Position numbers and translations under genes: made by a program. A stretch of 64,000 nucleotides of DNA from Oscillatoriales cyanobacterium. GTDB taxonomy: Bacteria > Cyanobacteriota > Cyanobacteriia > Cyanobacteriales > Laspinemataceae. The notes below the pieces were generated by a model. That model saw nothing but the letters and a program-made list of their open reading frames with translations, was not told where the DNA came from and ran no database searches. How positions within the stretch are numbered: position 1 is the stretch's first letter; the number at the start of each line of letters is the position of its first letter. The stretch covers positions 110,694 through 174,693 of the forward strand of contig JAABRM010000001.1 of NCBI GenBank assembly GCA_011390955.1. The letters run 5' to 3'. Shown here in pieces: positions 1 through 64,000 of this stretch.

Positions 1-542
1 GGAATTCCCCCGACTACATCAGCCCCCATTGCCAGGGCTTTTTCTAATAAACCGGCGTTTTCTGGCTGACTATAAATCCCATCTTGGGGAAATGCCACTA
101 CTTGCAAAGTAATCCAATCTTTAACCGTTTCTCTAACTTCTAATAATGCTTGTAATGCGGTTAAACTGGGTTCGGAAACATCCGCATGACTGCGGACAAA
201 TAAGACCCCTTGGGCTGCTTGTTGCTTTAAGGCAGCGATCGCCCGTTTTTTGACATCCGCTAAAGTTAAATGTTGCTTGCGTTCTCCCCAAATTTGAATC
301 CCTTCAAACAAAGTGCCGCTTTGATTAAAGCGTGGTTCTCCCGCAGTTAAGGCAGAGTCTAAATGAATATGAGACTCCACAAATGGCGGACTGATTAAAT
401 TGCCGTTTAATTTAATTTCTTGCTCACCCTGTTGGGGCAGGTGGTTTTCAATCGCAGTAATGCGGCTATTTTCAATTAAAATATCCACCAGTTGACCATT
501 GATTAATCGGCCTTGGCGCAGGATTAAAGCATCTGAAATCAT
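1..542 (-). CDS. Amidohydrolase, cytosine deaminase-like (partial; 3' end lies beyond the window start)
   Basis: Reverse-strand translation from ATG (complement of 540-542) gives MISDALILRQGRLINGQLVDILIEN...SPPFVESHIHLDSALTAGEP...; the HIHLD metal-binding motif and overall pattern fit the CodA-type amidohydrolase family. Not in the ORF track because it runs off the window edge. Confidence 0.6.
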   Translation of the reverse strand, partial: MISDALILRQGRLINGQLVDILIENSRITAIENHLPQQGEQEIKLNGNLISPPFVESHIHLDSALTAGEPRFNQSGTLFEGIQIWGERKQHLTLADVKKRAIAALKQQAAQGVLFVRSHADVSEPSLTALQALLEVRETVKDWITLQVVAFPQDGIYSQPENAGLLEKALAMGADVVGGI

Positions 543-646
543 AGTGTTTTTTTCCCAAGATAGGACTTTATTTCTCAGCCATTGAAACCTTTAAATCTTA
601 TTTAAAACATTTGCAACCGGGGAGACGATCCCATAATTTCCGGCAA

Positions 647-2323
647 TTAACGTTTACCCACATAAGTAATGCCTAAGTGGTCAGACATTTTAGCAAAAAT
701 TGTTTCTTGGGTAAACGGTTTACCTACAAAGTCATCAAACTCTGACTGAAAAATTGAATCTTCTTCTAGTTCCAAGGGGTTGGCAGTCATGGCAATAATT
801 TTCGGGGGCATATCTGTCTGAACCTCGCGAATTTTTTTGGTGGCTTCGTATCCATTCATTATGGGCATTCGGAGATCCATCCAAATCAAATGAGGTAGCC
901 AATTTGCGGACTCAGCGATCGCCTGCATTCCATTTTCCACGGAGCGCACTTCTACTTCTAATCCTTTGAGAAATTCCACCAACAAAAACCGATTCGTTGG
1001 CTCATCATCAACCACCAAAATTCTAAAATTTTCTTGATGGGGCTTCACCTTTACTGGTTGAACTAACGAGAAAAACTTATCGGTCTTTGACACCATCACG
1101 GGTAAATAACATTGAAAAGAACTCCCTTGACCGACAACACTGTTAACAGTTATTTGACCCCCCAAGAGTTCCGCAAATTTTTGACTGATGGATAAACCTA
1201 GCCCGGTTCCCCCAGCCACTTTTTTTCCCACTTCAGTTTGGACAAAGGGCTGAAAAATTCTACTGAGATTTTCTGGAGCAATTCCTGGCCCTGTATCAAT
1301 CACTTCAAAAAGCATGATTAATTCTTGTTGAGCCACATTTGAGCGGAGTTCCGCCCGATCGCGGCGGTGGGTCGCTAAACTATTTTCCTGGGAATCAACG
1401 ACTTTTAAGCGTAAAGTAACTTGACCGCGATCGGTAAATTTAAAAGCATTGCCTAACAGATTAATTAAAATTTGGCGGAGTTTTTTTTCATCGCTTTCTA
1501 TGATTTCCGGCAAATGAGAATCTCGCTTAATCACAAACCGGATATTTTGCTTATTGGCCTTAAACTCAAAAATTGCCCTTAAATGATTAAGCATTTCATT
1601 CAAAGAAAATGTTTCCCGGTTTAAATCAATTTGTTGAGCCTCTATTTTAGCCAAGTCCAATATCCCGTTAATTAACGACAGTAAATATTGACCGCTTTCA
1701 TAGATAATTTCCATGTATTCTTGATAATCAGAAGTCAGGGCTGGATCGGTTTTCATTAACTCAGCAAAGCCGATAATCGCGTTCATTGGCGTTCTTAGTT
1801 CGTGGCTCATATTGGCAATAAACACACTTTTGGATCGGTTGGCTTCTTCAGCAATTTCTTTAGCAAAACGCAACTGTGTTTCCAACTGCTGGCGATAAAT
1901 AATCTCCTCTTGCAGTTCTGATTTTTGCCGTTTAATTGTTAATTGATTCTCAATCCGAGCCAAAACAGTTTGCTCATCAAAGGGTTTAGTAATATAGTCA
2001 AATGCACCGACTTCAAATCCTTTAACCTGAGAGGTAGCATCGTTGAGTGCGGTTAAGAAAATTACGGGAATCTCGCGATTTATGTCGGAAGTTTTCAGGA
2101 TGCGGCAAACTTCGTATCCATCCATTTCTGGCATTAAAATATCTAGCAAAATCAAGTCAGGAGGATTGAGATCGATCGCATCTAAAGCCCGCTTGCCATT
2201 GGTGACTGGGCGAACTTTATACCCCGCATCTGTCAGAATTTTTGACAAGAGTTTTAAGTTTTCTAGGGTATCATCAACTACCAAGATATCAGCTTTAAAA
2301 GCTTGGGGGATTGGGGAATTCAT
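647..2323 (-). CDS. Hybrid two-component protein: N-terminal receiver, HisKA/HATPase kinase core, C-terminal receiver
   Basis: N-term ILVVDDTLENLKLLSKIL...LLDILMPEMDGYEV (CheY-like REC); H-box MSHELRTPMNAIIGF; G-box GTGLGLSISQ; second REC ILVVDDEP...DLRMPIMNGYE. Its 4-bp stop/start overlap with the upstream kinase suggests an operon. Confidence 0.85.
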   Translation of the reverse strand: MNSPIPQAFKADILVVDDTLENLKLLSKILTDAGYKVRPVTNGKRALDAIDLNPPDLILLDILMPEMDGYEVCRILKTSDINREIPVIFLTALNDATSQVKGFEVGAFDYITKPFDEQTVLARIENQLTIKRQKSELQEEIIYRQQLETQLRFAKEIAEEANRSKSVFIANMSHELRTPMNAIIGFAELMKTDPALTSDYQEYMEIIYESGQYLLSLINGILDLAKIEAQQIDLNRETFSLNEMLNHLRAIFEFKANKQNIRFVIKRDSHLPEIIESDEKKLRQILINLLGNAFKFTDRGQVTLRLKVVDSQENSLATHRRDRAELRSNVAQQELIMLFEVIDTGPGIAPENLSRIFQPFVQTEVGKKVAGGTGLGLSISQKFAELLGGQITVNSVVGQGSSFQCYLPVMVSKTDKFFSLVQPVKVKPHQENFRILVVDDEPTNRFLLVEFLKGLEVEVRSVENGMQAIAESANWLPHLIWMDLRMPIMNGYEATKKIREVQTDMPPKIIAMTANPLELEEDSIFQSEFDDFVGKPFTQETIFAKMSDHLGITYVGKR

Positions 2324-5300
2324 TTAATTAAGGGTTTGATAATTTCAATCAAGCGATCTATTTTAAATTCATGGACTAAATTCGCTAACCTCTCTGCCAA
2401 AGGCTGATTAATCGGGTAAAGTTCTTCTAATAGGCGAAAAATCCACTGCCGATCGGCACTTCTGGCGGCTTGGTATAGCCGATCGATCCATTCATTAGGC
2501 ATCACCATCAAGCTGTCAGGGTCAAAAAGATTTTGCCGTCCATTGCTTAGTGGTTGCTGACTAAAAGCCTGGGGATGGGATAAAATGGCCTCCGAACCAG
2601 ACTTTTGCGGAAAAGCAAGATTCGGTGAAACAACAGAAATCTCAGTTATTTTATCGTTGCCCAAATCTGGACAATTTAAGCATAACCGAGTGCTGGAATA
2701 TAGATCGTGGACGCCTAAAGATTTAGCGATTTGCTGCAAAATGATTTCTGTGGGAGAGGACTCGTGAATCCAGGAATTCGCACCAGCAGAAAATAAAGCC
2801 GATCGCTCGTCTTCAGATTCACTGGTGATTAATACCATCATAAATGTTTGGCGATCGAAGTTGAACGTCGCTGTCCGATCGCTTTGCGGTTGCCGAATCT
2901 GTCGAATCGCCTGAAAATCATTGATGCGGGCAATTTGCTCGTGGATCAAAATCAGATCCGGTTGCCAAATCGACCAAGTTTCGATCAGGTCTTTCTCATT
3001 GCGGACTTTCTTGACCTGGAAATTAAGGGATACTAGCGAATTGGCCAAAATGCGGTGATTTTCGGCTACAGGATCCGCGATCAGGATCCGATGACTTGGT
3101 GCGGTGGGGGCTGGGGCGATCGCCGGGCGATCGGTCATCATCAACCAGCGATCGGCGGAAAGTCTCTGCGGTTCTACGGATATCACCGGCAATTCCACCT
3201 GAAAAATCGTTCCTAGTCTCTGAGTATTTTGGTCGGGGTGATTTTCCTCCACAATTCCCGCTCCGGGTGTAAACTTTTTCCCGCGACTAATCGCAGTAAT
3301 TTTACCACCCATTAACTCAATAAATTGCTGACAAATCGCTAAACCTAAACCCGTGCCTTCTTGAGAATTGCGTCCCGTTGTCGTTTGCACAAATGGCTGA
3401 AATAAATACTCGAAATCTTCCGGGGGAATTCCCGGTCCAGTATCTTCTACTTCAAAGCATAGTCGCGCATTAGCGGAGGCTTGATGCTTCAAGTTTTGCG
3501 GCAAATTCTGGGGATCTACTGTGGTTACTCGGACGATCGTTTCGCCTTGTTGGGTAAATTTAATCGCATTTCCCACCAGATTAATCAAAACCTGGCGTAA
3601 TTTTTGTTCGTCGGTTTTCACCAGATTAGGGACGCGATCGCCAATTTCAAAAATCAGGGGTAAATTTTTGGATCTAGCTTTGATCTGCATCATCTCTTGG
3701 ACAGTGCTTAATAGCTGGTGTAAATTAACCGTATTTTCATTTAATAGCACTTGACCGGCTTCAATTTTTGACATATCCAAGACATCATTAATCAGTTCCA
3801 GTAAATGCTGGCTACTCCGCCGGATAATGCTTAAATATTCTTGGTGTTCTGGGGTCAGAGAGGCATCCCGCTGAATAATTTTCGTAAAGCCCAAAATTGC
3901 GTGCAAAGGCGTGCGGAATTCGTGGGTCATTTTCGCCAAAAATGTACTTTTGGCTCGGTTCGCGACTTCCGCCACTTCTTTGGCTTGCTTTAAAGCCAGT
4001 TCGCTCTGTTTATGCTCGGTAATATCTCTTAAGGAAACAATATAAGCTGATTTTCCTTCTGATTGATATGCTCCGGTTTTCATCTCGATGGTTTTCTTTT
4101 GACGGCGATCGCCCAGTTCGCCCAGTAAATAAATATCGACAGTTTTATGTTTAGGAACGCCGAATTCCGAGTCGATTAATTCCTCTACAGGTTGATTCAA
4201 TATTTGACCGGCGGCTGGATTAGCAAAACCAATTTTGCCTTGGTCATCCAAAATTAACAACCCGTCAGAAGTATTGGTGACGATCGCATTCATCTGGGCT
4301 TGATGCTGTCTGACGGCAATTTCTGCTTTTTTGCGTTCCGTAATATTTTGCACTTGACCAATTAAATATAGCGGTTGGTGATGTTTATCTCGCACCACAG
4401 ACACGCTGACTAAACCATAAACGATGGAACCATTGTGATGAGTAAACTTTTTTTCTCGGTAAAAAGCATCTTCTTTTCCCGATAAGAGACCTTGGACAGC
4501 GATGAAGTCTTCTTTTATATCTTCTGGATGGGTGATATCGTAACAATGTCGCTGAAGCAACTCGTCGGAGGAGTAGCCTAAAATTTGGCATAAAGCTTGA
4601 TTTACTTGTAAAAAATGTCCCGTTGGAGACACGAGACAAACCCCGATCGCCGAATATTCAAAAGCTTGTCTAAATCGTTGTTCGCTTTCTTTTAAAGCGG
4701 CAGTTCTTTCCGCCACTTGGATTTCTAAATTCCGATTATAGTCGGCTAAGAGTTTTTCGGCTTGTTTGCGTTGCGTAATATCTTGAAAAGTCACCAGAGC
4801 ATAGAGAATATTGCCTTGGTTGTCAAAAATTGGCTGACCTTGTGCCTCGAATAGTAATGTTTGGCCATTTTGACGCATTTCAATATCATCAACCTGAATA
4901 CTTTCGCCTTTCAAGGCTCGAATAACTGGGAGATTTTGCCAGGGGTAAGGTTGTTCAGTTCCCACTACATATAGTTGATAAAATTTGACCAGTTGGTCGG
5001 GCTCGATCTGATGTTTTTGCGGATATTTAATTAAGGATTTTGCGGCTTTATTTATATAAACAACTTGATAATTTTTATCATATAAGAAAACTCCGACAGG
5101 TAAATATTCTAAAGATTGAATTAGCTGTTTTTCACTATCTCTGGCTGCCTGAACTGACTGGTAAATTTTTAAAGTAATACTGCTGCTGGTTAAGGCGATC
5201 GCCGATGGAATCACTGGCAGCCACCATCCTTGGAGAAATGCCAGATAACTGCTGGTAAATAACAAGAAATTACCGCAGCCAATATTGAAGCTAATTTGAC

Positions 5301-6435
5301 CCAAGTGAATTATGAGTTTGTTTTTAGCCGAGTCAGGAATTAATGCCGCTGAACTGGCGATCGTCCAGGTAAACGACCAACTAATAATCCACAAAATTTC
5401 TATAAATTCTGACCAGACTTTAATCGTCGGACGCCCCTCAATGGCCGCACTCAAAAGATGACTAATCACATTAGCATGAACGATCGCACCAGCACTAGGT
5501 TTAGGCATATCAGTTAACCGGCTACTGTAGGGAGTATAAAATAACTCATTCAAGCTGGTAGCGGTGGAACCAATTAACACAATGCGGCCAGAAATTTTCG
5601 CGGGATCAAAATTTTGATTCAGCAATTGAGTTAGGGAAATCTTTTCAAACTTTTCCTCGTCTCCTCGATAGTTTAATAAGATTTGATACCCCGCAGCATT
5701 TGTCCGCACATAGCCGCCATCATAGGCAGTAAAAGGTTGGAAAACTGATTTACCTAGTTGAATGTGATTTTTCTTATTCTTTGGATCTATTTCTTGTGGG
5801 GTGATGCCGCGATTTTCCAGATATTTTAAAGCTAATTGAGTCCCAATGCTTAATTGCACTTGACCTTGAGGATTTTGATAAGAAATAAGCACCCGCCGAA
5901 CTTTACTATCCGCATCTAATAATAAATCGACGATGCCCACTTGCGTCATCCGGTCTAAAGTTGGCGGAGGGGGAACGGGTTCACCAATTACTTTTTCCAC
6001 GCCAATTAAATTGGGGGTCGATCGCATCACTTGAACTAAGGTTTGATACCCCGGTTCTACGGGTAAATCTCGATAAAAAAGTAACCCAATTCCCGCTGGG
6101 TTATGTCGATCTATGGTCTGAATCACTTCGGCGACCAAGGCATCAGATAAAGGCCATTGACCGACTTTAGCAATATCTTCCTCGTCCACGGTAATAATTA
6201 ATAGGCGATCTTCTACTGTTTCCGCTGGGCGCCAATTAAAAAATTGATCTAAAAGTGCCCACTCTAAAAGTTGCAACCCTCCGGTATATTTGAGGGCGAT
6301 GACACAAAAAGTCACCGTAGGCGCAATTAAAAAAATACTCCGCCATTGCTGCTGGAGTTTGCTGAATTTCGACAGGAGCCAATTCACTTTATTTTTTGGT
6401 TGTTGGTTGTTGGTTGTTGGTTGTTGGTTGGGCAA
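2320..6435 (-). CDS. Multi-sensor hybrid histidine kinase: CHASE2 extracytoplasmic sensor, TM region, several PAS/PAC domains, HisKA/HATPase, C-terminal receiver-like region
   Basis: CHASE2-like N-terminus (TM, ...LIITVDEEDIAKVGQWPLSDALVAEVIQTIDRHNPAGIGLLFYRD); PAS blocks; H-box MTHEFRTPLHAILGF; G-box GTGLGLAICQ. The annotated 5' end runs through a (CAACCAA)n heptamer repeat that encodes TTNNQQP, so the true start may be a downstream Met. Confidence 0.85.
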   Translation of the reverse strand: MPNQQPTTNNQQPKNKVNWLLSKFSKLQQQWRSIFLIAPTVTFCVIALKYTGGLQLLEWALLDQFFNWRPAETVEDRLLIITVDEEDIAKVGQWPLSDALVAEVIQTIDRHNPAGIGLLFYRDLPVEPGYQTLVQVMRSTPNLIGVEKVIGEPVPPPPTLDRMTQVGIVDLLLDADSKVRRVLISYQNPQGQVQLSIGTQLALKYLENRGITPQEIDPKNKKNHIQLGKSVFQPFTAYDGGYVRTNAAGYQILLNYRGDEEKFEKISLTQLLNQNFDPAKISGRIVLIGSTATSLNELFYTPYSSRLTDMPKPSAGAIVHANVISHLLSAAIEGRPTIKVWSEFIEILWIISWSFTWTIASSAALIPDSAKNKLIIHLGQISFNIGCGNFLLFTSSYLAFLQGWWLPVIPSAIALTSSSITLKIYQSVQAARDSEKQLIQSLEYLPVGVFLYDKNYQVVYINKAAKSLIKYPQKHQIEPDQLVKFYQLYVVGTEQPYPWQNLPVIRALKGESIQVDDIEMRQNGQTLLFEAQGQPIFDNQGNILYALVTFQDITQRKQAEKLLADYNRNLEIQVAERTAALKESEQRFRQAFEYSAIGVCLVSPTGHFLQVNQALCQILGYSSDELLQRHCYDITHPEDIKEDFIAVQGLLSGKEDAFYREKKFTHHNGSIVYGLVSVSVVRDKHHQPLYLIGQVQNITERKKAEIAVRQHQAQMNAIVTNTSDGLLILDDQGKIGFANPAAGQILNQPVEELIDSEFGVPKHKTVDIYLLGELGDRRQKKTIEMKTGAYQSEGKSAYIVSLRDITEHKQSELALKQAKEVAEVANRAKSTFLAKMTHEFRTPLHAILGFTKIIQRDASLTPEHQEYLSIIRRSSQHLLELINDVLDMSKIEAGQVLLNENTVNLHQLLSTVQEMMQIKARSKNLPLIFEIGDRVPNLVKTDEQKLRQVLINLVGNAIKFTQQGETIVRVTTVDPQNLPQNLKHQASANARLCFEVEDTGPGIPPEDFEYLFQPFVQTTTGRNSQEGTGLGLAICQQFIELMGGKITAISRGKKFTPGAGIVEENHPDQNTQRLGTIFQVELPVISVEPQRLSADRWLMMTDRPAIAPAPTAPSHRILIADPVAENHRILANSLVSLNFQVKKVRNEKDLIETWSIWQPDLILIHEQIARINDFQAIRQIRQPQSDRTATFNFDRQTFMMVLITSESEDERSALFSAGANSWIHESSPTEIILQQIAKSLGVHDLYSSTRLCLNCPDLGNDKITEISVVSPNLAFPQKSGSEAILSHPQAFSQQPLSNGRQNLFDPDSLMVMPNEWIDRLYQAARSADRQWIFRLLEELYPINQPLAERLANLVHEFKIDRLIEIIKPLIK
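6389..6432. repeat. Heptanucleotide tandem repeat (TTGGTTG/CAACCAA)n, one locus of a dispersed family
   Basis: Direct reading: ttggttgttggttgttggttgttggttg. The same repeat occurs at 19316-19392, 19547-19570, 19680-19742, 23853-23885, 38355-38478 and 50340-50412. Confidence 0.9.
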
Positions 6436-6813
6436 AATAGTTACACCATTTACAAAAATTCATCCAGCATCTCCTAACATTCGTAGGGTGGGCAAAAATA
6501 CCCAACCTACCATATATATATGATGGTGGACTTTTGCCCACCCTACAATATAAATAATTATTATAAATTTTTGTAAATGGTATTAACAATTGTTAATTAT
6601 CAATTGTTAATTATCAATTGTTAATTAATAGCCAAAAATTACCAATTATCAATTTTGAAGAGGCGGGTTTGGGAAGTTGCGGAGGTAAAGTATTTCACAA
6701 GTGATGATAAATAATTATGATAAATATAGTTATTGGTTATTTATGATTGGCTATTTGTTGGTTGAACCGAACAATCCCTAACCAATAAAAAATAACCAAT
6801 AACATTTTTTAAG

Positions 6814-7608
6814 TTACGGCTGGGCTAACAAGGATTCATGGGCGATCGCATTCAGCCCCACTGAGTTTAATAAATTGACCCAATTCTGATTCATAAAACT
6901 GGAGTCAATGGCGGAAGCATTACCCAAATCTGCTGATTGATTCAGTTGAAACAGGATGTTTAAAGTATCGTACCAAATCCCCGCTTGACCATAGAATACT
7001 GCCTGCTCAATACTGAGATTAGATGGTAAATCAGAGGCGATATTTTCCTCTAGTTGAACCCGTTCTAATTGACCTGTGACCCAGGGCATATCCGATTGAG
7101 CGGGCTGGCACATTAACGCCACAGACCAGTCATAAGTTTTACCAATTTCTAAAGGCGTTTGGTCTTGGGGCAGGGAGATTTTCACCACGCCAGCATTCCC
7201 AGAAATTGGCAATCTCGCCTGGTAAATGCCCACATTATTTTCGTCTTTTAAGCTAAAATAAATTTGCCGCGCCGAAGTCTGCGGGACATATACAAAAAAG
7301 CTGGGATGAGAGGCGACAGTTAGCCCGTGATTATTTCCCGGAATCAAAGCAGTTAAGGGAATTTCACTGACGCGATCGTTGCGACAAGCCGTGGCATTTC
7401 TAGAAGCACCGCCTCTGGAATCATCGGCTCTCTCGTCGGTGGGCGGCTCGAAAATAACTTGGTAATTTTGGGGATTTGAGGCTCTTTGAGACGGTAAATC
7501 AAGCTGGGCTCCGGTTTGGGCAGATGAGGGCAAGGAAAATGCCATCACCATTCCCCAAGAAAGGAGCACCAGGTTAGTTTTGAAAGTTTTAGAAGTAAAA
7601 CAAGACAT
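6814..7608 (-). CDS. DUF928-family secreted protein (cyanobacterial domain of unknown function)
   Basis: Signal peptide MSCFTSKTFKTNLVLLSWGMVMAFSLPSSAQ. The core IYFSLKDENNVGIYQARLPISGNAGVVKISLPQDQTPLEIGKTYDWSVAL is paralogous to the ORF at 22667 (FVLKDENDNDIARMTVALPEQPGIVRIQLPE...LQVGKEYQWVFS). Last gene of the TPS/CHAT operon. Confidence 0.65.
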   Translation of the reverse strand: MSCFTSKTFKTNLVLLSWGMVMAFSLPSSAQTGAQLDLPSQRASNPQNYQVIFEPPTDERADDSRGGASRNATACRNDRVSEIPLTALIPGNNHGLTVASHPSFFVYVPQTSARQIYFSLKDENNVGIYQARLPISGNAGVVKISLPQDQTPLEIGKTYDWSVALMCQPAQSDMPWVTGQLERVQLEENIASDLPSNLSIEQAVFYGQAGIWYDTLNILFQLNQSADLGNASAIDSSFMNQNWVNLLNSVGLNAIAHESLLAQP

Positions 7609-7814
7609 AAATTAAATCCTGATTTGAATAAACCAATTATAGACTTAACTAAGTGACCGGCGATCGCGGTTTGGGGCAAACCTTGCCTTAACAGCCGCCA
7701 CTCAGACATATCGATGCCATAGAAGCACCATACATATATAAAATTTCCTCTAAACGACTTAACTTTGTCATCCGCCATAAGGCGTAAAAATCATCAATCC
7801 TTGATGATTTTATT

Positions 7815-10580
7815 TTAGAGCCAATTTCCCAATAAAACAAAGGGAGCCCAATAAAAGGGATGTTGGGACTGAGGATTTTTCAGCAAGGCTAACTGAGCCA
7901 TTTGTAAGGCTTTGGCTTTTGAGGTTGCCGGTTGCCCCGCGAGTTCTTGGTAAAACCGAATCATTAAGTCCGCCGTAGAACGATCGCTGACTTGCCACAA
8001 AGTCCCCAAGGTGGTACGCGCCCCAGACCGCACCGCAAACCCCGCTAAACCCAAGGCTGCACGGCGATCGCCTGTGGCGGTTTGGCAAGCACTCAGCACC
8101 AGCAACTCCAAGGGACGACTAAATTTTTGCTCCCGCGATCGCAGAATACTATTAAATTCTTGCACGTTCATTTTGCCATCCCAAGTCAGAATAAATGTAT
8201 CTTCCACTTGGGAACTAAATTGCCCGTGGGTAGCAATATGAACCACGGGAACATTTAAGGAATTGATTTTTGCGGCTAAATTAAAATTGGTAAACCTTTG
8301 GTTCAATAACAAATCGGATTTGAGGATGTGAGAAATTTCTGTTAGTTCTGTTTCCACGCCGGGTAAAGGGGAAAACATTTCTCGCCCTTCGCTGAGTCCC
8401 CCCATCAAAATGGATAATTTTTCCCCAGTCACAGAGTCTACATTTAATAACTGTAATCCGGGAGCGAGAGCCAAACAATATTTAGCAATCAAATATTGTT
8501 GCCCATCATAAAGGGCTGCTATGGGCAAACTCCGCAAAGCGCTATCTAATACAAAGACTAAAGTTTCAATGCCACTTGCCGCTAACTGAGGTTCAGCGGG
8601 TCGAATCAGCCAATCATAGATGATTTGAGAAACTTCTAGGCGATCGCTATCAAAAAAAGCGGGATTCAGGTAAATTTGAAACTGCTCTAGCCGCGCCACG
8701 ATCTCTGGTTCTGGCAATTTGGTTTCATAGTAAGTTAAATCTGCTCCAGGCAGGGCTAAAATCACCGCCAAGCGATCGGCCAAAATAATCGGGTAAATTA
8801 CCGCAGCGGTCGGATCGATTCGATCTATTTTGATTGGCTTGGCTTCCAAGCAAGCTTCGCGAAAAAAGTTATCTAATTCTGCCACTTGTAAGGATTCTAT
8901 TACTTGTCGGGCTTGCTGAAGGTTGGCTTTATTTGTCGGGTCTTGCACCAAAAGTCTCACCAATTCCCGATACACAGGTTCTACGGTTTCTTTGAAAGAA
9001 AATTGCACATCCCGGTGAATATTCACCAAGTCAGCCCGTAAACTTTGCAAGCTATTAACTGCTTCTTGGTAAGCCAAAATTGCCTGATTATTTTGGCCTT
9101 GATTGGTGAATAATCTTCCCTGTTGCCATTGCCAACGGGCGATTAAATCTACTGCCTGAATTTGTTGGGCAATTAGCAAGGCTTGTTGAGTGATTTTCTG
9201 AGCATCTTGCCACTGTTGGTTTTGCTCGTATAATTTCCCCAAAGTGCCTAAAGCGTAAGATTCAGCTTTGGGTGCAGCTAAAGTTCTGGCTGCGGCGATC
9301 GCAGGAGTTAAGATTTGGGCAATTTCTAAGGGTTCGATCTGCCATTTTCCTGAATTGATATTTAGTAAAATATCAGCTAAATTGATGCGAATACTCACGG
9401 AAGTGTTACTCAAGGGTAATTCAGCTAACCTTAACTGAATGGTTAGATATATATCTTTAGCGTCTGACCATTTTTCGAGGGTAATCAGTTGATTTAAGTA
9501 ATTCACATTTGCCTGCAATGCTTGAGTTAAACTTGGCGCAATTTTAGCCGATTGCTGATAATATAAACTGGAAAAAATGTGGTTGCCTAAGTCTCTCCAG
9601 GTATTACCTAAACTCAGCAAAATTGCACTGGTACTTTTAGGATCGTTTAGGTCTTGACTCAGGCTTAAACTTTGCTCTAAAACTCGGCGAGATTCCGCTA
9701 AGTTGCCCGTGAAGCGCAGGGTGATGCCAAGCTGATGTAAAGTATTAATTTTTAGGGAAGAATTGGGTTGACTTTCTAGTTCACTTAAAACTTGTTTAAA
9801 GATGGTTTGCGATCGCGGATATAGTCCCAAAGTTTGCAGGGCGATCGCCTGATTAATTTGGCTGCCCAGCTTGCCAATAGTATCGCCAATTTCTGTATAA
9901 GCGATCGTGGCTTTTTCCCAAGTTTCCAAAGCTGCTTGGGTGTGACCTAATTTTAACTCTACTAACCCTGCGGTGTTTAAAACTTGGGCAAACATCGCTT
10001 TTTCTGTCCGAGAAATTAAATCTAGACGGCTTAAAATTTGTAAACTCTCATCAATTGCCCGTTTCGCTTCCAACCAATGCTCTAATTGTTGATCTGCTAA
10101 AGCCACATAATGTAAAGCTAAGGCTTTTTGGGGCTGATTATTTGCCTGTTCTGACTGGTCAGCTACCTCTTGCCAAATATTCGCAGCAGCGGCAAACTTT
10201 CCTTGTTCAAATAAACGTTGTCCTGCGGCAAATAAGCTTAGTTCTGAAGTGGGAGTTTCCGTAAATGCGATCGCCTCTCCCTTTGCCAAAAAAGTTTCCA
10301 GAAAATTTTCACCGAAGCGATCGTCTTTTACCAAGGATAAGTCCGATTGGATTGCCAGAGAATCATGGGCAGGAATTTTCGCCAATCCGGTAGACAATTG
10401 CATCACGCATAAAAATGTCACAACTGCCATAGTTATCAAAAATTTAACTTGTTCTTTAACTTGTTTTTTAACTGATTTTTTAACTGGTTTTTTAACTGGT
10501 TTTTTCATCTTTTTTCTGCCGATCGAATTCTCGATAAATACATCATCCCATGTTTGTAGGGGCGAACCATGACCGGACAT
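7815..10580 (-). CDS. TPR-repeat CHAT-domain protein (caspase-like peptidase, HetF-type)
   Basis: Long TPR region followed by a C-terminal CHAT domain with the His/Cys dyad context VVHIATHGQF... and LVLSACQTATG. N-terminal Lys-rich stretch and a TM/signal segment (ITMAVVTFLCVMQL). An alternative start at ATG (complement of 10506-10508) gives MKKPVKKPV.... Confidence 0.85.
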   Translation of the reverse strand: MSGHGSPLQTWDDVFIENSIGRKKMKKPVKKPVKKSVKKQVKEQVKFLITMAVVTFLCVMQLSTGLAKIPAHDSLAIQSDLSLVKDDRFGENFLETFLAKGEAIAFTETPTSELSLFAAGQRLFEQGKFAAAANIWQEVADQSEQANNQPQKALALHYVALADQQLEHWLEAKRAIDESLQILSRLDLISRTEKAMFAQVLNTAGLVELKLGHTQAALETWEKATIAYTEIGDTIGKLGSQINQAIALQTLGLYPRSQTIFKQVLSELESQPNSSLKINTLHQLGITLRFTGNLAESRRVLEQSLSLSQDLNDPKSTSAILLSLGNTWRDLGNHIFSSLYYQQSAKIAPSLTQALQANVNYLNQLITLEKWSDAKDIYLTIQLRLAELPLSNTSVSIRINLADILLNINSGKWQIEPLEIAQILTPAIAAARTLAAPKAESYALGTLGKLYEQNQQWQDAQKITQQALLIAQQIQAVDLIARWQWQQGRLFTNQGQNNQAILAYQEAVNSLQSLRADLVNIHRDVQFSFKETVEPVYRELVRLLVQDPTNKANLQQARQVIESLQVAELDNFFREACLEAKPIKIDRIDPTAAVIYPIILADRLAVILALPGADLTYYETKLPEPEIVARLEQFQIYLNPAFFDSDRLEVSQIIYDWLIRPAEPQLAASGIETLVFVLDSALRSLPIAALYDGQQYLIAKYCLALAPGLQLLNVDSVTGEKLSILMGGLSEGREMFSPLPGVETELTEISHILKSDLLLNQRFTNFNLAAKINSLNVPVVHIATHGQFSSQVEDTFILTWDGKMNVQEFNSILRSREQKFSRPLELLVLSACQTATGDRRAALGLAGFAVRSGARTTLGTLWQVSDRSTADLMIRFYQELAGQPATSKAKALQMAQLALLKNPQSQHPFYWAPFVLLGNWL

Positions 10581-10645
10581 ATTTTTGGCTTAAAACCAGG
10601 AATTTAATCCATTCATGCTTCGTCCCTAAGAAAAATTGTGGTTGA

Positions 10646-13222
10646 TTAATCTGAAAAGTGCTGTATGGCAGCACAACCATATTTTATCATTAAATGAGGG
10701 CTAAAGTCATTAATTTCTGTGACTAATTCAATCTTGCCGCTTTGATTTATCCGCCAGTTTGTTGCCTCGACAAATCTGGGAACTGCTGATTCACTAACTG
10801 GTAACTTTTGCCGTAAGCGAGAATGCCTCATTTCAGTAATTTCGGAAATCTCTTGGGTAGACAAAAATCGCAAATCTTGCCAAACTTGCTGACTTTCTAC
10901 AACCTGAGTGGGATTTTCTGGTAAACCACCCCGTCCGGCAATCACAAAAGAACTGCCCTGATAATCGGCACAACCATTGCGAATTAAATTGGCAATATTA
11001 ATCGGGTTTTGAGATAAGACCAGTAACCCAGAACTGGGGTTAGTTTCTGGAGCATTAATTTCGATAATCCCATCGATTCCCCGCTCAGAACTAGCAGTAA
11101 TTGTCCTATTAGTCGGTAAAAATATGCCCTGAGTGGTGATTTGGATATTTCCCCCATTGCCCGCGAACGCATTGGCATTAATATAGCTATTATCTAAGGC
11201 GGCTAACATTTTACTGTGGATGGTAATATTTCCCCCATTGCCACCTCCTGGGGCGTCAGTTCCCGACTGGGTGGAAATGAAACTATCATTTCGCAGAATT
11301 AAATTTTCCGCAATATTTAACCGGATATTTCCCCCTTCTCCAGATGCGGAAGTGGAGGCATTAATGCTGCCTCGATTGAGTTGAATATTCCTCGCATTTA
11401 CGGCGATAGTTGCCCCAGACCCAGATGTGGCTACGGCGGTAATTGCCCCTTGGTTACTGACTAAAATTTGGTCGGCATTTATCAGAATTTGACCGGGATT
11501 TCCCACGCCACCATTGGTAGCATTGACTAAACCGCGATCGCTTACAATTAACCTGGGGGTATTAATCATAATTGACCCCGCATTTCCTGCCACCGTTGTA
11601 CCTTGCAGTTTATCTTCTAAAGTGGCAAAACTTGCGGAAGAAATTAAACTCGGTCGGCTTTTGGGTAATTGACCTGTCACCTCGATGGATTCAGCGGCAT
11701 TAATGATTAAATTTCCCGCATGGCCACTAGCAAAAGCAGAAGCAGAAACTCGGCCAGAATCTCGTAAAATTAACCGGGCGGTATTGATGATTAAGTTTCC
11801 CGCATTTCCGGCATCAAAAGATGAAGAACTTAAACTACTCGGCCTGATGCGAGTATCCGGCCCGATCGGGTCGATCCAGAGGCCACTTAGTTCGATCGAC
11901 TCAGTAGCATTGACGATCGCATTTCCCGCGTGTCCCGTACTATCGGCCACAGAGGTGACAAGACTGCCGTTTATTGCCGTTAAATGTCTTGTAGATAAAT
12001 TGACATTACCGCCATTTCCGGCACTGAGACTGATTGCATAAATGCCACTGCCATCGGTTAATTTTATGGCATCCGTAGCCACAATATTAACATTCCCAGC
12101 AGGGGCAGCACTAGCGGTGGAAGTGGCGATCGCATCTCGAGCACTTTCAGCCATCAACTGCTGAGTGGAAATATTAATATCTCCCCCCGCACCTTCACCC
12201 ACGGTTTGATTCTTAATCGTACTAGGAAAATTTCCCGCAGCATTTACGCCGACAATCTGCACAGACTCAACGGCATTCACTGTAATATTGCCCGCTGCGT
12301 GGCTGCCCTGATTTTGGATCAGTATCCCTGAACCATCACGGATTTCTAATCTTTGCCCTTGGACATAAATTGACCCGCCACTATCGCCACTGGCATCAAC
12401 TAAAGCCTCAGATAATAGCTGAATTAACCCGAAATTTGCTGCGGCTGCATAGCCCAGTTGCCAACCATAATCAGTGGGATTCAGACTTACAAAACCCGAA
12501 CCGACACTGCCTAAAGAAATATGTCCTCCTGGGGCGGTGACAATCCCACCATTAAATCTTAAATTACTGCCAACTAAGGCCAAAGTATTGCCCGGTTTAA
12601 TCTGCAAACCTGGAGGGCTTTCAGGAAATCCTGTCACTGGGGTAAATCCTAGACCTAATTCATTATTAGCATTCAAACTATGTCCCGTTCCTTCGACCAG
12701 AATTTCCCCAGAATTAGTCTCGAATTGCAACCCAATGGGTAAATTAATTGTTAATAGCGGTGGGGCATTTTGTTCCGTGGCACTAAACAAGCTGCCATCG
12801 GCTAGTTTGATACTTTCAGCGGTACTGGCAATAAACGAGCCACCCAAATTCAGCTTGGCATTGGCACCAAAGACAATCCCATTGGGATTAATTAGAAATA
12901 AATTAGCCAAACCATTAGCTTGAATCAGCCCATCAATCTGAGAAATTTGCCCGCCTGTCACCCGCGTAAGAATATTTTTAATGGTGGGTGCATTATCGAA
13001 ATAAGCCGTTTCTCCGGTAAGCAGATTAAACCGATCAAAACTGTGAAATAAATTATCACCCGCTGTAGTTCCGCCGGTAATTTGTTGCACAGACCCTTGA
13101 GAATTGACCACGGATTGATTCGGTAAGCTGCGATCGGGAATAATCTGGGCTAATATTGGTTTCGGACAACTAACATAGAGAAAAATTACTAGGAATCCGC
13201 TGCATAAATTGGGGTAATTCAT
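10646..13222 (-). CDS. Filamentous-hemagglutinin N-terminal (TPS) domain exoprotein, TpsA-like, with beta-helical repeats
   Basis: Signal peptide, then the hallmark haemagglutination-activity (TPS) domain: ITGGTTAGDNLFHSFDRFNLLTGETAYFDN...ANGLANLFLINPNGIVFGANAKLNLGGSFIASTAE; followed by repetitive Gly/Asn/Ser-rich beta-helix-type repeats (GNAGNLIIN...). Confidence 0.85.
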   Translation of the reverse strand: MNYPNLCSGFLVIFLYVSCPKPILAQIIPDRSLPNQSVVNSQGSVQQITGGTTAGDNLFHSFDRFNLLTGETAYFDNAPTIKNILTRVTGGQISQIDGLIQANGLANLFLINPNGIVFGANAKLNLGGSFIASTAESIKLADGSLFSATEQNAPPLLTINLPIGLQFETNSGEILVEGTGHSLNANNELGLGFTPVTGFPESPPGLQIKPGNTLALVGSNLRFNGGIVTAPGGHISLGSVGSGFVSLNPTDYGWQLGYAAAANFGLIQLLSEALVDASGDSGGSIYVQGQRLEIRDGSGILIQNQGSHAAGNITVNAVESVQIVGVNAAGNFPSTIKNQTVGEGAGGDINISTQQLMAESARDAIATSTASAAPAGNVNIVATDAIKLTDGSGIYAISLSAGNGGNVNLSTRHLTAINGSLVTSVADSTGHAGNAIVNATESIELSGLWIDPIGPDTRIRPSSLSSSSFDAGNAGNLIINTARLILRDSGRVSASAFASGHAGNLIINAAESIEVTGQLPKSRPSLISSASFATLEDKLQGTTVAGNAGSIMINTPRLIVSDRGLVNATNGGVGNPGQILINADQILVSNQGAITAVATSGSGATIAVNARNIQLNRGSINASTSASGEGGNIRLNIAENLILRNDSFISTQSGTDAPGGGNGGNITIHSKMLAALDNSYINANAFAGNGGNIQITTQGIFLPTNRTITASSERGIDGIIEINAPETNPSSGLLVLSQNPINIANLIRNGCADYQGSSFVIAGRGGLPENPTQVVESQQVWQDLRFLSTQEISEITEMRHSRLRQKLPVSESAVPRFVEATNWRINQSGKIELVTEINDFSPHLMIKYGCAAIQHFSD

Positions 13223-13604
13223 TTTATTAAATTGCTATATTTGATTGTGAATTAAATCAAACCTATAGTTTTGGGGAGCGATTCCCCCGCCTAAGCTTTG
13301 CGATCGCCCGAATAAGTGACTGATTTTATTAAGTATTTTATACTCTCAAACACGGGATTCTGTCAAATGCTCAAAATATTATTTTTGTGAATCCTATAAT
13401 CGGTTTTGTTTACCCAGGGGCGATGGATGATTGATAGCTGATTGATAATTGATGATTGGATCTTTTATTAAAGTTACTGATTGCTAACAAGTAAATAAAA
13501 AACTAGAAATAAAGATGCCTGAAATCTGACCGGATATTTGATTATTGTACCCTAAACAACTATACTAGATAAAATCCGATTACCCTGAAAGAGTGACTAA
13601 AATT

Positions 13605-14678
13605 ATGACTTTCAAAATTCTAACCCTTGATGGAGGCGGTATGCGGGGTATCATATCCGCTCGCATCCTCAAAGAATTTGAACAAGAACTGAAAGCTTTA
13701 ACCGGGAAGGAAATTCACGAATATTTCGATTTGGTGGCGGGGACTTCCACTGGTTCAATCTTGGCAGCGGGAGTTGCCATGAAAAAGCCGATTGACACCA
13801 TGATCGGTATATATCTAAACGAAGGGGGAAAAATTTTCCCAGAAGATAAGCGAAAATTACGCAATATAATTCCCGGAGGTGGGGGTTATGTTATGCCCTT
13901 CACTCAATACCCAACCGAAGGACTCAAATCGGTGCTGAAAGATCAGTTGAAAAATGAGTCGGGACAGTTGGCTAAAATGCGAGAAATTCGCGACCCAATT
14001 TTAATGATTTTGGCCTACGATACCTGGAGCCGGAATACCACTTATTTTGCCAGCGATCGCGACGATGAAAGCGGCTGGTTTTTAGATAATGAACTTTGGG
14101 AAATCTGTATGTGTTCTGCCGCCGCTCCCACTTACTTTCCCCCCCATCAATTAACCCGGACAGGTAAACATCAAAAAGACGTAGAATATCCGCATATTGA
14201 TGGAGGTGTTGCGGCAAATAATCCCTCTTTGGCGGCTTTGTGCCATGCTATGTTAATGCAAAACATTGGCTTAGAAGATATTGCCATTCTTTCCATCGGC
14301 ACGGGGATCACTAATCATCGCTATAAATTTGATGAAGTGAAAAAATGGGGTTTGCTAAATTGGGCACAACAAATCCCCGATATTTTCATGGCAGGACCGA
14401 GCGAGTTTCAGGAAGGGGTTGCGGCTCAAATTATGGGGTTTGAAAAATCCGGGCGCTATCTGCGGCTGAACTATGAATTAAACGGCAAATTAGCGGCGGA
14501 TGGGAAAAAAATCATTAACCAGTATAGCAATGAACATTTAAACGAGGCGATGGACGATCCCACCCAATGTCAAAGCTATCTGGAAGTCACCGAAAAATAT
14601 CTTAATTCATCCGATAAGCAAGGTAAACCGATTAAAGAGAAAATTCGGGAATTTATTCAGCGTAATCCTGTTGCTTAA
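13605..14678 (+). CDS. Patatin-like phospholipase
   Basis: ILTLDGGGMRGIISARIL (oxyanion hole), GTSTGS (GxSxG nucleophile), DGGVAANNP (catalytic Asp). The track ORF starts at 13593 on a non-ATG codon; ATG at 13605 is the more likely start. Confidence 0.85.
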   Translation: MTFKILTLDGGGMRGIISARILKEFEQELKALTGKEIHEYFDLVAGTSTGSILAAGVAMKKPIDTMIGIYLNEGGKIFPEDKRKLRNIIPGGGGYVMPFTQYPTEGLKSVLKDQLKNESGQLAKMREIRDPILMILAYDTWSRNTTYFASDRDDESGWFLDNELWEICMCSAAAPTYFPPHQLTRTGKHQKDVEYPHIDGGVAANNPSLAALCHAMLMQNIGLEDIAILSIGTGITNHRYKFDEVKKWGLLNWAQQIPDIFMAGPSEFQEGVAAQIMGFEKSGRYLRLNYELNGKLAADGKKIINQYSNEHLNEAMDDPTQCQSYLEVTEKYLNSSDKQGKPIKEKIREFIQRNPVA

Positions 14679-14708
14679 ATTCCGGGCAGGTTCAGATTAA
14701 TTAACTGT

Positions 14709-14915
14709 ATTTCACCACAGAGACACAGAGAAACATCGAGGAATTATTTGTCAAGGATAAGTAGGTGGGCAGAAATAACCAGAGACCATATCGCAAGAAA
14801 AACTGTCATTCCCGCGAATGCGGGAATCCACAGTCTATCGGCTGGGAACGAAAAGTGCAATTAATTATGTTCACCTACTTATCTCTCTGTGTCCTTTGTG
14901 TCTTTGTGGTGAAAT
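14709..14915. mobile_element. Hairpin repeat element A (TIR TTTCACCACAGAGACACAGAG...) carrying a nested copy of MITE B in its loop
   Basis: Left arm atttcaccacagagacacagagaaaca (14709-) and right arm tctctctgtgtcctttgtgtctttgtggtgaaat (-14915) are inverted repeats. A second, uninterrupted inverted copy lies at 15979-16058. Bases 14760-14879 between the arms are MITE B. Confidence 0.7.
14760..14879. mobile_element. MITE B copy 1 (TIR AGTAGGTGGGCAGAAATAA ... TGTTCACCTACT), non-coding hairpin element
   Basis: Shares terminal inverted repeats and a conserved internal core (aaaactgtcattcccgc ... cgggaatcc ... gaacgaaaagtgcaattaattatgttcacctact) with copies at 19401-19546 and 36502-36652 (inverted). 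Confidence 0.75.
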
Positions 14916-15952
14916 TCTTCAACAGACGCCAAAGTTAAATCTGTGATTAAGGGAAAATGATCGGAACCAATTGCCGGAGTTCGGCGAACTTTTAACACTT
15001 GAAACTCTGGACTGACTAAACAATGGTCGATGGGAATATATAAAAGTGGCTGAAATGTCGGCCAAGTAGGTAAAATACCAAACCCAGCCCGGACATTGTG
15101 CAATTTCGCTTTTTTGACTAAATCTCGATAATAGGGCGACCACATGGTGACATTCATATCTCCGATTAAGATGACCGGATTTTTTAAGGTGGCAGCATAA
15201 TCAGCGATCGCCTCTAATTGGCGGTTTCTTTCCTCAAAATAAATTTGCCCCGTTGCTTTAGAAGGATGTACCGCTATTAGAGATATTAATTGCCCAGAAA
15301 TTTGCAGATTAGCTAATAGGCTTTTTCTGCCGCCTCCTAAAGATTTGACCTGGGGATTTTCTAGGGAAATCCGGCTCAAAATTAGGGTTCCGTCCCGAAA
15401 CCGGGTTTCTTCACCTAAATCTCTGTCACCCAACCAAAATGCTGGTAGAAACCCGGTTTCTATATAGTCGAAGCTGTAGGGGAAAATGTCTGTTAAACCC
15501 GCTTTTAGTTTAGCGGCGATCGCGGTTCCCACCTCGACAAAAACCACAAGATCGGGACGTTCTTTCTGAATCAGGGCGATCGCCGCAGTCGAGTTATCTT
15601 TATATTTATCCATATTCGACAATAACACCCGGAATTCTTGTCCCTGGATATCCTGGTTAAACCAATGATGGGGAAAATACCAGGGGAGAATTTCCCCTAA
15701 ATTAATCACCAAACAAAAGCCACTGAGAATCAGTCCCAACTTTTGTAACTTTTTTTGTAACTTTTGCCGATAGTTGAAGCAAAACTGAAGCAAAAAGAAG
15801 CAGAACGGACATAAGCTGAGAATGAGATATTGCCATTTAAAATGAGCAGCTAATTCCAGATAGAGATGAATTTTTCCCCAATATCCCGCGAGAGAAATCA
15901 AGATTAAACTAATAGAGGCAAAAATAAAGATAATATGCAATAAAAAACGCAT
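14879..15952 (-). CDS. Membrane-anchored endonuclease/exonuclease/phosphatase (EEP, DNase I-like) family protein
   Basis: Three N-terminal TM helices, then an EEP domain: RPDLVVFVEV, GDMNVTMWSP, GSDHFPLITDL. The last ~12 codons (EEFHHKDTKDTER) are encoded by repeat element A, so the C-terminus is repeat-derived. Confidence 0.7.
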   Translation of the reverse strand: MRFLLHIIFIFASISLILISLAGYWGKIHLYLELAAHFKWQYLILSLCPFCFFLLQFCFNYRQKLQKKLQKLGLILSGFCLVINLGEILPWYFPHHWFNQDIQGQEFRVLLSNMDKYKDNSTAAIALIQKERPDLVVFVEVGTAIAAKLKAGLTDIFPYSFDYIETGFLPAFWLGDRDLGEETRFRDGTLILSRISLENPQVKSLGGGRKSLLANLQISGQLISLIAVHPSKATGQIYFEERNRQLEAIADYAATLKNPVILIGDMNVTMWSPYYRDLVKKAKLHNVRAGFGILPTWPTFQPLLYIPIDHCLVSPEFQVLKVRRTPAIGSDHFPLITDLTLASVEEFHHKDTKDTER

Positions 15953-15978
15953 AATTCACTCTAAATATGCAATTAAAA

Positions 15979-16058
15979 CCACAAAGACACAAAGGACACA
16001 GAGTAATTATCTCTCAAGGATATGTCTCTGTGTTTCTCTGTGCCTCTGTGGTGAAATA
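15979..16058. mobile_element. Hairpin repeat element A copy 2 (inverted relative to the copy at 14709)
   Basis: ccacaaagacacaaaggacacagag ... ctctgtgtttctctgtgcctctgtggtgaaata forms a perfect-ish palindrome. Together with copy 1 it brackets the EEP gene. Confidence 0.7.
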
Positions 16059-16156
16059 CTAGACTTCTAGCAAAACTCTAAAAAGCCCCATTTTTAAGGG
16101 GGGTTGGGGAGATCGATCCGGTATGCAAGCAAAAGGTTTACTATGCCAATCTTAAA

Positions 16157-17056
16157 TTAATTTTCTGTCAGCATCGCCTGTTGTCCTTGGGGGGAAGTGG
16201 CGTAACCGAGAAAATATTGCACTTGCGGACTGGGTGGGTTTTTGTAGGCGTAATAAAGCTGCCTTTGATAGGGATAGGTGGCCGCTTCCGGGGTCAACCC
16301 ATCCACAGGTACGACCCGCACCGTTTGCTGGTTGGCAACTTGAGCGTAGGTGGCGTAACCGATCCCGTTGGTGCCTAATTGTCGCAGTAAGGGAGTCGTG
16401 GCATCTTGCGCCATTGTCGTAATGTTGGCTGTGGTGCCGAAATTTCCTCCTTGTAAGACCAACTCCTTAAATGTCTGATGAGTGCCGCTGATGGCTGGTC
16501 GGTTAATTACCGCGATCGCGCCTGGACTCCCACCCAACTGAGACCAGTCAGCAATCTGACCTTGAAATATTTGCATCACTTGGGCGCTGGTTAAACCTTG
16601 ACGGTAGGGGTTATCTTTGCCCACAACAAGAGCAATTTGGTCTCTGGCTAAGGGTACTGCCATTAATCCTTGACTCTGTTCGGCGCTGGTGAGAGGACGG
16701 GAGATCGCAGCAATGTCAGCGCTGTTGGTGGTTAAGGCTTGAATGCCCCGGTCGGTTCCATTCGCAATAGCAACAGCGCTACTGCCGGGAAATACACTCT
16801 CAAAACCCCGTTTCAGATTTTGATTGATCGTCACCATGCTAGTAGAACCATCAATCCGCACGGTTGTCCCTGGAGGTACAGAGGCGGGGAAAGGAAAGGT
16901 GGCGCTAGTTTGTCCCGGTGGCGGCATAGTTCCCGGAATCATTTCTGTAGTTTGAGGGGAATTTTTTTGTTGCGAAAAGTACCAATATCCAGCACCGCCG
17001 AGAATCAAAAATAGCAGGATAAACAGAATAGGAGGTGGTCCGCTTGCTTTTGCCAT
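16157..17056 (-). CDS. Periplasmic substrate-binding protein, PstS/phosphate-binding family-like, with N-terminal TM anchor and Pro-rich linker
   Basis: N-terminal TM (ILFILLFLILGGAGYWYF), Pro-rich linker, then VRIDGSTSMVTINQNLKRGFESVFPG and ISRPLTSAE, which resemble PstS/SphX-type binding-protein motifs. Confidence 0.5.
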   Translation of the reverse strand: MAKASGPPPILFILLFLILGGAGYWYFSQQKNSPQTTEMIPGTMPPPGQTSATFPFPASVPPGTTVRIDGSTSMVTINQNLKRGFESVFPGSSAVAIANGTDRGIQALTTNSADIAAISRPLTSAEQSQGLMAVPLARDQIALVVGKDNPYRQGLTSAQVMQIFQGQIADWSQLGGSPGAIAVINRPAISGTHQTFKELVLQGGNFGTTANITTMAQDATTPLLRQLGTNGIGYATYAQVANQQTVRVVPVDGLTPEAATYPYQRQLYYAYKNPPSPQVQYFLGYATSPQGQQAMLTEN

Positions 17057-17088
17057 AAAAAAAATTAGTTGGTTGTTTAGTTGGTGAT

Positions 17089-17796
17089 TTAGTTGGTTAT
17101 ATCCTTGCTTGCTTCTAACCTTTGCAGCCGCTGGGCAACGGCATCATCTAGGGTCATTTTTTCCAAATCTGCCTGGAGTTTCTCATCAGGATTTTCCGAA
17201 AATTCAGCGATCGCTTGTTGCTTGAGATTTCGCCGTTCTACGGCACTTTTTGCCGCTTCAAACTGAGACCGAGCCGAATCAATGTTCAGGTCGCTATTAA
17301 CTTTGGCCATTGCCGCCAGCGCCTCATTAATTTCGGTCATGTCTTTCATATTTTGCATATCAGTTTTATAAGCTTCCAGTTTAGTGCGTTCCCGTCTCAG
17401 CTTTTCTTTGGAAGCATTAACATAACTTTCTGCCTGTTGAACTTGAACTTCTAGCTGGGGCAAAAGTTGCTCGATTTGAATCACTTTGGACATTGCTAAA
17501 CGCGCTGCTTCTTCATTGCCCTGTTTTTGGGCGGTCATAGCTTGGCGCTCGAAGCCCTGCATTTCTTTGGCTTTATCTTGATATTTCTGCTTGGCTCTTT
17601 GGTATGCCGCTACCTGGGTGGCAACCGCTTCAGAAAGCTTTTGCACGGAGGTTTGCATATCCCGCAGCGCTTCTTCGGCGGTTTCTACCGCTACTTTGCC
17701 CCCAGATTCTACGGGGATTCCCCATAGCCAGTTCCAGGTGCCGATAATGGTGCGTCCGGCTTTTTCCCCCATTAACCAGTAGATCGCTTTTTTCAT
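17089..17796 (-). CDS. PspA/IM30 (Vipp1-like) family coiled-coil protein with atypical Trp-rich N-terminus
   Basis: EEALRDMQTSVQKLSEAVA...RAKQKYQDKAKEMQ...GNEEAARLA parallels Vipp1/PspA (EQAVIDMQEDLVQLRQAVA...EAKKWEDRAKLAL...GEENLAREALARK). The N-terminal segment IYWLMGEKAGRTIIGTWNWLWGIPVESGG replaces the usual amphipathic helix. Confidence 0.6.
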   Translation of the reverse strand: MKKAIYWLMGEKAGRTIIGTWNWLWGIPVESGGKVAVETAEEALRDMQTSVQKLSEAVATQVAAYQRAKQKYQDKAKEMQGFERQAMTAQKQGNEEAARLAMSKVIQIEQLLPQLEVQVQQAESYVNASKEKLRRERTKLEAYKTDMQNMKDMTEINEALAAMAKVNSDLNIDSARSQFEAAKSAVERRNLKQQAIAEFSENPDEKLQADLEKMTLDDAVAQRLQRLEASKDITN

Positions 17797-18085
17797 AATA
17801 TGGCTTTGGATTGGGTTTTTATTAGTTTACATGAGGATTTCACAGTTAATCTAAATTTAACTTATCCTTAACGTTTCCCTAAATCAATTATCTGTGGTTT
17901 TCTGGGTCTAAGTTGAGGCAAATATTACAGTTATTTGATTGAAAGCTGGGCGGAAATAAATTTTTCAAAATAGATCGTCCTAATTTCTTGCTTCTTAATA
18001 AAACCCAAAAATTAGGATTATTTGGCGATTACTTGTTTAGTAAATTTAAATAATTTTTTGTCAAAACATATCTAGGGATATTTTT

Positions 18086-19306
18086 TTAATCCGTTGCCCG
18101 CAAAGCCACAATGGGATCTAATTTAGCCGCTTGCTGGGCAGGAACAATGCCAAAAAATAAACCGATCGCCCCCGAAATCGCCGTAGAAACAGTAATTGCC
18201 ATTAAGGAAAACCCCGCTGCAAACGGGGACAATAAACTGATAATTAAGATTAAACCCAACCCGATCGCAATGCCAATAAAACCACCGGAAATGGATAAAA
18301 TAATCGCCTCAGCGGTAAACTGGAATAAAATATCTTTTTGGGAAGCCCCGATCGCCTTTCGCAAACCAATTTCCTGAGTGCGTTCTTTCACCGCCACCAG
18401 CATAATATTCATAATCCCAATGCCCCCGACCAAAAGGGAAATACTAGCCACCAATCCTAACACCAGAGTTAAAGCCCCAGTCACCGCCCCCGTAATATTT
18501 TCCAACTCTTGCTGATTGCGGACAAAAAAATCATCTTCATCCACAATTCTATGGCGCAACCGCAACAAATTTTCTACCTGAAACTGTGCTTTACTTATTT
18601 CTGCTAAACTGTTCACGGAAATTGAAATAAAACTAATTTGAGTGCCGTAAATCGATGAATTACCAGAAATTTGTTGAGCCATTGTGGTCAAGGGTAAAAA
18701 CACCGCTTCATCTTGATTACTGCCAAAAGTGGCTCCTTTAGGCTGCATCACCCCAATCACCGCAAAAGAACGGTTTTTAATTCTAATATTTTGCCCCAAA
18801 GGATCTCGATCGCCAAATAATATCTTGGCTAAGTCCGATCCAAGCACTGCCACTGCTTGATACCGCTGTAAATCTAGGTGAGTAAAAAAACGACCTTGGG
18901 CGACATCAAAGTTGCGAACGGCGAGAAATTCTGGAGTAGTTCCCACTAATCGGGCAGAGAAATTTTCACTGCGATAAGTGACTCTTTCCATGCCATTAAT
19001 TTGGGGGGCAACTTCGTACACTGATGGCACTTGAGAAGCGATCGCTTCTGCATCTTCTAGCACCAAAGTTTGGGGAACCACCACAGGGCGATTTCGCGCC
19101 TTGGGACTGCCCGGTTCCACAAATAATAAATTATTGCCAAGTCCCTGCACTTGTTCGCTGACAAATTGTTGCGCTCCTTCGCCAATGCCAATAGTAGCAA
19201 TCACCGAGGCATTGCCAATAATAATGCCTAACATAGTTAAGCCGCTACGGAGTTTATTCAGCATCAAAGTCTTAGCGGCCATTTCAATAGTTTCTACTAA
19301 ATTCAT
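18086..19306 (-). CDS. devC: ABC transporter permease, MacB/FtsX family (DevC-like)
   Basis: MNLVETIEMAAKTLMLNKLRSGLTMLGIIIGNASVIA (MacB N-terminal TM1), a large periplasmic domain, and a C-terminal FtsX 3-TM bundle. The track ORF extends upstream to 19498 through heptamer repeats and MITE B; the ATG at complement 19304-19306 is the plausible real start. No devA ATPase gene is adjacent. Confidence 0.8.
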   Translation of the reverse strand: MNLVETIEMAAKTLMLNKLRSGLTMLGIIIGNASVIATIGIGEGAQQFVSEQVQGLGNNLLFVEPGSPKARNRPVVVPQTLVLEDAEAIASQVPSVYEVAPQINGMERVTYRSENFSARLVGTTPEFLAVRNFDVAQGRFFTHLDLQRYQAVAVLGSDLAKILFGDRDPLGQNIRIKNRSFAVIGVMQPKGATFGSNQDEAVFLPLTTMAQQISGNSSIYGTQISFISISVNSLAEISKAQFQVENLLRLRHRIVDEDDFFVRNQQELENITGAVTGALTLVLGLVASISLLVGGIGIMNIMLVAVKERTQEIGLRKAIGASQKDILFQFTAEAIILSISGGFIGIAIGLGLILIISLLSPFAAGFSLMAITVSTAISGAIGLFFGIVPAQQAAKLDPIVALRATD

Positions 19307-19400
19307 GTTATTTGTTGGTTGTTGTTGGTTGGTTGTTGTTTGTTCGTTGTTCTTGGTTGTTCTTGGTTGTTTGTTGGTTGTTGGTTGTTGTTTGTTATTA

Positions 19401-19546
19401 AGTAGGTGGGCAGAAATAAATGCAGACCATATCAGAAAAAAAACTGTCATTCCCGCCGATGGCGGCCTTCGCGGGGGTAAACTCCGACGGGAATCCAAGG
19501 ATTTACGGTGGAGAACGAAAAGTGCAATTAATTATGTTCACCTACT
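19401..19546. mobile_element. MITE B copy 2, embedded in a heptamer-repeat tract between devB and devC
   Basis: agtaggtgggcagaaataaatgcagaccatatcagaaaaaaaactgtcattcccgcc...gggaatccaagg...gaacgaaaagtgcaattaattatgttcacctact; flanked on both sides by (TTGGTTG)n. Confidence 0.75.
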
Positions 19547-19742
19547 TAGTTGGTTGTTGTTTCTTGGTTTTTATACCGATTTTAAAATAACATTATTGCT
19601 CCAGTTAATAGATTAATTTGGGCGCAAGCATTGCGCCCCTACTGTTGCATGATTAATTATAATCTTATCACAAAGAACCATGAACAAACAACAAACAACA
19701 AACAACCAACAACCAACAACAAACAACAAACAACAAACAACA

Positions 19743-21812
19743 TTAATTCTCATTGTTTAAAATATCTTCTAATCTTTGGCCGGGGGGAAGACCGACAAAC
19801 ACGCGATCGCCTGACTCCAAACCACTGAGAATTTGAATATCATTACCAATGGTTGGGCCAATAGTGACAGGACGAAAAACCGCTTGATTTTTCTCATTAG
19901 GAACTAACACCCCCGTTTCACCTTTATTAGTGACAATTGCCACCGTAGGCACGACTAAAGCATTTTTCAATTCATCACCTAAAAACGTCACATCCACATT
20001 CATTCCCGATCGCAATTCCTCCAAACCTGAGTCAATATCAACCCGAACTTCAAATAAAGTCACATCTTGTTCTTTAATTGCTTCGGGAGCAATCAAACGC
20101 ACTTTACCTGTAAAAACTTGGTCAGGATAAGCATCCGCCACAATTTCTACCACTTGACCGGGCTGAATTTGCGTAATATCCGCTTCCGGGACTTTCCCCA
20201 AAACTTCCAATCCTCTAGCCAAAGCCACAATAGAAGTAGAAGTAGCTTGACCCGCACTAGAAGCGGAAGTCGTCGGCGTCACAAACGCGCCCTCGGTGGC
20301 ATATCTTTGAGTAATTTGCCCAGAAAACGGCGCCCGAATAATCGTATCTTCTAGCTGAACCTCCACCTCGCGCAATTGTCCCAGGGCCTCATTCACCTCC
20401 GCTTCTGCTTGAGTAATGGTTTCGGGACGCGGGCCATTTTCTTGCAAAGCCAAAGCCTGTTCAACCTCTTGCACTTGGGCTTCGGCCCTGGCAATTTCCT
20501 CTGGACGCGGGCCATTTTCTTGCAAAGCTAAAGCCTGTTGCGCCTCTTGCACTTGGGCTTCGGCCCTGGCAATTTCCTCTGGACGCGGGCCATTTTCTTG
20601 CAAAGCTAAAGCCTGTTGCGCCTCTTGCACTTGGGCTTCGGCCCTGGCAATTTCCTCTGGACGCGGGCCATTTTCTTGCAAAGCTAAAGCCTGTTGCGCC
20701 TCTTGCACTTGGGCTTCGGCCCTGGCAATTTCCTCTGGACGCGGGCCATTTTCTTGCAAAGCTAAAGCCTGTTGCGCCTCTTGCACTTCCGCTTCCGCTT
20801 GTGTCAGGTCCTCCCGCCGATTTTTTTGCAGTTGTTCTAACTGGCGTTGCGCTTCTTGTAAACTGGCTTGGGCCCGCCGATTTTCCGTCACCGCTTCGTC
20901 CAGGCTATCTTGAGAAATAGCTCCTTCGTCGGCTAATTGCTGATTTCGTTTTCGCCGCACTTCCGTCAATTCCACTCTAGCCTGGGCGTCCACCACCCTT
21001 GCTTCCGCTTGGGCAATTTCCTCAAATCGACTACCGACTTTTACCCCTGTCAGACGGGCTTGGGCTTGGGCTAAACGGGCTCTGGCTTGGGCAATATTTT
21101 CCCTGCGGTTCCCGGCCCGCAATTCGGCTAAACTCGCTTGGGCTTGGGCTAAACGGGCTCTGGCTTGGGCAATGTCTTCTCGGCGCGAACCAGCCCGCAG
21201 TTCCCCTAAACTTTCTTGGGCTTGGGCTAAACGGGCTCTGGCTTGGGCAATGTCTTCCCCACGAGAACCTGCCAGCAGTTCGGCTAAACTCGCTTGGGCT
21301 TGGGCTAAACGAGCTCTGGCTTGGGCAATGTCTTCCCGACGGTTCCCGTTTTCCAGTTCTCGGAGTCGGGCTTCGGCGCGGTTGATTCGAGCTCTAGCTT
21401 GGGCCAGTCGGGCATTCGTATCACTACTTTCCATGATGGCGATAATTTCACCCTGTTCGACGCGATCGCCCTGTTCCACTCGTAACTGTTCAAGGCGTCC
21501 GGCATTTTTGGGGGATAAGTTGACACTTTGGATCGGTTGCACCGTGCCACTGGCTTGAATTCTGACCGTGCGATTTTGGTATTCTACGGCGACCGTGAGT
21601 TCGGCGATCGGATCGGTTTTGGGTTTGCGGCGACCCATGATTCCATATCCAATCGCGCCAAAACCTAACAAAATCACCACTACTAAAGCGATCGCTCCCA
21701 ATTTTTTCATCCCCTGAAATTTTTTAATCTGAGCGGGAAAAGATGCTTTTGGTTCAGGGAAATCAACCTTATTTTCTAACTGAGATTCTTTTTCCGGGGG
21801 AAGTTGCGGCAT
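19743..21812 (-). CDS. devB: HlyD-family membrane fusion protein (DevB-like) with expanded tandem coiled-coil repeats
   Basis: TM anchor (LGAIALVVVILLGFGAIGYGI), a biotinyl/lipoyl-like domain (VRIQASGTVQPIQSVNLSPKNAGRLEQLRVEQGDRVEQGEIIAI) and a C-terminal beta-barrel (PTVAIVTNKGETGVLV). The central part holds ~5 copies of a 22-aa unit (..REDIAQARARLAQAQASLAEL..) and 5 near-identical copies of a 26-aa unit (QENGPRPEEIARAEAQVQEAQQALAL). Confidence 0.8.
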   Translation of the reverse strand: MPQLPPEKESQLENKVDFPEPKASFPAQIKKFQGMKKLGAIALVVVILLGFGAIGYGIMGRRKPKTDPIAELTVAVEYQNRTVRIQASGTVQPIQSVNLSPKNAGRLEQLRVEQGDRVEQGEIIAIMESSDTNARLAQARARINRAEARLRELENGNRREDIAQARARLAQAQASLAELLAGSRGEDIAQARARLAQAQESLGELRAGSRREDIAQARARLAQAQASLAELRAGNRRENIAQARARLAQAQARLTGVKVGSRFEEIAQAEARVVDAQARVELTEVRRKRNQQLADEGAISQDSLDEAVTENRRAQASLQEAQRQLEQLQKNRREDLTQAEAEVQEAQQALALQENGPRPEEIARAEAQVQEAQQALALQENGPRPEEIARAEAQVQEAQQALALQENGPRPEEIARAEAQVQEAQQALALQENGPRPEEIARAEAQVQEVEQALALQENGPRPETITQAEAEVNEALGQLREVEVQLEDTIIRAPFSGQITQRYATEGAFVTPTTSASSAGQATSTSIVALARGLEVLGKVPEADITQIQPGQVVEIVADAYPDQVFTGKVRLIAPEAIKEQDVTLFEVRVDIDSGLEELRSGMNVDVTFLGDELKNALVVPTVAIVTNKGETGVLVPNEKNQAVFRPVTIGPTIGNDIQILSGLESGDRVFVGLPPGQRLEDILNNEN

Positions 21813-22370
21813 GATTTTTTAACTTGGAAAAATAAAGCGATGAAACAACACAAAGATTAACACACTCATGGATTACAGCTTGTTCACCAGTAGGGGGGAT
21901 TCGCGAATCCCCCCTACTTAACACATTGCCCTAAAGCCCTAAAGCCCTCACCCTAAATCGACGGCGGCCTATGCATTAGAGAGGGACTTTGAGAGAAGAT
22001 CGAATTATTTCTGACCAGGCTGTAAGTGAGTGTTTAATCTAACCAATAATATTTTACCAATTATTTTAATTTATTTTAATTTATTTTAGTTCATAAACAG
22101 CAAATTATGCCTATAAGCAAGAAAAATGCTCTGAGTATTTCAGGCAAATTAAGCCAGGGGCAATTTTATTTTATCAAATTTAAAATCCATTAAATCCGAT
22201 TAAATTGTTAAAAATATTTTGGCTTGATGCCGCTGCATGAATTAACCCCATTGCCGCGAAAGGTTCAATTTTGTAACAATTATTTACAATAAGCTCAGAT
22301 TTATCTTAACCCAAAATTTGATTAATTTAACCGCGATCGGAGAAATTAAATCGGTGCGGCACAAAGAGTC

Positions 22371-22455
22371 ACAACAGAGTCACAAAACAGTCACAAAACA
22401 GTGACAAAAAAGTGACAAAAAAGTGACAAAAGAGGTACAAAAGAGGTACAAAAGT
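22371..22455. repeat. 11-bp periodic tandem repeat (AGTCACAAAAC / AGTGACAAAAA / AGGTACAAAAG), ~8 units, upstream of the DUF928 paralog
   Basis: agagtcacaacagagtcacaaaacagtcacaaaacagtgacaaaaaagtgacaaaaaagtgacaaaagaggtacaaaagaggtacaaaag. One-helical-turn periodicity about 210 bp upstream of the start at 22667. Confidence 0.8.
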
Positions 22456-22666
22456 GCGATCGCGCCTGGAATAGCGCCGGAAAGCACCGGCAAATATACA
22501 GAGTCCTGACTCGGCAAAAAAACCTATGACTTGGAGTAAATACGGATATCTTTAAACAATCTTTAAAATTTGCCTCGATATTTTCACTGAATATTTAAAA
22601 AAAGGGGGCTATAATTAAATTGAAGTCATAAATCAACACCCCAAAACCATCAAACCTAAAACTCTC

Positions 22667-23395
22667 ATGCCTAGAAACTACTTAGCGACAAACATTTCTC
22701 AAGTTGCGATCGCCCTATCCATCGCGATCGCTGGCAGTGTCGGTATTTCTGGTTCGGCCACCGCTGGGCCAAAACTGAACGTAGAAAACCGAGGCGCCCC
22801 AACCTTAACCGCTGGCGCCGCTTCTCGCAGTGGCAACAGTGCCACCCTGGTTGCGGTCCAATCCCCCAGCCAAAAAACCTTCACCGCCGCCACTGCTCCC
22901 ACGGTCTTTATCTATATATCCAACACTAATGCTTCCGAAGGGATTTTCGTCCTCAAAGATGAAAATGACAATGACATAGCTCGCATGACTGTAGCGTTGC
23001 CCGAACAACCGGGAATTGTTCGGATCCAGCTTCCAGAAACCATCATGTCTGAAACTTTACAAGTGGGCAAAGAATATCAATGGGTATTTAGCCCATTGTC
23101 TAGCAACCAGAGCGGAATTAATACCACTTTTATTAATGGTTGGATCGAACGCATTGAATTAAGTCCGACTCAGGTCAGCCGTTTGGAAAATACCGATCCC
23201 TTGGCTGCCGTGGACTTATACGCAGAAGCCGAACTTTGGCAGGATGCCCTAGCCACCTTGGCAGAATTTGCCGAAACTAACCCCAACGATTCAACCCTAG
23301 AAGCCAAGTGGAACCATTTATTAAACCAAGCTGGACTGGGCAATTTAGCCGGAGTATCCGTCGATTTTGCTCATGCCTTAGCCAGCAACAATTAA
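22667..23395 (+). CDS. DUF928-family secreted protein, paralog of the gene at 6814-7608
   Basis: Signal peptide (SQVAIALSIAIAGSVGISGSATA); conserved core VFIYISNTNASEGIFVLKDENDNDIARMTVALPEQPGIVRIQLPE...LQVGKEYQWVFSPLS aligns with the other DUF928 ORF. Confidence 0.65.
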   Translation: MPRNYLATNISQVAIALSIAIAGSVGISGSATAGPKLNVENRGAPTLTAGAASRSGNSATLVAVQSPSQKTFTAATAPTVFIYISNTNASEGIFVLKDENDNDIARMTVALPEQPGIVRIQLPETIMSETLQVGKEYQWVFSPLSSNQSGINTTFINGWIERIELSPTQVSRLENTDPLAAVDLYAEAELWQDALATLAEFAETNPNDSTLEAKWNHLLNQAGLGNLAGVSVDFAHALASNN

Positions 23396-24007
23396 CCAGA
23401 AAAATGAAGTATGAAGTGTCAAGAATTTCTCTAGAATCACTTCATACTTTAGGTCGGTTAATGCCGGTGGCTTAATAATAGGACTATCAAATTACCGGAT
23501 AGTCAAAATCTGACAAATACCAGGGAACTTATTATTCAGATAATTCAGGCAAAAACGGTATCAAAAACAATATTTTATTTAACGATAAATTGATGCTTTA
23601 AGTTATAAATTAATAAATTGATAGTTTAATTGTCTCGCGATTGATGACAAATTAGCCAAATTACCGATAAAAAAGCTCGGCGGCTTATAAGAAACCCGGT
23701 TTCTTGAAGAAACCGGGTTTCTTGCTTGCCGAAGTCAATTAACCCCAAAACAAGGGTCTTAGAAACCTGAAGCGGTTAGAAACCGGGTTTCTATGTAGGT
23801 TCCGGTGGGGAGGCAGATATTTCGTCAGAGTTACCCGGTTTCTTGTCCCTGTAGTAGTTATTGGTTGTTGGTTATGGGTTGTTGGTGATTACAGCGTTTT
23901 TCTATTGGTTAAACCACCCCCCGAAACTCCCTTTGAACTGCGGGACTAGGGGGGGTAGGGGCGCGATCTTGACCGCAGAGCGATCGCGATCGAGTCAAAA
24001 TTCAAGC

Positions 24008-25126
24008 CTAATTACTAATGCCTTGTTGACCCTGTAGATACTTTTCTGGATCGGTTCGGAGATCCACATACAAGAAATCGATGCCTTCTTGCTCTAAAAG
24101 TTCTAAGATGGCTAAGTTTAACTTGCTCTCTGCATCAAAGTAGAGATTTGTATCATTAACAAAGGCAACAATGTTAATCACCCGGGCATTATTTTCAATC
24201 TTGCTAAACCGAACGATGATCTCTTTAGATAAGCCCTTAACAGATGAGGGCATTGCTCTAATCGCATCGCAGATTTTCGCAGTTTGCTGGGCGGAAATAT
24301 TATCAATTTTCAGGGTTAAACTAATGCCCCACTTTAATTCATCGCCTGGATTTTGCGACCAATTTTCTACAATTCCCGTAATCATTCTAGAGTTCGGCAT
24401 TTTCACAATCGAGCCCCACTGATAAACATGGAGGGTTGTAGTTCTAAATCCAATACTCATTATCTGCACGAAACCCTGCAATCCTGAGACCGCAACCCAG
24501 TCTCCTTCTCGATAGAGCTTATCGGAGTAGATAATAACTGTGCAAAACCAGTCATAGACAATATCCTTCAACAGCAAACCCAAGGTAATACCAGCACCAC
24601 CTAAGAGACCAACCAGTGCGCCTGCTGATTGTCCTAAAAAGATTTCACTGATCTTGATCGCGATAACGACAACTGCTGCCGCTTGAAAAAGCTTCGGCAT
24701 CAAAGGTCTGAGCAATTCATCCAACTCAGTGTCAGTATGGAGCAGAAGTTTAGCAATTATCTGACCAAAGATAGAAGAGGCTCGATAAACAGCGTATGCA
24801 ACGATGAAAACGACTATCAAATTGAGCAAATTGCCGATTGTTTCGCTCAATTGAACACCTAATTCTTGTGCCAGAATTTGTTTGATTAGCCACAGTCCAG
24901 CAATCAGAATCAACCAGCTTAAGGACGGCTTGAGAATATCAACTAACTCATCATCAAGGTTAGTCTCTGTTTTGCTAGTAAATCGCTCAATTGTTTTAAC
25001 TATAGCTGCAACAACAAATCGTCTCAATGTCTGTGTAAACGTCAAGATGATGATCGCGGCAATTATTTTGCCAATGGGTATGCCGGAGTAATCGAGATTT
25101 TTTAGTGTATTCCAAAGTGCTTCCAT
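24008..25126 (-). CDS. Mechanosensitive ion channel, MscS family
   Basis: N-terminal TM helices, then the MscS beta-domain signature GDWVAVSGLQGFVQIMSIGFRTTTLHVYQWGSIVKMPNSRMITGIVENWSQ. Confidence 0.8.
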   Translation of the reverse strand: MEALWNTLKNLDYSGIPIGKIIAAIIILTFTQTLRRFVVAAIVKTIERFTSKTETNLDDELVDILKPSLSWLILIAGLWLIKQILAQELGVQLSETIGNLLNLIVVFIVAYAVYRASSIFGQIIAKLLLHTDTELDELLRPLMPKLFQAAAVVVIAIKISEIFLGQSAGALVGLLGGAGITLGLLLKDIVYDWFCTVIIYSDKLYREGDWVAVSGLQGFVQIMSIGFRTTTLHVYQWGSIVKMPNSRMITGIVENWSQNPGDELKWGISLTLKIDNISAQQTAKICDAIRAMPSSVKGLSKEIIVRFSKIENNARVINIVAFVNDTNLYFDAESKLNLAILELLEQEGIDFLYVDLRTDPEKYLQGQQGISN

Positions 25127-25639
25127 AGGTGATAGCTGATTGAATGATTATTTTTTGGTAAATTTACAAACATATTTGGCGAGTTTTCTTGACTAAACAA
25201 GTAACTAATATTGATTTTTTCTCCTAATTTAATCGCAATTTGTTGGTAATTATCGAATATAAATCGAGTATGAGTATCATTACTTAGCTTTATCATTTCA
25301 CAATCCCCGGTTAATTCAGGGATTTTATCAGCATATTGCGGCAAAATCAAGGGTGACTTTCGGGTAGAGAAATATTCAGAAAATTCACTGATTTACTGAA
25401 ACAATTTTGAACTGCAATGTTCGTAAAAATACTGAGATGGTAAAGTATTTGGTTTTCTTGGTTAATGGTTGAATTACTTTGGCAGCATCGATTTTGAGAT
25501 TTTGAGTAGGCTGGAATATTTTTGCGATAAATATGTTGGCACTATGTAGTTTTACGGATGATACTGTTGGCTAATTTTTCCGGTCTCTATGTTATATCGT
25601 TTACAAAAATTCATACAAAAGTAGGGGCGCAATGCTTGC

Positions 25640-25850
25640 GCCCAAATAAACCTGGGAAAGGAGAGAGGGGAGAGAAGGGAGGAGAGAGAAGGGAGGGGAG
25701 AGGAAAGAGGAGAGAGGAGGGAGAAGGGAGAAAAGAGAATATCTTTACTCTTTCCTCTTTACTCTTTCCTCTTTACTCTTTCCTCTTTACTCTTTCCTCT
25801 TTGCTCTTTGCTCTTTGCTCTTTGCTCTTTCCTCTTTTTTCCTTGAGCAG
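25640..25850. repeat. Polypurine tract (GGAGAGA/GGGAGG)n followed by a polypyrimidine tandem repeat (CTCTTTACTCTTTC/CTCTTTG)n. A mirror/inverted-repeat, H-DNA- or hairpin-prone region.
   Basis: ggagagaggggagagaagggaggagagagaagggaggggagaggaaagagg... then ctttactctttcctctttactctttcctctttactc...ctctttgctctttgctctttgctc. A similar architecture occurs at 56640-56740. Confidence 0.8.
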
Positions 25851-27938
25851 TTAACTTTCAATCACCGAATGATATCGGGTTTGACTTGCTTGCAATTGGT
25901 CTAATAGTTGCTCCTCAGTTTTCGCCGGTTCTTCGCAAGTAAAACCTTGGCAGACTAAGCCCACGGATCCGGCTGGGATATCCGAATCTATTTTATAGAT
26001 GGCTGTGGGGAAATACTGCTGATTTAACATGGCAAATACGGGGGCACTGCTGCGGACTAAAGTGTGATTTTTAAACCAATCTAAGGCCACAAAAAGACTG
26101 GGACAAGCGGAGGCAGCCCGATCCATGACGCTGCTAAATGCTTGTAAGATTTGTTCGGCGCGATCGAGATAGTTTAAGTCTTCAGTCACGAAAGCCAGCC
26201 GGACTAAATTCGCAGCGGCGATGCCATTAGCGGCAGGAGTGGCATTATCCATATAACTCCGTTCCCGAATAAGCAAATCATCGCTGCTATCGGTGGCGGT
26301 ATTATAATAACCTCCAATTTCAATACTCCAGAGAAATTCATCAAATTCTGCCTGGACTTTTACGGCTGTTTCTAACCAAAAATCCGCCGCAACCGGGGCA
26401 GACGCAAAAGCTAAACTAACTTGATGTAAATCGATTAAAGCTTTAATAAATAAAGCATAATCTTCCGATTGGGCTAATACCGCAGTTTTGCCCTCATAGT
26501 TGAGGCGATGAAACCGCCCCTCTATCCATTGGCGATCGCAGATAAAATTCGCGGCATTAGTAGCTAGTTCTAAAAATTCTGGTTCATCAAACACCGCTGC
26601 GGCTTTAGCCAACCCAGAAATCATTAAACTATTCCAAGCCACAATCATTTTCGGGTCTGTCACCGAAGGAATTCGTCCCGGCCAAGGATAAGCTTTCGCT
26701 TCCTGGTTATCCCGGGCGGGGGGAAAATTTTTCAACTCCTGGGGCAGCAATCCATAACGCAGTTGAAAGAGTTTTGCTAATGCCGCTTCCAGGGTATGAC
26801 TCAGTTCGCCCAACTGCCGACGTTGCAACACATTTTGCCCTTCAAAATTGCCATTGGCAGTAACAGTAAATTGCTCTTTTAATTCCGCCAATTCTTCAGG
26901 GGTTAAAAGTGCTTCTAATTCTGAATAAAGCCACACATAAAACGCCCCTTCTTCTGGTTCTGCTGCCGTGGGAGTGGTAAAACTATCCGCATCTTGGGCC
27001 GCATAAAAATATCCTTCTGGGGCGGTCATTTCTCGTTTCAACCATGCCACCGTCCCGAAAACTGCCCGTTTAAAAGCCGGTTCGCGAACCCCAGAACTCC
27101 ATAAATTTGCCAAATATTCGACAATTTGCCCATTGTCATAGAGCATTTTCTCAAAGTGAGGGACAGTCCAATTGGGGTCAACGGTATAACGGTGAAATCC
27201 TCCGGCTACATGATCGTAAATGCCTCCCAAGGCTAAATCATAACCCCGTTGAATACTCACTTCTTGGGGGTTATATTTCGCTTCCAGATTAAAACGACTA
27301 CCCTGGAGAACCAGTTGACTATAGGGAATCATGGGGAAACTTTGCCGACCGTGGCGATCGCCAATAATCGCCGTACTCACCTGCACGCCACTGCTGAGAC
27401 AATCATCAGCAATGGTTTCCGTTCCTGAAATTACCGCTGACTGTTGCAAATGCTGCATAATTTCCTGAGTCACATCTTGCAGCTTGGCTTTGTCCGTATC
27501 GTAATAGCGGCGAATGGCTTGGAGAATTTGCAAAAATCCCGGACGACCATATTTCGGTTCCACCGAGAAATAAGTGCCGCCAAAAAAAGGAATCAGGCGA
27601 TCGGGGGTTAAGAAAATATTTAACGGCCAACCTCCTTGACCCGTCATAATTTGCAGCGCTTGCATATAAATGCTATCAATATCTGGCCGTTCTTCTCGGT
27701 CTACTTTAATCGGCAAAAAATTGGCATTCATATAATCAGCAATCAGTTGATTTGAGAAAGCCTCCCCTTCCATGACCGTACACCAATGGCAACTGGAATA
27801 GCCGATCGACAAGAAAATTGGCTTATTCTCCCGGCGAGCAGTTTCCAGGGCTTCTGGACACCAAGGCCACCAATCAATCGGATTTTCCGCGTGTTTGCGT
27901 AGGTAGAGGCTTTCGGTTTGGGCTAGATGATTGGTCAT
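25851..27938 (-). CDS. Thioredoxin-domain protein (DUF255 / YyaL / spermatogenesis-associated protein 20-like)
   Basis: N-terminal YLRKHAENPIDWWPWCPEALETARRENKPIFLSIGYSSCHWCTVMEGEAF (thioredoxin-like CxxC) followed by a six-hairpin glycosidase-like domain. Confidence 0.85.
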   Translation of the reverse strand: MTNHLAQTESLYLRKHAENPIDWWPWCPEALETARRENKPIFLSIGYSSCHWCTVMEGEAFSNQLIADYMNANFLPIKVDREERPDIDSIYMQALQIMTGQGGWPLNIFLTPDRLIPFFGGTYFSVEPKYGRPGFLQILQAIRRYYDTDKAKLQDVTQEIMQHLQQSAVISGTETIADDCLSSGVQVSTAIIGDRHGRQSFPMIPYSQLVLQGSRFNLEAKYNPQEVSIQRGYDLALGGIYDHVAGGFHRYTVDPNWTVPHFEKMLYDNGQIVEYLANLWSSGVREPAFKRAVFGTVAWLKREMTAPEGYFYAAQDADSFTTPTAAEPEEGAFYVWLYSELEALLTPEELAELKEQFTVTANGNFEGQNVLQRRQLGELSHTLEAALAKLFQLRYGLLPQELKNFPPARDNQEAKAYPWPGRIPSVTDPKMIVAWNSLMISGLAKAAAVFDEPEFLELATNAANFICDRQWIEGRFHRLNYEGKTAVLAQSEDYALFIKALIDLHQVSLAFASAPVAADFWLETAVKVQAEFDEFLWSIEIGGYYNTATDSSDDLLIRERSYMDNATPAANGIAAANLVRLAFVTEDLNYLDRAEQILQAFSSVMDRAASACPSLFVALDWFKNHTLVRSSAPVFAMLNQQYFPTAIYKIDSDIPAGSVGLVCQGFTCEEPAKTEEQLLDQLQASQTRYHSVIES

Positions 27939-28152
27939 AAGTCGTTAGTTAAACTCGATTTGACTACGGTTTTCTGGTAGCAGTGTAACCCGAACTGGCA
28001 AGGTAGGGGGCGAATTGTCGGGAAGTGAGAGGCAGGGGTGTGGAGGTGTGGGGGGCAGTGGTCGCCATCGGGTGTGGGGGGCTATATTTAGGTTATTTCA
28101 GTGCTATTATTTTAGATAATTATCCTAATTTTTTTCATTTTATAGTCAAAAC

Positions 28153-30261
28153 GTGAAACAACATAGTCCAGTAAAAATTCAAGTCATTGATGAAAACTCT
28201 CCCTATTTAGAAACTGTGATTGCTCTAGGGGATGCGAATAAAGCTACTTTGGGATTTTTCAAAAGAAAAGCTTTTATACAATCCGCAGCAAAGCGTCAGA
28301 TTATTGTTGCTCTAGATTCCCACAAAAACTGTATTGGCTATCTACTCTATTACACTCGTTCTCGCGATCGTTATATTAAGATTGTTCATCTTTGCTTGGC
28401 TCCATCCTGTCGAGGCCAAGGAATTGCCAAGCAACTTGTTGACTATCTGAAAAAAAATACTCAAGCCTATAATGGAATAACTTTAACTTGTAGAGATGAT
28501 TATAAGTTACAGGATATGTGGGTAAAATTTGGGTTTTTCCCTGCGTATTCTAAATTAGCAAAAACCACAGGACAATATAATACAATCTGGCGCTTATTAG
28601 ATTACGGCCAAACTAATTTGTTGTTTGATTTAGCCAATCAGCATAGAGAAAATAAATTATCTGTGGCTATTGATTATTCTATATTTGTAAGTATCACTAA
28701 AAATGACCCTGATGAAGAGGCAAACTCTTTATTGGCTGACTGGCTTCAATCTGAGGTAGAATTGTGTGTTACTGAAGAAATTTTAACCGAAATTCATCAA
28801 ATCGATAATCTCAAACAACGAAATCGTCAGCAACAATTATTTGATAATTTTACTTGCCTGCCTTGTCCCCATGATAAATTCGAGGAATATTTTCAAAATC
28901 TGAATGTATTTTGCCAAAAAAATAAAATAAATATTAATCAATCATCGGTGCGTAATATTGCGAGAGCGATCGCTGCCAAAATTTATATTATAGTAACAAA
29001 ACATCAACCATTAATTCATAATGCAGAACTGCTATATGAAGCATCAAAAGTGTCAATTTTATCTCCCGATGATTTGATTATTAGGTTAGATAGTCTCAAC
29101 CAAAAACCTGACTATCAGCCTGTCCGATTAGCGGGAACTCAGCTAGAAGAAACAATTATACAAAAAGGTGAAGAATCTAACCTAATTGATGCTTTCTATT
29201 TATCAGGTAAAGAAAATAAAGCCGAATTTTCGCAGCGCTTACGCCGATTTATTGCAGAAAAAGATAAATTTACTCATGTTTTAGTGAGAAATGCAGAAAA
29301 AGAGCCTCTTGCTTTGGTTGTGTATGACAAACATAAACCCCATGAGTTAGAAATTCCCATGATTCGAGTCGGGGATCATTCCCTCTCGACAACCTTGGCA
29401 CGTAATTTAATTTTTCGCTCTATATCAAAAGCTGCATTTGACAATCGTCAATTTACCAGAATCACCGATCCACAATTAGATGATTCAATTATCAATGCTA
29501 TTCAAGAAGATATGTTCATTACTGTTCAAGATGGATATTTAAAAATGAATCTTGCTCAGGCTGAACCTGCATCTATCCTTTCAAGAAAAGTAATCAGCCT
29601 AGTAGATCGGTATATAGAAACTAATAATGGTTATAATTATTTCAAAAAATGTTCTGAAGATATCAATTCTTTAGATTTAAATGAGTACAAAAATTTATTC
29701 GTCATTGAAAAAGCGCTTTGGCCAGCAAAGATTATTGATGCTCAGATTCCTACATTTATTATTCCTATTCAGCCAAGATGGGCTCAAGAATTATTCGATT
29801 ATCATTTATCACAACAGTGTTTATTACACAATATCACTGATTTAGCTCTGAACAGAGAAGCCGTGTATTATAAATCCAAACAAGGTACTACAAAATTAAA
29901 ACCGGGAATTGTTGGTAGAATTTTATGGTATGTCAGTGCTGATAAAGATCGGGGTTTTATCGGAATTAAGGCAGTTCGAGCTTGTTCTATTCTGGATGAG
30001 GTGGTCATTGGCACCCCTGAAGAGTTAGATTTACGTTTCCGAAATTTAGGAGTTTACAAAAAAGAAGATTTACTTAAAATTGCTAAAAATGACGAAAAAC
30101 GAGATATAATGGCTTTAAGATTTAGCAACACAGAACTGTTTTATCATCCAATTAACTTGACAGATATTCGGGAAATCCTGAATAATAAAACAACAATACA
30201 AAGTTCTATTGAGATTACCGATCGACAATTTGAGCAAATTTACAAGATGGGTTACGTTTAA
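28153..30261 (+). CDS. Multidomain protein: N-terminal GNAT N-acetyltransferase fused to a PIN-like region and uncharacterised C-terminal domains (first gene of the McrBC-linked operon)
   Basis: GNAT motif A HLCLAPSCRGQGIAKQLVDYLKK (res ~80-105). Residues ~165-300 (LSVAIDYSIFVSITKNDPDEEANSLLADWLQSEVELCVTEEILTEI) follow the PIN-domain pattern. The remaining ~400 aa are uncharacterised. The stop is 3 bp from the next start. Confidence 0.65.
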   Translation: MKQHSPVKIQVIDENSPYLETVIALGDANKATLGFFKRKAFIQSAAKRQIIVALDSHKNCIGYLLYYTRSRDRYIKIVHLCLAPSCRGQGIAKQLVDYLKKNTQAYNGITLTCRDDYKLQDMWVKFGFFPAYSKLAKTTGQYNTIWRLLDYGQTNLLFDLANQHRENKLSVAIDYSIFVSITKNDPDEEANSLLADWLQSEVELCVTEEILTEIHQIDNLKQRNRQQQLFDNFTCLPCPHDKFEEYFQNLNVFCQKNKININQSSVRNIARAIAAKIYIIVTKHQPLIHNAELLYEASKVSILSPDDLIIRLDSLNQKPDYQPVRLAGTQLEETIIQKGEESNLIDAFYLSGKENKAEFSQRLRRFIAEKDKFTHVLVRNAEKEPLALVVYDKHKPHELEIPMIRVGDHSLSTTLARNLIFRSISKAAFDNRQFTRITDPQLDDSIINAIQEDMFITVQDGYLKMNLAQAEPASILSRKVISLVDRYIETNNGYNYFKKCSEDINSLDLNEYKNLFVIEKALWPAKIIDAQIPTFIIPIQPRWAQELFDYHLSQQCLLHNITDLALNREAVYYKSKQGTTKLKPGIVGRILWYVSADKDRGFIGIKAVRACSILDEVVIGTPEELDLRFRNLGVYKKEDLLKIAKNDEKRDIMALRFSNTELFYHPINLTDIREILNNKTTIQSSIEITDRQFEQIYKMGYV

Positions 30262-30264
30262 GTT

Positions 30265-30708
30265 ATGTCAGAAAGCCAAGACAATATTTTGTTACTCTCT
30301 ATCAAACCAGAATATGTCGTTAAGTTGTTTGACGGAACCAAAAAAGTAGAGTTAAGAAAAATTAAACCAAAGTTAATACCAGGAGATAGGGTGGTGGTTT
30401 ATGCTTGTTCCCCAGTGAAAGCGATCGTCGGTGTATTTGAAGTAGAAAAAGTGCTTGAAGATAGTCCAAGCAGCCTTTGGGATCGGGTGAAAGAAATTGC
30501 TGGTATCAGTAAACCAGATTTTGATGATTATTATTATACTTCCAGAAAAGCGTATGCAATTTTTTTAAAAAAAACCGAACAATATGAGCCTCCATTAGAT
30601 TTAGAAGCTATCAAGCAGCAATGGTTTAACTTTCATCCACCGCAAAGTTACAAATACTTAACAAATTCTGAGTTTAAAGAAATTCAAAATATGATCACAA
30701 TAGCTTAA
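30265..30708 (+). CDS. ASCH-domain (PUA-like fold) protein
   Basis: LLSIKPEYVVKLFDGTKKVELRKIKPKLIPGDRVVVYACSPVKAIVGVFEVEKV matches the ASCH beta-barrel consensus (sIkp..a..I..G.K..ElR.......pGd.i.iy.....ivg...v). 147 aa. Confidence 0.6.
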   Translation: MSESQDNILLLSIKPEYVVKLFDGTKKVELRKIKPKLIPGDRVVVYACSPVKAIVGVFEVEKVLEDSPSSLWDRVKEIAGISKPDFDDYYYTSRKAYAIFLKKTEQYEPPLDLEAIKQQWFNFHPPQSYKYLTNSEFKEIQNMITIA

Positions 30709-30722
30709 TTTATCGAAAAAAT

Positions 30723-32342
30723 ATGGGTGGTATAGAAAATATAGAGACACTCAATCAAAACACTTTAATATCGTTGTTTCAAGAATTTTTGAAGGATCCT
30801 TACATACAGGGAGGTCTAACTAAAATATCTGACTATAAGGAACAGCGTCAACAGGGACGACGTAACTTTGAAGCGATCGCCTCATTGGTTCAGTATGGAC
30901 AAATTCCTACGGAACTGATTCTACTACAATTACTGCCTTATGAAAATTCTCCTAGTAATTCTTATCAAAGAGCATGGATCCATAGTAATCCAGGCATCAC
31001 TGGAACCTTAGAAGAATGGTTAAAACAGCAACAATGGAATGAAAAACAAACCGCAAAAATAGCTCGGGCAATTTTTCGGTTGGTTAACCGCTGTAACGAC
31101 GATCCAAGTCAGTTGTCAGTTGCTTGCAATGAGTTTTGGCAAATTCCTTATGCTCAAAATATCAGTACAGAGTTAATCTCGCCGATTCTTCATGCACTGA
31201 AACCTGACAAATTTATGATGATTCATCAGAAATCACTACAGATTATTAATGGTTTTTATCAAAAGTATTATACTGAACAATTAAAAGATTATCCAGAAAC
31301 GAATCACTTAGGGAATCAGTTAATTAAGGAATTGGCAAATTATAAACAACAGGTCTTTGGTCTGCCAGCAATTCCAGATTATGACTTTTTTGATTTATTT
31401 TGTCACTGGGTTTTCAGGGGTAATCATCAAAAATTTTTTAATAAACAAGAGACTTTACCTAAATTGAATAAAGAGAATTTTGTGAATAGTCACACGAATC
31501 AAAACTTGAAATATTCTTTATTACAATGTGCTGAAGAAACCGGATTTGAGGAATCAGAACTCAAAAGATGGGTACGCGCTATCCACCGTAAAGGACAAGC
31601 TATTTTACAAGGCCCTCCCGGAACAGGTAAAACTTATCTGGCGGAAAAAATTGCTCAACATTTAATTGGTGGTGGCGATGGTTTCTGTGAACTGGTGCAA
31701 TTTCATCCCGCGTATGCTTATGAAGATTTTATTCAGGGAATTCGTCCTAAAACTGATGATCGAGGACAACTAACTTATCCAGTGGTTCCTGGTCGATTTT
31801 TGGAGTTTTGCCAAAAATCTCAGGAATGTAAAGATACTTGTGTTCTGATTATTGATGAAATTAACCGAGCCAATTTATCGAGTATCTTTGGGGAGTTAAT
31901 GTATTTACTGGAATATCGAGACAAAGATATTTATTTGTCTGGAAGTGCTGAAAAGTTTAAAATTCCTAAAAATCTCAGATTAATCGGGACGATGAACACC
32001 GCCGATCGCTCCATTGCTTTAGTCGATTATGCGCTACGCCGACGTTTTGCTTTTATCGAAATATCTCCGAACTATCAGGCATTACAAACATATCACAAAC
32101 GAGCGAATACTGATTTTCCGGTGGAAAATTTGATCAAAATTTTGCAAAAGCTTAATCAACAAATTAACGATCGGCATTATGCGATCGGCAATTCTTTTTT
32201 TATGGTGGAAAATTTACAAGATGAACTCCCTGATATTTGGCAAATGGAAATTGAACCTTATTTGGAGGAGTATTTTTTTAACCAGTTGGGAAAAGTCGAT
32301 GAGTTTCGTTGGCAAAAAATTAATCAACATTTTTTAGTATGA
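30723..32342 (+). CDS. mcrB: McrB-family GTPase (AAA+ McrB-type NTPase) with an uncharacterised ~290-aa N-terminal domain
   Basis: GPPGTGKTYLAEKIA (Walker A), FHPAYAYEDFIQGIRP, VLIIDEINRANLSSIFGELMYLLEYRD, RLIGTMNTADRSIALVDYALRRRFAFIEI. These are canonical McrB GTPase motifs, including NTAD in place of NKxD. The N-terminal 290 aa have no motif I recognise. Confidence 0.9.
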   Translation: MGGIENIETLNQNTLISLFQEFLKDPYIQGGLTKISDYKEQRQQGRRNFEAIASLVQYGQIPTELILLQLLPYENSPSNSYQRAWIHSNPGITGTLEEWLKQQQWNEKQTAKIARAIFRLVNRCNDDPSQLSVACNEFWQIPYAQNISTELISPILHALKPDKFMMIHQKSLQIINGFYQKYYTEQLKDYPETNHLGNQLIKELANYKQQVFGLPAIPDYDFFDLFCHWVFRGNHQKFFNKQETLPKLNKENFVNSHTNQNLKYSLLQCAEETGFEESELKRWVRAIHRKGQAILQGPPGTGKTYLAEKIAQHLIGGGDGFCELVQFHPAYAYEDFIQGIRPKTDDRGQLTYPVVPGRFLEFCQKSQECKDTCVLIIDEINRANLSSIFGELMYLLEYRDKDIYLSGSAEKFKIPKNLRLIGTMNTADRSIALVDYALRRRFAFIEISPNYQALQTYHKRANTDFPVENLIKILQKLNQQINDRHYAIGNSFFMVENLQDELPDIWQMEIEPYLEEYFFNQLGKVDEFRWQKINQHFLV

Positions 32343-33550
32343 ATTTAGACACTATTAAAGTTATTGAAATCATCGAATATCAATCAATTTTAATTCCGCG
32401 TCAGGATATTCCCCAAGCCGCCCTGGATGAACTAAGACAAAAATACAAACCCCAACTTCAAATTGGGCTTGAAGATACAAGATATGGTGATTTCTGGAAA
32501 CTTACGGCTAAAGGATGGGTTGGTTATATTCCTTTACCGGCAAATTTGGGGATTAGACTTCAGCCTAAAGTCCCCATTCAATCTATCTTAGGAATGTTAG
32601 AATATGCCTATAATTTAAAAAGTTTTCGGTTTTTAGATGGTTTGATTGATTGTGAAACCTTAGAGGAATTTTGCGATCGCCTTGCCGCTATTCTCGCTAG
32701 TCGCATTTTATCTCGCGTTCGTCAGGGCATTTATCAGACCTATCTACCAAAGACTGGAGAATTAGGATATATTCGCGATCGCCTCGATATTCGCCACACA
32801 ATTCAACAACCTTGGACGGTCAAATTCACTTGTCATTATCAAGAATACACCGCTGATATTCCAGATAATCAGATTCTCCTTTGGACAATGCACTGTCTGA
32901 GTTTTTCTGGTCTTTGTCGCCAGTTCTCGCAACATCTCGTATCAGAAACTTATCGCGCATTAAAAGGAGTAGTAACACTGAGACATTTTAACTCTCAAGA
33001 CTGCTGCGATCGCTCATATAACCGCTTAAATCAAGATTACGAATCTTTACACGCCCTCTGTTACTTTTTTCTGGAACAGATCGCCCCCAGTCATTCCATA
33101 GGTTTTTCTAAAAATTTACCTTTTTTGGTAGATATGTCAAAACTGTATGAGCAGTTTATTTATCAATGGTTAAAAATCCACCTCCCTGGAAATTTTAGCA
33201 TTAAAGCCCAAGAACGATTACAGATTGGTAAAAAATTAAACTTTAAAATAGATTTAGTGATTTATGAAACATCTATGGAAAATCCTAGATATATCCTTGA
33301 TACTAAATACAAGAGGTCATTAAAACCATCGACAGAAGATGTCGCTCAAATTATCGCTTATGCCACTGCCAAAAATTGCCCTGAAGCAATTTTAATTTAT
33401 CCCGTTGATTTACCTGAACCCGTTGATGAATGGGTAGGCGATCGCCAAATACACCTGAGAAGTTTAACTTTTTCCACTCAGACCAACCTGGAAAAATCAG
33501 GTGACAAATTTTTAATTAAATTGTTTGATGATTATCAATATTTACCCTGA
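32339..33550 (+). CDS. mcrC: McrC-family endonuclease subunit of the McrBC system
   Basis: 4-bp overlap with mcrB (ATGA). C-terminal PD-(D/E)xK core NFKIDLVIYE...ILDTKYK (the D...E.K / DTKYK signature typical of the McrC family). Confidence 0.8.
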   Translation: MNLDTIKVIEIIEYQSILIPRQDIPQAALDELRQKYKPQLQIGLEDTRYGDFWKLTAKGWVGYIPLPANLGIRLQPKVPIQSILGMLEYAYNLKSFRFLDGLIDCETLEEFCDRLAAILASRILSRVRQGIYQTYLPKTGELGYIRDRLDIRHTIQQPWTVKFTCHYQEYTADIPDNQILLWTMHCLSFSGLCRQFSQHLVSETYRALKGVVTLRHFNSQDCCDRSYNRLNQDYESLHALCYFFLEQIAPSHSIGFSKNLPFLVDMSKLYEQFIYQWLKIHLPGNFSIKAQERLQIGKKLNFKIDLVIYETSMENPRYILDTKYKRSLKPSTEDVAQIIAYATAKNCPEAILIYPVDLPEPVDEWVGDRQIHLRSLTFSTQTNLEKSGDKFLIKLFDDYQYLP

Positions 33551-33937
33551 CTAATTAATTTATAAACCAATAAAAAATAACCATTAATATGCCAATTTCA
33601 ATATATTTTTTTTGAAAAAATAATATATTTTTATAATAAAACGGTTTTTAAATTATGCTAAGAAGCAAAAGACCAATAACCCTGGTTTTTTTATCGGTGA
33701 TGGCATCTCAGGGGAAAAGGAAATGTGCAGATATTGAATGAGATCGGAATGCGTCGATTTGGATCGATCGCCCAGAAGATCGAGTAACAAATCCACCGTT
33801 GTATCTGTCAATTTTCCTAACGTGACAGATTTAAATAATTGGTTAAATAATTGAATTGGTTAAATAATTGGCTGGAAAAATTTAATAGTCAGAGGAAATA
33901 TGAGAATAAAAAGTGCCTATTTGTAAAATTAAAACAT

Positions 33938-33965
33938 TAAGCCAGAAACATAGTTTCTGGCCTAA
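33938..33965 (-). terminator. Putative rho-independent terminator downstream of the 34003-36261 gene
   Basis: Hairpin gccagaaacatagtttctggc immediately 3' of the minus-strand stop, followed on the transcribed strand by a T-rich run (ttaatgttttaatttt). Confidence 0.35.
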
Positions 33966-34002
33966 AAACGAGCCACATCAAGACTGAACCAAAACCACAA
34001 TT

Positions 34003-36261
34003 TTATCGAGTCACCGGCTCAATAAATGGCTCCAAAGGTTGATTCGTTCCCTGAGAGTCTGATGGCATATTTTCCGCCGAGGGAGGTGGATTATTTTCTG
34101 GAGAATTTTGATTATTTTCTTCTGGAACTACGGTTCTAGGTGGCGGAGCAATAATCCGTTTCCAGTCTTCAACTTGACGCTGCACTACTTGATAATTAGC
34201 GGCATAAAATGGAATCGTTTGGGCAATATCAATGGCGCGAAGCAAATCGTACTGAGCCTCATCTTGGGCCATATTATAAAGTTGCGTACTCCATTCATTG
34301 ATAGAATTATCCGCTTGGGAGCGTAAAGGACTGACCATTGACACTTGATTGATAGTTTCAATGGCTTTAAGTAAGGTGGCCGGATTGGTTGTTCCATTGG
34401 CCATAGCACTGGCTTGTTGAAGACTTTCTCGATCGCGGATTTCGGTTTTCCAGGCAAAAATAGCCGATTGCGCCTCTTGATATAAGAGTCTGCCCGGACT
34501 AATTTTTTCCGCTTGAGAGATCGCCAGAAGTAAATTGCCGGCTTTGGCCAAATTCCAAGCCCGATCTAACACCGGCTGATCTTCTTGGCGCTGAATTTCG
34601 CCGCGCCATGCGTCGATTTTGTCTTGGGCTTCTTGGTAAAGTTCTCGTCCGGGACGAATTTGTTGGGCGGTATCAATGGCCGCTTGCAAGGAGAGGCGAT
34701 CGCCGTATTTGGCTAAATCTTGGGCTTGCATTAAAAACGGACGATCTTCTTGCACCTCAATCAAATTTTGCCAGCGATTGATATTATCTTGGGCTTCATC
34801 CCAATAGCTGTTACTGCGTCCGACCAATTGGGCTTGGGAAATCGCCATGCGTAAATCTTGGGCAGAACCCAGTTGTGCCTGTTGCCGCGCTTTTTCCAAA
34901 TAAGCTAAATCCTGAATATCTTGCTGCCAGGTCATAATCAGCCGCTGGGCTTCGGCATACATAGGCCGACCGGCTCCAATTTGTTGGGCTTTAGTAATTG
35001 CCTCTTGAATCGAGCTTAAGCTGCCTCGGTCAGCCAGAGATTTTGCCCTGGTCAAATCCACAAAATCCACCGCCTCATTTTTCAGAGGACTATCAGCGGG
35101 AATTTGCCGCGCAATATAGATCGCATCTTGCCAATCTTGGCGCTCCAGACTGGCTTTGGCCATTTCCATCATTTGTTCGGCAAACTTCATTTTCAACGAA
35201 CGCGCCGCTTTATAAAGTTTGCTTTTCTCGTCAAAAGTCGAAACTATGCGTAACGCTTCTAACAGGTTTTTAATTTCGCCCGTATCTGCTAAATCTCTGG
35301 CTTTATCCAAAGTTTTTGCCGATTCTCTGGTGGCTTCAATTAAAGTAAACAGGGCATCAAATTGCTTGGTTTGCCAGTAGCGATTTTCCACAAATTGCAG
35401 CTTTTGGGCGGCAAAAAAAGCATCCCGCCACATTTCTTTTTCCATCGCCGCTTCCGCTGCTTTGTAGTAGTCTTTGGCTTCTTGCCAAATAGACTCCCAT
35501 TTTTTAATCCGTTCATCTACTAAACTAGCCGCAGAGGTATCGCGGGGAATTTGCCTAGCGGTGGAGATCGCCTCAGTAATGTCACCGGCATGAAAACTTT
35601 CTTCCGCCAGATCCAATAATTGCTCGGCCCAAGTTTCGATATTCTCGTCAATTTGTTTCCGCAGCGGATGATCTTTCGGCAAATCGTAAGCGATCGCGAT
35701 CGCCTCTAATAACCCGTTAATAGTTTTTTGATTCGCCAACTGTCCCGCACAATATAACTGCTCCGACGCGGAAGGCTTAAACCAGAAAAAATGATAATTA
35801 CAAGTCGGTGTATCGGGCAACTTGAGCAACATCATCAAAGATCCGACACCGAGACCCCCTGACACGGTTAAAGTAATCAGTCCCCAAAGTTCCCAGCGCT
35901 GCAATAACCGGATTGCCCAGTGCTTGCGATCGTGAAAAGATTTTCTATGTTGGCGATCGCGACGATCCCCAATTTGAGAATGAGAATTCCAGAGTGCAGA
36001 TTTTGGCGATCGGTCATCCTGTGGGTTGGAATTAAATTCCGATTGCAACTTCAAACTCCCATCAGTAGCGTTTGCCCCCACGGGAGAGCTAAAAGCTGAT
36101 GGCAATGGCTCCAAAGAACGGCTCAAGAACTGCTCTTTAGCGTCTGAGTCGGAACCCTGAGATGGATGCCAACGATCTGGAATTTCGCGATTTCTAGTCA
36201 TACCTACCCACAAATAGTCTTCTAGCCGTCTTGGAGTCGCTTTGAGCACAAGTGTTCTCAA
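34003..36261 (-). CDS. Membrane-anchored repeat protein (uncharacterised). Single TM, then ~8 tandem ~45-aa alpha-helical repeats, and a Pro/Asn-rich C-terminus.
   Basis: TM WELWGLITLTVSGGLGVGSLMMLLKL; repeats of the form AI..AQQI.PGR.LY.EAQ..I..W..EIQ..ED.P.L..A..LAK.G; the C-terminus PPPRTVVPEENNQNSPENNPPPSAENMPSD is low complexity. Confidence 0.6.
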   Translation of the reverse strand: MRTLVLKATPRRLEDYLWVGMTRNREIPDRWHPSQGSDSDAKEQFLSRSLEPLPSAFSSPVGANATDGSLKLQSEFNSNPQDDRSPKSALWNSHSQIGDRRDRQHRKSFHDRKHWAIRLLQRWELWGLITLTVSGGLGVGSLMMLLKLPDTPTCNYHFFWFKPSASEQLYCAGQLANQKTINGLLEAIAIAYDLPKDHPLRKQIDENIETWAEQLLDLAEESFHAGDITEAISTARQIPRDTSAASLVDERIKKWESIWQEAKDYYKAAEAAMEKEMWRDAFFAAQKLQFVENRYWQTKQFDALFTLIEATRESAKTLDKARDLADTGEIKNLLEALRIVSTFDEKSKLYKAARSLKMKFAEQMMEMAKASLERQDWQDAIYIARQIPADSPLKNEAVDFVDLTRAKSLADRGSLSSIQEAITKAQQIGAGRPMYAEAQRLIMTWQQDIQDLAYLEKARQQAQLGSAQDLRMAISQAQLVGRSNSYWDEAQDNINRWQNLIEVQEDRPFLMQAQDLAKYGDRLSLQAAIDTAQQIRPGRELYQEAQDKIDAWRGEIQRQEDQPVLDRAWNLAKAGNLLLAISQAEKISPGRLLYQEAQSAIFAWKTEIRDRESLQQASAMANGTTNPATLLKAIETINQVSMVSPLRSQADNSINEWSTQLYNMAQDEAQYDLLRAIDIAQTIPFYAANYQVVQRQVEDWKRIIAPPPRTVVPEENNQNSPENNPPPSAENMPSDSQGTNQPLEPFIEPVTR

Positions 36262-36501
36262 CGACTTTACCGCAATTTTTGATCTGAAATTGTTTTTTAT
36301 TGACCGATGACAAACCGATGAATATAAGTTTGCCAGAGGGAAACTGGTGAAATTATAGACATTTTCCGTGCGAACGGCATCACCCTGGGTTGGAACCCCC
36401 TCTCCCCCCTCATGTTTGCTCTAATCGCCAGATTGGTGGATTGCTCTGGTATTGTAGCGAATTTAATATTTTGAGTGTTCGATCGACAGACAACTGAAGT
36501 A

Positions 36502-36652
36502 AGTAGGTGAACATAATTAATTTCACTTTTCTTTCCCCGCCGATAGGCTGTGGATTCCCGCCTATAGCCTTTGGCATGGGCTTCGCAAGGACGCGGGAAT
36601 GACAGTTTTTTTCTCATTGGGTCTGTAGTGCATTTATTTCTGCCCGTCTACT
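36502..36652. mobile_element. MITE B copy 3 (inverted orientation)
   Basis: agtaggtgaacataattaatttcactttt...gcgggaatgacagtttttttc...catttatttctgcccgtctact is the reverse complement of the arrangement in copies 1 and 2, with a diverged internal hairpin. Confidence 0.7.
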
Positions 36653-36751
36653 TATTTGCCATAAGTGTCTTCCGAGAAGGGGCAATTGATTCATTGCCCC
36701 TTTGGGCAGATCGATCCGGGAACGGTGACACCGGAATTAATTCCCTCGCGA

Positions 36752-37645
36752 TTAACCTTCTCGGCGTAACTCGACAATTAATTCAGCCAACTGATCCGCA
36801 CTCGCGGTGTAAACCTCATTACAAAAATGGCAAATGGCTTCAGCCCCATCATCTTTTAAAATCATATCTTCAAGTTCAGCCGCTCCCAGCATTTTCAATG
36901 CCCCGAACATCCTTTCTGAGGAACAACCACAATGAAATCTCACCATTTGTCTTTCTGGGAGAATTGATAAACCCATATCTCCAAGGAGTTGGTGCAAAAT
37001 ATCCGGCAAAGTTTTTCCCGCTTTCAGCAACGGTGTAAAACCTTGGAGGGCTTCAACCCGCGACGCTAAAGTTTCCACCAGAGTTTCATCAGTAGCCGCT
37101 TTAGGCATAATCTGTAACAGTAAACCCCCAGAGGCGGTGACACCTTCAGCGCCCACAAACACCCCTAACATCAACGCCGAGGGAGTTTGTTCTGAGGTGA
37201 CGAGATAATGGGTAATATCTTCGCCAATTTCCCCGGACACCAATTCTACGGTACTGGAATAGGGATAGCCATAACCGACATCTCGCACCACATAAAGATA
37301 ACCCTGACCCACTGCCCCACCGACATCCAATTTCCCCTTGGCATTTGGCGGCAGTTCCACCTGTGGGTTGTCCACATAACCCCGTACCGTGCCATCTAAA
37401 CCGGCATCGACTAAGAGGCCACCCAGGGGTCCATCCCCTTTGATCCGAATATTGACCCGCGATTCTGAACGCTTCATACTCGAAACCAACAGCAGTCCCG
37501 CAGACATACTCCGACCCAGGGCGGCGGTGGCCACATAAGACAACTGGTGGCGTTTTCGGGCTTCTTCGGTCAATCGGGTGGTAATCACCCCCACGGCACG
37601 AATGCCACCATCCGCAGCGGTGGCACGAATTAACTGATCCGCCAT
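36752..37645 (-). CDS. hslO: Hsp33 redox-regulated chaperone
   Basis: MADQLIRATAADGGIRAVGVITTRLTEEARKRHQLSYVATAALGRSMSAGLLLVS plus the C-terminal zinc centre CGCSSERMFGALKMLG...CHFCNEVY (CxC...CxxC). The track ORF begins at 37669 on a GTG; ATG at 37645 is preferred. Confidence 0.85.
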   Translation of the reverse strand: MADQLIRATAADGGIRAVGVITTRLTEEARKRHQLSYVATAALGRSMSAGLLLVSSMKRSESRVNIRIKGDGPLGGLLVDAGLDGTVRGYVDNPQVELPPNAKGKLDVGGAVGQGYLYVVRDVGYGYPYSSTVELVSGEIGEDITHYLVTSEQTPSALMLGVFVGAEGVTASGGLLLQIMPKAATDETLVETLASRVEALQGFTPLLKAGKTLPDILHQLLGDMGLSILPERQMVRFHCGCSSERMFGALKMLGAAELEDMILKDDGAEAICHFCNEVYTASADQLAELIVELRREG

Positions 37646-37851
37646 AATAAACCTTACATTTCTTAACACCTCATTACATTATTTTACGTTGCGACGCTCG
37701 CGAACCGCTAGAAAAATTACTTTCACAGAAAAATTGGTAGCGCGTCGATCTAGGGATTTGCTGTTGCGCTGCTTCACTTCGCCCCTGTTCCTCTGTAGCC
37801 TAGAACAAATTCTCCTGGGATGTTTTACAATCGGGAAAACGTCCACTCGCA

Positions 37852-38259
37852 GTGATTCAACCCCACGGAAAAATGCTAGGAAATTTTCAGCAAAGTAATC
37901 TCCGCATCGAAATTGATGCCTCAGCCACCGCCATTCGCGATAGCTTATTGCGATCGGATCGTTTGCAACAGTGGCTTTGGCCACAACAGCTTTCCCCCGG
38001 CATTGCCGAACAGTTGCATCCCGGACTCACCTTTACCACGGCGATCGGGCCTGTCACCGTTCAACATCAAGTCGAAATCGTCCAATCTAATTGTCTCCGC
38101 TTAATCCTCAGTCAGGGGATTGATGGCTTTCACCAGTGGTACTGGGGGGATGGCTGGGTGCAATCCAACCTAGAAGGAATTTCTCTACTCCCCCTCAACT
38201 TAGGACAAACCCTAACTTTAGTTAGACTGCGAGAATTTTTAAAGCGCCAAGAAACATGA
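37852..38259 (+). CDS. Hypothetical protein (135 aa)
   Basis: Intact ORF in an otherwise gene-free gap with no recognisable motifs. Weak. Confidence 0.3.
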   Translation: MIQPHGKMLGNFQQSNLRIEIDASATAIRDSLLRSDRLQQWLWPQQLSPGIAEQLHPGLTFTTAIGPVTVQHQVEIVQSNCLRLILSQGIDGFHQWYWGDGWVQSNLEGISLLPLNLGQTLTLVRLREFLKRQET

Positions 38260-38287
38260 GGAGTTTCAGGAGCCCGCCATCGGCAGA

Positions 38288-38478
38288 GGAGAACAATTAA
38301 CAATTGATAATTGACAATTGACAATTGACAATTATCAATTACACCCCAACCAACAACAACGAACAACCAACAACCAAAGAATCCCTACCCAACAACCAAC
38401 AATCAACAACCAACAATCAACAACCAACAATCAACAACCAACAACCAACCAACAACCAACAACCAACAAAAAATATCA
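38288..38478. repeat. Composite short-repeat tract: (AATTGAT/AATTGAC)n palindromic heptamers followed by (CAACCAA)n heptamers
   Basis: aattaacaattgataattgacaattgacaattgacaattatcaattaca then caaccaacaacaacgaacaaccaacaaccaaag...caaccaacaatcaacaaccaacaa.... Generates spurious TTNNQQP ORFs (38318..38518, 38325..38567). Confidence 0.85.
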
Positions 38479-39240
38479 CTCCAATAAATCTGGTTGTTCC
38501 CGCACAATTTTTTCATAGAGGGATTGAAAGCCAAACCAGCCCATATAATGAGTGCCCACTTGACTAAAAGTTAAACGAGCCACTTCTTGAGAAATCAACA
38601 CAGGTTTGCCCACTGCCTCGGCCATTAACTGAGCATGACAAGAACGCTCCATCGTAATAAACCACCAAGCCGCTTCATCCACAGAATGACCCACGGTGAG
38701 TAAGCCATGATTTCTTAAAATAATCGCCTTTTTTTCCCCTAAAGTTTTTGCCAGACGTTCGCCCTCTTTCAGATCGAGAACCACCCCAGTATAGTCATCA
38801 AATAAGGCATGATCTTGATAGAAAGCACAAGCATCTTGAGTCAGGGGATCGAGTAAACGTCCCAAGGTTGACCAAGTTTTGCCATAGAGGGAATGGGAAT
38901 GTGCAGCGGCGATCGCATCAGGACGGGCTTGGTGAATTTGCGAGTGAATCGCAAATGCCGCCGCATTCACCAATTTATTACCATGAACCACCTCACCTTT
39001 GTGATTGACTAGCAATAAATCGGAAACGCGAATATGACCAAAATACATCCCGAATGGGTTGACCCAAAAATGATCCGTTAATTCCGGGTCACGGGCTGTA
39101 ATATGTCCGGCGACTCCTTCATCAAATCCATAATAAGCAAACAGACGCAGGGCTGCGGCTAAACGTTGTTTTAGATGTAATCGCCGATCTTCAACGCGAT
39201 CGAATGTCGGCGGTTGGGGGAGTCCGGGTTGAATAGACAT
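38476..39240 (-). CDS. Class II aldolase/adducin family protein
   Basis: GVAGHITARDPELTDHFWVNPFGMYF...HSQIHQARPDAIAAAHSHSLYGKTWS, the class II aldolase N-terminal domain pattern with HxH metal ligands. Confidence 0.75.
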   Translation of the reverse strand: MSIQPGLPQPPTFDRVEDRRLHLKQRLAAALRLFAYYGFDEGVAGHITARDPELTDHFWVNPFGMYFGHIRVSDLLLVNHKGEVVHGNKLVNAAAFAIHSQIHQARPDAIAAAHSHSLYGKTWSTLGRLLDPLTQDACAFYQDHALFDDYTGVVLDLKEGERLAKTLGEKKAIILRNHGLLTVGHSVDEAAWWFITMERSCHAQLMAEAVGKPVLISQEVARLTFSQVGTHYMGWFGFQSLYEKIVREQPDLLE

Positions 39241-39550
39241 GGCTTTAATTGTGCTTCCTAGGCGTAGGTTGACAGGATTTACGATCTTAAGTTAGCGGCT
39301 GAATTAGGTATTAATCTACCGCAGAAATATTAACAGAAAATTTGTTTACGACTTATGACGCAAAAATCCTGTATTGTCACCCTTGCCAAGGGCCAAACCA
39401 TCGATCCTACCTACAGCTAGAGAAAGGGTAAGTCCTATAAACGATCCGAAAAAACTCTGAAATCCACCTAGACAGTCTGCTGAATTTTGCTTAAAATTTA
39501 AACCAGCTAAGAGTCAACAAAATGCCATCACTTTCTTAAGAAAAATTAAT

Positions 39551-41944
39551 ATGAGCCAGAAACTAATGGTAAACCAGAAATTACGGACTTCCAAGGAAGG
39601 CAATAAAAAAGCGAAAAAATCCCTGCTGCGTAAACAGTTCACCGAAATGCATCTAGCCGTTCAAATCGGTCTGAATTATCGCGACTCAGTAGAAAAATTT
39701 TTTCTCGGTGAATCTATTGAATATTATATTTTTCAACAAATTTGCTTGCGCCTGGATCTGAAATGGGAAGAAATTGCGGAACTCGATTCCGCTTACCTGG
39801 AAAACTACAGCCCTGAAATCAACAACCTGGTCGATAGAGTGAAAGAAATCGTCCGACCAAAAATTGCCGATCGCTGCGGTAAAATGCGTTTTTTAGATCG
39901 GGCTGAACCAATTAATTTAACCGAACTGTACACTAGAGTTCATATTTTAGAAGCCAGTCCAAATCAAGGATATTTGGATATGGCTGAATTAAACCATAAA
40001 TTTACCTTAGAAAAATTCGATCGCTTAGGACTTGGCCATATATCTGAACCCAGAGTATTAGGAGTAAAAGCTGTTGAGCGTTATCCTAAAGTCATGGTAT
40101 TGGGAAAACCAGGTTCGGGAAAAAGTACCTTTTTAAAATATCTAGCCATGCAATGCAATGCCGGGAAATTAAATCATCATCTGGTGCCAATTTTTATTCC
40201 GATGAAAGAATTTGAACGAGTAGAAATATGCCCAAGCTTAATTGAATATATTACCCAGGTATATGCGCCAAGCAACGAAGAAAAAATAGAATTCGTTCAG
40301 GCTTTACAAGAACTAATGAATCGTGGGAGAGTGATGATTTTACTGGATGGAATTGATGAAGTCCCAGATACATCTCAGCACCGGATTTTAAGACAAATTC
40401 GAGAGTTAACGGAAAATTTTAGTTCAAATCAATTTGTGATGACCTGCCGGATGGCAGTTCAAGAATACGCCTGGGAAAACTTTATTCAAGTTCAAGTAGC
40501 AGACTTAGATATTAAGCAAATTATTACCTTTGTTCGCCAATGGTTTGGGTGCAAAAATGAAAAAAAGAATAAATATTTTATCAGTAAATTGCGGGAAAAT
40601 ACCTCGATTCAAACTTTGGCGAACAACCCACTATTGTTGACATTGTTATGTTTAGTTTTTGAAAAAAATGATGAGTTTCCCCGGAATCAAATTGAATTGT
40701 ACGATCGGGGGCTGAAAATTCTCTTGGATCGATGGGATGAACAAAAATCAATAGAAGGCGACGCTATCTATCGAAACTTATCGTTAAAAACAAAACAAGC
40801 TTTACTTGAAAAAGTCGCCATGAGAATTTGTTTGTGGGGTGAATACTTTGTCAAAAAGTCAGATTTGATCCAGTATATTTTTGAATCAATGAACCAATTA
40901 CCTGAAGCGGTGAATCGTCTAGAAAATTCAGCCAGAGATAGTGAGATAATTTTAAAATCGATTCAATCGCAACATGGATTATTGGTGGAAAGAACTCCGG
41001 GAATTTACTCATTTTATCATCCCACTTTTCAGCAGTATTTTACGGCCAGAGCGATGGTCAACTCGCAAAATTTACAAAGTATGTTAGGGTTGGTCAACTC
41101 GGTGACGCAATCAATTTGGCGAGAAGTATTCTTACTCACAAACGAAATGATTTCTAATAGCGATGAACTGCTGCGATTAATGAAAAATAAGATCGATCGC
41201 CTCATGGCTGGGGATGAAAAACTTCAGCAATTTCTCACCTGGGCATATCGGAAATCTTTATCGGTGCCAGTTTCGTTTAAACCCGCAGCAGTTCGAGCTT
41301 TTTATTTAGCCCTATTTCCCCACCTGAACCCGAATCTTAGTGACCTTGACCTGGACCTGAATCTAACTCTAGCCTGTGACCCTGGTTTTGATTTAGCGAT
41401 CGAGCGGTTTCTTCACCTTGACTATCTTTTGGTTCTGACTTTAGCGCGGGCATTAGCCCCAACGTTGACTCGTGATTTGGCTTTGACCTTGGCTTATGTT
41501 CAAGCGCGTGTTAGAGTATTAGGCTTTGATTTTCCCATCAATCCTGAATTTGAAAAGTCTTTGGCAAACTTGAAAAAAGAACTCAACCAGTCTGATGAGC
41601 AGATTCAGCATCTTATGGAAGATTGGCAGACTAATCCTCTGGCTTGGATTTCGCGCCTAAAAATGGCCAGAAAGTGGTGGCAATCAAATCGTCTCGCTTG
41701 GACAGATCGATTACAAAAGATGATGGCGGAATACCGGGATATTGGCCATGATTGGCAGTTTACCTATCATCAAGAGCAATTGCTGAAGCAATATTATTAT
41801 GCGAATCAGTTATTGATTGATTGCTTAAATCGAGCGAATTATGTTTCCAGTGATTTGCGGGAAGAGATCGAAGCTACTTTGTTGTCACCCCTGGCCGCAA
41901 TTGAAAGCCAGACCACCAATTATAGTAATTTCAATTGTGATTGA
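39551..41944 (+). CDS. NACHT-family STAND NTPase with an uncharacterised N-terminal domain and C-terminal helical sensor region
   Basis: Walker A VMVLGKPGSGKSTFLKYLAMQ; Walker B RVMILLDGIDEV; downstream NACHT motifs (FVMTCR..., NPLLLTLLCLVF). The ~180-aa N-terminal region and ~350-aa C-terminal alpha-helical region have no known repeat type (not WD40/TPR). Confidence 0.8.
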   Translation: MSQKLMVNQKLRTSKEGNKKAKKSLLRKQFTEMHLAVQIGLNYRDSVEKFFLGESIEYYIFQQICLRLDLKWEEIAELDSAYLENYSPEINNLVDRVKEIVRPKIADRCGKMRFLDRAEPINLTELYTRVHILEASPNQGYLDMAELNHKFTLEKFDRLGLGHISEPRVLGVKAVERYPKVMVLGKPGSGKSTFLKYLAMQCNAGKLNHHLVPIFIPMKEFERVEICPSLIEYITQVYAPSNEEKIEFVQALQELMNRGRVMILLDGIDEVPDTSQHRILRQIRELTENFSSNQFVMTCRMAVQEYAWENFIQVQVADLDIKQIITFVRQWFGCKNEKKNKYFISKLRENTSIQTLANNPLLLTLLCLVFEKNDEFPRNQIELYDRGLKILLDRWDEQKSIEGDAIYRNLSLKTKQALLEKVAMRICLWGEYFVKKSDLIQYIFESMNQLPEAVNRLENSARDSEIILKSIQSQHGLLVERTPGIYSFYHPTFQQYFTARAMVNSQNLQSMLGLVNSVTQSIWREVFLLTNEMISNSDELLRLMKNKIDRLMAGDEKLQQFLTWAYRKSLSVPVSFKPAAVRAFYLALFPHLNPNLSDLDLDLNLTLACDPGFDLAIERFLHLDYLLVLTLARALAPTLTRDLALTLAYVQARVRVLGFDFPINPEFEKSLANLKKELNQSDEQIQHLMEDWQTNPLAWISRLKMARKWWQSNRLAWTDRLQKMMAEYRDIGHDWQFTYHQEQLLKQYYYANQLLIDCLNRANYVSSDLREEIEATLLSPLAAIESQTTNYSNFNCD

Positions 41945-41954
41945 CATAAAACAT

Positions 41955-42040
41955 CCGGGGCGCAAGCATTGCGCCCCTACAATATATGTTCATTTGCTGT
42001 AGGGGCGCAATGCTTGCGCCCCCAAATTTTTGTATCAATC
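41955..42040. terminator. Pair of inverted GGGGCGCAATGCTTGCGCCCC palindromes between convergent genes (bidirectional terminator-like)
   Basis: ccggggcgcaagcattgcgcccctac ... gtaggggcgcaatgcttgcgcccccaaattttt. Perfect GC-rich hairpins followed by a T-run; located between the NACHT (+) and kinase (-) 3' ends. Confidence 0.5.
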
Positions 42041-42058
42041 ACAATTGAAATAATTATA

Positions 42059-43993
42059 CTATTCCCTGACTTCTGGTATTTGCTGAAGTGACTCGTTCTC
42101 CCCTGAGTCAGACTCGGCGTGACGCACTGGAAAAGCGATCGCAAATTCGGTGCCATAATCGGGATTAGACTGACAAGAAATCTGCCCATGATGCTGTTGC
42201 ATCACTTGATAAGCGATCGCCAATCCTAAGCCAGTTCCCGAACCCACTGGCTTGGTAGTGAAAAAAGGATCGAACATCTGCTGTTGAATTTCTATGGGAA
42301 TCACCGGCCCATTATTTTTAATTCTTACCGTCACTAAGTCCGCTGAACTCATTTCCGTCCGAATGGTAATTTCTTTAGGTTCTAAACTGCGATCTGATTT
42401 TAAGGCATCAATGGCATTATTGAGCAAATTAAACCACACTTGGTTGAGTTGGGCGGGATAACATTCTACGGGCATCAATTCACCATATTCTTTAATCACA
42501 GTGATTTTATTATCCAGTCGATTTTTTAAGATTAATAAAGTGCTTTCAATTCCTTGGTGTAAATCTACCTTTTTTAATTCAGCTTCATCCAGCCGAGAAA
42601 AGTTCCGCAAAGAAATGACCAACTCTCGAATCCGATTGCTGCCATTTTTCATGGAAGTGATTAGCTGCGGTAAGTCTTCTTCAATAAATTCTAGTTCAAT
42701 TTGCTCTAATTTCGCGGCAATATTTGGAGTCGATCTAGGATACTCTTCTTGATATAAATGAATTAAATCTAGCAAAACTTTGGTATATTCTTCTGTATAA
42801 AACAAATTACCTTGAATGAAATTAATGGGATTGTTAATTTCATGGGCAATTCCGCCTACTAAATTTCCTAAGCTGGCCATTTTCTCTTTTTGAATTAACT
42901 TAATTTGAGCGAATTTTAATTCACCAAAAGCATGATTTAACTCTTCGTTTTTGGCTTTTAACATCTCTTCGGAACTGCGGAGATTTTCTTCAATTCGTTT
43001 CCGTTCATCAATTTCATTTAAGATTTTTTGATTTTTTTTCTTTAATTGATGATGGGTTTTTATATAATCGATGATTAATCCGGCTAAGGGAACTAGGTAA
43101 GCAATAATCTTTAAAAAGTGACCAATATTAAAATCATTATCAAACAAAGCCTTTGAACCAAAAACCATGTGTATTTGAGTGGCAGCATTAGGAATGGTAC
43201 TGACGATCAAAGAATGAGCAAAAACACTGGGATATCTTTGGTAAAACTTTGGGTAAATCAGTAAACCCGCTAAAATAAACATGATTAAAGGAGCCACATC
43301 CCAAGGTCTAGTAATCAAGGAATCAGGAAATATTGTTTCCGGCAGAGTATGACTGGTAGCACTAATTTTAATAATCTGATAAGCGATTAAACCAAAAATT
43401 AAGCTAGTGATAATGACTATGGTGATATTTCCCTGCCACTTTTCTGATTTTAGGAACAGAAAAATACTCACCCCAATTATGGTGAGTAAAGCGTTGAACA
43501 TTCGGCAAATCGCCCAAGTAAAGGGAATTAAGTTATGATGATCCGCAGCCGCATCAATTAACCGATCTGCCGCTAATGTATGAAAAGCATCCATAATTCC
43601 GGCACATAGTAAGGCTATACCAATGACCAGAGTGGTTGTCTCGCGCTTAATCGTAAAGTGAGCAAATGCTAAAATTGTGGTGAATATCGCGGCACAAAAT
43701 GCACTCCACTCTAGGATGGTATGAGTAAAACTTCCGGCTAAAGTATGGTGGAGTCGATCCTCAAGAATACGCGGGTCGAGATTAGCTGCTGCCGCAAAAT
43801 CTAAGGCATATTGAGATGAGGCAAAATCTACTCCCAATAGATTCAGCAAGAATGGCAAAACGCAAATCAAGGCAACGATCGCAGTTAATTGGGGGGGTAG
43901 TTGAAAATGGCTTGATGAGCGATCGCCTATAAATTTTCCGGGATTCAAGATCGGCATCGATTTAACCAGTTGTACCAAATTAATATTTTTCAT
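42059..43993 (-). CDS. Membrane sensor histidine kinase (polytopic N-terminal sensor domain, coiled-coil, HisKA/HATPase)
   Basis: ~8 predicted TM helices, then H-box LVGGIAHEINNPINFIQGN, N-box WFNLLNNAIDAL, G-box GSGTGLGLAIAYQVM. Confidence 0.8.
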   Translation of the reverse strand: MKNINLVQLVKSMPILNPGKFIGDRSSSHFQLPPQLTAIVALICVLPFLLNLLGVDFASSQYALDFAAAANLDPRILEDRLHHTLAGSFTHTILEWSAFCAAIFTTILAFAHFTIKRETTTLVIGIALLCAGIMDAFHTLAADRLIDAAADHHNLIPFTWAICRMFNALLTIIGVSIFLFLKSEKWQGNITIVIITSLIFGLIAYQIIKISATSHTLPETIFPDSLITRPWDVAPLIMFILAGLLIYPKFYQRYPSVFAHSLIVSTIPNAATQIHMVFGSKALFDNDFNIGHFLKIIAYLVPLAGLIIDYIKTHHQLKKKNQKILNEIDERKRIEENLRSSEEMLKAKNEELNHAFGELKFAQIKLIQKEKMASLGNLVGGIAHEINNPINFIQGNLFYTEEYTKVLLDLIHLYQEEYPRSTPNIAAKLEQIELEFIEEDLPQLITSMKNGSNRIRELVISLRNFSRLDEAELKKVDLHQGIESTLLILKNRLDNKITVIKEYGELMPVECYPAQLNQVWFNLLNNAIDALKSDRSLEPKEITIRTEMSSADLVTVRIKNNGPVIPIEIQQQMFDPFFTTKPVGSGTGLGLAIAYQVMQQHHGQISCQSNPDYGTEFAIAFPVRHAESDSGENESLQQIPEVRE

Positions 43994-44206
43994 TTGCTAA
44001 AATAATTTACCCAAAAATTAAATCTAATATTTTTATGATATGACCGAAGAAATATCTAGGTTCATCTTGGCTAATAAAAATTTACCAAATTCTCTCTAGA
44101 AGCAGATTTTGTTTGAAACAAGGCGCGGATTTTAATCATATTTTTTCGATTGATGCTATGCTGTGATAGAGAATAAGCATTTTAGGATAACTAGGCTTTG
44201 GTGTAA

Positions 44207-45718
44207 ATGTCAAGTTCTAACTCAAGTTTAAATTGGATTTACCAAAAAATTCGCGAACCGCTCGATCGCCTAGCATTGGTATTGATCGGTATTTTCACGG
44301 TGGTGATGATTGCTCTATTGGTTGGAGGCAACCACAGCGCTCCCCGAATCAGAAATTTTAGCTGGCAAAACCAACAAGTTGGCAGCGATGACCGAGCATT
44401 TATTCTGACATTTAGCCGTCCGATGAATCATAGCAGCGTTGCAGAAAATTTACGCATTGACCCTTCTTTACCGGGAAAAATTAGCTGGGCGGGGAGAAGA
44501 ATGGCTTATACTTTAAACCAACCAATTCCTTATGGTCAAAACTTTGAATTACAACTCCAAGGAGCGAGGGATTTATTTGCCAAACCAGGGGAAATTAAGT
44601 CTTTAAGTGAGCCGTTTATTGGTAGTTTTTGTAGTCGCGATCGCGCTTTTGTCTATTTGGGGGCAAGTCCAGAAGATCGAGGACAATTAGTTCTTTATAA
44701 CCTGACCAGAACCAGAGCCAGAATTTTAACCCCCAAAGACCTCGTAGTGATGGATTATAAAATCTATCCCCAGGGCGATCGCATTTTATTTTCTGCCGTA
44801 CCGCGATCGGATAGCGGCAAAGCCCGACTTAATCCTAGTCTCTATCAGGTGAGTACCGGGATTTCCCAAGATTGTTCTGCTCAAACGGATTCAAGCACCA
44901 CTGGTCTAAAACTGGAACAAATTTTACCTACGGATCGATACCAAAATCTCAGTTTTGACTTGTCACCAGATGGCAAAACGATTCTGGTCAATCGAATTAA
45001 CCTGCAAAATCCATCTGATTCTGGTCTTTGGATCGTTCGAGAAGGGAGAAAACCACAGCCATTAGGCAATCAGCCCGGTGGTAACTTCTTATTCACCCCA
45101 GATAGCAAAACTGTGGCAATTTTGCAAGGTCAAGGTGTGGCTATTTTACCATTAGAACCGAACAGTGAACCGTTAGATTTTATACCCAAATTTGAAATGT
45201 TGTTTGATTTTACCCGCGATGGTACAGCCGCCGTCATGGGAACTTTTAACCGAGATATAGAAAACCCCACGCGATCGCTATTTTTAGTGACAAATCAAGG
45301 GGTGGAAACAGAGATATTACGCACCAGAGGCTCTATTTTAGATGCTCAATTTGACCCTACTAATCAAATTATCTACTGCTCGATCACCAAGCTGATCGAC
45401 GACGAAGAAGAACAACAATATCGGGAAGAACCATTAATCGCTGCCCTAGATATTAAGACCAAAAAACTCACTCCCTTAGTGTTGCTGCCCAATCAGCGAA
45501 ATCTTCAAATGAGTCTATCTCCAGATGGTTTGGGTTTGTTGTTCGATCAAGAAAGTCAAAATAGCAGGTCTCCTAACACATCGGCGGATCAACCGGGCAA
45601 TAATAGTCGTTTGTGGCTCATCCCTTTAGATATTAATGCATTTGCCAGAGAAAATGTCCCGCAAGTGGAACCCCAAAGACTCCCGTTTGTCGGGATTAAA
45701 CCTCAGTGGTTGCCCTAA
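44207..45718 (+). CDS. Hypothetical membrane-anchored protein with PD40/TolB-like beta-propeller-type repeats
   Basis: N-terminal TM (LALVLIGIFTVVMIALLVGG); repeated motifs LSPDGKTILVNR, FTPDSKTVAIL, LSPDGLGLLFDQ. Confidence 0.5.
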   Translation: MSSSNSSLNWIYQKIREPLDRLALVLIGIFTVVMIALLVGGNHSAPRIRNFSWQNQQVGSDDRAFILTFSRPMNHSSVAENLRIDPSLPGKISWAGRRMAYTLNQPIPYGQNFELQLQGARDLFAKPGEIKSLSEPFIGSFCSRDRAFVYLGASPEDRGQLVLYNLTRTRARILTPKDLVVMDYKIYPQGDRILFSAVPRSDSGKARLNPSLYQVSTGISQDCSAQTDSSTTGLKLEQILPTDRYQNLSFDLSPDGKTILVNRINLQNPSDSGLWIVREGRKPQPLGNQPGGNFLFTPDSKTVAILQGQGVAILPLEPNSEPLDFIPKFEMLFDFTRDGTAAVMGTFNRDIENPTRSLFLVTNQGVETEILRTRGSILDAQFDPTNQIIYCSITKLIDDEEEQQYREEPLIAALDIKTKKLTPLVLLPNQRNLQMSLSPDGLGLLFDQESQNSRSPNTSADQPGNNSRLWLIPLDINAFARENVPQVEPQRLPFVGIKPQWLP

Positions 45719-45872
45719 AAATTGGGGGTTCCTTCGGCGCTTTCGGCACAGAGGAGATGAATTATTTGCCGATTCTTTCTCCTCTATTTCTTTTATTTCT
45801 TTCTCCTCTATATATCTCCTGATTTGGTTGAGGGCTAATTGCTGTTCGATCGACCTTCAACCAAGAGGGGAT

Positions 45873-46940
45873 TTAACGATTGCGTAAGGCCGCAAGTCTT
45901 TGTCGCGCTTTGGTATGATTCGGAGTAATTCTTAAAGCGCGATCGTAAGATTGCATCGCCTCTTCATATTTTTCCAGTAATTCTAGGGCGACACCTCGGT
46001 TATACCAAGCACTCGCAGGTCCGGTGTTGACTCCCCATTCTCCCTGACTGGCTAAGGCGCTATCGTAAGCTGCCACGGCTTTTTCTAAATTAGTTTTTGC
46101 CTCCTCGCTGTTTTCTGCTTGCAATAAACTATTGCCTTTTTGCAAGAATGCCGTGGCCAGATTAAACCAAGCGAGGGCAAATTGATCGTTCAGTTTTGTG
46201 GCTTGTTCAAAAGCGGCGATCGCCTCATCCCGCTTGTCCAAAGACCACAGCACTGAACCGACGTTAATGGCGACATTGGCTTGATTAAATTGACCCCAAT
46301 TTTGATTAATTTCCAGTGCTTTCTGGAAATCCCCTAAAGCCTCTTCATATCTTTCCGCTTGTTTATAAATTAACCCCCGCGTGAATAAAGTCATAGAAGA
46401 ATTGGGATTAAGTTTCAAAGCTTGATTCACCGCTGCGATCGCCCGGTCATACTGTTGCATTTCTTGCAAAACATTACTACAACCAATCCAAGCTTCCGAG
46501 TTATTCTGGTCAAGGGCGATCGCCCGGGCATAAGCCGTCAGTGCGTGGGGATATTGCTTGATGGTCAGCAGATATTGACCTTGACCGATCCAGGCGGAAA
46601 CATTGTCCCCGACTTCTCGGAGTAATTCTGGCCGATTCATCTCCGTCTGTGGCACACAAATTTCGGCCACCGTAGTCGCATCTGATGGAACTGCCGGACT
46701 ATTTTCTTCCGTGGCAGTGGGGGCATCTGGAGTCGAATTTGCTTGGGCGATTCGGGTTGGCGATTCTGCGAAGGCGATCGCATCCTCTAAAGCCACCCCC
46801 TGGGCGATCGAATGCTCCACCGCTAACCCAGGAACTGCTAACCCAGGAATTGCTAACCCAGGAATTGCTAACCCAGGAAAAACCCCTGCCAGGGTCAGCA
46901 TCACCGCATTTAGACTTAAGCTTTTCCAGTTTTTTCGCAT
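45873..46940 (-). CDS. Secreted tetratricopeptide-repeat (TPR) protein
   Basis: Signal peptide with (GLAIP)n; ≥6 TPR units (AWIGCSNVLQEMQQYDRAIAAVNQALKLNPNS ...). Confidence 0.7.
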   Translation of the reverse strand: MRKNWKSLSLNAVMLTLAGVFPGLAIPGLAIPGLAVPGLAVEHSIAQGVALEDAIAFAESPTRIAQANSTPDAPTATEENSPAVPSDATTVAEICVPQTEMNRPELLREVGDNVSAWIGQGQYLLTIKQYPHALTAYARAIALDQNNSEAWIGCSNVLQEMQQYDRAIAAVNQALKLNPNSSMTLFTRGLIYKQAERYEEALGDFQKALEINQNWGQFNQANVAINVGSVLWSLDKRDEAIAAFEQATKLNDQFALAWFNLATAFLQKGNSLLQAENSEEAKTNLEKAVAAYDSALASQGEWGVNTGPASAWYNRGVALELLEKYEEAMQSYDRALRITPNHTKARQRLAALRNR

Positions 46941-47517
46941 CCGTTTAATCTCCCAAAATTATAAGTTTCGCTTTATCAATCTTATCAATTTAATCATGGG
47001 ATTATCGGAAAAACGATGGCAGTTCCATCATCCGGTTATTCCTCACCCAAGTCATTATTTCTCGGAGTTATTACCGCCGTCACCAGGGGATTCTTTGCAC
47101 AATAAACATAGATGCTTTGACTCTTACTGAATAATAATAATTATCAGACTTTCCGGGACTGAATATGTTTCTTGACTCATCATCACCCGATGCAAATTTT
47201 TACCCCTGAAGAATCCTCATCACATCCTGAAATCCCATGCTGAGACGGATCGTGTTGCTCCCCCAGGGGGTCTTAATACCAAGTATAAAAAATTTTGCTA
47301 CAATTCCCAGATTTATTTGGGTTGATGTAGGGGCGATCCCGATCCGGGAACCCCATGAACCTACTGTTGCATGAATTTTTGTAAATGGTATAACAAAGAA
47401 ACCGAGTTTCTCTGAAATATCTTCTGGATGGCGAAGATATTTTTGGCAGAAACCCGGTTTCTTTGTGCTTAACCCAATTAAAGATGATTAGAGATAATTA
47501 GAGATAATTAAAGATGA

Positions 47518-49833
47518 TTAATCCTTACTTGCCTCTTGCAAAGCTTTACGGGCTTCTTCGGTTTTTTGGCGATCGAGCTTAAACATCACCACGCCCAAAG
47601 GAGGCAAGCACAGATCCAATGAATAGCGACGATTGTGCATCCACCATTCATCAGCCCATTTACCGCCGAGGTTGCCCATGTTGCTGCCGCCGAATTCTTT
47701 AGCATCGCTGTTAAAGATTTCGGTATAGAACCCATGTTCCGGTACGCCAACCCGGTAATGGCTGTGGGGTTGGGGCGTAAAATTACAAACCGCCACGATA
47801 AATTGATCGGAGTCTTTGGCGCGACGAATAAAAGAAACCACGCTATGACGGTTATCGCTACAGTCAATCCACTCAAAGCCTTCCTCGGCAAAATCCAGAG
47901 TATAGAGGGCGGGTTCGTTGCGATAAAGCTCGTTTAATTTAGAAAAGAACAGCTTGGTTTGTTGATGGGGTTCATGTTGGAGGAGTTGCCATTCCAAGTC
48001 ACCCCAAACATTCCACTCACTCCACTGGCCAAATTCCATGCCCATAAACATGGTTTTCTTCCCTGGGTGGGCATACATATAGGCAAACAAACAGCGCAGG
48101 TTGGCGAATTTTTGCCAGCGATCGCCCGGCATCTTGCCAATCATATTGCTCTTACCGTGAACCACCTCATCGTGAGACAAGGCCAGCATGAAATTCTCGC
48201 TGTGGTTATACCACATACTGAAAGTCACGTTATTTTGGTGGAATTGGCGGAACCAAGGATCCATGCTGAAGTAGTCCAGCATATCGTGCATCCAGCCCAT
48301 ATTCCACTTCAAGTTAAAGCCCAAACCGCCCACATAAGTTGGCCAGGAAACCATCGGCCAAGAGGTGGACTCTTCCGCGATCGACAGCGTTCCAGGGAAA
48401 TAACTGAAAATCAGGTGGTTAACTTGCCGCAGGAAATCAGCCGCTTCAATATTTTCCCGTCCGCCATATTGGTTGGCAACCCATTCCCCTTCTTTGCGGC
48501 AATAGTCGAGATAAAGCATCGAGGCTACTGCATCGACGCGAATGCCGTCGATGTGGTATTTGTCAAGCCAAAACAGCGCATTGGCATAGAGGAAGTTACG
48601 CACTTCGTTGCGGTTGTAGTTGAATACCAAGGTGCCCCATTCTTTATGTTCGCCTTTGCGGGGGTCGGCGTGTTCGTACAGGTGAGTGCCATCAAAGAAG
48701 GCTAAACCATGACCATCTTTGGGGAAGTGACCGGGCACCCAGTCTACCAGCACCCCAATGCCGTTTTGGTGGCACCGATCCACGAAGTACATGAAGTCTT
48801 CGGGACTGCCGTAGCGAGAAGTGGGTGCGAAATAGCCCGTAACTTGATAGCCCCAGGAGCCATCAAAGGGGTGTTCGGCAATGGGGAGGAGTTCGATGTG
48901 AGTGTAGCCGATTTCTTGGACGTAGGGAATTAGGCGATCGGCGAGTTCGCGATAGGTGAGAAAACGAGCGGTGGTTTTCAGTTCCGACACAACCACCACG
49001 GGTTCTTCTGTGCCGTCGGGTTTAACTGCTGGTTCAGCGGAAGCCGCGTGTAGCCAAGAACCTAAATGGCATTCATAGACGGAAACGGGCTGAGTCAACG
49101 CATCGGTGTGACGCCGTTTCTCCATCCAGTCATTATCTTTCCAGGTATAGGTTTCTAGGTCAGTCACGATCGAGGCGGTTTTGGGGCGGGGTTCTTGTTG
49201 GAAACCGTATGGATCGGATTTCTCGTAAATATGACCTTCATTATTCTTAATTTCATATTTGTAGGCTTCCCCAGCCCCAATCTGAGGAATGAACAATTCC
49301 CAAATCCCGTTGCCGATTTTCCGCATTTGGTGTTTGCGACCGTCCCAGGAATTAAAATCTCCCAAAATTGATACGTTGCGAGCATTGGGAGCCCAAACGG
49401 CGAAATATACCCCTTTGACTCCTTCAACCACCATTGGATGAGCGCCTAGTTTTTCGTAGATCCGGTGATGGTTGCCTTCGGCAAATAAATGGATGTCAAA
49501 GTCAGTGAGTTTGGAAGACCGGAACGCATAAGGATCGTGGATGACCCGTTCGCGATCGCCTTCTTTGACCCGTAGCTGATAGTTGGAAAGTTCGGTTGTT
49601 TCTATGGTGCATTCAAAGAAATGAGCATTATGCACCGATTGCATGGGATAGTCTTTTCTGATTTCTGGGAGTACGACCCAGACTGCTTCGGCGTTGGGTA
49701 GATAAGCTCGCACCACCCAGCTTGTTACTTTGCCATTTTCAGAAATCGGATGAGGCCCAAGGATTTGAAACGGATCTTGATGCTGGTTCCATACAATACT
49801 GTTAACTTGTTCGGGAGTAATGGTTATGGACAT
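47518..49833 (-). CDS. glgB: 1,4-alpha-glucan branching enzyme
   Basis: [29 protein letters not shown]...; GH13 catalytic regions [32 protein letters not shown]. Confidence 0.95.
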
Positions 49834-50204
49834 GAACCTACCTAATTTTTGAGTTTACTAATGTGAGTTTTATAAGTCGCCTCCTGACCCGTTTGCCTTT
49901 AATCTATAAGGGTTTTAGCACTTATTTTTTTCTCACTTACCGCCACAAATCTAGAAGAATTTGCACCTTTATGTGAGATTTTTGTTGCCAAACCACAGAC
50001 AAGCTCTCATGGTGAGACGTTTGCTGGTTGAGCATCAGGCACAGGAGGAAACCTAAACCTATACAGGTAAGGGCTTTGCCCCTGAGAAACGGCATTAACC
50101 GTTGCTGGGTGATGATATTGATACTCTCAAAATACACTAAAAATATTAAATAATGTGAAGAAAAATGGCTACAGTCGATCCTTTGTAGGTGGCAAGCCGA
50201 TGGC

Positions 50205-50412
50205 TAGGGGTCGGGCGGGGGAGCAGAGGAGCCGCCATCGAGCAGAGGAGCAGGGGAGCAGAGGAGCAGAGGAGCAGAGGAGCAGGGGAGCAGAGGAGCA
50301 GAGGAGCAGGGGAGCAGGGGAGCAGAGGAGCAGAGGAGAACAACCAACAACCAACAACCAACAACCAACAACCAACAACCAACAACCAACAACCAACAAC
50401 CAACAACCAACA
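50205..50412. repeat. Octamer tandem repeat (GAGCAGAG/GAGCAGGG)n directly abutting a (CAACCAA)n heptamer tract
   Basis: ggagcagaggagcaggggagcagaggagcagaggagcagagg... then caaccaacaaccaacaacc x10. Source of several overlapping spurious ORFs on both strands. Confidence 0.85.
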
Positions 50413-50807
50413 ACACTAAAAAGGAAACATCTGCCGCAGTAGGTCGCGGATGGGATATTTATTGATAATGTGGCTGGTGGCAGAGAATGCTGGTGTTTCC
50501 GTGGGCAGGTTGGGATTATTAGTCCAGAGTTCCGGTTGTTGTAGCTGGAGTTGAGCGTATTCCGCAGGGGTGATGGGTTGACCGTCAATGGGCGATCGCG
50601 CTTCGGTGATGATCTCCGTGCGTAAAATTTCTTCCGGTAGGTCTTCTGGGGGTGGTAAGGCGCTGACGGGGGTGGGGAGGAGGAGGAGGCAGAGGAGCAG
50701 GGGGGCGGAGGTGCAGGGGAGCGGGGGAGCAGGAGCCGTAGGGACACGGCAATGCCGTGTCCCAGGCGCTATGACACGAGATAATATGGGACGATTAATC
50801 ATCTTGA

Positions 50808-51473
50808 TTACAAACCAGGGGGTAAGGGTTCATGGCAAGTTTGATGAATTTCGGCAATGCGTTCAAATAGCCAGGGATATTTTTGCCGATATTCGGGAAT
50901 GAGGGCAAGGGGACTGAGCAGGGCTGCGGCAGCAATGTCGGCTACGGAGAGGCGATCGCCCACTAGGTAGGGACGGGTTTGCCAGCGTTCTTGTAGTACC
51001 GTAAAGGCGGTTTTCAGGCGATCGCTGGCAAGGGCGACCGCTGCGGGGGTAATGCCATATTGTTGCCGGACGATGGTAATCACCAGTTGGCTGGAAAAGG
51101 AAGGGTCGATCGCCTTGCCTTCTCCCGCGCGATAGTCATAGTAAACAAACCGGGTAGCGGTGCCAATACTTTCATCGAGCCAATCTTCTAACATCCAAGC
51201 TTCGCTGTCTAGGGTGCTGCCTAGAGATAATGGCGGTTCTGGACAGTAAGCTTCGAGAAATTTCAAAATTTGGGTCGAGTCCCCAATGGCTTTGGGTTGC
51301 CCGTCAACCTCTGGCAAGAGTACCGGGGTAGTGGTTAAACCTGTCAGAGGTTTAATTTTCAGGGCGTGTAATCCGGGGGTTAAATTGTTAACGGTATAAG
51401 GTATTTTTTTGTAACCGAGTGCGAGTCGGGCTTTCCGACAGTAATGAGAGGTACTAAATTGCAATAGCAGCAT
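50808..51473 (-). CDS. Glutathione S-transferase family protein
   Basis: MLLLQFSTSHYCRKARLALGYKKIPYTVNNL (GST N-terminal thioredoxin-like fold) plus a C-terminal helical domain. The track ORF starts 11 codons upstream on a non-conserved Met. Confidence 0.75.
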   Translation of the reverse strand: MLLLQFSTSHYCRKARLALGYKKIPYTVNNLTPGLHALKIKPLTGLTTTPVLLPEVDGQPKAIGDSTQILKFLEAYCPEPPLSLGSTLDSEAWMLEDWLDESIGTATRFVYYDYRAGEGKAIDPSFSSQLVITIVRQQYGITPAAVALASDRLKTAFTVLQERWQTRPYLVGDRLSVADIAAAALLSPLALIPEYRQKYPWLFERIAEIHQTCHEPLPPGL

Positions 51474-51529
51474 TGATAGATTCCTGGGGATGGGCGATCG
51501 ATTCACTCCTATATATTACGGTGAAAATA

Positions 51530-53809
51530 TTACGGTGAAAATGGATTACCCGGATGCCCAACTCTAAATAGTACGGTAAAAATATTATCCTCGACCAACA
51601 GACTACGCCCAAAAGGGTCGTTACCATAGTCATATTCCTGTTTTTGCCAGTTGAAAGATAGAGTGGGACTGTTCGGTTTATTTTCCAGTTGCCACACTAA
51701 ACTAGCACCGTAGGGAGAACGACTTGATGTTTCGTCAATCGGTGCTACATAACCAGAAAATGTCAGGTTATTTAGAGGCCGAAAAGCGAGATTTATGAGC
51801 AGGCGATCTTCGTAGGAATTAGGCAGGATATCACCAAAATAGTTGCTTACACCCAGGGAGGCAATTCCCCAGTTTAATCCAGCACTTATGGCTACTTCAC
51901 TGGCCGGAGAAATACTGACTACATCACCAATTTTGGTTTCGCGATCGAGTGCATAGTTAAATCCCGTGCCTAGGGTTAAATTGGCATTGTCACCAAGGCG
52001 AATTGCTTTGGCGGCATTGCCCCAAATTTGGCTGTAGTAATCGCGATCGGGGTTGATGTAACCAATCGCTCCAGCCCCAAAATTCCACCCGTTGACTGTA
52101 TTTTTTATGTAATCAGTCCCTAGGTAAACTTTTAATTCATCAGAGGCAATCACTCCGGTATAATAGCGCAGAAGGTCTTGACTTCCTGTCCAGTTTCCGG
52201 TAAAACTTAGGTGAGGATAATAATCGCTTTTTTCTTGGTAAGTATCTTGGCGAATTCTATTCACATCTTGCTGTAAGAAGCTTAAGTAAATTTGAGCATA
52301 GAAATCTTCCAAGTTTTCCGTAGAATACAAGTCTTGGTTAACCGCAGACATTAACTGGACGTTGCTACCGCTGCCCCCTTCTCCCCCAGAACCAGTGATG
52401 GTCACTTGTGGCCCAGTGGCTTGGTAAAATATGCGGCCATCTTTAAAGGAGCGATCGATTACCGGCGAAAAACCGAACCAAATGCTATTATAATTCGCCC
52501 TAGGAACTTGATTTAAACTGGTGATATCCGGGGTTAAACTGTCGGCACGTCCCAAGCCCGCAGAATAAATCGTAAAACTACTGCTAGGCAACCGAATATT
52601 ATTAGCCGATAAAAATAAGTTGCGGTTGATATTTGTATTCACGGGATTTTCGCTTCCGGCTAAATTCGGCATCACATCCGGTAACAATTGCGCCGCCGTT
52701 TGTAAGGTGAGATTTAACCCGCGATTTTCATCATTTCCAAACACAGTAAAGCCGCGAATTGTTCGCCCGATCGCTGCTTCCGTATCGTTGGCTTTTACTA
52801 CTTGACGCACTCCAGAGAATGTAGCCGCAACGGTATAGTCATTTTCTTCTTCTCGCGCAATTTTAGTGGTTTGAGATTGGCTATTTCCCGGATAAGAACC
52901 GGAATTGGGAAAATACAAATCCAGACCAATGGGTTGTTCGGGGGTTCCCCCTTGGAAACCAGGGGCCTCCATAGCCGCCAAAGTTTCCGATCGCACAACT
53001 TCCCCCACCGGAGAGGTTTGAGTGACGCGGGTCGGGACGAAATATTCTGGATCGATACTGTTGCGATCGGTGACTAAACCGGGCATATATGTACATTGTC
53101 GATCCCTGGGAGTATCCGGTAACACACAAGCCCCAGTTAAAGTCATTTGCATTTCTAACCCGGTCATGGTTTGGGGTTCCGTGGTAGTGGTTGTCACCGT
53201 TCTATTTCGGGGTACAGTCCGCAGTTGAAGATAAGTGCCTTTTTGATCCACGGTGTAAATATTATCTTGAGTTAAACTTTCAACCACTTCATCATCTAGT
53301 TTGAGAATGCCATTGACAAACACATCGCTGTTGGTCGTATCCGCAAAAGTTTGAAAGGCACTAAATTGCCATTCCGTTAAATGGCTGATAGGAGTTTCGT
53401 TGAGAAATACCGTCGTGGTAAATGGGTGAATTTTTTCGTCTGGAGCCACTTGAGGAGTAATAATAGAATTTGGGTCAGAAGATGGGGCAAAAATTGGCGC
53501 AGTTTCCATTAATTCCGGTGCGGATATGGAATTATCCGGCGATATTTCTAAGTCTGAAGCCGAATTAGATTCGCTGGTTGTTTCTGAACTTGTTTCTGAT
53601 AAAGGAGTAACTTCTGCTGGCTCAGAAATCTGTTCTGTCCCAGAGTCTATTCCCTCGGAATCTTCTGAGATATCCGCAGAATTTTGGGCAACGGCTGAGG
53701 TGGAAATCGCCATACTCAGCAGGGTGAAACAGGCCACCAAGCTATGACGATATGCTGTTGAAAATGCTGTTGAGATAATCCGAGTCATTTTAGGGCGATT
53801 TTGGAACAT
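51530..53809 (-). CDS. Large secreted protein, probable outer-membrane beta-barrel (DUF3769/LptD-like?), with acidic Ser/Glu-rich N-terminal region
   Basis: Signal peptide (LVACFTLLSMAISTSAVAQ), then a low-complexity SE-rich segment, then ~550 aa of alternating hydrophobic beta-strand-like pattern rich in Gly/Asn/Tyr/Trp. Confidence 0.45.
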   Translation of the reverse strand: MFQNRPKMTRIISTAFSTAYRHSLVACFTLLSMAISTSAVAQNSADISEDSEGIDSGTEQISEPAEVTPLSETSSETTSESNSASDLEISPDNSISAPELMETAPIFAPSSDPNSIITPQVAPDEKIHPFTTTVFLNETPISHLTEWQFSAFQTFADTTNSDVFVNGILKLDDEVVESLTQDNIYTVDQKGTYLQLRTVPRNRTVTTTTTEPQTMTGLEMQMTLTGACVLPDTPRDRQCTYMPGLVTDRNSIDPEYFVPTRVTQTSPVGEVVRSETLAAMEAPGFQGGTPEQPIGLDLYFPNSGSYPGNSQSQTTKIAREEENDYTVAATFSGVRQVVKANDTEAAIGRTIRGFTVFGNDENRGLNLTLQTAAQLLPDVMPNLAGSENPVNTNINRNLFLSANNIRLPSSSFTIYSAGLGRADSLTPDITSLNQVPRANYNSIWFGFSPVIDRSFKDGRIFYQATGPQVTITGSGGEGGSGSNVQLMSAVNQDLYSTENLEDFYAQIYLSFLQQDVNRIRQDTYQEKSDYYPHLSFTGNWTGSQDLLRYYTGVIASDELKVYLGTDYIKNTVNGWNFGAGAIGYINPDRDYYSQIWGNAAKAIRLGDNANLTLGTGFNYALDRETKIGDVVSISPASEVAISAGLNWGIASLGVSNYFGDILPNSYEDRLLINLAFRPLNNLTFSGYVAPIDETSSRSPYGASLVWQLENKPNSPTLSFNWQKQEYDYGNDPFGRSLLVEDNIFTVLFRVGHPGNPFSP

Positions 53810-54235
53810 TTTAGGGATTAGTTTCAGACTGTTTTCAGGGATTTATTCAGGACGTCAGCATAAACGCTATTGGTAGGGTAGTCTTCCGATCCTTAACGCA
53901 CCAATACCCCAGATATAAAGTCGCTGCGTAAGTCCTATTATTTATAAATTAATTCATTAATTACTCTTAAAGATCGGGAGAAAATAGTCACGATTATTGA
54001 ATTAAATAATCTGGCTTTTAATTAACAATATTAATGGCGCAATACTTGCGCCGCCTTGCGCCCGCTTGCGCCAAAATTAACCTATTAGCTGTAGCAATAC
54101 TTTAAAAGATTAGGAGTAACCAAAAAATCAGATTATTTCTGTTTATTGGGATTAAAAAGGGGCGCTAATATTAATTAACGCCCCGACTAATTTAAGAATT
54201 CAGACAATCACAGGAGTGATTAGCCCTCACCACCA

Positions 54236-54751
54236 TTATTTACGATCAGTAGGATCAGTAGAGCCAGGACCAGTATAGTCAGGATCAGTAGAGCCAGGAC
54301 CAGTAGAGCCAGGACCAGTAGAGCCAGAAGCAGCAGGAACTTGATTCACGACATTGCCACTGCTAGTGCCGAGTTGAATGCTGTACCCATTGCTGATGGT
54401 GTTCGCTTGTGCCGTGCCAAGGGCGGCGTCTGCGGTGCCTGTCACTTTAAAAGTGGCGCTGCCAATGCCTTCTGAGGTCGTTGCACCCGCAGAACCGATC
54501 GCAAAGGCCGCGTTTTGTAACCCAGAGGTTCCGCTACTAAGGATATAGTTAAAAGCGTGTGCGATCGCAGAGTCTTTACCGACAGCAGCCGAGACCGCCA
54601 CACCTGTAACCTTATCGGCGCTAACAGTGAAAGCCGCAGAACCGGCAATTCCACCTTCACCCGCACGGGCGACATTAGCAAATCCCAAGGCATTCATAAT
54701 AACGAGACCGCTAACGACAGCAAAACGACGGTTCATAATTTTCTGGATCAT
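54236..54751 (-). CDS. Small secreted Gly/Ala/Ser-rich protein with C-terminal GSTGPGSTDP repeats
   Basis: Signal peptide (FAVVSGLVIMNALGFANVARA); C-terminus GSTGPGSTGPGSTDPDYTGPGSTDPTDRK. Confidence 0.5.
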   Translation of the reverse strand: MIQKIMNRRFAVVSGLVIMNALGFANVARAGEGGIAGSAAFTVSADKVTGVAVSAAVGKDSAIAHAFNYILSSGTSGLQNAAFAIGSAGATTSEGIGSATFKVTGTADAALGTAQANTISNGYSIQLGTSSGNVVNQVPAASGSTGPGSTGPGSTDPDYTGPGSTDPTDRK

Positions 54752-54769
54752 GATTGGGTTAATCTCCTG

Positions 54770-55262
54770 GTGTTTTTTGTGTTCTATTAATAAGACGTTT
54801 GAGGAAGCAATGTGTGAATTTTTTAGGTGAAAAAATTCAGTTTTTTAGAGCAGATTTGCTAATCCTCATTTGATTTTGTTGTGCTCTATTAATAAGACGC
54901 TTTAAGGCGCGGACTGTGAATTTTTTAGGTGAAAAAATTCAGATTTGTTTCTAGAGCCGGTTGCATCACCCTTGATTAACTTGTGCTCTATTAATAAGAC
55001 GCTTTAAGGCGCGGGTTGTGAATTTTTTAGAAAAATGTAGGGTGGGCAAGGATTTGCCCACCCTACGACTAATTAGCGATTTTCAAACTAATAAACCACA
55101 AATTTTCAGCCATAAACCCTACTACAGATGCTTTGTGGTCTATTCATTAGAAAACCGCTGCGATCGCACTGTAGGGTAGGCAAGGATTTGCTCACCCTAC
55201 TATTAATAAGACGCCGGAAACAGCGAGTTGTGAATTTTTTCGGCCAAAAAATTCCGAATTTT
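54770..55262. repeat. Four tandem copies of a ~65-75-bp unit (TGCTCTATTAATAAGACGCTTTAAGGCGCGG..TGTGAATTTTTTAGGTGAAAAAATTCAG) interspersed with GTAGGGTGGGCAAGGATTTGCCCACCCTAC hairpins
   Basis: Units begin near 54785, 54881, 54971 and 55198. Each contains the AT hairpin gaattttttaggtgaaaaaattc. Located between the sigma-factor 3' end and the start of the 54236-54751 gene. Confidence 0.8.
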
Positions 55263-55266
55263 CTAG

Positions 55267-56070
55267 CTACGCAGGAATGACAGTAGAGACAGGGCTTTGC
55301 CGTTGCTTGGATTTCCTGGTTTTCTCGGTTTCAGGGGCGACTCCTCCCCCGCGAGGGGGCAAGCTTCGGGATCCGTTGCGCGGCATCGCTTCTAAACCGA
55401 GTGTTTTGGGGGTGAGGACAGAGACTCGCGTCTTTGTCTGTCCAGGTCGATGGTTTGACTTCAGGTCTGTTTGCGGTGGAGGAGAAATACTGAGTTTTCC
55501 TGCCTCATATTCATGCCATTGTTGCTGCAAAATTCGCCGCGCTTGGGACATCCGCTTGCGAGCATTGTCATAAGAAATGCCCAGTTGTTCGGCAATTTCT
55601 TTGAGCGAATATTTTTTCTGGAGATAAAGGTGAAATGTTTCCCGCATTTTCGGCGGTAAGGTATCTATGGCATTGCCAAAAAATAACTCAAGATTTCGCA
55701 AACGTTCCGGGTCAGATATTTCTTCCTGAATAACCAAATCATTCTTTTCGGAGGCGATCGCCTCTACATCCATTATTTCCACTGGATTTCTGCGGCGTTT
55801 TCGCTGGAGATCCATGCAGAGGTTATAGGTCAGTCTAGTCAACCAGGCTTTAAAATTGGAAATCGGTCGATCGGTTGTTCTCAGTTTCTCTATGGCTTTT
55901 ACCATTGCCTCGCTGAGAGCATCTTCCGCATCAGCGGGATTACCTCCCATCCAATCCAGGCAGCAACCATAAAGATAGTTTTTATGCTCGATCCACTGCT
56001 GCCAAAAGATGACATTAATATCGGTAGTATTGGTATTTACGTCTCTGGTTATGTTCTGCCTAGCCATCAT
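55267..56070 (-). CDS. ECF-type RNA polymerase sigma-70 factor with low-complexity C-terminal extension
   Basis: Sigma-2: AMVKAIEKLRTTDRPISNFKAWLTRLTYNLCMDLQRKRRR; sigma-4 HTH: LPPKMRETFHLYLQKKYSLKEIAEQLGISYDNARKRMSQARRILQQ. Confidence 0.85.
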   Translation of the reverse strand: MMARQNITRDVNTNTTDINVIFWQQWIEHKNYLYGCCLDWMGGNPADAEDALSEAMVKAIEKLRTTDRPISNFKAWLTRLTYNLCMDLQRKRRRNPVEIMDVEAIASEKNDLVIQEEISDPERLRNLELFFGNAIDTLPPKMRETFHLYLQKKYSLKEIAEQLGISYDNARKRMSQARRILQQQWHEYEAGKLSISPPPQTDLKSNHRPGQTKTRVSVLTPKTLGLEAMPRNGSRSLPPRGGGVAPETEKTRKSKQRQSPVSTVIPA

Positions 56071-56833
56071 GTTTTAGCCTTAAATATTCTACAAAGATTC
56101 TACAAATTCATGGAGTGAGATGTAGATGCACGTTCAATTACTGGGGGTGACATTTCCCCAGGTTTATAGAGAACAAAAGGATTGACTAGGTAGATGCTTT
56201 AACTTGCGACCGCTTGAGCCAAGTCGAGGGAAAAATTTATCACGATTTCGCCAATTTTTCCGGCTGAATGAACAACATCAAATTCAGCCATTTGTTTTTT
56301 TGTTTGCCCTTTCTACTAGCTTATTCTATGGTTAGGGCAACTGTGTATCCGATTCGCGCAACTTTTTCGCCTGAGACGAGATTTTTTTTGCTTTTCTCGG
56401 AAATAAATCGGTTTGGAGCCTCTGAAAGCCAGAAACCGGGTTTCTTCTATCCCAGAAACCCGGTTTCTTGTTGGGGTAATTTACTACTCCAAATTACCTT
56501 CCCGCTAATATCAAAACTGAAACTTTAGCCAACAATGGCGAAAAAATGGCCTTTATACCGGCAATCTAATACTATTTACATACTATTTACAAAACTTCAT
56601 CTAACAGCCCCGAACATTTTTCGGTTGGGCAAAAAATGCCTAGAAGAGAGAAGAGAGAAGAGAGAAGAGAGAAAAGTTAGTTAAATGAAATATCACTATT
56701 CACTATTCACTCTTTCCTCTTTCCTATGCATCCTCTTTCCTCCCACAAGTGTGGAATGCAAGCCCACCCTACAATATAAATACTTATTGTTGCATACTTT
56801 TTTGTAAATGGTGTTGCTACATCAGGAGGTTTT

Positions 56834-58408
56834 CTAACACTTTAAATGCCTGCAAACTGTTAACACTGCCGGGATAAAACCAGTCAGTTGGTTGTGGTCT
56901 AAGTAGAGCCGTGATAATTTGGTCAGATTACCTAACTCTGCGGGGATAGAACCAGTCAGTTGATTGTTGTTCAGATAGAGACTCGACAATTTGGTCAGAT
57001 TACCTAACTCTGCGGGGATAGAACCAGTCAGTTGATTGTGGTACAGATACAGGTATGACAAGTTAGTCAGATGGCCTAATTCTGTGGGAATAGAACCAGT
57101 CAGTTGGTTATAGTTCAGGGAGAGGTATGACAAGTTAGTCAGATGGCCTAATTCTGTGGGAATAGAACCAGTCAGTTGGTTGTGGTTCAGGCCGAGACTC
57201 GATAATTTGGTCAGATGGCCTAATTCTGTGGGAATAGAACCAGTCAGTTGATTGTGGTTCAGGGAGAGGTATGACAAGTTAGTCAGATGGCCTAATTCTG
57301 TGGGAATAGAACCAGTCAGTTGATTGTGGTTCAGGGAGAGGTATGACAAGTTAGTCAGATGGCCTAATTCTGTGGGAATAGAACCAGTCAGTTGGTTATA
57401 GTTCAGGGAGAGGTATGACAAGTTAGTCAGATGGCCTAATTCTGTGGGAATAGAACCAGTCAGTTGATTGTGGTTCAGAGAGAGGTTCGTTACCCGATCG
57501 CCCTCTATCGTCACCCCATACCAGCCACTAACAGCAGAAGCATCAGGCAGTTCTTCGCTGTTAAAGTCCCAATCTTTCCAGCCTTTGTTATTATTCCAAC
57601 TCGGCCCATTTGTACTTTGATAAAGAGCCTTGAGAGCGGCATAATCATTCCCATTAAGAGGAATTAATGCTCCCTCACCCAATCCTCTGCCATAAGTTTT
57701 CACCTTTCCCTCCGACAAAACCGACAAGGAGGTCTCGATCTCCACAGTTTTCAGCGTTAACTCCCAGTCTTTCTCCCAAGTTGCCGCCCCCCCGAAAGAC
57801 TTAGAAGTGGCAATCTCAGGGTTTACTGTGGCTTGACTGCTGCAATTTACCGATAAACTCTTCTCTCCCATCATCGGCAGCCGCGTTACAATCGTGGAGC
57901 AAGAGTTTGTCGAGTTTCCACCGTTGCAGTAGGGGGCGTAACGATTGAGCGTTTTATTACTTAGTTGAGTGTTTCTCTGTAGATAAAGTTGGAAAGTTTC
58001 GCGCATTCTCGGTGGTAAGTTATCTATGGCATCGGCAAGAAATAACTCAAGTTCTCGCAAATTTTCCGGGTCAGGTGTTTCCTTCTGCGTAACCCCATCA
58101 TTTTTTGCGGAGGCGATCGCTTCTAAGTCCATAGATTGCACTGGATTTCTGCGGCGTTGGCGCCGGATATCCATGCAGAGGTTATAGGTCAGTCTAGTCA
58201 ACCATGCTTTAAAATTTGAAATCGGTCGATCGGTTGTTCTCAGTTTCTCTATGGCTTTTACCATTGCTTCGCTGAGAACATACTCCGCATCAGTGGGATT
58301 ACCTCCCATCCAATTCAGGCAACAACCATAAAGATAATTTCTATGCTTTGGCCATTGCTGCCAAAAAATTACATTGATATCGAGAATTCTGTTCTGCCTA
58401 GCCATCAT
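56834..58408 (-). CDS. Chimeric ORF: ECF sigma-2 region (paralog of 55267..56070) with sigma-4 replaced by an LRRNT-capped plant-type leucine-rich-repeat domain
   Basis: First ~170 aa are near-identical to the neighbouring sigma factor up to ...LPPRMRETFQLYLQ, then diverge. This is followed by ALKALYQSTNGPSWNNNKGWKDW...WYGVTIEG (LRR N-terminal cap) and ≥9 perfect 24-aa repeats LSLNHNQLTGSIPTELGHLTNLSY. Confidence 0.65.
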   Translation of the reverse strand: MMARQNRILDINVIFWQQWPKHRNYLYGCCLNWMGGNPTDAEYVLSEAMVKAIEKLRTTDRPISNFKAWLTRLTYNLCMDIRRQRRRNPVQSMDLEAIASAKNDGVTQKETPDPENLRELELFLADAIDNLPPRMRETFQLYLQRNTQLSNKTLNRYAPYCNGGNSTNSCSTIVTRLPMMGEKSLSVNCSSQATVNPEIATSKSFGGAATWEKDWELTLKTVEIETSLSVLSEGKVKTYGRGLGEGALIPLNGNDYAALKALYQSTNGPSWNNNKGWKDWDFNSEELPDASAVSGWYGVTIEGDRVTNLSLNHNQLTGSIPTELGHLTNLSYLSLNYNQLTGSIPTELGHLTNLSYLSLNHNQLTGSIPTELGHLTNLSYLSLNHNQLTGSIPTELGHLTKLSSLGLNHNQLTGSIPTELGHLTNLSYLSLNYNQLTGSIPTELGHLTNLSYLYLYHNQLTGSIPAELGNLTKLSSLYLNNNQLTGSIPAELGNLTKLSRLYLDHNQLTGFIPAVLTVCRHLKC

Positions 58409-59019
58409 GTTTCAGCCTTAAATATTCTACAAACTAACGAGAAAATGTAGACGCACGTTAGCAAATCGGCGGTTAGATCGCCGATGTTTCTAGACAACTT
58501 GAAAATTGACTAGGTAGATGCTTTTCTGATTCGCGGCCAAGGCCAGCGGAAAATTTGTCACGATTTCGCCAATTTTTCCGGCTGAATGAACAACATCAAA
58601 TTCAGCCGTCTGTTTTTTGTTTGCCCTTTCTACTAGCTTATTCTATGGTTAGGGCAACTGTGTATCCGATTCGCGCAACTTTTGCTCAAATTTTGGCCAA
58701 AGTGCAAAATTGTAGATCGATAGATCGGATCGACTCGAAGTACCCAACCCCTAAAAGTATGATTCTAGGCAGATTTATCAATGGTCGCGGCATATTCCCC
58801 GATCGCCGATCGCGGGTTTACCTGCCTTTTAATTATAGGTTGGTAATTTGTTACAAATAAGTTAAAAAAAACAGAACTTACGCATTAACCCTATCCGTAG
58901 GTATCCGTAGGGTGTTGTTCCGAGACGGTGACACACCAATACCCCATATATAGATTCGTTGCGTAAGTCCTAAAAAAGTAAAAATTAGAGGCGATCGCAG
59001 AGGAGGTGCAGGGGAAAAC

Positions 59020-59150
59020 AATTAACAATTGATAATTGACAATTGACAATTAAACACCACGATCGATTAACAATTGATAATTGATAATTGATAATTGATA
59101 ATTATCAATTATCAATTGTTAATTATCAATTATTCCCTCTGCGCCTGAAG
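59020..59150. repeat. Palindromic (AATTGAT)n / (ATCAATT)n heptamer array downstream of cydB
   Basis: aattgataattgacaattgacaatt...aattgataattgataattgataattgataattatcaattatcaattgttaattatcaatt. The same family occurs at 60255-60335, 38288-38343 and 6585-6655. Confidence 0.85.
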
Positions 59151-59181
59151 CTCCTCTGCACAAGACGCCACCTACAGCTAA

Positions 59182-60195
59182 TTAATCACCGTAATTATCT
59201 GTACTAACTTTACCCCGGAAAACAATATATTGATAGATATTGTAAAACAACATAATCGGGATTAAAAAGCCAATGAACACAATCATAAACACCAGGGAAC
59301 TGGTAGCAGCAGCGGCATCGTAGATCGTAATTTGGGTGGGAATAATATAGGGAAACACAATCAACGCCAACCCAGAAAACGTGAGTAAGAAAATGCCAAT
59401 CGTACAGATAAACGGGGTTTTCTCTTGTCGCTTGTTCAGGCTATTAATCAGTAGACCGATTAACAAAACGCCTAACAAAGGAATCAAGGCGAAAATATAC
59501 ACTTGGGGGGGATTAAAGAGGCGATCGCGAATTTGGGCAAAAAAGAGCGGAGTGGTAATCGTAATTAATCCCGCGCCCAATAACGTCGTCCAAGCGGCGA
59601 TTTTGGCAGTGCGGAAGTGAGTATTCTGCAAATCCCCGGAAGTTTTCAGAATCAGATAAGTAGAACCGATTAAAACGTAACCTTGAATTAACGTCAAAGC
59701 CACCAACAAAGAAGGCAAACTTAGCCAGTCCCAAGTATTGCCCACAAAATGTCCTGTTTCATCGACCGTAATACCTGCCAAAACACCGCCCAGGGCAAAT
59801 CCTTGACCGAGGGCAGCCAAAAAACTACCCGCACCAAATGCGAAATTCCACAACAATTTTCGGTTAGAATGTTCGCGAAATTCAAAGGCGACTGCCCGAA
59901 AAATAAAGCCGAAAATCATCACAAAAATCGGGATATATAGGGCATTAAGAATCGTGCTATACGCCAAAGGAAATGCCCCAAAAAGAGCACCGCCCATCAG
60001 CACTAACCAGGTTTCATTGGCATCCCAAACATTACTTAAGCTAGTCATCAAAATGCCCCGACGTTCCTCATTAGAAGCGGTGAGAGATAAGATTCCCACT
60101 CCTAAATCAAAGCCATCCAGCATGACATAAAGGAAAAGGAACAAAGCTAGAATGAAAAACCAGACTTGTGGCAGAAATTGATCCAAGGTTTCCAT
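59182..60195 (-). CDS. cydB: Cytochrome bd ubiquinol oxidase subunit II
   Basis: METLDQFLPQVWFFILALFLFLYVMLDGFDLGVGIL, the canonical CydB N-terminus, plus 8 TM helices. Confidence 0.9.
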   Translation of the reverse strand: METLDQFLPQVWFFILALFLFLYVMLDGFDLGVGILSLTASNEERRGILMTSLSNVWDANETWLVLMGGALFGAFPLAYSTILNALYIPIFVMIFGFIFRAVAFEFREHSNRKLLWNFAFGAGSFLAALGQGFALGGVLAGITVDETGHFVGNTWDWLSLPSLLVALTLIQGYVLIGSTYLILKTSGDLQNTHFRTAKIAAWTTLLGAGLITITTPLFFAQIRDRLFNPPQVYIFALIPLLGVLLIGLLINSLNKRQEKTPFICTIGIFLLTFSGLALIVFPYIIPTQITIYDAAAATSSLVFMIVFIGFLIPIMLFYNIYQYIVFRGKVSTDNYGD

Positions 60196-60309
60196 AACAA
60201 TTTGTGAAAGATAATAGGGAAAGGGAAGAAAGGGTGTAGGGTGTAGGGGAAGAGAGAATAATTGATAATTGATAATTGATAATTAAACATAATTATCAAT
60301 TGTTAATTA

Positions 60310-61701
60310 TCAATTGTTAATTGTTTCCAATTCTTCTCCGGGAACTGGGAGTTCTAAATTTGGGCCTTTGCGAATAATTCGGCTACCAAAAAATAGGGCA
60401 CAAATAAACAAAATAGAATAGACCACCGCAAAGAGAGTTAAAGAGGTTAAAACATTGCTTGGGGGCAAATTGCTGGCCGCATCTACGGTACGGATTTGCT
60501 CGTAAAGTGTCCAAGGTTGGCGTCCCACACAGCGAACAATCCAGCCAGATTCTACGGCAATATATCCTAAAGGTGCGGCAAAAATCCAGGTCGCCATTAA
60601 CCAACTTTGTTGACCAATTTTATCTTCAGCTAATTGACCTCGGATCCACTGCACTACAGTCCAAAACATTAAACCAGCTAAGAAGAAACCGATCGCCACC
60701 ATAATCCGAAAAGAATAATAGATTAATCCCACCATGTGCGGGCGATCTTCGGGTCGCCATTCTTTCAAACCCCGTACAGGTTCCGAAAGTTTTGGTTTCA
60801 GTTCCAGGATATATCCCAAAGCGTTAGGAATGGCGATTTCCCAATCATTTTTTTCAGCGGTTTCATTGGGGAGAGAAACCATACTCCAAGGGGCAGAATT
60901 GCCAGCGGGAATTGTTTCCCATTGGGCTTCCATTGCGGCGAGTTTTGCCGGTTGGTGTTGATAGACTTGTTCGGCACTTAAATGGCCAATATAAATTTGC
61001 AATGGGGCAACAGCGATCGCGGCGGCTAAAACAATTTTGAAAGACTTACTGAAAAACCCTTGATGGCGACCTTTGAGAATATACCAAGCGCTAATTCCGC
61101 CAATCACAAATAACGAAGTCTCCAAAGTGGCAAAAAACATATGGAGGACGCTATTCAGCATAAAAGGATTAAAAATTGCTTGAAAATAATCGCTGACCAC
61201 AAATTTGCCATTCACCATTTCCCCACCAGCGGGAGTTTGTAGCCAAGAATTCGCCGCAATAATCCAAAATGTTGAGAGGTTAGCGCCAAAAGCTACCATA
61301 ATTGTAGCGAAATAATGAATCGCTGGATTGACTTTTTCCCAGCCAAATAGCATAATGCCTAGAAAGCCCGCTTCTAGCATAAATGCCATAGAAGCTTCAA
61401 AGCCTAAAACACTGCCAAAAAAGTCCCCAACTGCTTCAGAAAATGGCGCCCAATTCGTGCCAAATTGAAATTCCATCGGGACTCCAGAAGCTACCCCAAT
61501 GCCAAAGTTGAGCACATATAGTTTTGCCCAAAAACGGGCATGATGATAGTAGTCAGGATTCCGAGTTTTTAACCAGAGTCCTTCGACAATTACCAAATAA
61601 ATGGCCATACCTGTAGTCAATACAGGCCATAGCATATGAAAGATAGCCGTGAGTGCAAATTGCATCCGCGAAAGCACTACGGTGTCTGAGAGAAAGTCCA
61701 T
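60310..61701 (-). CDS. cydA: Cytochrome bd ubiquinol oxidase subunit I
   Basis: MDFLSDTVVLSRMQFALTAIFHMLWPVLTTGMAIYL with heme-ligand context and Q-loop. Immediately upstream of cydB on the same strand. Confidence 0.9.
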   Translation of the reverse strand: MDFLSDTVVLSRMQFALTAIFHMLWPVLTTGMAIYLVIVEGLWLKTRNPDYYHHARFWAKLYVLNFGIGVASGVPMEFQFGTNWAPFSEAVGDFFGSVLGFEASMAFMLEAGFLGIMLFGWEKVNPAIHYFATIMVAFGANLSTFWIIAANSWLQTPAGGEMVNGKFVVSDYFQAIFNPFMLNSVLHMFFATLETSLFVIGGISAWYILKGRHQGFFSKSFKIVLAAAIAVAPLQIYIGHLSAEQVYQHQPAKLAAMEAQWETIPAGNSAPWSMVSLPNETAEKNDWEIAIPNALGYILELKPKLSEPVRGLKEWRPEDRPHMVGLIYYSFRIMVAIGFFLAGLMFWTVVQWIRGQLAEDKIGQQSWLMATWIFAAPLGYIAVESGWIVRCVGRQPWTLYEQIRTVDAASNLPPSNVLTSLTLFAVVYSILFICALFFGSRIIRKGPNLELPVPGEELETINN

Positions 61702-62052
61702 AATTGCCTTGATGATTTAGATCAACATTTATGGATTATACTACATATATAAGGAAATGGGAAATTAACAGAAAATTGATCTGACCGAATTTGTGGGCAA
61801 GGGGGTTTAGGTTCGCCATTTTCCGCCCGAAGCTGTGGGTCAAGGGAAAGGATACAGGCTATGGATCGTAATAGGTAATATATAGATATACTAGAGATAT
61901 TTTTTGATAGCGATGTAATTTTATAGCATATTTGTTCTAGGTTTTGATTTTTTTTTTGATTTAAATAAATTTAATATTTTTTTAACAATTTACTAAATCG
62001 CAAATTGCTAGAATTATTATAGCATTCCAACCTAAATACGCGATCGCCCACC

Positions 62053-64000
62053 ATGCAGATATTCACAAACTACATCAAAGCCATTGAAACTTCACTTCAG
62101 TCAGGAAACGCCACTGAACATACTTATCGCCCTGCGTTAAAAACTTTACTGGAGTCTTTTAATTCGGGGATTATAGCGGTTAATGAACCGAAGCGGATTA
62201 AATGCGGTGCCCCGGATTTTGTCATTACCGCTGGACAAATTACCCAGGGACATATCGAAGCCAAAGATATTGGGGTTTCTTTGAACAAAGAAGCGAAAAG
62301 TCAGCAACTCAAGCGCTATTTTAACGCCTTACCTAACCTAATTTTAACCGACTATTTAGAATTTCGCTGGTATGTGAACGGAGAATTAAGGTTAACGGCA
62401 AAAATTGCTCAATTTGGCCAAAAAAATCAACTGCAACCCAACCCAGCAGAAATCAATAAATTGGCGCAACTTTTGACCCAATTTTTGCAAATCGCTACGC
62501 CTCAAGTTAGCAGTCCCAAAGAGTTAGCCAAAAGGATGGCTAGTTTAGCCCAACTAATTCGCGATGCGATTAATACGGCATTGGCAGAAAAGGAAAAAGG
62601 GGGAATGCTGCGGGAGCAATTAGAGTCTTTTCAGAAAGTTTTGATTAAAGATTTAACTCCGAGTCAGTTTGCGGATATGTACGCGCAGACCATTTGTTAT
62701 GGGCTATTTGCCGCGCGGTGTAATACCGATAAACCAGCAACTTTTTCGCGAGAAACTGCCGCGTTTCAGTTGCCGAAAACTAATCCTTTTCTGCGGAGTA
62801 TTTTTGGCCAAATTGCCGGACCAGATTTAGATGAAAGAATTGTTTGGGCGGTGGATGATTTGGCGACGATTTTGCGATTAACGGATATGGCGGAAATTCT
62901 GAAAAATTTTGGTCAGCGAACTCGGCAAGAAGACCCGGTGGTGCATTTTTATGAGACGTTTCTGGCAGAATACGATCCAAAAATGCGGGAGTCACGCGGG
63001 GTTTATTATACTCCTGAACCTGTGGTGTCTTATATTATTCGTAGTGTGGATTATATTCTGAAACAAAAGTTTGGCATTAGTCAGGGATTAGCAGATGCGC
63101 GGAAAATTAAAGTGTCGGATCCCTCCAACCCCCCAACCCCCCTTGTTAAGGGGGGCAAGGGAGGATCTAAAAAGGGGGAGAATTCTGTGTCGGATCCCCC
63201 CCAACCCCCCTTAACAAGGGGGGAGAATCAAGAAATTCATCAGGTATTAATTCTGGATCCGGCAGTGGGAACGGGGACATTTTTACATGGGGCGATCGAC
63301 CATATTTATGAGAGTTTTAAACAGCAAAAGGGGATGTGGTCGAGTTATGTGAGTCAGCATTTATTACCTCGGTTATTTGGGTTTGAGTTGTTGATGGCAC
63401 CCTATACGGTTGCTCACATGAAATTGGGGTTGCAGTTGCAGGATTTGGGTTATGATTTTAGTTCTGATGAACGGTTAAGAATTTATTTGACCAATACTCT
63501 GCAAGAAGCGTTTCAAATTCCACCTGCGGATGGATTTTTAAACCGAATTCGGGATGAAGCAGAAGCGGCAAAAAAGGTTAAGGAAGATGTTCCCGTGATG
63601 GTGATTTTGGGAAATCCACCTTATGCTTATGATTCAGTGAATACAGACCCTTGGATTGTGGGATTAGTCCGCGATTATTATCAAGTGGATGGGGAATCTT
63701 TGGGAGAACGCAACCCGAAAGGCTTGTTAGATGATTATGTGAAATTTATTCGATTTGCGGAACATCGGATTGATTTAACAGGTTATGGAGTTTTGGCATT
63801 TATTACCAATCATGGTTATTTAGATAATCCCACTTTTCGGGGTATGCGTCAGCATTTGATGCAAACCTTTGATGAGATTTATCTGTTAGACCTACATGGA
63901 AATAGTAAGAAGAAAGAAGTTTGTCCCGATCGCACCCCCGACCAGAATGTGTTTGATATTCAGCAAGGGGTGGCAATTGGTATTTTTATTAAATCTGCCA
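62053..64000 (+). CDS. Type IIG restriction-modification enzyme (MmeI-like): N-terminal PD-(D/E)xK nuclease fused to gamma-class N6-adenine methyltransferase. Partial; continues beyond the window.
   Basis: Own translation (ORF runs off the window end): nuclease motif IKCGAPDFVITAGQITQGHIEAKDIG (D...EAK); MTase motifs VYYTPEPVV, ILDPAVGTGTFL (motif I) and VILGNPPYA (motif IV, NPPY). Confidence 0.75.
   Translation, partial: MQIFTNYIKAIETSLQSGNATEHTYRPALKTLLESFNSGIIAVNEPKRIKCGAPDFVITAGQITQGHIEAKDIGVSLNKEAKSQQLKRYFNALPNLILTDYLEFRWYVNGELRLTAKIAQFGQKNQLQPNPAEINKLAQLLTQFLQIATPQVSSPKELAKRMASLAQLIRDAINTALAEKEKGGMLREQLESFQKVLIKDLTPSQFADMYAQTICYGLFAARCNTDKPATFSRETAAFQLPKTNPFLRSIFGQIAGPDLDERIVWAVDDLATILRLTDMAEILKNFGQRTRQEDPVVHFYETFLAEYDPKMRESRGVYYTPEPVVSYIIRSVDYILKQKFGISQGLADARKIKVSDPSNPPTPLVKGGKGGSKKGENSVSDPPQPPLTRGENQEIHQVLILDPAVGTGTFLHGAIDHIYESFKQQKGMWSSYVSQHLLPRLFGFELLMAPYTVAHMKLGLQLQDLGYDFSSDERLRIYLTNTLQEAFQIPPADGFLNRIRDEAEAAKKVKEDVPVMVILGNPPYAYDSVNTDPWIVGLVRDYYQVDGESLGERNPKGLLDDYVKFIRFAEHRIDLTGYGVLAFITNHGYLDNPTFRGMRQHLMQTFDEIYLLDLHGNSKKKEVCPDRTPDQNVFDIQQGVAIGIFIKSA

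Follow-up and report, generated by a model that had tools for sequence, protein, structure and literature searches.

A conserved cyanobacterial gene module linking a TPS-domain protein, a predicted TPR-CHAT protease and a DUF928 protein to CHASE2 receptors

Genes and features of the locus

The window analysed here, a 64,000-nucleotide stretch from an Oscillatoriales cyanobacterium, carries five co-directional minus-strand genes encoding a TPS-domain protein, a TPR-CHAT protein, a DUF928 protein, a CHASE2 hybrid sensor kinase and a REC-kinase (Table 1). An earlier sequence-only reading described the first three as an operon. Its coordinates, lengths and gaps agree with the open reading frames (65 bp between the TPS and CHAT genes, 206 bp between the CHAT and DUF928 genes), the motifs that it cited (NLFHSF, LSACQTA and GRGGLPENP) were each found in the translations, together with LINPNGI in the TPS protein and HIATHGQ, which contains His785, in the CHAT protein, and Pfam matched all three families (TPS 3.1e-63, CHAT 2.6e-58, DUF928 2.6e-53). 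The genes were described correctly but their extent was not, as the description ended at 6814 and omitted the CHASE2 hybrid kinase and the REC-kinase. For the whole set, the operon label may also be too strong: the 378-bp spacer in front of the CHASE2 kinase gene is AT-rich and contains promoter-like hexamers, so that this gene may be transcribed separately here. A tandem repeat and a perfect inverted repeat also lie in the spacer.

Table 1. Positions of genes and features within the window
Feature	Position (nt)	Strand	Extent and basis
TPS-domain (TpsA-like) protein	10646-13222	minus	858 aa; Pfam TPS
TPS domain	12368-13150	minus	residues 25-285; Pfam TPS
Conserved C-terminal region of TPS protein	10649-11155	minus	residues ~690-858; 6-sequence alignment
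Predicted TPR-CHAT protease	7815-10580	minus	921 aa; Pfam CHAT and TPRs
Hydrophobic helix	10392-10463	minus	residues 40-63
TPR superhelix	8856-10250	minus	residues ~111-575
CHAT region	7818-8813	minus	residues ~590-921
Catalytic dyad codons	8085-8228	minus	His785 (8226-8228) and Cys832 (8085-8087); CHAT conservation
DUF928 protein	6814-7608	minus	264 aa; Pfam DUF928
DUF928 signal peptide	7516-7608	minus	residues ~1-31
Disordered 20-22-residue DUF928 motif VIFEPPTDERADDSRGGASR	7399-7458	minus	residues 51-70
DUF928 structured core	6829-7356	minus	residues ~85-260
AT-rich spacer, DUF928 / CHASE2 kinase	6436-6813	no strand	378 bp
14-nt tandem repeat in spacer	6582-6627
Perfect 15-nt inverted repeat in spacer	6483-6497 / 6532-6546
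CHASE2-PAS-HisKA-HATPase-REC hybrid sensor kinase	2320-6435	minus	Pfam CHASE2 and output domains
CHASE2 domain	about 5368-6312	minus	residues 42-356; Pfam 8.9e-63
REC-HisKA-HATPase-REC protein	647-2323	minus	Pfam

The TPS protein begins with a signal peptide (about residues 1-26, hydrophobic at residues 6-24 in a hydropathy scan with a stringent cut-off for N-terminal segments), a feature whose absence the sequence-only reading had named as grounds for abandoning its proposal. The TPS domain, which that reading called canonical, is matched by Pfam and by NCBIfam adhes_NPXG (TIGR01901, 1e-25) alike and carries the NPNG(I) motif in LINPNGIVFG; signal peptide and TPS domain together are those of a TpsA protein. 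A Gly/Asn/Ile-rich repeat region, read from the sequence, follows and presumably forms a beta-helix. The C-terminal region, without a Pfam match, is a conserved domain that is novel among TPS systems. Alignment of six module TPS proteins gave the pattern NPSxGLVxLP...GC...GxxFV(I/V)xG(R/Q)GGLPx(N/D)P(S/T)Q...WQDxR and, after a variable linker of about 30 aa, (I/V)EAxGWx(I/V)NxxGxxEL(V/I)A...W...C, with two conserved Cys residues, and these motifs recur in most complete TPS genes adjoining CHAT in the genome loci. The approximately 100 aa after GRGGLPENP are therefore not the variable cargo domain that had been suggested, as only the linker varies and the terminal block is conserved. No Omp85, ShlB or POTRA protein was matched by Pfam among the window ORFs of at least ~230 aa, in line with the earlier claim that the window lacks a TpsB gene, and no adjacent TpsB was found in about 12 annotated neighbourhoods of module copies either. 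With no TpsB next to any of these copies, the TPS protein is only putatively surface-exposed; Cyanobacteria commonly have TpsB proteins of the Hmw1B type (PMC4104836).

In the TPR-CHAT protein, several TPR families match over residues ~130-510 and CHAT matches at residues 650-919. Only a Lys-rich N-terminus of about 40 residues precedes the transmembrane helix, which leads into a flexible linker (residues ~62-110). All orthologues examined have N-terminal signal sequences in the form of plain signal peptides, and the protein, judged from its sequence, is an exported or inner-membrane-anchored predicted protease. The His/Cys dyad, already reported as intact, is invariant in 69 distinct CHAT domains of orthologues from DUF928 loci, where D838, D866, D679 and E745 are likewise 100% conserved, and also in a 26-sequence CHAT alignment. 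The AF2 model (pLDDT 79, pTM 0.74) places a TPR superhelix before a caspase-like alpha/beta fold, and its top Foldseek matches are Csx29 (8eey_B, 4.7e-14), separase (1.3e-13) and DdvA (1.5e-11). A sequence search of the PDB with the protein returned neither Csx29 nor separase, the similarity being too low. The P1 specificity of CHAT proteases is not predictable, and craspases cut after Leu or Met. Two other assignments were rejected: a DdvA-type anti-sigma factor, as a cytoplasmic zinc anti-sigma domain is missing and the stretch 647-14678 contains no gene for a sigma factor, and an anti-phage defence system, for which PADLOC gave just a generic TPR match.

The DUF928 protein (PF06051, residues 65-259) starts with a signal-like sequence ending in SSAQ, consistent with the proposal that it is secreted. 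Its N-terminus fell below the stringent hydropathy cut-off, and the signal peptide was read from the sequence. Export signals are thus found on the TPS, CHAT and DUF928 products, in agreement with an extracytoplasmic location of all three. In front of a core consisting of an FN3-like beta-sandwich and a small helical bundle stands a motif with the consensus F-x-P-P...G-G-A-S-R, overlapping a stretch predicted with pLDDT < 50 (residues 57-71). Among distinct sequences R70 is invariant (117/117), while G67, F53 and P55 occur in 108/117, 102/112 and 102/113, respectively, and the FN3-like core is conserved as strongly as the motif. Most DUF928 proteins, like this one, carry a single unit; the number ranges from one to six, and near-identical tandem units, each ending in Arg, occur in L080, L017, L069 and L123. 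We propose that the motif is a protease site or a peptide-recognition element. The family profile matches 6715 representatives of 50% identity clusters.

CHASE2 is a widespread extracytoplasmic sensor domain. In the hybrid kinase it is followed by PAS, HisKA, HATPase and REC domains, with a first transmembrane segment at residues 34-52 and weaker hydrophobic stretches past residue ~345 by hydropathy, giving the sensor domain, membrane segments and cytoplasmic output of a CHASE2 transmembrane receptor. The ORF starts with TTG at 6435, and the true start is likely the GTG at 6387. The REC-kinase gene shares 4 bp with the gene for the CHASE2 kinase, and its product is probably the phosphorelay partner of that kinase. 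At least 16 other loci, and O. acuminata as well, have a similar gene 3′ of the one for the CHASE2 kinase.

Conservation across cyanobacterial loci

The same gene neighbourhood was seen in dozens of cyanobacterial species, an arrangement far beyond chance. The order TPS, TPR-CHAT, DUF928 and CHASE2 is kept around each of the four DUF928 homologues inspected (35-50% identity), and tractable strains with copies of the module include Nostoc sp. PCC 7120 (plasmid alpha), N. punctiforme (plasmids) and O. acuminata PCC 6304. The sequence-only reading had set conserved synteny of its three families as a test of their functional link; synteny was found, and the link stands. A genome scan recovered 117 DUF928 loci from cyanobacterial genomes, as 8-kb tiles in which neighbour genes may be undercounted and only from the DUF928 subfamily fitting the search pattern. 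In 52 of 57 testable loci (91%) CHASE2 is encoded no more than 1.5 kb from DUF928, on one side or the other, and in 59/82 it comes immediately downstream on the same strand. CHAT genes lie within 2.5 kb in 23/33 loci (~70%), and a TPS-family gene adjoins TPR-CHAT in at least 18 of 36 testable loci. With about 30% of DUF928-CHASE2 pairs having no nearby CHAT, about half of the CHAT genes no adjacent TPS, and some DUF928-CHASE2 pairs neither CHAT nor TPS genes, these two components look like optional add-ons or may act in trans. PF05226 was detected in 45 of 45 tested DUF928-linked receptors, whose outputs comprise HisKA/HATPase (30), GGDEF (8), cyclase (6) and SpoIIE (3). As the output varies between kinase, GGDEF, cyclase and PP2C, what is conserved is the association with the CHASE2 sensor domain as such.

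The TPS-CHAT link is, on sequence grounds, strong, because the two are fused in one polypeptide in a variant module, where a Pro/Thr linker joins them, as well as in more than a thousand cyanobacterial proteins (1291 fusion homologues). The variant arrangement of DUF928, TPS-CHAT fusion and CHASE2-HK is found in L007 and Oscillatoria acuminata PCC 6304. The fusions lack the TPR region as well as the TPS C-terminal domain, and many are orphans, with DUF928 and CHASE2 absent nearby. No paper describing the module was found in the literature, and TPS/TPR-CHAT/DUF928/CHASE2 is apparently an undescribed, widely conserved cyanobacterial module.

A candidate input pathway for CHASE2 receptors

There are several possible explanations for this arrangement. 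On balance, and with modest confidence, we favor the view from genomic context that the module, [TPS filament protein]-[exported TPR-CHAT cysteine protease]-DUF928-CHASE2 receptor(-REC-kinase), is an envelope-signalling system in which a protease outside the cytoplasm gates the input to CHASE2 receptors. Starting from the observed co-location, fusion, export signals and conserved residues, we infer the following steps. The TPS protein would cross the inner membrane via Sec, using the signal peptide seen here, and a TpsB encoded elsewhere would thread it into or through the outer membrane, with the beta-helix on the surface and the conserved C-terminal domain left in the periplasm. The exported or inner-membrane-anchored TPR-CHAT protein may dock on this C-terminal domain via its TPR superhelix, as suggested by the covalent TPS-CHAT fusions, which miss both the TPR region and the C-terminal domain. 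DUF928, genomically coupled to CHASE2, would be the dedicated periplasmic partner that binds its sensor domain. A surface stimulus at the filament (contact, envelope state or a macromolecule) could then switch the CHAT protease on, leading it to cut DUF928 at or near the invariant Arg; cut DUF928 would engage CHASE2 differently and so change the cytoplasmic output, presumably a His-Asp phosphorelay here and c-di-GMP, cNMP or PP2C elsewhere.

A different possibility, which we regard as unlikely, is that the TPS protein is itself the end product, an adhesin or filament, with TPR-CHAT as the protease that processes or releases it (much as SphB1 does for FhaB, or the clan-CD CPD in MARTX toxins), DUF928 as an accessory factor, and the CHASE2 two-component system merely controlling expression. 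The 65-bp spacing and frequent fusion of TPS and CHAT, as expected of an auto-processing passenger, the orphan TPS-CHAT fusions without DUF928 or CHASE2, and the conserved G(R/Q)GGLP near the TPS C-terminus, which could be a processing site, all agree with this. However, DUF928 tracks CHASE2 (91%) more closely than CHAT (70%) or TPS and pairs with it where TPS and CHAT are missing, and GGDEF, cyclase and PP2C outputs are not those of dedicated transcription regulators of an adjoining operon. With CHASE2 as the most conserved partner of DUF928, the system thus looks like sensory input and not mainly like the exoprotein deployment proposed in the sequence-only reading.

More doubtful still, the 22-residue DUF928 units could be pro-peptides, from which CHAT cleavage after Arg frees one to six CHASE2 ligands that act in an autocrine manner or between cells of one filament. 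The tandem, near-identical units, each closing with an invariant Arg, in up to six copies, the disorder predicted for the motif region, the cleavage after Arg by separase-type CHAT relatives and the peptidic nature of the sole known CHASE2 stimulus (PMC7529298) would fit such a scheme, which is weakened by the single unit in most DUF928 proteins including this one, by an FN3-like core conserved like the motif, unexpected in a mere carrier, and by the roughly 30% of DUF928-CHASE2 pairs without nearby CHAT. It is correspondingly improbable that DUF928 is a new class of bacterial peptide-signal precursors, with CHAT resembling a prohormone convertase and the TPS filament positioning or gating the protease; if it were, the peptides would be the long-sought CHASE2 ligands, in a cell-cell or surface-sensing circuit of filamentous cyanobacteria feeding c-di-GMP, cNMP or a phosphorelay. 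Contact-dependent competition, with TPS or TPS-CHAT as a CdiA-like delivery filament, CHAT as toxic or releasing part and DUF928 as immunity protein, is very improbable and membership of CdiBAI was rejected: the order of a TpsA-like gene and a small gene recalls cdiA-cdiI, and polymorphic toxins include caspase-like domains as toxins or as releasing peptidases (PMC3482391), but cdiB/TpsB adjoins no copy examined, the C-terminal regions are conserved rather than polymorphic, DUF928 is not only exported and big by the standards of immunity proteins but also pairs with CHASE2 where CHAT is missing, and neither PADLOC nor toxin families gave a match beyond the generic TPR.

The protease-gated input pathway would make DUF928 a candidate dedicated, genetically linked CHASE2 partner in cyanobacteria, with an upstream protease and surface filament, and so a testable clue to the signals that CHASE2 receptors perceive. 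The module gives a first functional context for the DUF928 family and a context for the very large set of cyanobacterial TPS-CHAT fusions. Gliding motility and biofilm are under the control of the one cyanobacterial CHASE2 protein for which a reported phenotype was encountered, so that the pathway may also bear on surface behaviour and multicellular patterning.

Comparison with known systems

One of the closest parallels is DdvA, a periplasmic TPR-CHAT protein with a His/Cys dyad, a TM-helix tether and a long flexible linker, which matches the present model in Foldseek. According to a proposed mechanism, its CHAT domain relays an envelope signal by cleaving a flexible linker, and separase cuts after Arg (PMC11506125). 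DdvA differs in having its own cytoplasmic zinc anti-sigma domain, through which it controls an ECF sigma factor, an active site without three helices, and neither TPS nor DUF928 partners; the present protein has no cytoplasmic signalling domain, and output would come from a separate CHASE2 receptor. The module would then provide a second example, after DdvA, of signalling through a TPR-CHAT protease in the periplasm, and one that is far more widespread. Csx29 (type III-E CRISPR craspase) and separase, the best Foldseek matches, share the TPR-CHAT architecture and a protease that is held by a partner via its TPR, allosterically activated and cuts a specific disordered site. Unlike the present protein they are cytoplasmic, being RNA-guided (Csx29) or cell-cycle regulated (separase), and Cas7-11 and Csx30/31 are absent here.

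Some known CHASE2 receptors depend on dedicated extracytoplasmic accessories for an envelope or surface signal, or are encoded next to them. In the S. meliloti system NsrA-CyaK/CyaD1/D2, the CHASE2 cyclases require a peptidic signal and a co-receptor in the outer membrane (PMC13001267, PMC7529298), and in Burkholderia a periplasmic LysM-FecR protein is the partner of a CHASE2 kinase from the same operon (PMC5192318). These accessories, an outer-membrane beta-barrel and a LysM-FecR protein, have no relation to those of the present module, and neither system has a protease, a TPS protein or DUF928. The two-partner secretion systems FhaB/FhaC and CdiA/CdiB, with their maturation proteases, share the N-terminal TPS domain with NPNG motif and the repeat-rich passenger. 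FhaB and CdiA keep their C-terminal part in the periplasm, the topology assumed for the present TPS protein, which by comparison is short, has no adjacent TpsB, carries a novel conserved C-terminal domain, and is coupled to a clan-CD protease and membrane receptor in place of an adhesin or toxin function. Cpx (NlpE - CpxP/DegP - CpxA) also combines a surface sensor, a protease-removed periplasmic modulator and an inner-membrane kinase, as an analogy with no homologous component, and FecA-FecR surface signalling follows a similar logic with different parts.

Gene content of the locus

ORF calling reproduces exactly the three minus-strand genes that a sequence-only reading had placed here, encoding the TPS, TPR-CHAT and DUF928 proteins and separated by 65 bp (TPS-CHAT) and 206 bp (CHAT-DUF928). 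A Pfam search returned a significant match for each of the domains so named, and the sequence motifs quoted in that reading are all found in the translations. Its description omits two further same-strand genes after DUF928, for a CHASE2 hybrid kinase and a REC-kinase. A hydrophobic N-terminal export segment is predicted in both the TPS and CHAT proteins, and the predicted DUF928 N-terminus resembles a signal peptide ending in SSAQ. The window was also said to lack a TpsB transporter gene, which holds: among its ORFs of about 230 aa and longer that were scanned, none encodes an Omp85, ShlB or POTRA protein. Cyanobacteria commonly have TpsB proteins of the Hmw1B type (PMC4104836).

The CHASE2 kinase ORF carries, at its annotated 5′ end, a (TTGTTGG)x4.4 tandem repeat (6400-6430) encoding QQPTTNNQQP, and since orthologues begin further downstream, the true start is probably the GTG at 6387. 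DUF928 and the kinase gene are separated by an AT-rich spacer of 378 bp that carries promoter-like hexamers together with two kinds of repeat, and these repeats may constitute an operator array or a 5′-UTR structure. Given these features, the kinase may be driven by its own promoter. On the other side of the module, the divergent patatin-like phospholipase gene has no cyclase beside it, its next gene encoding an Exo_endo_phos protein, and it is not kept with the module at other loci.

Features of the module and of other genes in the window
Feature	Position	Strand	Details
REC-HisKA-HATPase-REC protein (REC-kinase)	647-2323	minus, as DUF928	Pfam; 4-bp overlap with CHASE2 kinase ORF
CHASE2-PAS-HisKA-HATPase-REC hybrid kinase	2320-6435	minus, as DUF928	ORF 1371 aa; Pfam
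Inverted repeat, DUF928-CHASE2 spacer	6483-6546		Perfect, 15 nt; GTAGGGTGGGCAAAA / TTTTGCCCACCCTAC, loop 34 nt
Tandem repeat, DUF928-CHASE2 spacer	6582-6627		14-nt unit ATTATCAATTGTTA, 3.3 copies, CAATTG core; overlaps promoter-like hexamers
DUF928 gene	6814-7608	minus	264 aa; Pfam DUF928 2.6e-53
TPR-CHAT gene	7815-10580	minus	921 aa; Pfam CHAT 2.6e-58 and several TPR families
TPS protein gene	10646-13222	minus	858 aa; Pfam TPS 3.1e-63; NCBIfam filamentous-hemagglutinin N-terminal model 1e-25
Patatin-like phospholipase	13593-14678	plus, divergent from TPS gene	PADLOC CBASS-type phospholipase effector models, 1.4e-66
HlyD/MacB-type exporter	18086-21812	minus	Neighbour of orphan DUF928
Second, orphan DUF928 gene	22667-23395	plus	242 aa; Pfam 3e-46
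MscS-like channel	24008-25126		Neighbour of orphan DUF928
McrBC-like pair (AAA_5 + McrBC)	30723-33550	plus	Candidate defence genes, unrelated to module
NACHT-NCH2 STAND NTPase	39551-41944	plus	Candidate defence gene, unrelated to module
ECF-type sigma factor gene	55267-56070	minus	Near the 524-aa Sigma70/leucine-rich-repeat gene
Sigma70 region 2 + long leucine-rich-repeat array	56834-58408	minus	524 aa; unusual architecture

Conservation of the neighbourhood

The arrangement TPS / TPR-CHAT / DUF928 / CHASE2 receptor is present on every contig that carries one of four DUF928 homologues at 35-50% identity, so that the three families first described do share a conserved synteny. For more even species sampling, one genome per species was scanned with a degenerate DNA pattern (~40 bits, nine invariant DUF928 positions), which recovers only the DUF928 subfamily retaining the nine chosen residues. 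At least 117 DUF928 stretches were obtained; the named records are all Cyanobacteria, a few others being labelled only 'uncultured bacterium', and the genera include Nostoc, Tolypothrix, Calothrix, Oscillatoria, Symploca, Moorena, Trichodesmium, Coleofasciculus, Laspinema, Xenococcus and Crocosphaera.

Neighbours were searched with HMMs built from the first examples (five or six sequences each) and counted, among the matches listed, only at loci where the 8-kb tile gives enough flank; because the loci are fixed 8-kb tiles, absences are soft. On this basis CHASE2 lies directly downstream of DUF928 on the same strand in 59/82 cases and within 1.5 kb on either side in 52/57. A CHAT gene is located within 2.5 kb of DUF928 in 23/33 cases and upstream on the same strand in 57/91, with a TPS-family gene at the 5′ end of the CHAT gene in at least 18 of 36. 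These counts identify DUF928 and CHASE2 as the core of the module, TPR-CHAT as a frequent third member and TPS as a frequent fourth; a REC-kinase gene follows the CHASE2 kinase gene in at least 16 loci. We consider it quite probable that these genes act together with the CHASE2 receptor as a single functional module.

The DUF928-CHASE2 pairing also occurs on cyanobacterial plasmids, annotated there with generic names only. Plasmid alpha of Nostoc sp. PCC 7120 has the arrangement TPS gene ... CHASE2 - DUF928, and N. punctiforme pNPUN03 has DUF928 with CHAT and TPS genes close by. N. punctiforme pNPUN01 (locus L133, 2203-9636) carries CHAT (1170 aa) - trypco2 - CHASE2 - DUF928 beside a WD40 protein, and this CHAT may be of a different, cytoplasmic type. 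On a Nostoc sp. NIES-3756 plasmid (locus L132, 8498-12759), the CHASE2 protein found with DUF928 has no more than 499 aa and seems to lack an output domain; genes for an anti-sigma-factor antagonist, an RsbW-like ATP-binding protein and a PP2C phosphatase lie directly upstream, an arrangement suggestive of coupling with a partner-switching cascade.

Receptors, DUF928 and the CHAT and TPS partners

Among the matches listed, PF05226 is present in all 45 complete DUF928-adjacent receptors (Pfam). Their outputs vary: HisKA/HATPase in 30, of which 27 have REC, GGDEF in 8, class III cyclase in 6 and SpoIIE/PP2C in 3. The genomic link of DUF928 is to the CHASE2 sensor domain, and exchange of the output while the sensor and its predicted periplasmic partner stay the same is what one would expect were DUF928 to act on the input side of CHASE2. 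Published work on CHASE2 proteins describes the ligand as unknown and calls for binding partners, and a PDB sequence search with the CHASE2 domain gave no match. In S. meliloti, CHASE2 cyclases depend on NsrA, a protein of the outer membrane, as well as on a peptidic signal (PMC13001267, PMC7529298); the partner of CHASE2 kinases in Burkholderia is a LysM-FecR protein of the periplasm (PMC5192318). The metacaspase-CHASE2 fusion of Trichodesmium (PMC3501461) was set aside as support for a periplasmic link, its caspase domain being a cytoplasmic output.

DUF928 proteins (6715 representatives at 50% identity in a profile search) are nearly always stand-alone, and the best 150 contain no domain fusions, only tandem duplications and repeated N-terminal motifs. 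Preceding the core is a disordered motif, (V/I)xFxPP.....P....GG(A/G)(S/T)R, a 22-residue repeat unit present in 1-6 tandem copies. Its Arg (R70) is found in 117/117 distinct sequences among the matches listed, where G67 is kept in 108/117, F53 in 102/112 and P55 in 102/113. A likeness of GGASR, the end of this motif, to PatS/PatX-type RGSGR peptides was judged too weak. Tandem duplication of DUF928 takes the form either of proteins with two domains (~520-540 aa) or of neighbouring gene copies before one CHASE2 gene (proteins P0241 and P0242; loci L046, L064 and L085). The orphan DUF928 gene of the window has a degenerate N-terminal motif, RGAPTLTAGAASR, with the F-x-P-P part missing; no CHASE2, CHAT or TPS gene adjoins it, and its neighbours encode an exporter and a channel.

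TPR-CHAT orthologues share 45-55% full-length identity, all with a predicted N-terminal signal sequence. The intact His/Cys dyad reported from sequence is borne out by H785 and C832, invariant in the 69 distinct CHAT sequences among the matches listed, as are the acidic residues D679, E745, D838 and D866. An AF2 model (pLDDT 79) predicts a TM helix (40-61), a disordered linker, ~12 TPR pairs and a caspase-like domain. Its closest solved structures are Csx29 of craspase, human separase and the Myxococcus anti-sigma factor DdvA; a PDB sequence search with the CHAT protein returned TPR matches only.

The C-terminus of the TPS protein had been suggested as a possible variable cargo domain, which an alignment of six module proteins contradicts. 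All six share ...GC...GxxFV(I/V)xG(R/Q)GGLPx(N/D)P(S/T)Q...WQDxR, followed by a variable ~30-residue linker and (I/V)EAxGWx(I/V)NxxGxxEL(V/I)A...W...C, and both motifs occur in most complete TPS genes adjoining CHAT. A cleavage motif common to TPS GRGGLP and DUF928 GGASR was unconvincing, the overlap being 'GG' only. TPS and CHAT are also fused. The second module of locus L007 reads DUF928 / 1584-aa protein / CHASE2-HK, the middle protein matching TPS (3.9e-40) and CHAT (3.3e-67), and Oscillatoria acuminata PCC 6304 has DUF928 / TPS-CHAT / CHASE2-HK / REC-HK. Filamentous cyanobacteria have such fusions in abundance (1291 homologues at E<=1e-10, with PF05860+PF12770 in almost all of the best 120), and many are orphan, with neither DUF928 nor CHASE2 close by. 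A Pro/Thr/Ala linker connects their repeat region to CHAT. The fusions have neither the TPR region nor the C-terminal domain that stand-alone TPS proteins conserve; the simplest reading of these architectures is that the two parts substitute for the covalent link in the split form.

Proposed mechanism and alternative readings

On balance, we lean towards the module being a protease-gated input pathway. The TPS protein would form a surface filament through a TpsB encoded elsewhere, its C-domain would keep the TPR-CHAT protease in the periplasm, and DUF928 would bind the CHASE2 domain. Once a stimulus reached the filament, CHAT would become active, DUF928 would be cut by it at or near the Arg, and receptor output would be altered. 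That CHAT makes a specific cut in DUF928 is a tentative element; separase cuts after Arg, and craspases after Met or Leu (PMC11506125).

One alternative, exoprotein maturation, takes the TPS protein as the end product, processed by the CHAT protease. This is possible especially for the orphan TPS-CHAT fusions and unlikely overall, as it leaves unexplained both the tighter tracking of CHASE2 than of CHAT or TPS by DUF928 and the variety of receptor outputs. A peptide-pheromone version, with the DUF928 repeats as pro-peptides, is more improbable still. A CDI-like toxin/immunity system was rejected: no cdiB gene lies beside any copy examined, the C-termini are conserved and not polymorphic, and the 'immunity' protein is predicted to be exported and tracks CHASE2. 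A defence role was dropped because PADLOC gives no match for the module.

In the full-text literature, no paper was found combining DUF928 with CHAT, CHASE2 with a CHAT domain, or a CHAT domain with two-partner secretion or hemagglutinin; a co-mention of CHASE2 and hemagglutinin and a mention of DUF928 are unrelated to the module. All components of the module come from known families, and its proposed logic has analogues in Cpx, Fec and DdvA, the last being a periplasmic TPR-CHAT protein proposed to signal via cleavage of a flexible linker (PMC11506125).

Follow-up and report, generated by a model that had tools for sequence, protein, structure and literature searches.

The window analysed here is a 64,000-nt stretch of DNA from an Oscillatoriales cyanobacterium, and all coordinates below refer to it. 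Between the cydAB genes and a pair of conserved downstream genes, it carries two copies of an ECF sigma-factor locus, one complete and one partial, arranged as follows, from upstream to downstream on the minus strand:

60310-61701, minus strand: cydA, upstream of the locus (ORF call)
59182-60195, minus strand: cydB, upstream of the locus (ORF call)
58684..59170, minus strand: "A flank", unique repeat-rich DNA from cydB to copy 2, without homology to the flank of copy 1
58409..58683, minus strand: sigma upstream region of copy 2, with the GGCTGAAT...ATTCAGCC hairpin and a block of 65-71 nt that matches copy 1 exactly
56834-58408, minus strand: chimeric ORF of 524 codons, sigma-2 plus nine 24-residue leucine-rich repeats (LRRs)
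56568..56812, no strand assigned: filler of 245 nt, missing in the relative L001, with a long imperfect palindrome and a (CTCTT)n tract
56367..56567, minus strand: "F flank", the upstream flank of copy 1, common to L001 and absent at copy 2
56071..56366, minus strand: sigma upstream region of copy 1
55267..56070, minus strand: copy 1, a complete ECF sigma gene (267 aa) with sigma-2, sigma-4 and a low-complexity tail of ~80 aa, syntenic with the sigma gene of relatives
54236-54751, minus strand: 171-aa protein, conserved downstream partner of copy 1, with a hydrophobic N-terminal stretch
51530-53809, minus strand: 759-aa protein, conserved downstream partner of copy 1, with a hydrophobic N-terminal stretch

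Copy 1 was described in an earlier note on this DNA as a complete ECF sigma, and the domain search bears this out: the protein matches PF04542 (Sigma70_r2), PF08281 (Sigma70_r4_2) and PF04545 (Sigma70_r4), and scores 88.5 bits with TIGR02937. With both sigma-2 and sigma-4, it is an ECF sigma-70 factor and a full member of the ECF (group IV) family of filamentous cyanobacteria (P0003, P0011, P0012, P0017, P0025 and others). The C-terminal tails of copy 1 and its relatives contain no Pfam domain and differ visibly among relatives. The gene order, with the sigma gene followed by the genes of the 171-aa and 759-aa proteins, is seen again in L003 and L004, and the cydA and cydB products share 97% amino acid identity with those of the Cyt_bd_oxida_I/II genes of L001.

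The two copies are direct, diverged repeats, 55613-56366 and 57972-58683, which are 81.6% identical over 757 columns in BLASTN (E = 0); a second count gave 606 identical columns of 754, which puts the identity at about 80-82%. Thus, the duplication of ~0.8 kb proposed earlier for the sigma locus is confirmed. Each repeat contains ~275-295 nt of upstream DNA and the sigma-2 half of the ECF sigma gene, its breakpoints are sharp, and the repeat families D2 and D5-D8 span the same ground. The inverted repeat CCGGCTGAATGAACAACATCAAATTCAGCC, which had been placed in both upstream regions, was indeed found in copy 1 and copy 2, within family D5. The earlier note implied a recent duplication; however, with a dS of about 0.30 (omega 0.44), the duplication is old and diverged. 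Two plus-strand ORFs (56268-56528 and 58555-58860) that had been called spurious are both present; they have only the duplicated block in common and diverge outside it, and are therefore regarded as spurious here as well. In the filler, an Rfam search returned only sub-threshold miRNA-like matches (56628-56741).

The chimeric ORF is composed of segments of different origin:

57972..58408, minus strand: sigma-derived part (aa 1-~145), comprising sigma-2, the linker and the first sigma-4 helix, with the HTH missing; the DNA repeat ends at 57972
57973..57988, minus strand: junction LYL (aa 141-143), common to sigma (F[H/Q]LYLQK) and DUF4347 (CLYLGNTQLS), a microhomology
57692..57988, minus strand: DUF4347 remnant, the C-terminal ~100 residues (domain positions ~66-160 of 164), with the first ~65 residues gone
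57840..57935, minus strand: frame-shifted stretch, in which the ORF departs from the ancestral DUF4347 frame (PLLQRWKLDKLLLHDCNAAADDGREEFIGKLQ), bounded by two compensating indels
57494..57691, minus strand: linker and LRRNT-like cap (DYAALKALYQSTNGPSW...WYGVTIEGDRV), 48.9% identical to P0126 and 62% to P0028
56846..57493, minus strand: nine tandem LRR units of 72 nt (24 aa), plant-specific type, repeat family D1
56813..56845, minus strand: 3' junction, with the TAG stop at 56836-56834 preceded by the final codons (LKC)

The claim that the reading frame of copy 2 runs from sigma-2 into LRRs holds, as the 524-aa ORF is in frame throughout and its Pfam matches are Sigma70_r2 and LRR_1/4/8/14. 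The Sigma70_r2 match (PF04542) covers aa 22-87 with E = 3.2e-8, and TIGR02937 gives 43.3 bits (cutoff 42.9), with aa 22-148 corresponding to HMM positions 10-135 of 165. The first ~150 residues are 73% identical to copy 1 in BLASTP, across sigma-2, the linker and the first sigma-4 helix, and the homology stops at aa ~145-150. No match to PF08281 or PF04545 was obtained in the Pfam search; thus, the ORF has the sigma-2 domain of ECF sigma-70 factors and lacks the sigma-4 HTH. In comparison with copy 1, the upstream region is shared, whereas this HTH is missing. The sigma sequence was previously thought to be left right at the start of region 4, but the exit lies ~20 residues further on: the ORF keeps the first sigma-4 helix (LPPRMRETFQLYLQR) and loses the HTH alone. 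Without the HTH, the chimera is therefore no promoter-specificity factor by itself.

A transmembrane segment is indeed absent from the ORF, where the highest mean hydropathy over 19 residues (Kyte-Doolittle) is 0.88. The term "ectodomain" given to the LRR part is not appropriate, as there is neither a signal peptide nor a transmembrane segment; the N-terminus is a cytoplasmic sigma-2 domain, and the protein is not of the secreted or membrane LRR receptor kind. The product, if made, would be a cytoplasmic sigma-2-LRR protein unable to read the -35 element. Copy 1 is at least as derived as the sigma-2 part, which presents no extra decay: at family columns that are at least 90% conserved, the chimera deviates twice and copy 1 four times. 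The upstream region, the start-codon context and the first codons are well preserved.

The segment after LYL was assigned to DUF4347 by exhaustive HMMER searches, Pfam analysis of the matches, tblastn and BLASTP to P0026. The direct Pfam match of the ORF to DUF4347 (PF14252) is weak (E = 0.021; 15.1 bits against a cutoff of 24.6) and covers profile positions 117-161 only. Four DUF4347-LRR proteins (P0131, P0133, P0138 and P0140), each with a full DUF4347 and, behind it, an LRR region or LRRNT-type cap, align from their residue ~70 onward to ORF aa 146-272. The tblastn matches of P0131, P0133 and P0140 all begin at 57988, at LYL, and the presence of LYL within the sigma family was confirmed by the family alignment. 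The only frame of the stretch 57935-57840 that matches DUF4347 is shifted from that of the ORF; read in it, the stretch is 47-61% identical to four DUF4347 proteins (E ~1e-11 locally, and 2.5e-7 when the whole window is searched), so that ~32 codons of the remnant are read outside the ancestral frame. The homology is thus real, partial and frameshifted, short of a complete 164-position DUF4347 above the gathering threshold. Mentions of DUF4347 in the literature found were in passing only.

No significant match to LRRNT_2 (PF08263) was found in the chimeric ORF; the segment in question aligns with the cap region of the homologues, several of which have PF08263. The nine LRR units follow the pattern LxxLxLxxNxLTGxIPxxLGxLxx with all consensus positions intact, and the LRR_1, LRR_4 and LRR_8 matches have E values of 1e-28 to 1e-33; as tandem 24-residue repeats of the form LxxLxLxxNxL(T/S)GxIPxxLGxLxx, they are LRRs of the plant-specific type. 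Of the description as at least nine identical plant-type 24-aa LRRs, the number and type stand, while the units are near-identical: only units 2 and 6 agree at 72/72 nt. The pN/pS among units is about 0.4. The stop codon falls within a block (56839-56813) homologous to intergenic DNA of L001 (9452-9478, 96%), and thus derives from flanking intergenic DNA. Since the DUF4347 remnant is cut and the stop comes from the flank, neither partner gene is complete, each being cut at an arbitrary internal point.

The relationship with DUF4347-LRR(-He_PIG/cadherin) giant proteins of cyanobacteria (P0131, P0138, P0126) is clear in that ORF aa 141-521 align to them with 40-60% identity, from the end of DUF4347 across the LRRNT-like cap into the array of 24-aa LRRs. 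The differences are that the chimera lacks the first ~65 residues of DUF4347 and everything past the first LRR array, and that ~32 codons are out of frame.

A long ORF of this kind might be made by a chimeric contig or by indel errors in sequencing or assembly. Such an artefact would fit the occurrence of the ORF in one public record only, the failure of exact look-ups by sequence to return a match, and the position of the first of the two indels at a run of five C (~57936-57940). However, correction of the C-run would break the ORF rather than create it, and the second indel lies outside any homopolymer. The collapsed reads that the earlier note named as a possible source of error do not agree with copies that are only ~80-86% identical, and copy-2-type sequence is found independently in L020 (flank and upstream region) and in L019 (a conversion patch). 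An artefact is therefore very improbable.

Among the matches listed from 5.8 billion proteins, the sigma-2 plus LRR architecture is represented by P0001 only, which is this ORF itself. Contig searches of genome_contigs (14 loci) and metagenome_contigs (2 loci) yielded no full sigma-2 plus LRR match, the matches covering query residues up to 146 at most. A second sigma-2-LRR protein, a full-length copy-2-type sigma and a close DUF4347-LRR donor were likewise not found in the protein and contig searches; outside this contig, the best sigma matches reach 72% identity and belong to the copy-1 type, and the best match of the LRR cap is 62% identical. Exact-sequence look-ups of both ORFs gave no recorded gene, and no stand-alone sigma-4 ORF was seen within 51.5-62 kb.

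In the relatives L001/L002, which are 94% identical in cydAB, cydAB is followed by one sigma gene, corresponding to copy 1, and no LRR. L020 has one full-length sigma gene whose upstream region is of copy-2 type and whose body is of copy-1 type (97%), and its 5' end is identical to the copy 2 flank 58790-58684 at 107/107 positions. Judging from this alignment, the hybrid is what would be expected as the product of recombination between the repeats. L019 is 99.5% identical to copy 1, with a patch of copy-2 type at four sites. The longest identical runs between copies 1 and 2 are 65, 50, 50 and 36 nt, against 25 expected (probability <1e-4 for the longest and 0.0013 for the second). As L020 has two substitutions within the block identical between the copies, the identity there reflects conversion and not constraint. 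From the relatives, it seems that the sigma repeats still exchange sequence by gene conversion, and that recombination between them can remove the chimera and restore a single sigma gene. The tandem state is probably older than the strain splits.

We consider the 524-codon ORF to be a chimeric gene remnant that is dispensable and lies in an interval prone to recombination, and not an evolved regulator, with a probability of about 0.58. Its first piece is a partial tandem duplicate of the sigma locus, old and diverged, with codons 1-~145 and ~275 nt of DNA upstream of them. The second is an internal fragment of a DUF4347-LRR giant-protein gene, joined to the first at LYL and contributing the last ~100 DUF4347 residues with two compensating frameshifts, the LRRNT-like cap and nine 24-aa LRRs; the third is the stop codon from adjacent intergenic DNA. 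We infer both the order of these events and illegitimate recombination at LYL. The ORF probably lacks a function. As its upstream region and start codon are intact, it is probably still transcribed, and it may be translated.

Of the two readings offered earlier, a regulatory decoy and a recombination-generated pseudo-fusion, the latter is favoured by the truncated DUF4347-LRR fragment, the ~32 out-of-frame codons, the borrowed stop, the singleton status and the absence in relatives. Chimeric pseudogenes and gene remnants arise via partial tandem duplication and illegitimate recombination. The chimera resembles them in the truncation of both parents, the microhomology junction, the borrowed stop, the lineage-specific presence and the loss by repeat recombination; it differs in that 524 codons are still open and the promoter region is intact, which makes expression plausible.

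Several observations argue against a mere remnant and for a young functional chimera, in which sigma-2 would bind the RNAP core, as predicted, without -35 recognition. Driven by the same upstream region as the full-length sigma, it would act as a decoy or competitor of the latter; alternatively, it would tether a protein-binding LRR surface to RNAP or be the sigma-2 half of a split sigma, with the DUF4347 remnant serving only as a tolerant linker. The frame is open over 524 codons although it has taken two indels, whose effects cancel; the upstream region and start are undamaged; sigma-2 is kept at the family-conserved columns (two deviations against four in copy 1), with an omega between the copies of 0.44 and not 1. 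The LRR consensus is intact with the unit pN/pS at about 0.4, and the tandem state probably predates the strain splits. If the chimera itself predates the split from L001 (dS 0.06-0.09), a neutral ORF of 1.6 kb should hold stops. On the other hand, a functional chimera has to be reconciled with a singleton among the matches listed, absent in L001 and L020, with parent genes cut at arbitrary internal points and with a stop supplied by the flank. The conservation of the sigma part can stem from gene conversion: with the selected copy 1 as donor, it can account for how well this part is preserved, although not for the good state of the LRR part. A functional chimera is thus possible but less likely. 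That the ORF is a newly born regulator, co-expressed from its copy of the sigma upstream region and either a dominant-negative brake on the full-length ECF sigma or a recruiter of LRR partners to RNAP, is unlikely; the broken DUF4347 piece would then be merely a linker, and a compensating indel, under selection, would have brought the ORF back into frame. Should the product be made and bind the RNAP core, it would be a natural sigma-2-only competitor and a gene birth caught early.

Precedents for sigma-2 without sigma-4 exist among split ECF sigma factors. SigO-RsoA of Bacillus subtilis is described (PMC7826278) as a two-subunit sigma in which, as in the chimera, a natural polypeptide carries sigma-2 without sigma-4; there, however, a dedicated partner carries the other domain, and the system is conserved. 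The ECF41/42/56-type sigma factors bear C-terminal extensions, SnoaL_2 or TPR (PMC7730460, PMC8999054), and like the chimera combine a sigma module and a non-sigma domain in one polypeptide. They form conserved families with an intact sigma-2-sigma-4 core and the extension after sigma-4. The part added in the chimera is a unique gene fragment that stands in place of the sigma-4 HTH, so that an intact sigma core with a conserved extension is not what is seen; its sigma-4 is truncated.

It might also be supposed that the sigma upstream region was captured to express the LRR fragment alone from an internal start, e.g., MMGEK at aa 179-183, in which case the sigma fragment would play no part. The duplicated upstream region is kept, and ATG ATG is in frame at aa 179-180. 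However, these ATGs lie within the stretch outside the ancestral frame and are no native start, and between them and the sigma start there is no stop. The donor family opens with DUF4347 and has no N-terminal signal peptide, and the C-terminal remainder of the donor is missing here, so such a fragment would have no evident export route. Promoter capture is accordingly quite improbable.

The 65-71 nt block was also considered as a conserved regulatory element or RNA, and this was rejected. Rfam gave nothing above threshold, only miRNA-like noise on palindromes; sigma-70 promoter-like sites (8 against 8.1) and terminator-like sites (5 against 4.6) were no more frequent than in shuffles. By eye, copy 2 shows an ECF-type AAC-N17-CGT motif, which is not kept in copy 1 or L001, and more distant sigma homologues lack the block in their upstream DNA. 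With the two substitutions in L020, its perfect identity between the copies is read as gene conversion. The hairpin with a T-run was rejected as a plus-strand terminator, as its stem is uncompensated in L001 and no plus-strand gene ends there.

As a remnant, the ORF calls for caution in annotation, as it would receive a "sigma-70 family/LRR protein" label though both halves are gene fragments. The locus shows in good resolution how chimeric ORFs come and go in large cyanobacterial genomes through partial tandem duplication, illegitimate joining and recombination between repeats. The interval from cydB to the ECF sigma gene is probably unstable and recombination-prone; L001 has its own 2.9-kb deletion, which created another chimeric ORF.

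BLASTN recovered the segmental duplication of the sigma locus proposed in the earlier note as direct repeats at 55613-56366 and 57972-58683, with 81.6% identity over 757 columns; a separate count gave 606 identical columns of 754. Each repeat carries, on the minus strand, about 275-295 nt of upstream DNA and the 5' half of an ECF sigma gene, and the inverted repeat GGCTGAAT...ATTCAGCC was indeed found in the upstream DNA of both. The two genes concerned are as follows:

55267-56070, minus strand, copy 1, full ECF sigma gene
56834-58408, minus strand, chimeric ORF of 524 aa, opened by copy 2

Copy 1 encodes 267 aa with Pfam matches to Sigma70_r2 and Sigma70_r4/r4_2 (TIGR02937 score 88.5 bits), in agreement with its earlier description as complete. 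The two plus-strand ORFs regarded as spurious have only the duplicated block in common, and that view stands.

The chimeric ORF does join sigma-2 to LRR in frame, with Sigma70_r2 and strong LRR matches, and no sigma-4 match was obtained in it with Pfam. Its identity with copy 1 is 73% as far as aa ~150. The departure from sigma had been placed at the start of region 4; in fact it lies about 20 residues into that region, so that the first region-4 helix LPPRMRETFQLYLQR is retained and the HTH is lost. The absence of a TM segment was borne out (top 19-residue hydrophobicity mean 0.88). Of the claim of at least nine identical 24-aa plant-type LRRs, the nine plant-specific-type units hold, whereas the units are only near-identical, units 2 and 6 being the sole pair to match at 72/72 nt. 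The LRR array is intact, and recent internal duplication is visible.

The "linker" between these parts is the C-terminal end of a DUF4347 domain, ~100 residues long, with the first ~65 residues of the domain absent, because DUF4347-first homologues align from their residue ~70 onward. In an exhaustive HMMER search with aa 146-272 of the chimeric ORF, P0131 (residues 70-187) and P0133 (77-194) aligned from the first query residue, and P0138 and P0140 behaved similarly; according to Pfam, these four proteins open with DUF4347 in full and continue into an LRRNT-type cap, after which P0131 and P0138 have LRRs. Matched directly to Pfam, the remnant gives a weak hit, at 15.1 bits where the cutoff is 24.6. 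BLASTP matched the chimeric ORF from aa 194 to P0026, composed of a DUF4347 C-terminus and then LRRs (48% identity, E = 1e-53). No further DUF4347 or He_PIG-like piece was found in the window.

The sigma/DUF4347 junction is a microhomology: tblastn matches begin at 57988 on LYL, which is common to sigma (F[H/Q]LYLQK) and DUF4347 (CLYLGNTQLS). Window 57935-57840 encodes PLLQRWKLDKLLLHDCNAAADDGREEFIGKLQ, with 47-61% identity to four DUF4347 proteins, in a frame other than that of the ORF (E of ~1e-11 in a local comparison, 2.5e-7 when the whole window is searched). Two compensating indels thus occurred inside the remnant, the first at a run of five C, and ORF aa ~160-190 are therefore read outside the ancestral frame. 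Near its 3' terminus the ORF loses its LRR similarity, at ~56870-56846, and the TAG stop (56836-56834) falls within a stretch (56839-56813) whose homologue in a relative is intergenic.

We consider a chimeric gene remnant the best reading, with a probability of about 0.58. Illegitimate recombination would have joined a partial sigma duplicate and a piece from inside a DUF4347-LRR gene, the ORF ending at a borrowed stop within an often-rearranging interval. Transcription from the duplicated upstream region probably persists. The functions of the sigma domains are established, and on this basis the product, if translated, would be a cytoplasmic sigma-2-LRR protein predicted to bind core RNAP but not the -35 element. 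The main rival, a functional product acting as competitor or adaptor, is possible though a good deal less probable; the frame is still open after the compensating indels, the 5' region and the LRR consensus are intact, and SigO-RsoA, which includes a sigma-2-only polypeptide, provides a precedent (PMC7826278). Promoter capture is unlikely.

Sites that differ between copies 1 and 2 are clustered, so that uninterrupted identity reaches 65, 50, 50 and 36 nt in the longest runs, compared with a shuffle mean of 25 (shuffle probability < 1e-4 for the 65-nt run and 0.0013 for the next). L020, a 1387-nt Logan contig (SRR14234120), carries two substitutions inside a 65-71 nt block identical in both copies, and we therefore read this identity as gene conversion and not constraint; Rfam, promoter and terminator scans added no support for constraint on the block. 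The dS values are 0.30 for copy 1/copy 2, 0.06 for copy 1/L001 and 0.37 for copy 2/L001, and omega between the copies is 0.44. At family columns at least 90% conserved, the copy-2 sigma part deviates at 2 and copy 1 at 4; in derived states, copy 2 does not exceed copy 1 (5 vs 10). Thus, the copy-2 sigma fragment shows no extra decay, which can be explained by conversion from the selected copy 1.

Among the matches that a search of 5.8 billion proteins listed, Sigma70_r2 and LRR are combined only in P0001, the chimeric ORF itself, on one NCBI contig (302,693 bp); the ancient, widespread sigma2-LRR family that the earlier note had considered was not seen there. The next sigma matches are copy 1 (74%), its orthologues (72%) and then proteins at ~55% or less. 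Contig scans gave 14 loci in species-representative genomes and 2 in JGI metagenomes, all matching only query residues <=146. The sigma family is hosted by filamentous cyanobacteria (Microcoleus, Oscillatoriaceae, Nostoc, Moorea, Okeania, Trichodesmium), and copy 1 is the syntenic orthologue of the relatives' sigma. The feature is real and its origin of an ordinary kind; its architecture is unique. An assembly or sequencing artefact is unlikely.

The JGI metagenome contigs L001/L002 share 94% identity with the window across cydAB. They contain cydA, cydB and a single sigma with the upstream flank of copy 1, and an unrelated 430-nt filler replaces window 59170-56840. Another JGI contig, L019 (3300035593), matches the copy-1 region at 99.5% identity, with a four-site copy-2-type patch at 55809-55800. 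The single full-length sigma in L020 is P0122 (259 aa). Over its first 107 nt, the L020 contig agrees with the copy-2 unique flank (58790-58684) at every position (107/107). Copy-2 type sequence, with the 21-nt deletion, then makes up the upstream region and ~8 initial codons, and everything beyond is of copy-1 type (97% identity in the shared coding part, 95% downstream). This structure is that expected if the two repeats of a window-like ancestor underwent homologous recombination. Since L001 and L020 keep different, complementary parts of the window arrangement, the tandem state is probably ancestral and lost twice, as judged partly from a short, automatically assembled contig. In L020 the first sigma ATG is lost (AAAAATAATGG in place of AAACATGATGG, L020:395-400), so translation would begin at the second Met; the upstream-block hexamer TAGAAT is TCGAAT.

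The order sigma, ~171-aa protein, ~759-aa protein (window 51530-56070) recurs in a Microcoleaceae MAG and Okeania (L003:10001-11810; L004:2597-7644). The latter two proteins each begin with a hydrophobic segment at or near the N-terminus. An anti-sigma gene is not evident adjoining sigma, and the two downstream genes are likely partners or targets of copy 1. In L001, window ~54714-51813 is absent, and through this 2.9-kb deletion the beginning of the 171-aa gene runs directly into the final part of the 759-aa gene. The resulting 118-aa "DUF8396" ORF (L001:11028-11384) starts at the position in L001 that corresponds to the beginning of the 171-aa gene and from aa 13 matches the 759-aa C-terminus (aa 667-749); it looks like a second, independent, deletion-made chimeric ORF in the same neighbourhood.

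Copy-1 family members P0007, P0011, P0012, P0018, P0023 and P0025 have no recorded Pfam domains beyond those of sigma; the family's C-terminal tails of 80-200 aa (55267-55500 in the window) are of low complexity and visibly unlike between relatives. Downstream of copy 1, a 72-nt unit occurs in four copies (54773-55260; spacings 102, 102 and 212 nt), with palindromes TGAATTTTTTAGGTGAAAAAATTCA and GTAGGGTGGGCAAGGATTTGCCCACCCTAC in and between the units, the latter scoring as terminator-like; L019 and L020, both short contigs, terminate within this region. Window 56568-56812 is a 245-nt insertion relative to L001 that includes a (CTCTT)n tract and an imperfect palindrome of ~110 nt, with sub-threshold miRNA-like Rfam matches and a similar 95-nt stretch at 25698-25792 (74% identity). 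On both sides of cydB, arrays of AATTGAT/AATTATC-type heptamers (59016-59146 and 60245-60332) form long palindromes, as inverted repeats with arms of 37-49 nt that are 82-95% complementary.

What the first reader, a model, noticed from the sequence alone, without database searches (positions are those of the whole stretch)
62053..64000. Type IIG RM enzyme carrying an in-frame palindromic mini-insertion between MTase motifs X and I
- The MmeI-like nuclease–methyltransferase ORF contains, between VYYTPEPVV and ILDPAVGTG, a ~120-bp segment made of two tandem units. Each starts GTGTCGGATCC and contains a CCCCCCTTGTTAAGGGGGG-type perfect palindrome.
- The segment is translated as KVSDPSNPPTPLVKGGKGGSKKGENSVSDPPQPPLTRGENQ, a Pro/Gly-rich linker, without breaking the frame.
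- This matches the behaviour of cyanobacterial small dispersed repeats that insert into coding regions while preserving frame.
- A similar G/C palindrome (CCCCATTTTTAAGGGGGG) occurs intergenically at ~16085.
- The gene abuts cydAB with an AATTGAT repeat array in between, and runs off the window.
Basis: partly seen in the sequence, partly recalled or inferred. Interest (0 to 1): 0.55.

Follow-up and report, generated by a model that had tools for sequence, protein, structure and literature searches.

The report
Hairpin repeat inserted in-frame in restriction enzyme
A small hairpin-forming DNA repeat that is scattered through cyanobacterial genomes sits in-frame inside a restriction-modification enzyme gene, adding a floppy proline/glycine loop without breaking the gene; this kind of event is known, and the unusual part is that the same loop carries different repeats in related enzymes.

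Summary
Window 63112-63228 holds two units, each GTGTCG + GATCC... + CCCCCCTTnnnAAGGGGGG. They are read in-frame between motif X (63001-63027) and motif I (63247-63276) of a DrdV/MmeI-like single-chain restriction-modification gene.

The segment is an insertion, not an ancestral linker:
- Most of the 120 closest homologues have 63 aa between these motifs. The window and P0001 have 93, P0002 has 78, and P0003 and P0049 have 63.
- L001 (two units) and L004 (none) are 100% identical in DNA over most of the ~1 kb upstream of the loop.

The unit belongs to a dispersed repeat, GATCCCC-CCAACCCCCC-TTnnnAA-GGGGGG. A scan found at least 118 stretches, almost all in Cyanobacteria of many orders. About 15% of the copies lie in-frame inside real genes (NRPS, kinases, STAND NTPases, another methyltransferase). 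A fuller copy sits at window 16060-16140.

Insert-bearing alleles show dN/dS of 0.11-0.31, so the gene stays under purifying selection.

A second clade of the same enzyme carries at least three unrelated hairpin elements at the same loop, in alleles 95-100% identical on either side.

Verdict: a tolerated, Rickettsia-RPE-like selfish insertion. It is a new member of a known kind, in a notably hypervariable loop.

The parts
62053..64000 (+). 5' 649 codons of a single-chain restriction-modification gene (DrdV/MmeI-like, Type IIL/IIG). It runs off the window. Full-length orthologues are 1063-1113 aa and carry a C-terminal Type_ISP_C specificity domain.
62212..62265 (+). Putative PD-(D/E)xK nuclease motif (APDFVI ... 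IEAKD). D55, E69 and K71 are invariant in 33 homologues.
   Evidence: Translation; invariant columns. The motif assignment is by inspection, not a domain hit.
63001..63027 (+). Methyltransferase motif X (VYYTPEPVV).
   Evidence: aligned to DrdV 282-327.
63112..63117 (+). GTGTCG (Val-Ser), the host-gene flank immediately 5' of unit 1. It is repeated at 63187-63192 before unit 2.
63118..63167 (+). Unit 1, a complete minimal element: GATCCCTCCAACCCCCCAACCCCCCTTGTTAAGGGGGGCAAGGGAGGATC. It is an imperfect 50-nt palindrome with GATC ends. The hairpin core is 63137-63155, and the left arm carries an extra CCCCCCAA (8-nt period, 2.8 copies).
63174..63183 (+). GGGGGAGAAT, the first copy of a 10-nt direct repeat. 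Together with its second copy (63219-63228) it brackets the 45 nt (63184-63228) that the one-unit allele L003 lacks.
63187..63228 (+). Unit 2: GTGTCG + GATCCCCCCCAACCCCCCTTAACAAGGGGGG + AGAAT. The hairpin core 63205-63223 is the exact reverse complement of the unit 1 core. The right arm is missing or degenerate.
63247..63276 (+). Methyltransferase motif I (LILDPAVGTG).
63603..63614 (+). Methyltransferase motif IV (NPPY).
16060..16140 (-). Intergenic, decayed copy of a longer MITE that carries the same central module. Read on the minus strand it is ...CCGGATCGATCTCCCCAACCCCCCTTAAAAATGGGGCTTTTTAGAGTTTTGCTAGAAGTCTA. It matches the Laspinema/Oscillatoria form TAGACCTCTTGCAAAA..GATCCCCCCAACCCCCCTTnnnAAGGGGGG..TTTTGCAAGAGGTCTA.

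Best explanation
The 117-nt segment is a copy of a non-coding, hairpin-forming dispersed repeat that is widespread in Cyanobacteria. It became lodged in the gene for a DrdV/MmeI-like restriction-modification enzyme, in the variable surface loop between the motif X helix and the motif I strand of the methyltransferase domain.

Inferred reasons it persists:
- Its length is a multiple of three.
- Its C and G runs read as Pro and Gly, with no stop codon in this frame. The consensus has no stop in any of the six frames unless the 3-nt loop supplies one.
- The loop it occupies already varies in length and sequence.

The second unit arose either by local partial duplication or as the second half of a two-hairpin element. 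Loss and gain of units, and exchange of the loop patch by homologous recombination between alleles, then produced the 0-, 1- and 2-unit alleles seen among close relatives.

Shown: the segment is an insertion, it belongs to a dispersed family, it sits in-frame, and the gene remains under purifying selection. Inferred: it is selectively near-neutral 'selfish DNA', the protein loop is flexible and exposed, and the enzyme is still active. How the element moves is unknown.
For: 1. Insertion, not ancestral:
- The motif X to motif I interval is 63-64 aa in 100 of 119 homologues measured. It is 93 aa in the window and P0001, 78 in P0002, and 63 in P0003 and P0049.
- The DNA alignment shows the extra 45 + 45 nt.
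- L001 (2 units) and L004 (0 units) are 98.5-100% identical in every 200-nt block of the first 1000 alignment columns of the gene, and 100% and 99.5% in columns 1200-1600.
- Pfam's N6_Mtase match is split in two in P0001 but continuous in P0003.
- DrdV has only about 7 residues at this position.

2. Dispersed family:
- CCAACCCCCCTTNNNAAGGGGGG gives at least 118 stretches in one-genome-per-species GTDB contigs. 77 of the 80 titled records are Cyanobacteria, from many orders.
- The unsearched flank is conserved as GATCCCC (67-98% at positions -7 to -3, 98-100% at -2 and -1) and drops to background at -8.
- Many copies pair with a second hairpin that ends GGGGGGATC.

3. In-frame tolerance is general:
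- 20 of 128 hits lie in ORFs open for at least 60 codons on both sides, and all six frames are used.
- For 16 of the 18 distinct ORFs, Pfam finds bona fide domains.

4. Foreign composition: the insert has GC 0.59 against 0.42 for the rest of the gene, and Pro is CCC in 7 of 8 codons against 7 of 30.

5. The gene is still constrained: dN/dS is 0.11 (window vs L003), 0.17 (L001 vs L003) and 0.31 (window vs L001). P0001 is a full-length intact 1113-aa ORF carrying the same insert.

6. The insert is the lowest-confidence coil in the AlphaFold model, with block-mean pLDDT 26-30 over residues 361-390. This is weak support because the model is poor overall.
Against: - No target-site duplication, transposase or empty-versus-filled junction cleanly defines a transposition event.
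- GTGTCG precedes both units, which favours local duplication of unit plus flank over two separate insertions.
- L004's ancestral-type loop sits in an allele otherwise identical to the two-unit L001. Recombination, not excision or insertion, must explain at least that difference.
- The element core is 46/46 identical between the window and L003, although the preceding 52 nt differ at 6 positions. This hints at homogenisation, recent patch transfer or constraint on the hairpin, which pure neutrality does not predict.
- Activity of the enzyme was not and could not be tested. Two related alleles (L130, L131) are pseudogenes.
- The window's own gene is truncated by the window end.
Confidence: 0.8

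Rival explanations
1. The loop is a selected, hypervariable cassette. Hairpin elements are recruited or exchanged at this site because varying the enzyme surface near the cofactor pocket is advantageous, for example to escape phage anti-restriction proteins. Alternatively, an element-encoded mechanism targets this site specifically.
For: - A second clade of the same enzyme family carries three unrelated inserts at the same junction (after K-I, before M-H-K-V). They are a GATC-type (L126/L127), a GTAC-type (L124/L128) and a GCCCTCA...TGAGGGC-type (L125, L132, L133).
- P0092, P0042 and P0012 are 95-100% identical in the 100-aa blocks on either side of the loop yet differ completely within it.
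- Two phylogenetically separate clades were hit within about 4 codons of each other.
- Another Eco57I/MmeI-type methyltransferase (L060) also carries the element in-frame.
- The hairpin core is conserved 46/46 between alleles that otherwise diverge.
Against: - The gene is a recombination mosaic. TRD and mid-gene blocks drop to 45-80% identity between otherwise identical alleles. Old, non-homologous loop alleles embedded in recombinationally homogenised flanks would give the same picture without any targeting.
- No conserved target sequence is seen at the junctions.
- One permissive loop per protein would also concentrate the surviving insertions.
- There is no functional evidence.
Confidence: 0.12
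2. The segment arose in place, by slippage and hairpin-templated expansion of a pre-existing Pro/Gly loop, and only resembles repeats found elsewhere by convergence.
For: - TRF finds 2.8 copies of CCCCCCAA within unit 1.
- Unit 2 repeats the host flank GTGTCG and is bracketed by a 10-nt direct repeat, so local duplication and slippage clearly acted here.
- L130's loop (GATACCCCCCAAGG...) could be read as a precursor.
Against: - The segment matches a 30-nt consensus (GATCCCCCCAACCCCCCTTnnnAAGGGGGG) present in at least 118 stretches from dozens of cyanobacterial genera and almost nowhere else. About 1 match is expected by chance for 20 specified bases in 596 Gb.
- A fuller copy lies 47 kb away in the same window.
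- The ancestral loop (L004, L129) has no such sequence.
Confidence: 0.04
3. The C6/C7 and G6 homopolymer runs make the gene a phase-variable (contingency) locus that switches the restriction enzyme on and off by frameshifting.
For: - The insert introduces C7 (63196), C6 (three times) and G6 (twice) tracts into a restriction-modification gene.
- From general knowledge, Type III and Type IIG restriction-modification genes in other bacteria are often phase-variable through such tracts.
Against: - Tract lengths are identical in the window, L001 and L002, and every allele recovered is in-frame.
- Tracts of 6-7 nt are short for efficient slippage.
- The pseudogenised relatives are broken elsewhere: a TAA in the nuclease domain of L130 and a split near the TRD in L131.
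Confidence: 0.03
4. The linker is ancestral to the family, or is an assembly artefact.
For: None beyond its presence in the sequence.
Against: - 100 of 119 homologues measured lack it.
- It is present in independent assemblies: the window, two JGI metagenomes (L001, L002) and a Logan assembly (L003).
Confidence: 0.01

Closest known systems
Rickettsia palindromic elements (RPEs; Ogata et al. 2000, as summarised in PMC3184786 and PMC10969869)
   Same: - Short palindromic non-autonomous repeats found both between genes and inserted in-frame inside unrelated protein-coding genes.
- They add a peptide segment without destroying the ORF.
- Presence varies between orthologues.
   Different: - Unrelated sequence and host phylum.
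- RPEs are about 100-150 bp. This module is 30-50 nt, or 75-150 nt in two-hairpin forms.
- It encodes Pro/Gly-rich coil.
- Here several different element families occupy the same loop in near-identical alleles.
Cyanobacterial small dispersed repeats (SDR1-8; Elhai et al. 2008, Genome Res 18:1484, known here only through citations in PMC5861425 and PMC4390886, plus memory)
   Same: Very small (tens of nt), hairpin-capable, dispersed and apparently mobile repeats in cyanobacterial genomes.
   Different: [quoted passage not shown]
- SDR5 inserts inside HIP1 (PMC4390886), and no HIP1 target is seen here.
- Sequence identity to any SDR could not be checked because the paper is not held.
MITEs of cyanobacteria (Nezha, MaeMITEs, Anabaena MITEa-e; PMC3184786, PMC10969869)
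   Same: - Terminal inverted repeats and stable hairpins, with no coding capacity.
- Some Anabaena MITEs form ORF fusions with host genes.
- The 16060-16140 copy and the Laspinema copies carry an outer TIR (TAGACCTCTTGCAAAA) around the module.
   Different: - The RM-gene copy has only the inner module, far shorter than Nezha (130-170 bp) or the MaeMITEs (150-435 bp).
- No target-site duplication or parent IS was identified.
REP/REPIN elements mobilised by RAYT (TnpA_REP) (PMC3733652, PMC6006769, PMC3116915)
   Same: GC-rich 20-40-nt stem-loops, often in inverted pairs (compare the two-hairpin form). Cyanobacteria do encode RAYT subclasses.
   Different: - The ends are GATC, not the GTAG or CGTC tags that define the two REP superfamilies.
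- No RAYT linkage was tested.
- REPs are by definition extragenic.
DrdV (PDB 7LO5/7LVV) and MmeI-family Type IIL/IIG restriction-modification enzymes
   Same: - Single polypeptide with an N-terminal PD-ExK nuclease, a gamma-class N6-adenine methyltransferase (motifs X, I, IV) and a C-terminal specificity domain.
- P0001 matches DrdV at E 5e-42.
   Different: - The cyanobacterial family has a 26-aa loop where DrdV has about 7 residues, and here it is 56 aa.
- The specificity domain is annotated Type_ISP_C, but there is no helicase, so this is not a Type ISP enzyme.

Membership tests
Type IIL/IIG (MmeI/DrdV-like) single-chain RM enzyme | Gamma-class N6-adenine methyltransferase with motifs in the order X - I - IV (NPPY) | tested here: met
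   VYYTPEPVV, LDPAVGTG and GNPPY are present in that order. Pfam N6_Mtase gives E 2.8e-8 above its cut-off; Eco57I and MmeI_Mtase match below their cut-offs.
Type IIL/IIG (MmeI/DrdV-like) single-chain RM enzyme | N-terminal PD-(D/E)xK nuclease fused in the same polypeptide | tested here: inconclusive
   The motif PDFVI...IEAKD has D55, E69 and K71 invariant in 33 homologues. No Pfam nuclease domain hit was obtained, and the AlphaFold model is of low confidence.
Type IIL/IIG (MmeI/DrdV-like) single-chain RM enzyme | Sequence homology to a characterised member | tested here: met
   P0001 matches DrdV 7LO5 at E 5.1e-42 over the methyltransferase and C-terminal regions. LlaBIII and LlaGI match only in the methyltransferase/TRD part.
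Type IIL/IIG (MmeI/DrdV-like) single-chain RM enzyme | C-terminal target-recognition domain, and no helicase/translocase (which separates it from Type ISP) | tested here: met
   In the full-length orthologues P0001 and P0003, Type_ISP_C gives E 1e-90 to 1e-93 and no helicase domain is found; total length is 1063-1113 aa. This part lies beyond the window end for the window's own gene.
Type IIL/IIG (MmeI/DrdV-like) single-chain RM enzyme | AdoMet-dependent cleavage at a fixed distance and one-strand methylation | not testable with these tools
   Needs biochemistry or a methylome.
In-frame palindromic selfish repeats (RPE-like behaviour) | Dispersed multi-copy family with a conserved palindromic consensus | tested here: met
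   At least 118 stretches were found. The consensus is GATCCCCCCAACCCCCCTTnnnAAGGGGGG, with a sharp left boundary.
In-frame palindromic selfish repeats (RPE-like behaviour) | Presence/absence polymorphism at the site among orthologues | tested here: met
   Alleles with 0, 1 and 2 units exist, and L001 and L004 are otherwise identical.
In-frame palindromic selfish repeats (RPE-like behaviour) | Copies inside unrelated genes that preserve the reading frame | tested here: met
   20 of 128 hits lie in long ORFs, and Pfam domains confirm real genes for 16 of the 18 distinct ORFs.
In-frame palindromic selfish repeats (RPE-like behaviour) | The inserted peptide lies on the protein surface and the host protein stays functional | tested here: inconclusive
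   The insert is modelled as coil with block-mean pLDDT 26-30, but the model is poor overall (pLDDT 54). dN/dS of 0.11-0.31 indicates continuing constraint. No activity data exist.
Elhai SDR families (Nostocaceae) | Restricted to Nostocaceae; 21-27 nt; SDR5 inserted within HIP1 | tested here: not met
   The module is found across cyanobacterial orders and is at least 30 nt long, and there is no HIP1 at the junction. The family definitions are taken from PMC5861425 and PMC4390886. Sequence comparison with the SDR consensi was not possible.
MITE | Terminal inverted repeats | tested here: met
   The ends are GATCCC(T/C)CC...GG(A/G)GGATC in unit 1 and in L075, L126 and L080. The 16060-16140 copy and the Laspinema copies carry an outer TIR, TAGACCTCTTGCAAAA.
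MITE | Target-site duplication and a related autonomous IS/transposase | tested here: inconclusive
   GTGTCG (6 nt) and GGGGGAGAAT (10 nt) direct repeats are present but are equally explained by local duplication or deletion. No parent IS was sought.
REP/REPIN (RAYT-associated) | GTAG or CGTC terminal tag, with a cognate RAYT gene | tested here: not met
   The ends are GATC. RAYT linkage was not tested. A separate GTAG-tagged palindrome does exist at 21890-21917.
Phase-variable contingency locus | Tract-length variation between close strains that shifts the reading frame | tested here: not met
   Tracts are identical in the window, L001 and L002, and all alleles are in-frame. Read-level heterogeneity is not testable here.

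The most novel reading that the evidence does not exclude
The loop between motifs X and I of this cyanobacterial Type IIL restriction enzyme family is a dedicated exchange site. Different hairpin elements are swapped in and out at the same codon junction in otherwise near-identical alleles. This would happen either because an element-associated mechanism targets or replaces resident hairpins site-specifically, or because diversifying selection (for example escape from phage anti-restriction proteins) favours a changing surface next to the cofactor pocket. The pan-cyanobacterial GATC-C6-AA-C6 hairpin module would then be a so-far undescribed vehicle for protein-loop diversification, not mere junk.
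Probability: 0.12. Interest if true: 0.7.

Novelty: new member of a known kind. Interest (0 to 1): 0.42.

Why it matters
In-frame colonisation of genes by tiny palindromic repeats is best known from Rickettsia. This case shows the same behaviour for a short GATC-ended C6/G6 hairpin module that is shared across cyanobacterial orders. I could not find it named in the searchable literature.

About one copy in seven sits inside a real gene, including NRPS adenylation domains, kinases, STAND NTPases and DNA methyltransferases. That matters in three practical ways:
- Annotation: split domain hits and spurious low-complexity linkers.
- Comparative analysis of natural-product and defence genes.
- Protein engineering, because these sites mark naturally permissive loops.

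The restriction-enzyme loop that carries three unrelated elements in 95-100% identical alleles offers a compact natural system. It could be used to ask whether such repeats move by site-directed replacement, and whether they diversify defence proteins.

Tried and rejected
- Rfam scan of 62800-63500 at E <= 1. Only sub-threshold generic hairpin matches (miRNA precursors and the like, all far below gathering scores), so this is no known RNA family.
- Viral contigs. 7 hits to the 23-nt pattern, but none has the GATC prefix and the flanks have GC 0.48-0.66 (five of seven at 0.62-0.66) with little or no HIP1. There is no sign of a cyanophage vector.
- Metagenome scan with a degenerate pattern for the upstream flank. 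Only 5 loci, all clade-2 alleles of insert types already seen, so no new states.
- Elhai et al. 2008 (the SDR paper). Not held by DOI or PMC id, so no sequence comparison with SDR1-8 was possible.
- Full-text searches for the element's sequence strings and for in-frame cyanobacterial repeats found nothing specific.
- AlphaFold2 of P0001 with a 33-sequence alignment. Mean pLDDT 54 and pTM 0.40, too poor for a fold search or for placing the loop in 3D. It is used only as weak support that the insert is coil.
- The window's own genome was not among the genome-contig hits. The organism was inferred only from the CydB cluster (>= 90% identity), which includes Planktothricoides raciborskii.
- Order of events. 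I considered that unit 2 is an independent insertion, that unit 2 is a duplication of unit 1, or that both units are halves of one two-hairpin element with L003 as a deletion derivative. The data (GTGTCG repeated, 10-nt direct repeats, a flipped loop, unit 2 closer to the family consensus than unit 1) do not discriminate between these.
- The NJ tree places 0-unit P0003 inside the insert-bearing group. This is explained by recombination mosaicism, not by precise excision.
Full report
**1. The observation**

The + strand ORF starting at ATG 62053 is open for 649 codons to the window end. A HIP1 site, GCGATCGC, lies at 62040-62047. Between VYYTPEPVV (63001-63027, motif X) and LILDPAVGTG (63247-63276, motif I) lies KVSDPSNPPTPLVKGGKGGSKKGENSVSDPPQPPLTRGENQ.

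The repeated features are far beyond chance:
- GTGTCGGATCCC occurs at 63112 and 63187. Chance expectation is 0.11 per window, and 0 of 100 shuffles gave two or more.
- CCCCCCTTnnnAAGGGGGG occurs at 63137 and 63205, with a 2-mismatch copy at 16085. Chance expectation is 0.01.

The anatomy in more detail:
- Unit 1 is a complete 50-nt imperfect palindrome with GATC at both ends (63118-63167): GATCCCTCCAACCCCCCAA-CCCCCCTTGTTAAGGGGGG-CAAGGGAGGATC.
- Unit 2 (63193-63228) has the left arm and the hairpin but only AGAAT(C) on the right.
- The two hairpin cores are exact reverse complements (loop GTT against AAC). As RNA, the 141-nt region folds to -61.6 kcal/mol (z = -2.6), with the two cores paired in a 19-bp stem.
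- A 10-nt direct repeat, GGGGGAGAAT (63174-63183 and 63219-63228), brackets the 45 nt that the one-unit allele lacks.

One sub-claim is wrong in location. AATTGAT heptamer arrays exist at 59072-59131 and 60260-60315, on either side of cydB. The spacer between cydA and this gene has a single AATTGAT and no tandem array.

**2. The gene**

- Pfam finds N6_Mtase above its cut-off, with Eco57I and MmeI_Mtase below theirs.
- Full-length orthologues are 1063-1113 aa and add a strong Type_ISP_C specificity domain, with no helicase.
- The best solved relative is the Type IIL enzyme DrdV (7LO5, E 5e-42). The Type ISP enzymes LlaBIII and LlaGI match only in the methyltransferase/TRD part.
- The N-terminus carries PDFVI...IEAKD, a PD-ExK-like motif invariant in 33 homologues.

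The family is confined to cyanobacteria among the best 120 hits. The window's CydB falls in a cluster (>= 90% identity) with Planktothricoides raciborskii, so the source is probably an Oscillatoriales cyanobacterium of that group.

**3. Insertion or ancestral?**

I measured the interval from GVYYTP to DPAVGTG in 119 homologues.
- It is 63-64 aa in 100 of them, with the loop PNPKGEGTIE or similar.
- It is 93 aa in the window and P0001, 78 in P0002, and 63 in P0003 and P0049, the closest relatives (84-89% identity).

DNA of these alleles shows that L003 (P0002) has unit 1 only, and L004/L005 (P0003) have an ancestral-type loop with no trace of the element. L130 (P0049) has GATACCCCCCAAGG..., which matches the first 12 nt of the element and looks like a remnant.

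L001 (two units) and L004 (none) are 98.5-100% identical in every 200-nt block of the first 1000 alignment columns, and 100% and 99.5% identical in columns 1200-1600. Pfam's N6_Mtase match is continuous in P0003 but split in P0001. DrdV has only about 7 residues at this position. The insert is also compositionally foreign, with GC 0.59 against 0.42 and Pro encoded by CCC in 7 of 8 codons against 7 of 30.

The segment is an insertion.

**4. What was inserted**

About one match would be expected by chance for 20 specified bases in 596 Gb. Of the 80 titled records, 77 are Cyanobacteria. They include Nostoc, Calothrix, Scytonema, Laspinema, Microcoleus, Okeania, Limnoraphis, Crocosphaera, Microcystis, Halothece and Chamaesiphon.

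In register:
- The seven unsearched bases upstream are GATCCCC (67-98% at positions -7 to -3, 98-100% at -2 and -1), falling to background at -8. The next base downstream is C in 78% of copies.
- The loop triplet varies.
- About a third of copies (39 of 113) have a second C-run/G-run hairpin within 70 nt, often ending GGGGGGTTAGGGGGGATC. The full element is then a larger palindrome with GATC ends.
- One-hairpin forms also occur, for example L075: GATCCCCCCAACCCCCCTTAGTAAGGGGGGCGAAGGGGGGATC. Unit 1 of the window is one of these.

In Laspinema and Oscillatoria the module sits at the centre of a roughly 90-nt MITE with outer inverted repeats, TAGACCTCTTGCAAAA. Window 16060-16140 is a decayed intergenic copy of exactly that form.

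No Rfam family matches. The few viral-contig hits lack the GATC prefix and look unrelated.

**5. In-frame residence is a general property of this family**

Of 128 hits, 20 (in 18 distinct ORFs) lie in reading frames open for at least 60 codons on both sides, and all six frames are used. The peptides include DPPQPPLxRG, IPPTPLxKG, DPPNPP..GG, APLxKGGWGD, PPxxRGVGG and SPPYQGGLGG. Pfam confirms real domains for 16 of the 18:
- NRPS adenylation domains (L012, L007) and an NRPS methyltransferase-PCP linker (L072)
- a Pkinase-AAA_16-GAF-histidine kinase protein (two copies, L048)
- STAND/AAA_35-WD40 proteins (L050, L037, L094)
- Peptidase_U32, Orn/Lys/Arg decarboxylase, Mur ligase, an OprB porin, a NACHT-HEAT protein and a TPR protein
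- a 1310-aa Eco57I/MmeI-type methyltransferase of Limnoraphis robusta (L060), where a two-hairpin copy sits between ...FFHWSVEFPDVF and FDCVLGNPPWER

By inspection, the consensus has no stop codon in any frame unless the loop triplet supplies one. This is the behaviour described for Rickettsia palindromic elements and a few other repeats (PMC3184786, PMC10969869).

**6. Is the host gene still in use?**

Among insert-bearing alleles, dN/dS is 0.11 (window vs L003), 0.17 (L001 vs L003) and 0.31 (window vs L001). P0001 is an intact 1113-aa ORF. This argues that the insert is tolerated.

An AlphaFold2 model of P0001 is poor overall (pLDDT 54). It puts residues 355-392 in coil, with the lowest confidence in the model (block means 26-30 over 361-390), between helix 322-338 and the motif I strand. 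That is weak support only. Two related alleles are pseudogenes for other reasons: L130 has an in-frame TAA in the nuclease domain, and L131 has the loop deleted and the gene split.

**7. How the 0/1/2-unit alleles arose**

The gene is a recombination mosaic. Blocks after motif IV and in the TRD fall to 45-80% identity between alleles that are identical elsewhere, and the window is closer to L130 than to L001 there. L004's ancestral-type loop inside an L001-identical background must come from patch exchange, not from precise excision.

GTGTCG precedes both units but is not part of the family consensus, which suggests that unit 2 is a local duplication. Against that, unit 2 is closer to the family consensus than unit 1, and its loop is flipped. 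Alternatively, both units are halves of one two-hairpin element, and L003 is a deletion between the 10-nt direct repeats. I cannot decide between these.

One unexplained point remains. The left arm plus hairpin is 46/46 identical between the window and L003, although the preceding 52 nt differ at 6 positions. This suggests recent patch transfer, homogenisation from other copies, or constraint on the hairpin.

**8. The same loop in another clade**

A second clade of the family includes Pseudanabaena sp. lw0831 and freshwater metagenome alleles. It has inserts at the same place, directly after K-I and before M-H-K-V, and the ancestral loop is gone. The inserts are of three kinds:
- a GATC-type two-hairpin element of the same family (L126: CGATCCCCCCTAGCCCCCCTTAATAAGGGGGGG ... 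GCCCCCCTTGATAAGGGGGGTGGGGGGGATC), with a collapsed version in L127
- a GTAC-type with two or three hairpins (L124, L128, L134, L136)
- an unrelated GCCCTCATCCCC...GGGTGAGGGC type encoding PSP..GEG..GEGFRVRA (L125, L132, L133)

P0092, P0042 and P0012 are 95-100% identical in the 100-aa blocks on either side of the loop yet share nothing within it. P0009 (insert) and P0013 (empty) are 94-100% identical.

In a neighbour-joining tree, this clade and the window's clade are separated by many empty-loop lineages, so there were at least two independent colonisations. Two readings fit. Either the loop is the single most permissive site in a highly recombining gene, with old non-homologous loop alleles in homogenised flanks, or it is a targeted or selected exchange site. 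I favour the first and give the second about 0.12.

**9. Comparison with known things, and verdict**

The phenomenon, a small palindromic repeat inserted in-frame in a coding gene, is known from RPEs and from some MITE, ERIC and BOX fusions.

Membership is less clear:
- Elhai SDRs: not shown to be one.
- REPs: not a member of the two tagged REP superfamilies, because the ends are GATC rather than GTAG or CGTC (PMC3733652).
- MITEs: it has MITE-like terminal repeats, but no demonstrated target-site duplication or parent IS.

I found no description of this module in the searchable literature. That is absence in a limited library, not proof of novelty.

I rate it a new member of a known kind, of moderate interest. 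The added value is threefold: a widely shared cyanobacterial module, its frequent in-frame residence in large multidomain and defence proteins, and the hypervariable restriction-enzyme loop.

Noticed in passing
window 16060-16140: Intergenic decayed MITE between two minus-strand ORFs (14879..15952 and 16157..17056). It has outer TAGAC..GCAAAA-type inverted repeats and the same central GATC/C-run hairpin module as the RM-gene insert. It matches copies in Laspinema and Oscillatoria genomes.
   Followed up: partly
window 21890-21917: A 28-nt perfect palindrome, GTAGGGGGGATTCGCGAATCCCCCCTAC, with a GTAG tag (REP-like in the sense of PMC3733652). It is intergenic, upstream of ORF 19743..21812 (-).
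   Followed up: no
window 59072-59131 and 60260-60315: AATTGAT heptamer arrays, each a direct run of 3-4 units followed by an inverted run (ATCAATT), so each forms a long AT-rich hairpin. One lies 3' of cydB and the other between cydB and cydA. AATTGAT is also about 2-fold over-represented window-wide (50 observed against 25.6 expected).
   Followed up: partly
window ~63450-63850 (gene alignment columns 1400-1800): The RM gene is a recombination mosaic. In this stretch the window is only 67-81% identical to L001 but 96% identical to L130, whereas upstream it is 95-99% identical to both. TRD blocks in the relatives drop to 45-60%.
   Followed up: partly
L060:3620-7549 (Limnoraphis robusta BA-68): A 1310-aa Eco57I/N6_Mtase/MmeI_Mtase-type protein carries a two-hairpin copy of the same element in-frame at aa ~759, between ...FFHWSVEFPDVF and FDCVLGNPPWER. 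This is a second DNA methyltransferase colonised by the family.
   Followed up: partly
L130:1680-4910 and L131:711-3973: Two relatives of the RM gene are pseudogenes. L130 has an in-frame TAA in the nuclease domain (..TEYL*FRWYV..) and a loop that looks like an element remnant. L131 has the whole loop deleted (KI-SD-MHKV) and the C-terminal domain split into a separate ORF.
   Followed up: partly
L124, L126, L127, L128, L129 (downstream of the RM gene): In the second clade the RM gene is followed immediately, with overlapping stop and start, by one or two nucleotidyltransferase (NTP_transf_2/Polbeta) + HEPN pairs, and in L128 by ParE/RelE-type toxin genes. This is a defence/toxin-antitoxin island context that is absent from the window's clade, where cydA lies upstream and Ser/Thr kinases lie downstream in L001.
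   Followed up: no
L020:7850-7960 (Floridaenema fluviatile): Three head-to-tail copies of the module (GATCCCCCCCAACCCCCCTTATTAAGGGGGGCTTTT) with a period of about 35 nt. The module can therefore also form tandem arrays.
   Followed up: no
window 56834-58408 (-): A 524-aa ORF whose N-terminus looks like an ECF-type sigma factor, by eye (..AWLTRLTYNLCMDIRRQRRR.., ..LPPRMRETFQLY..). It is fused to about nine near-identical 24-aa leucine-rich repeats (NHNQLTGSIPTELGHLTNLSYLSL).
   Followed up: no
window-wide; 62040-62047: HIP1 (GCGATCGC) occurs 67 times in 64 kb, about 1 per kb. One copy lies 5 nt upstream of the RM gene's ATG.
   Followed up: no
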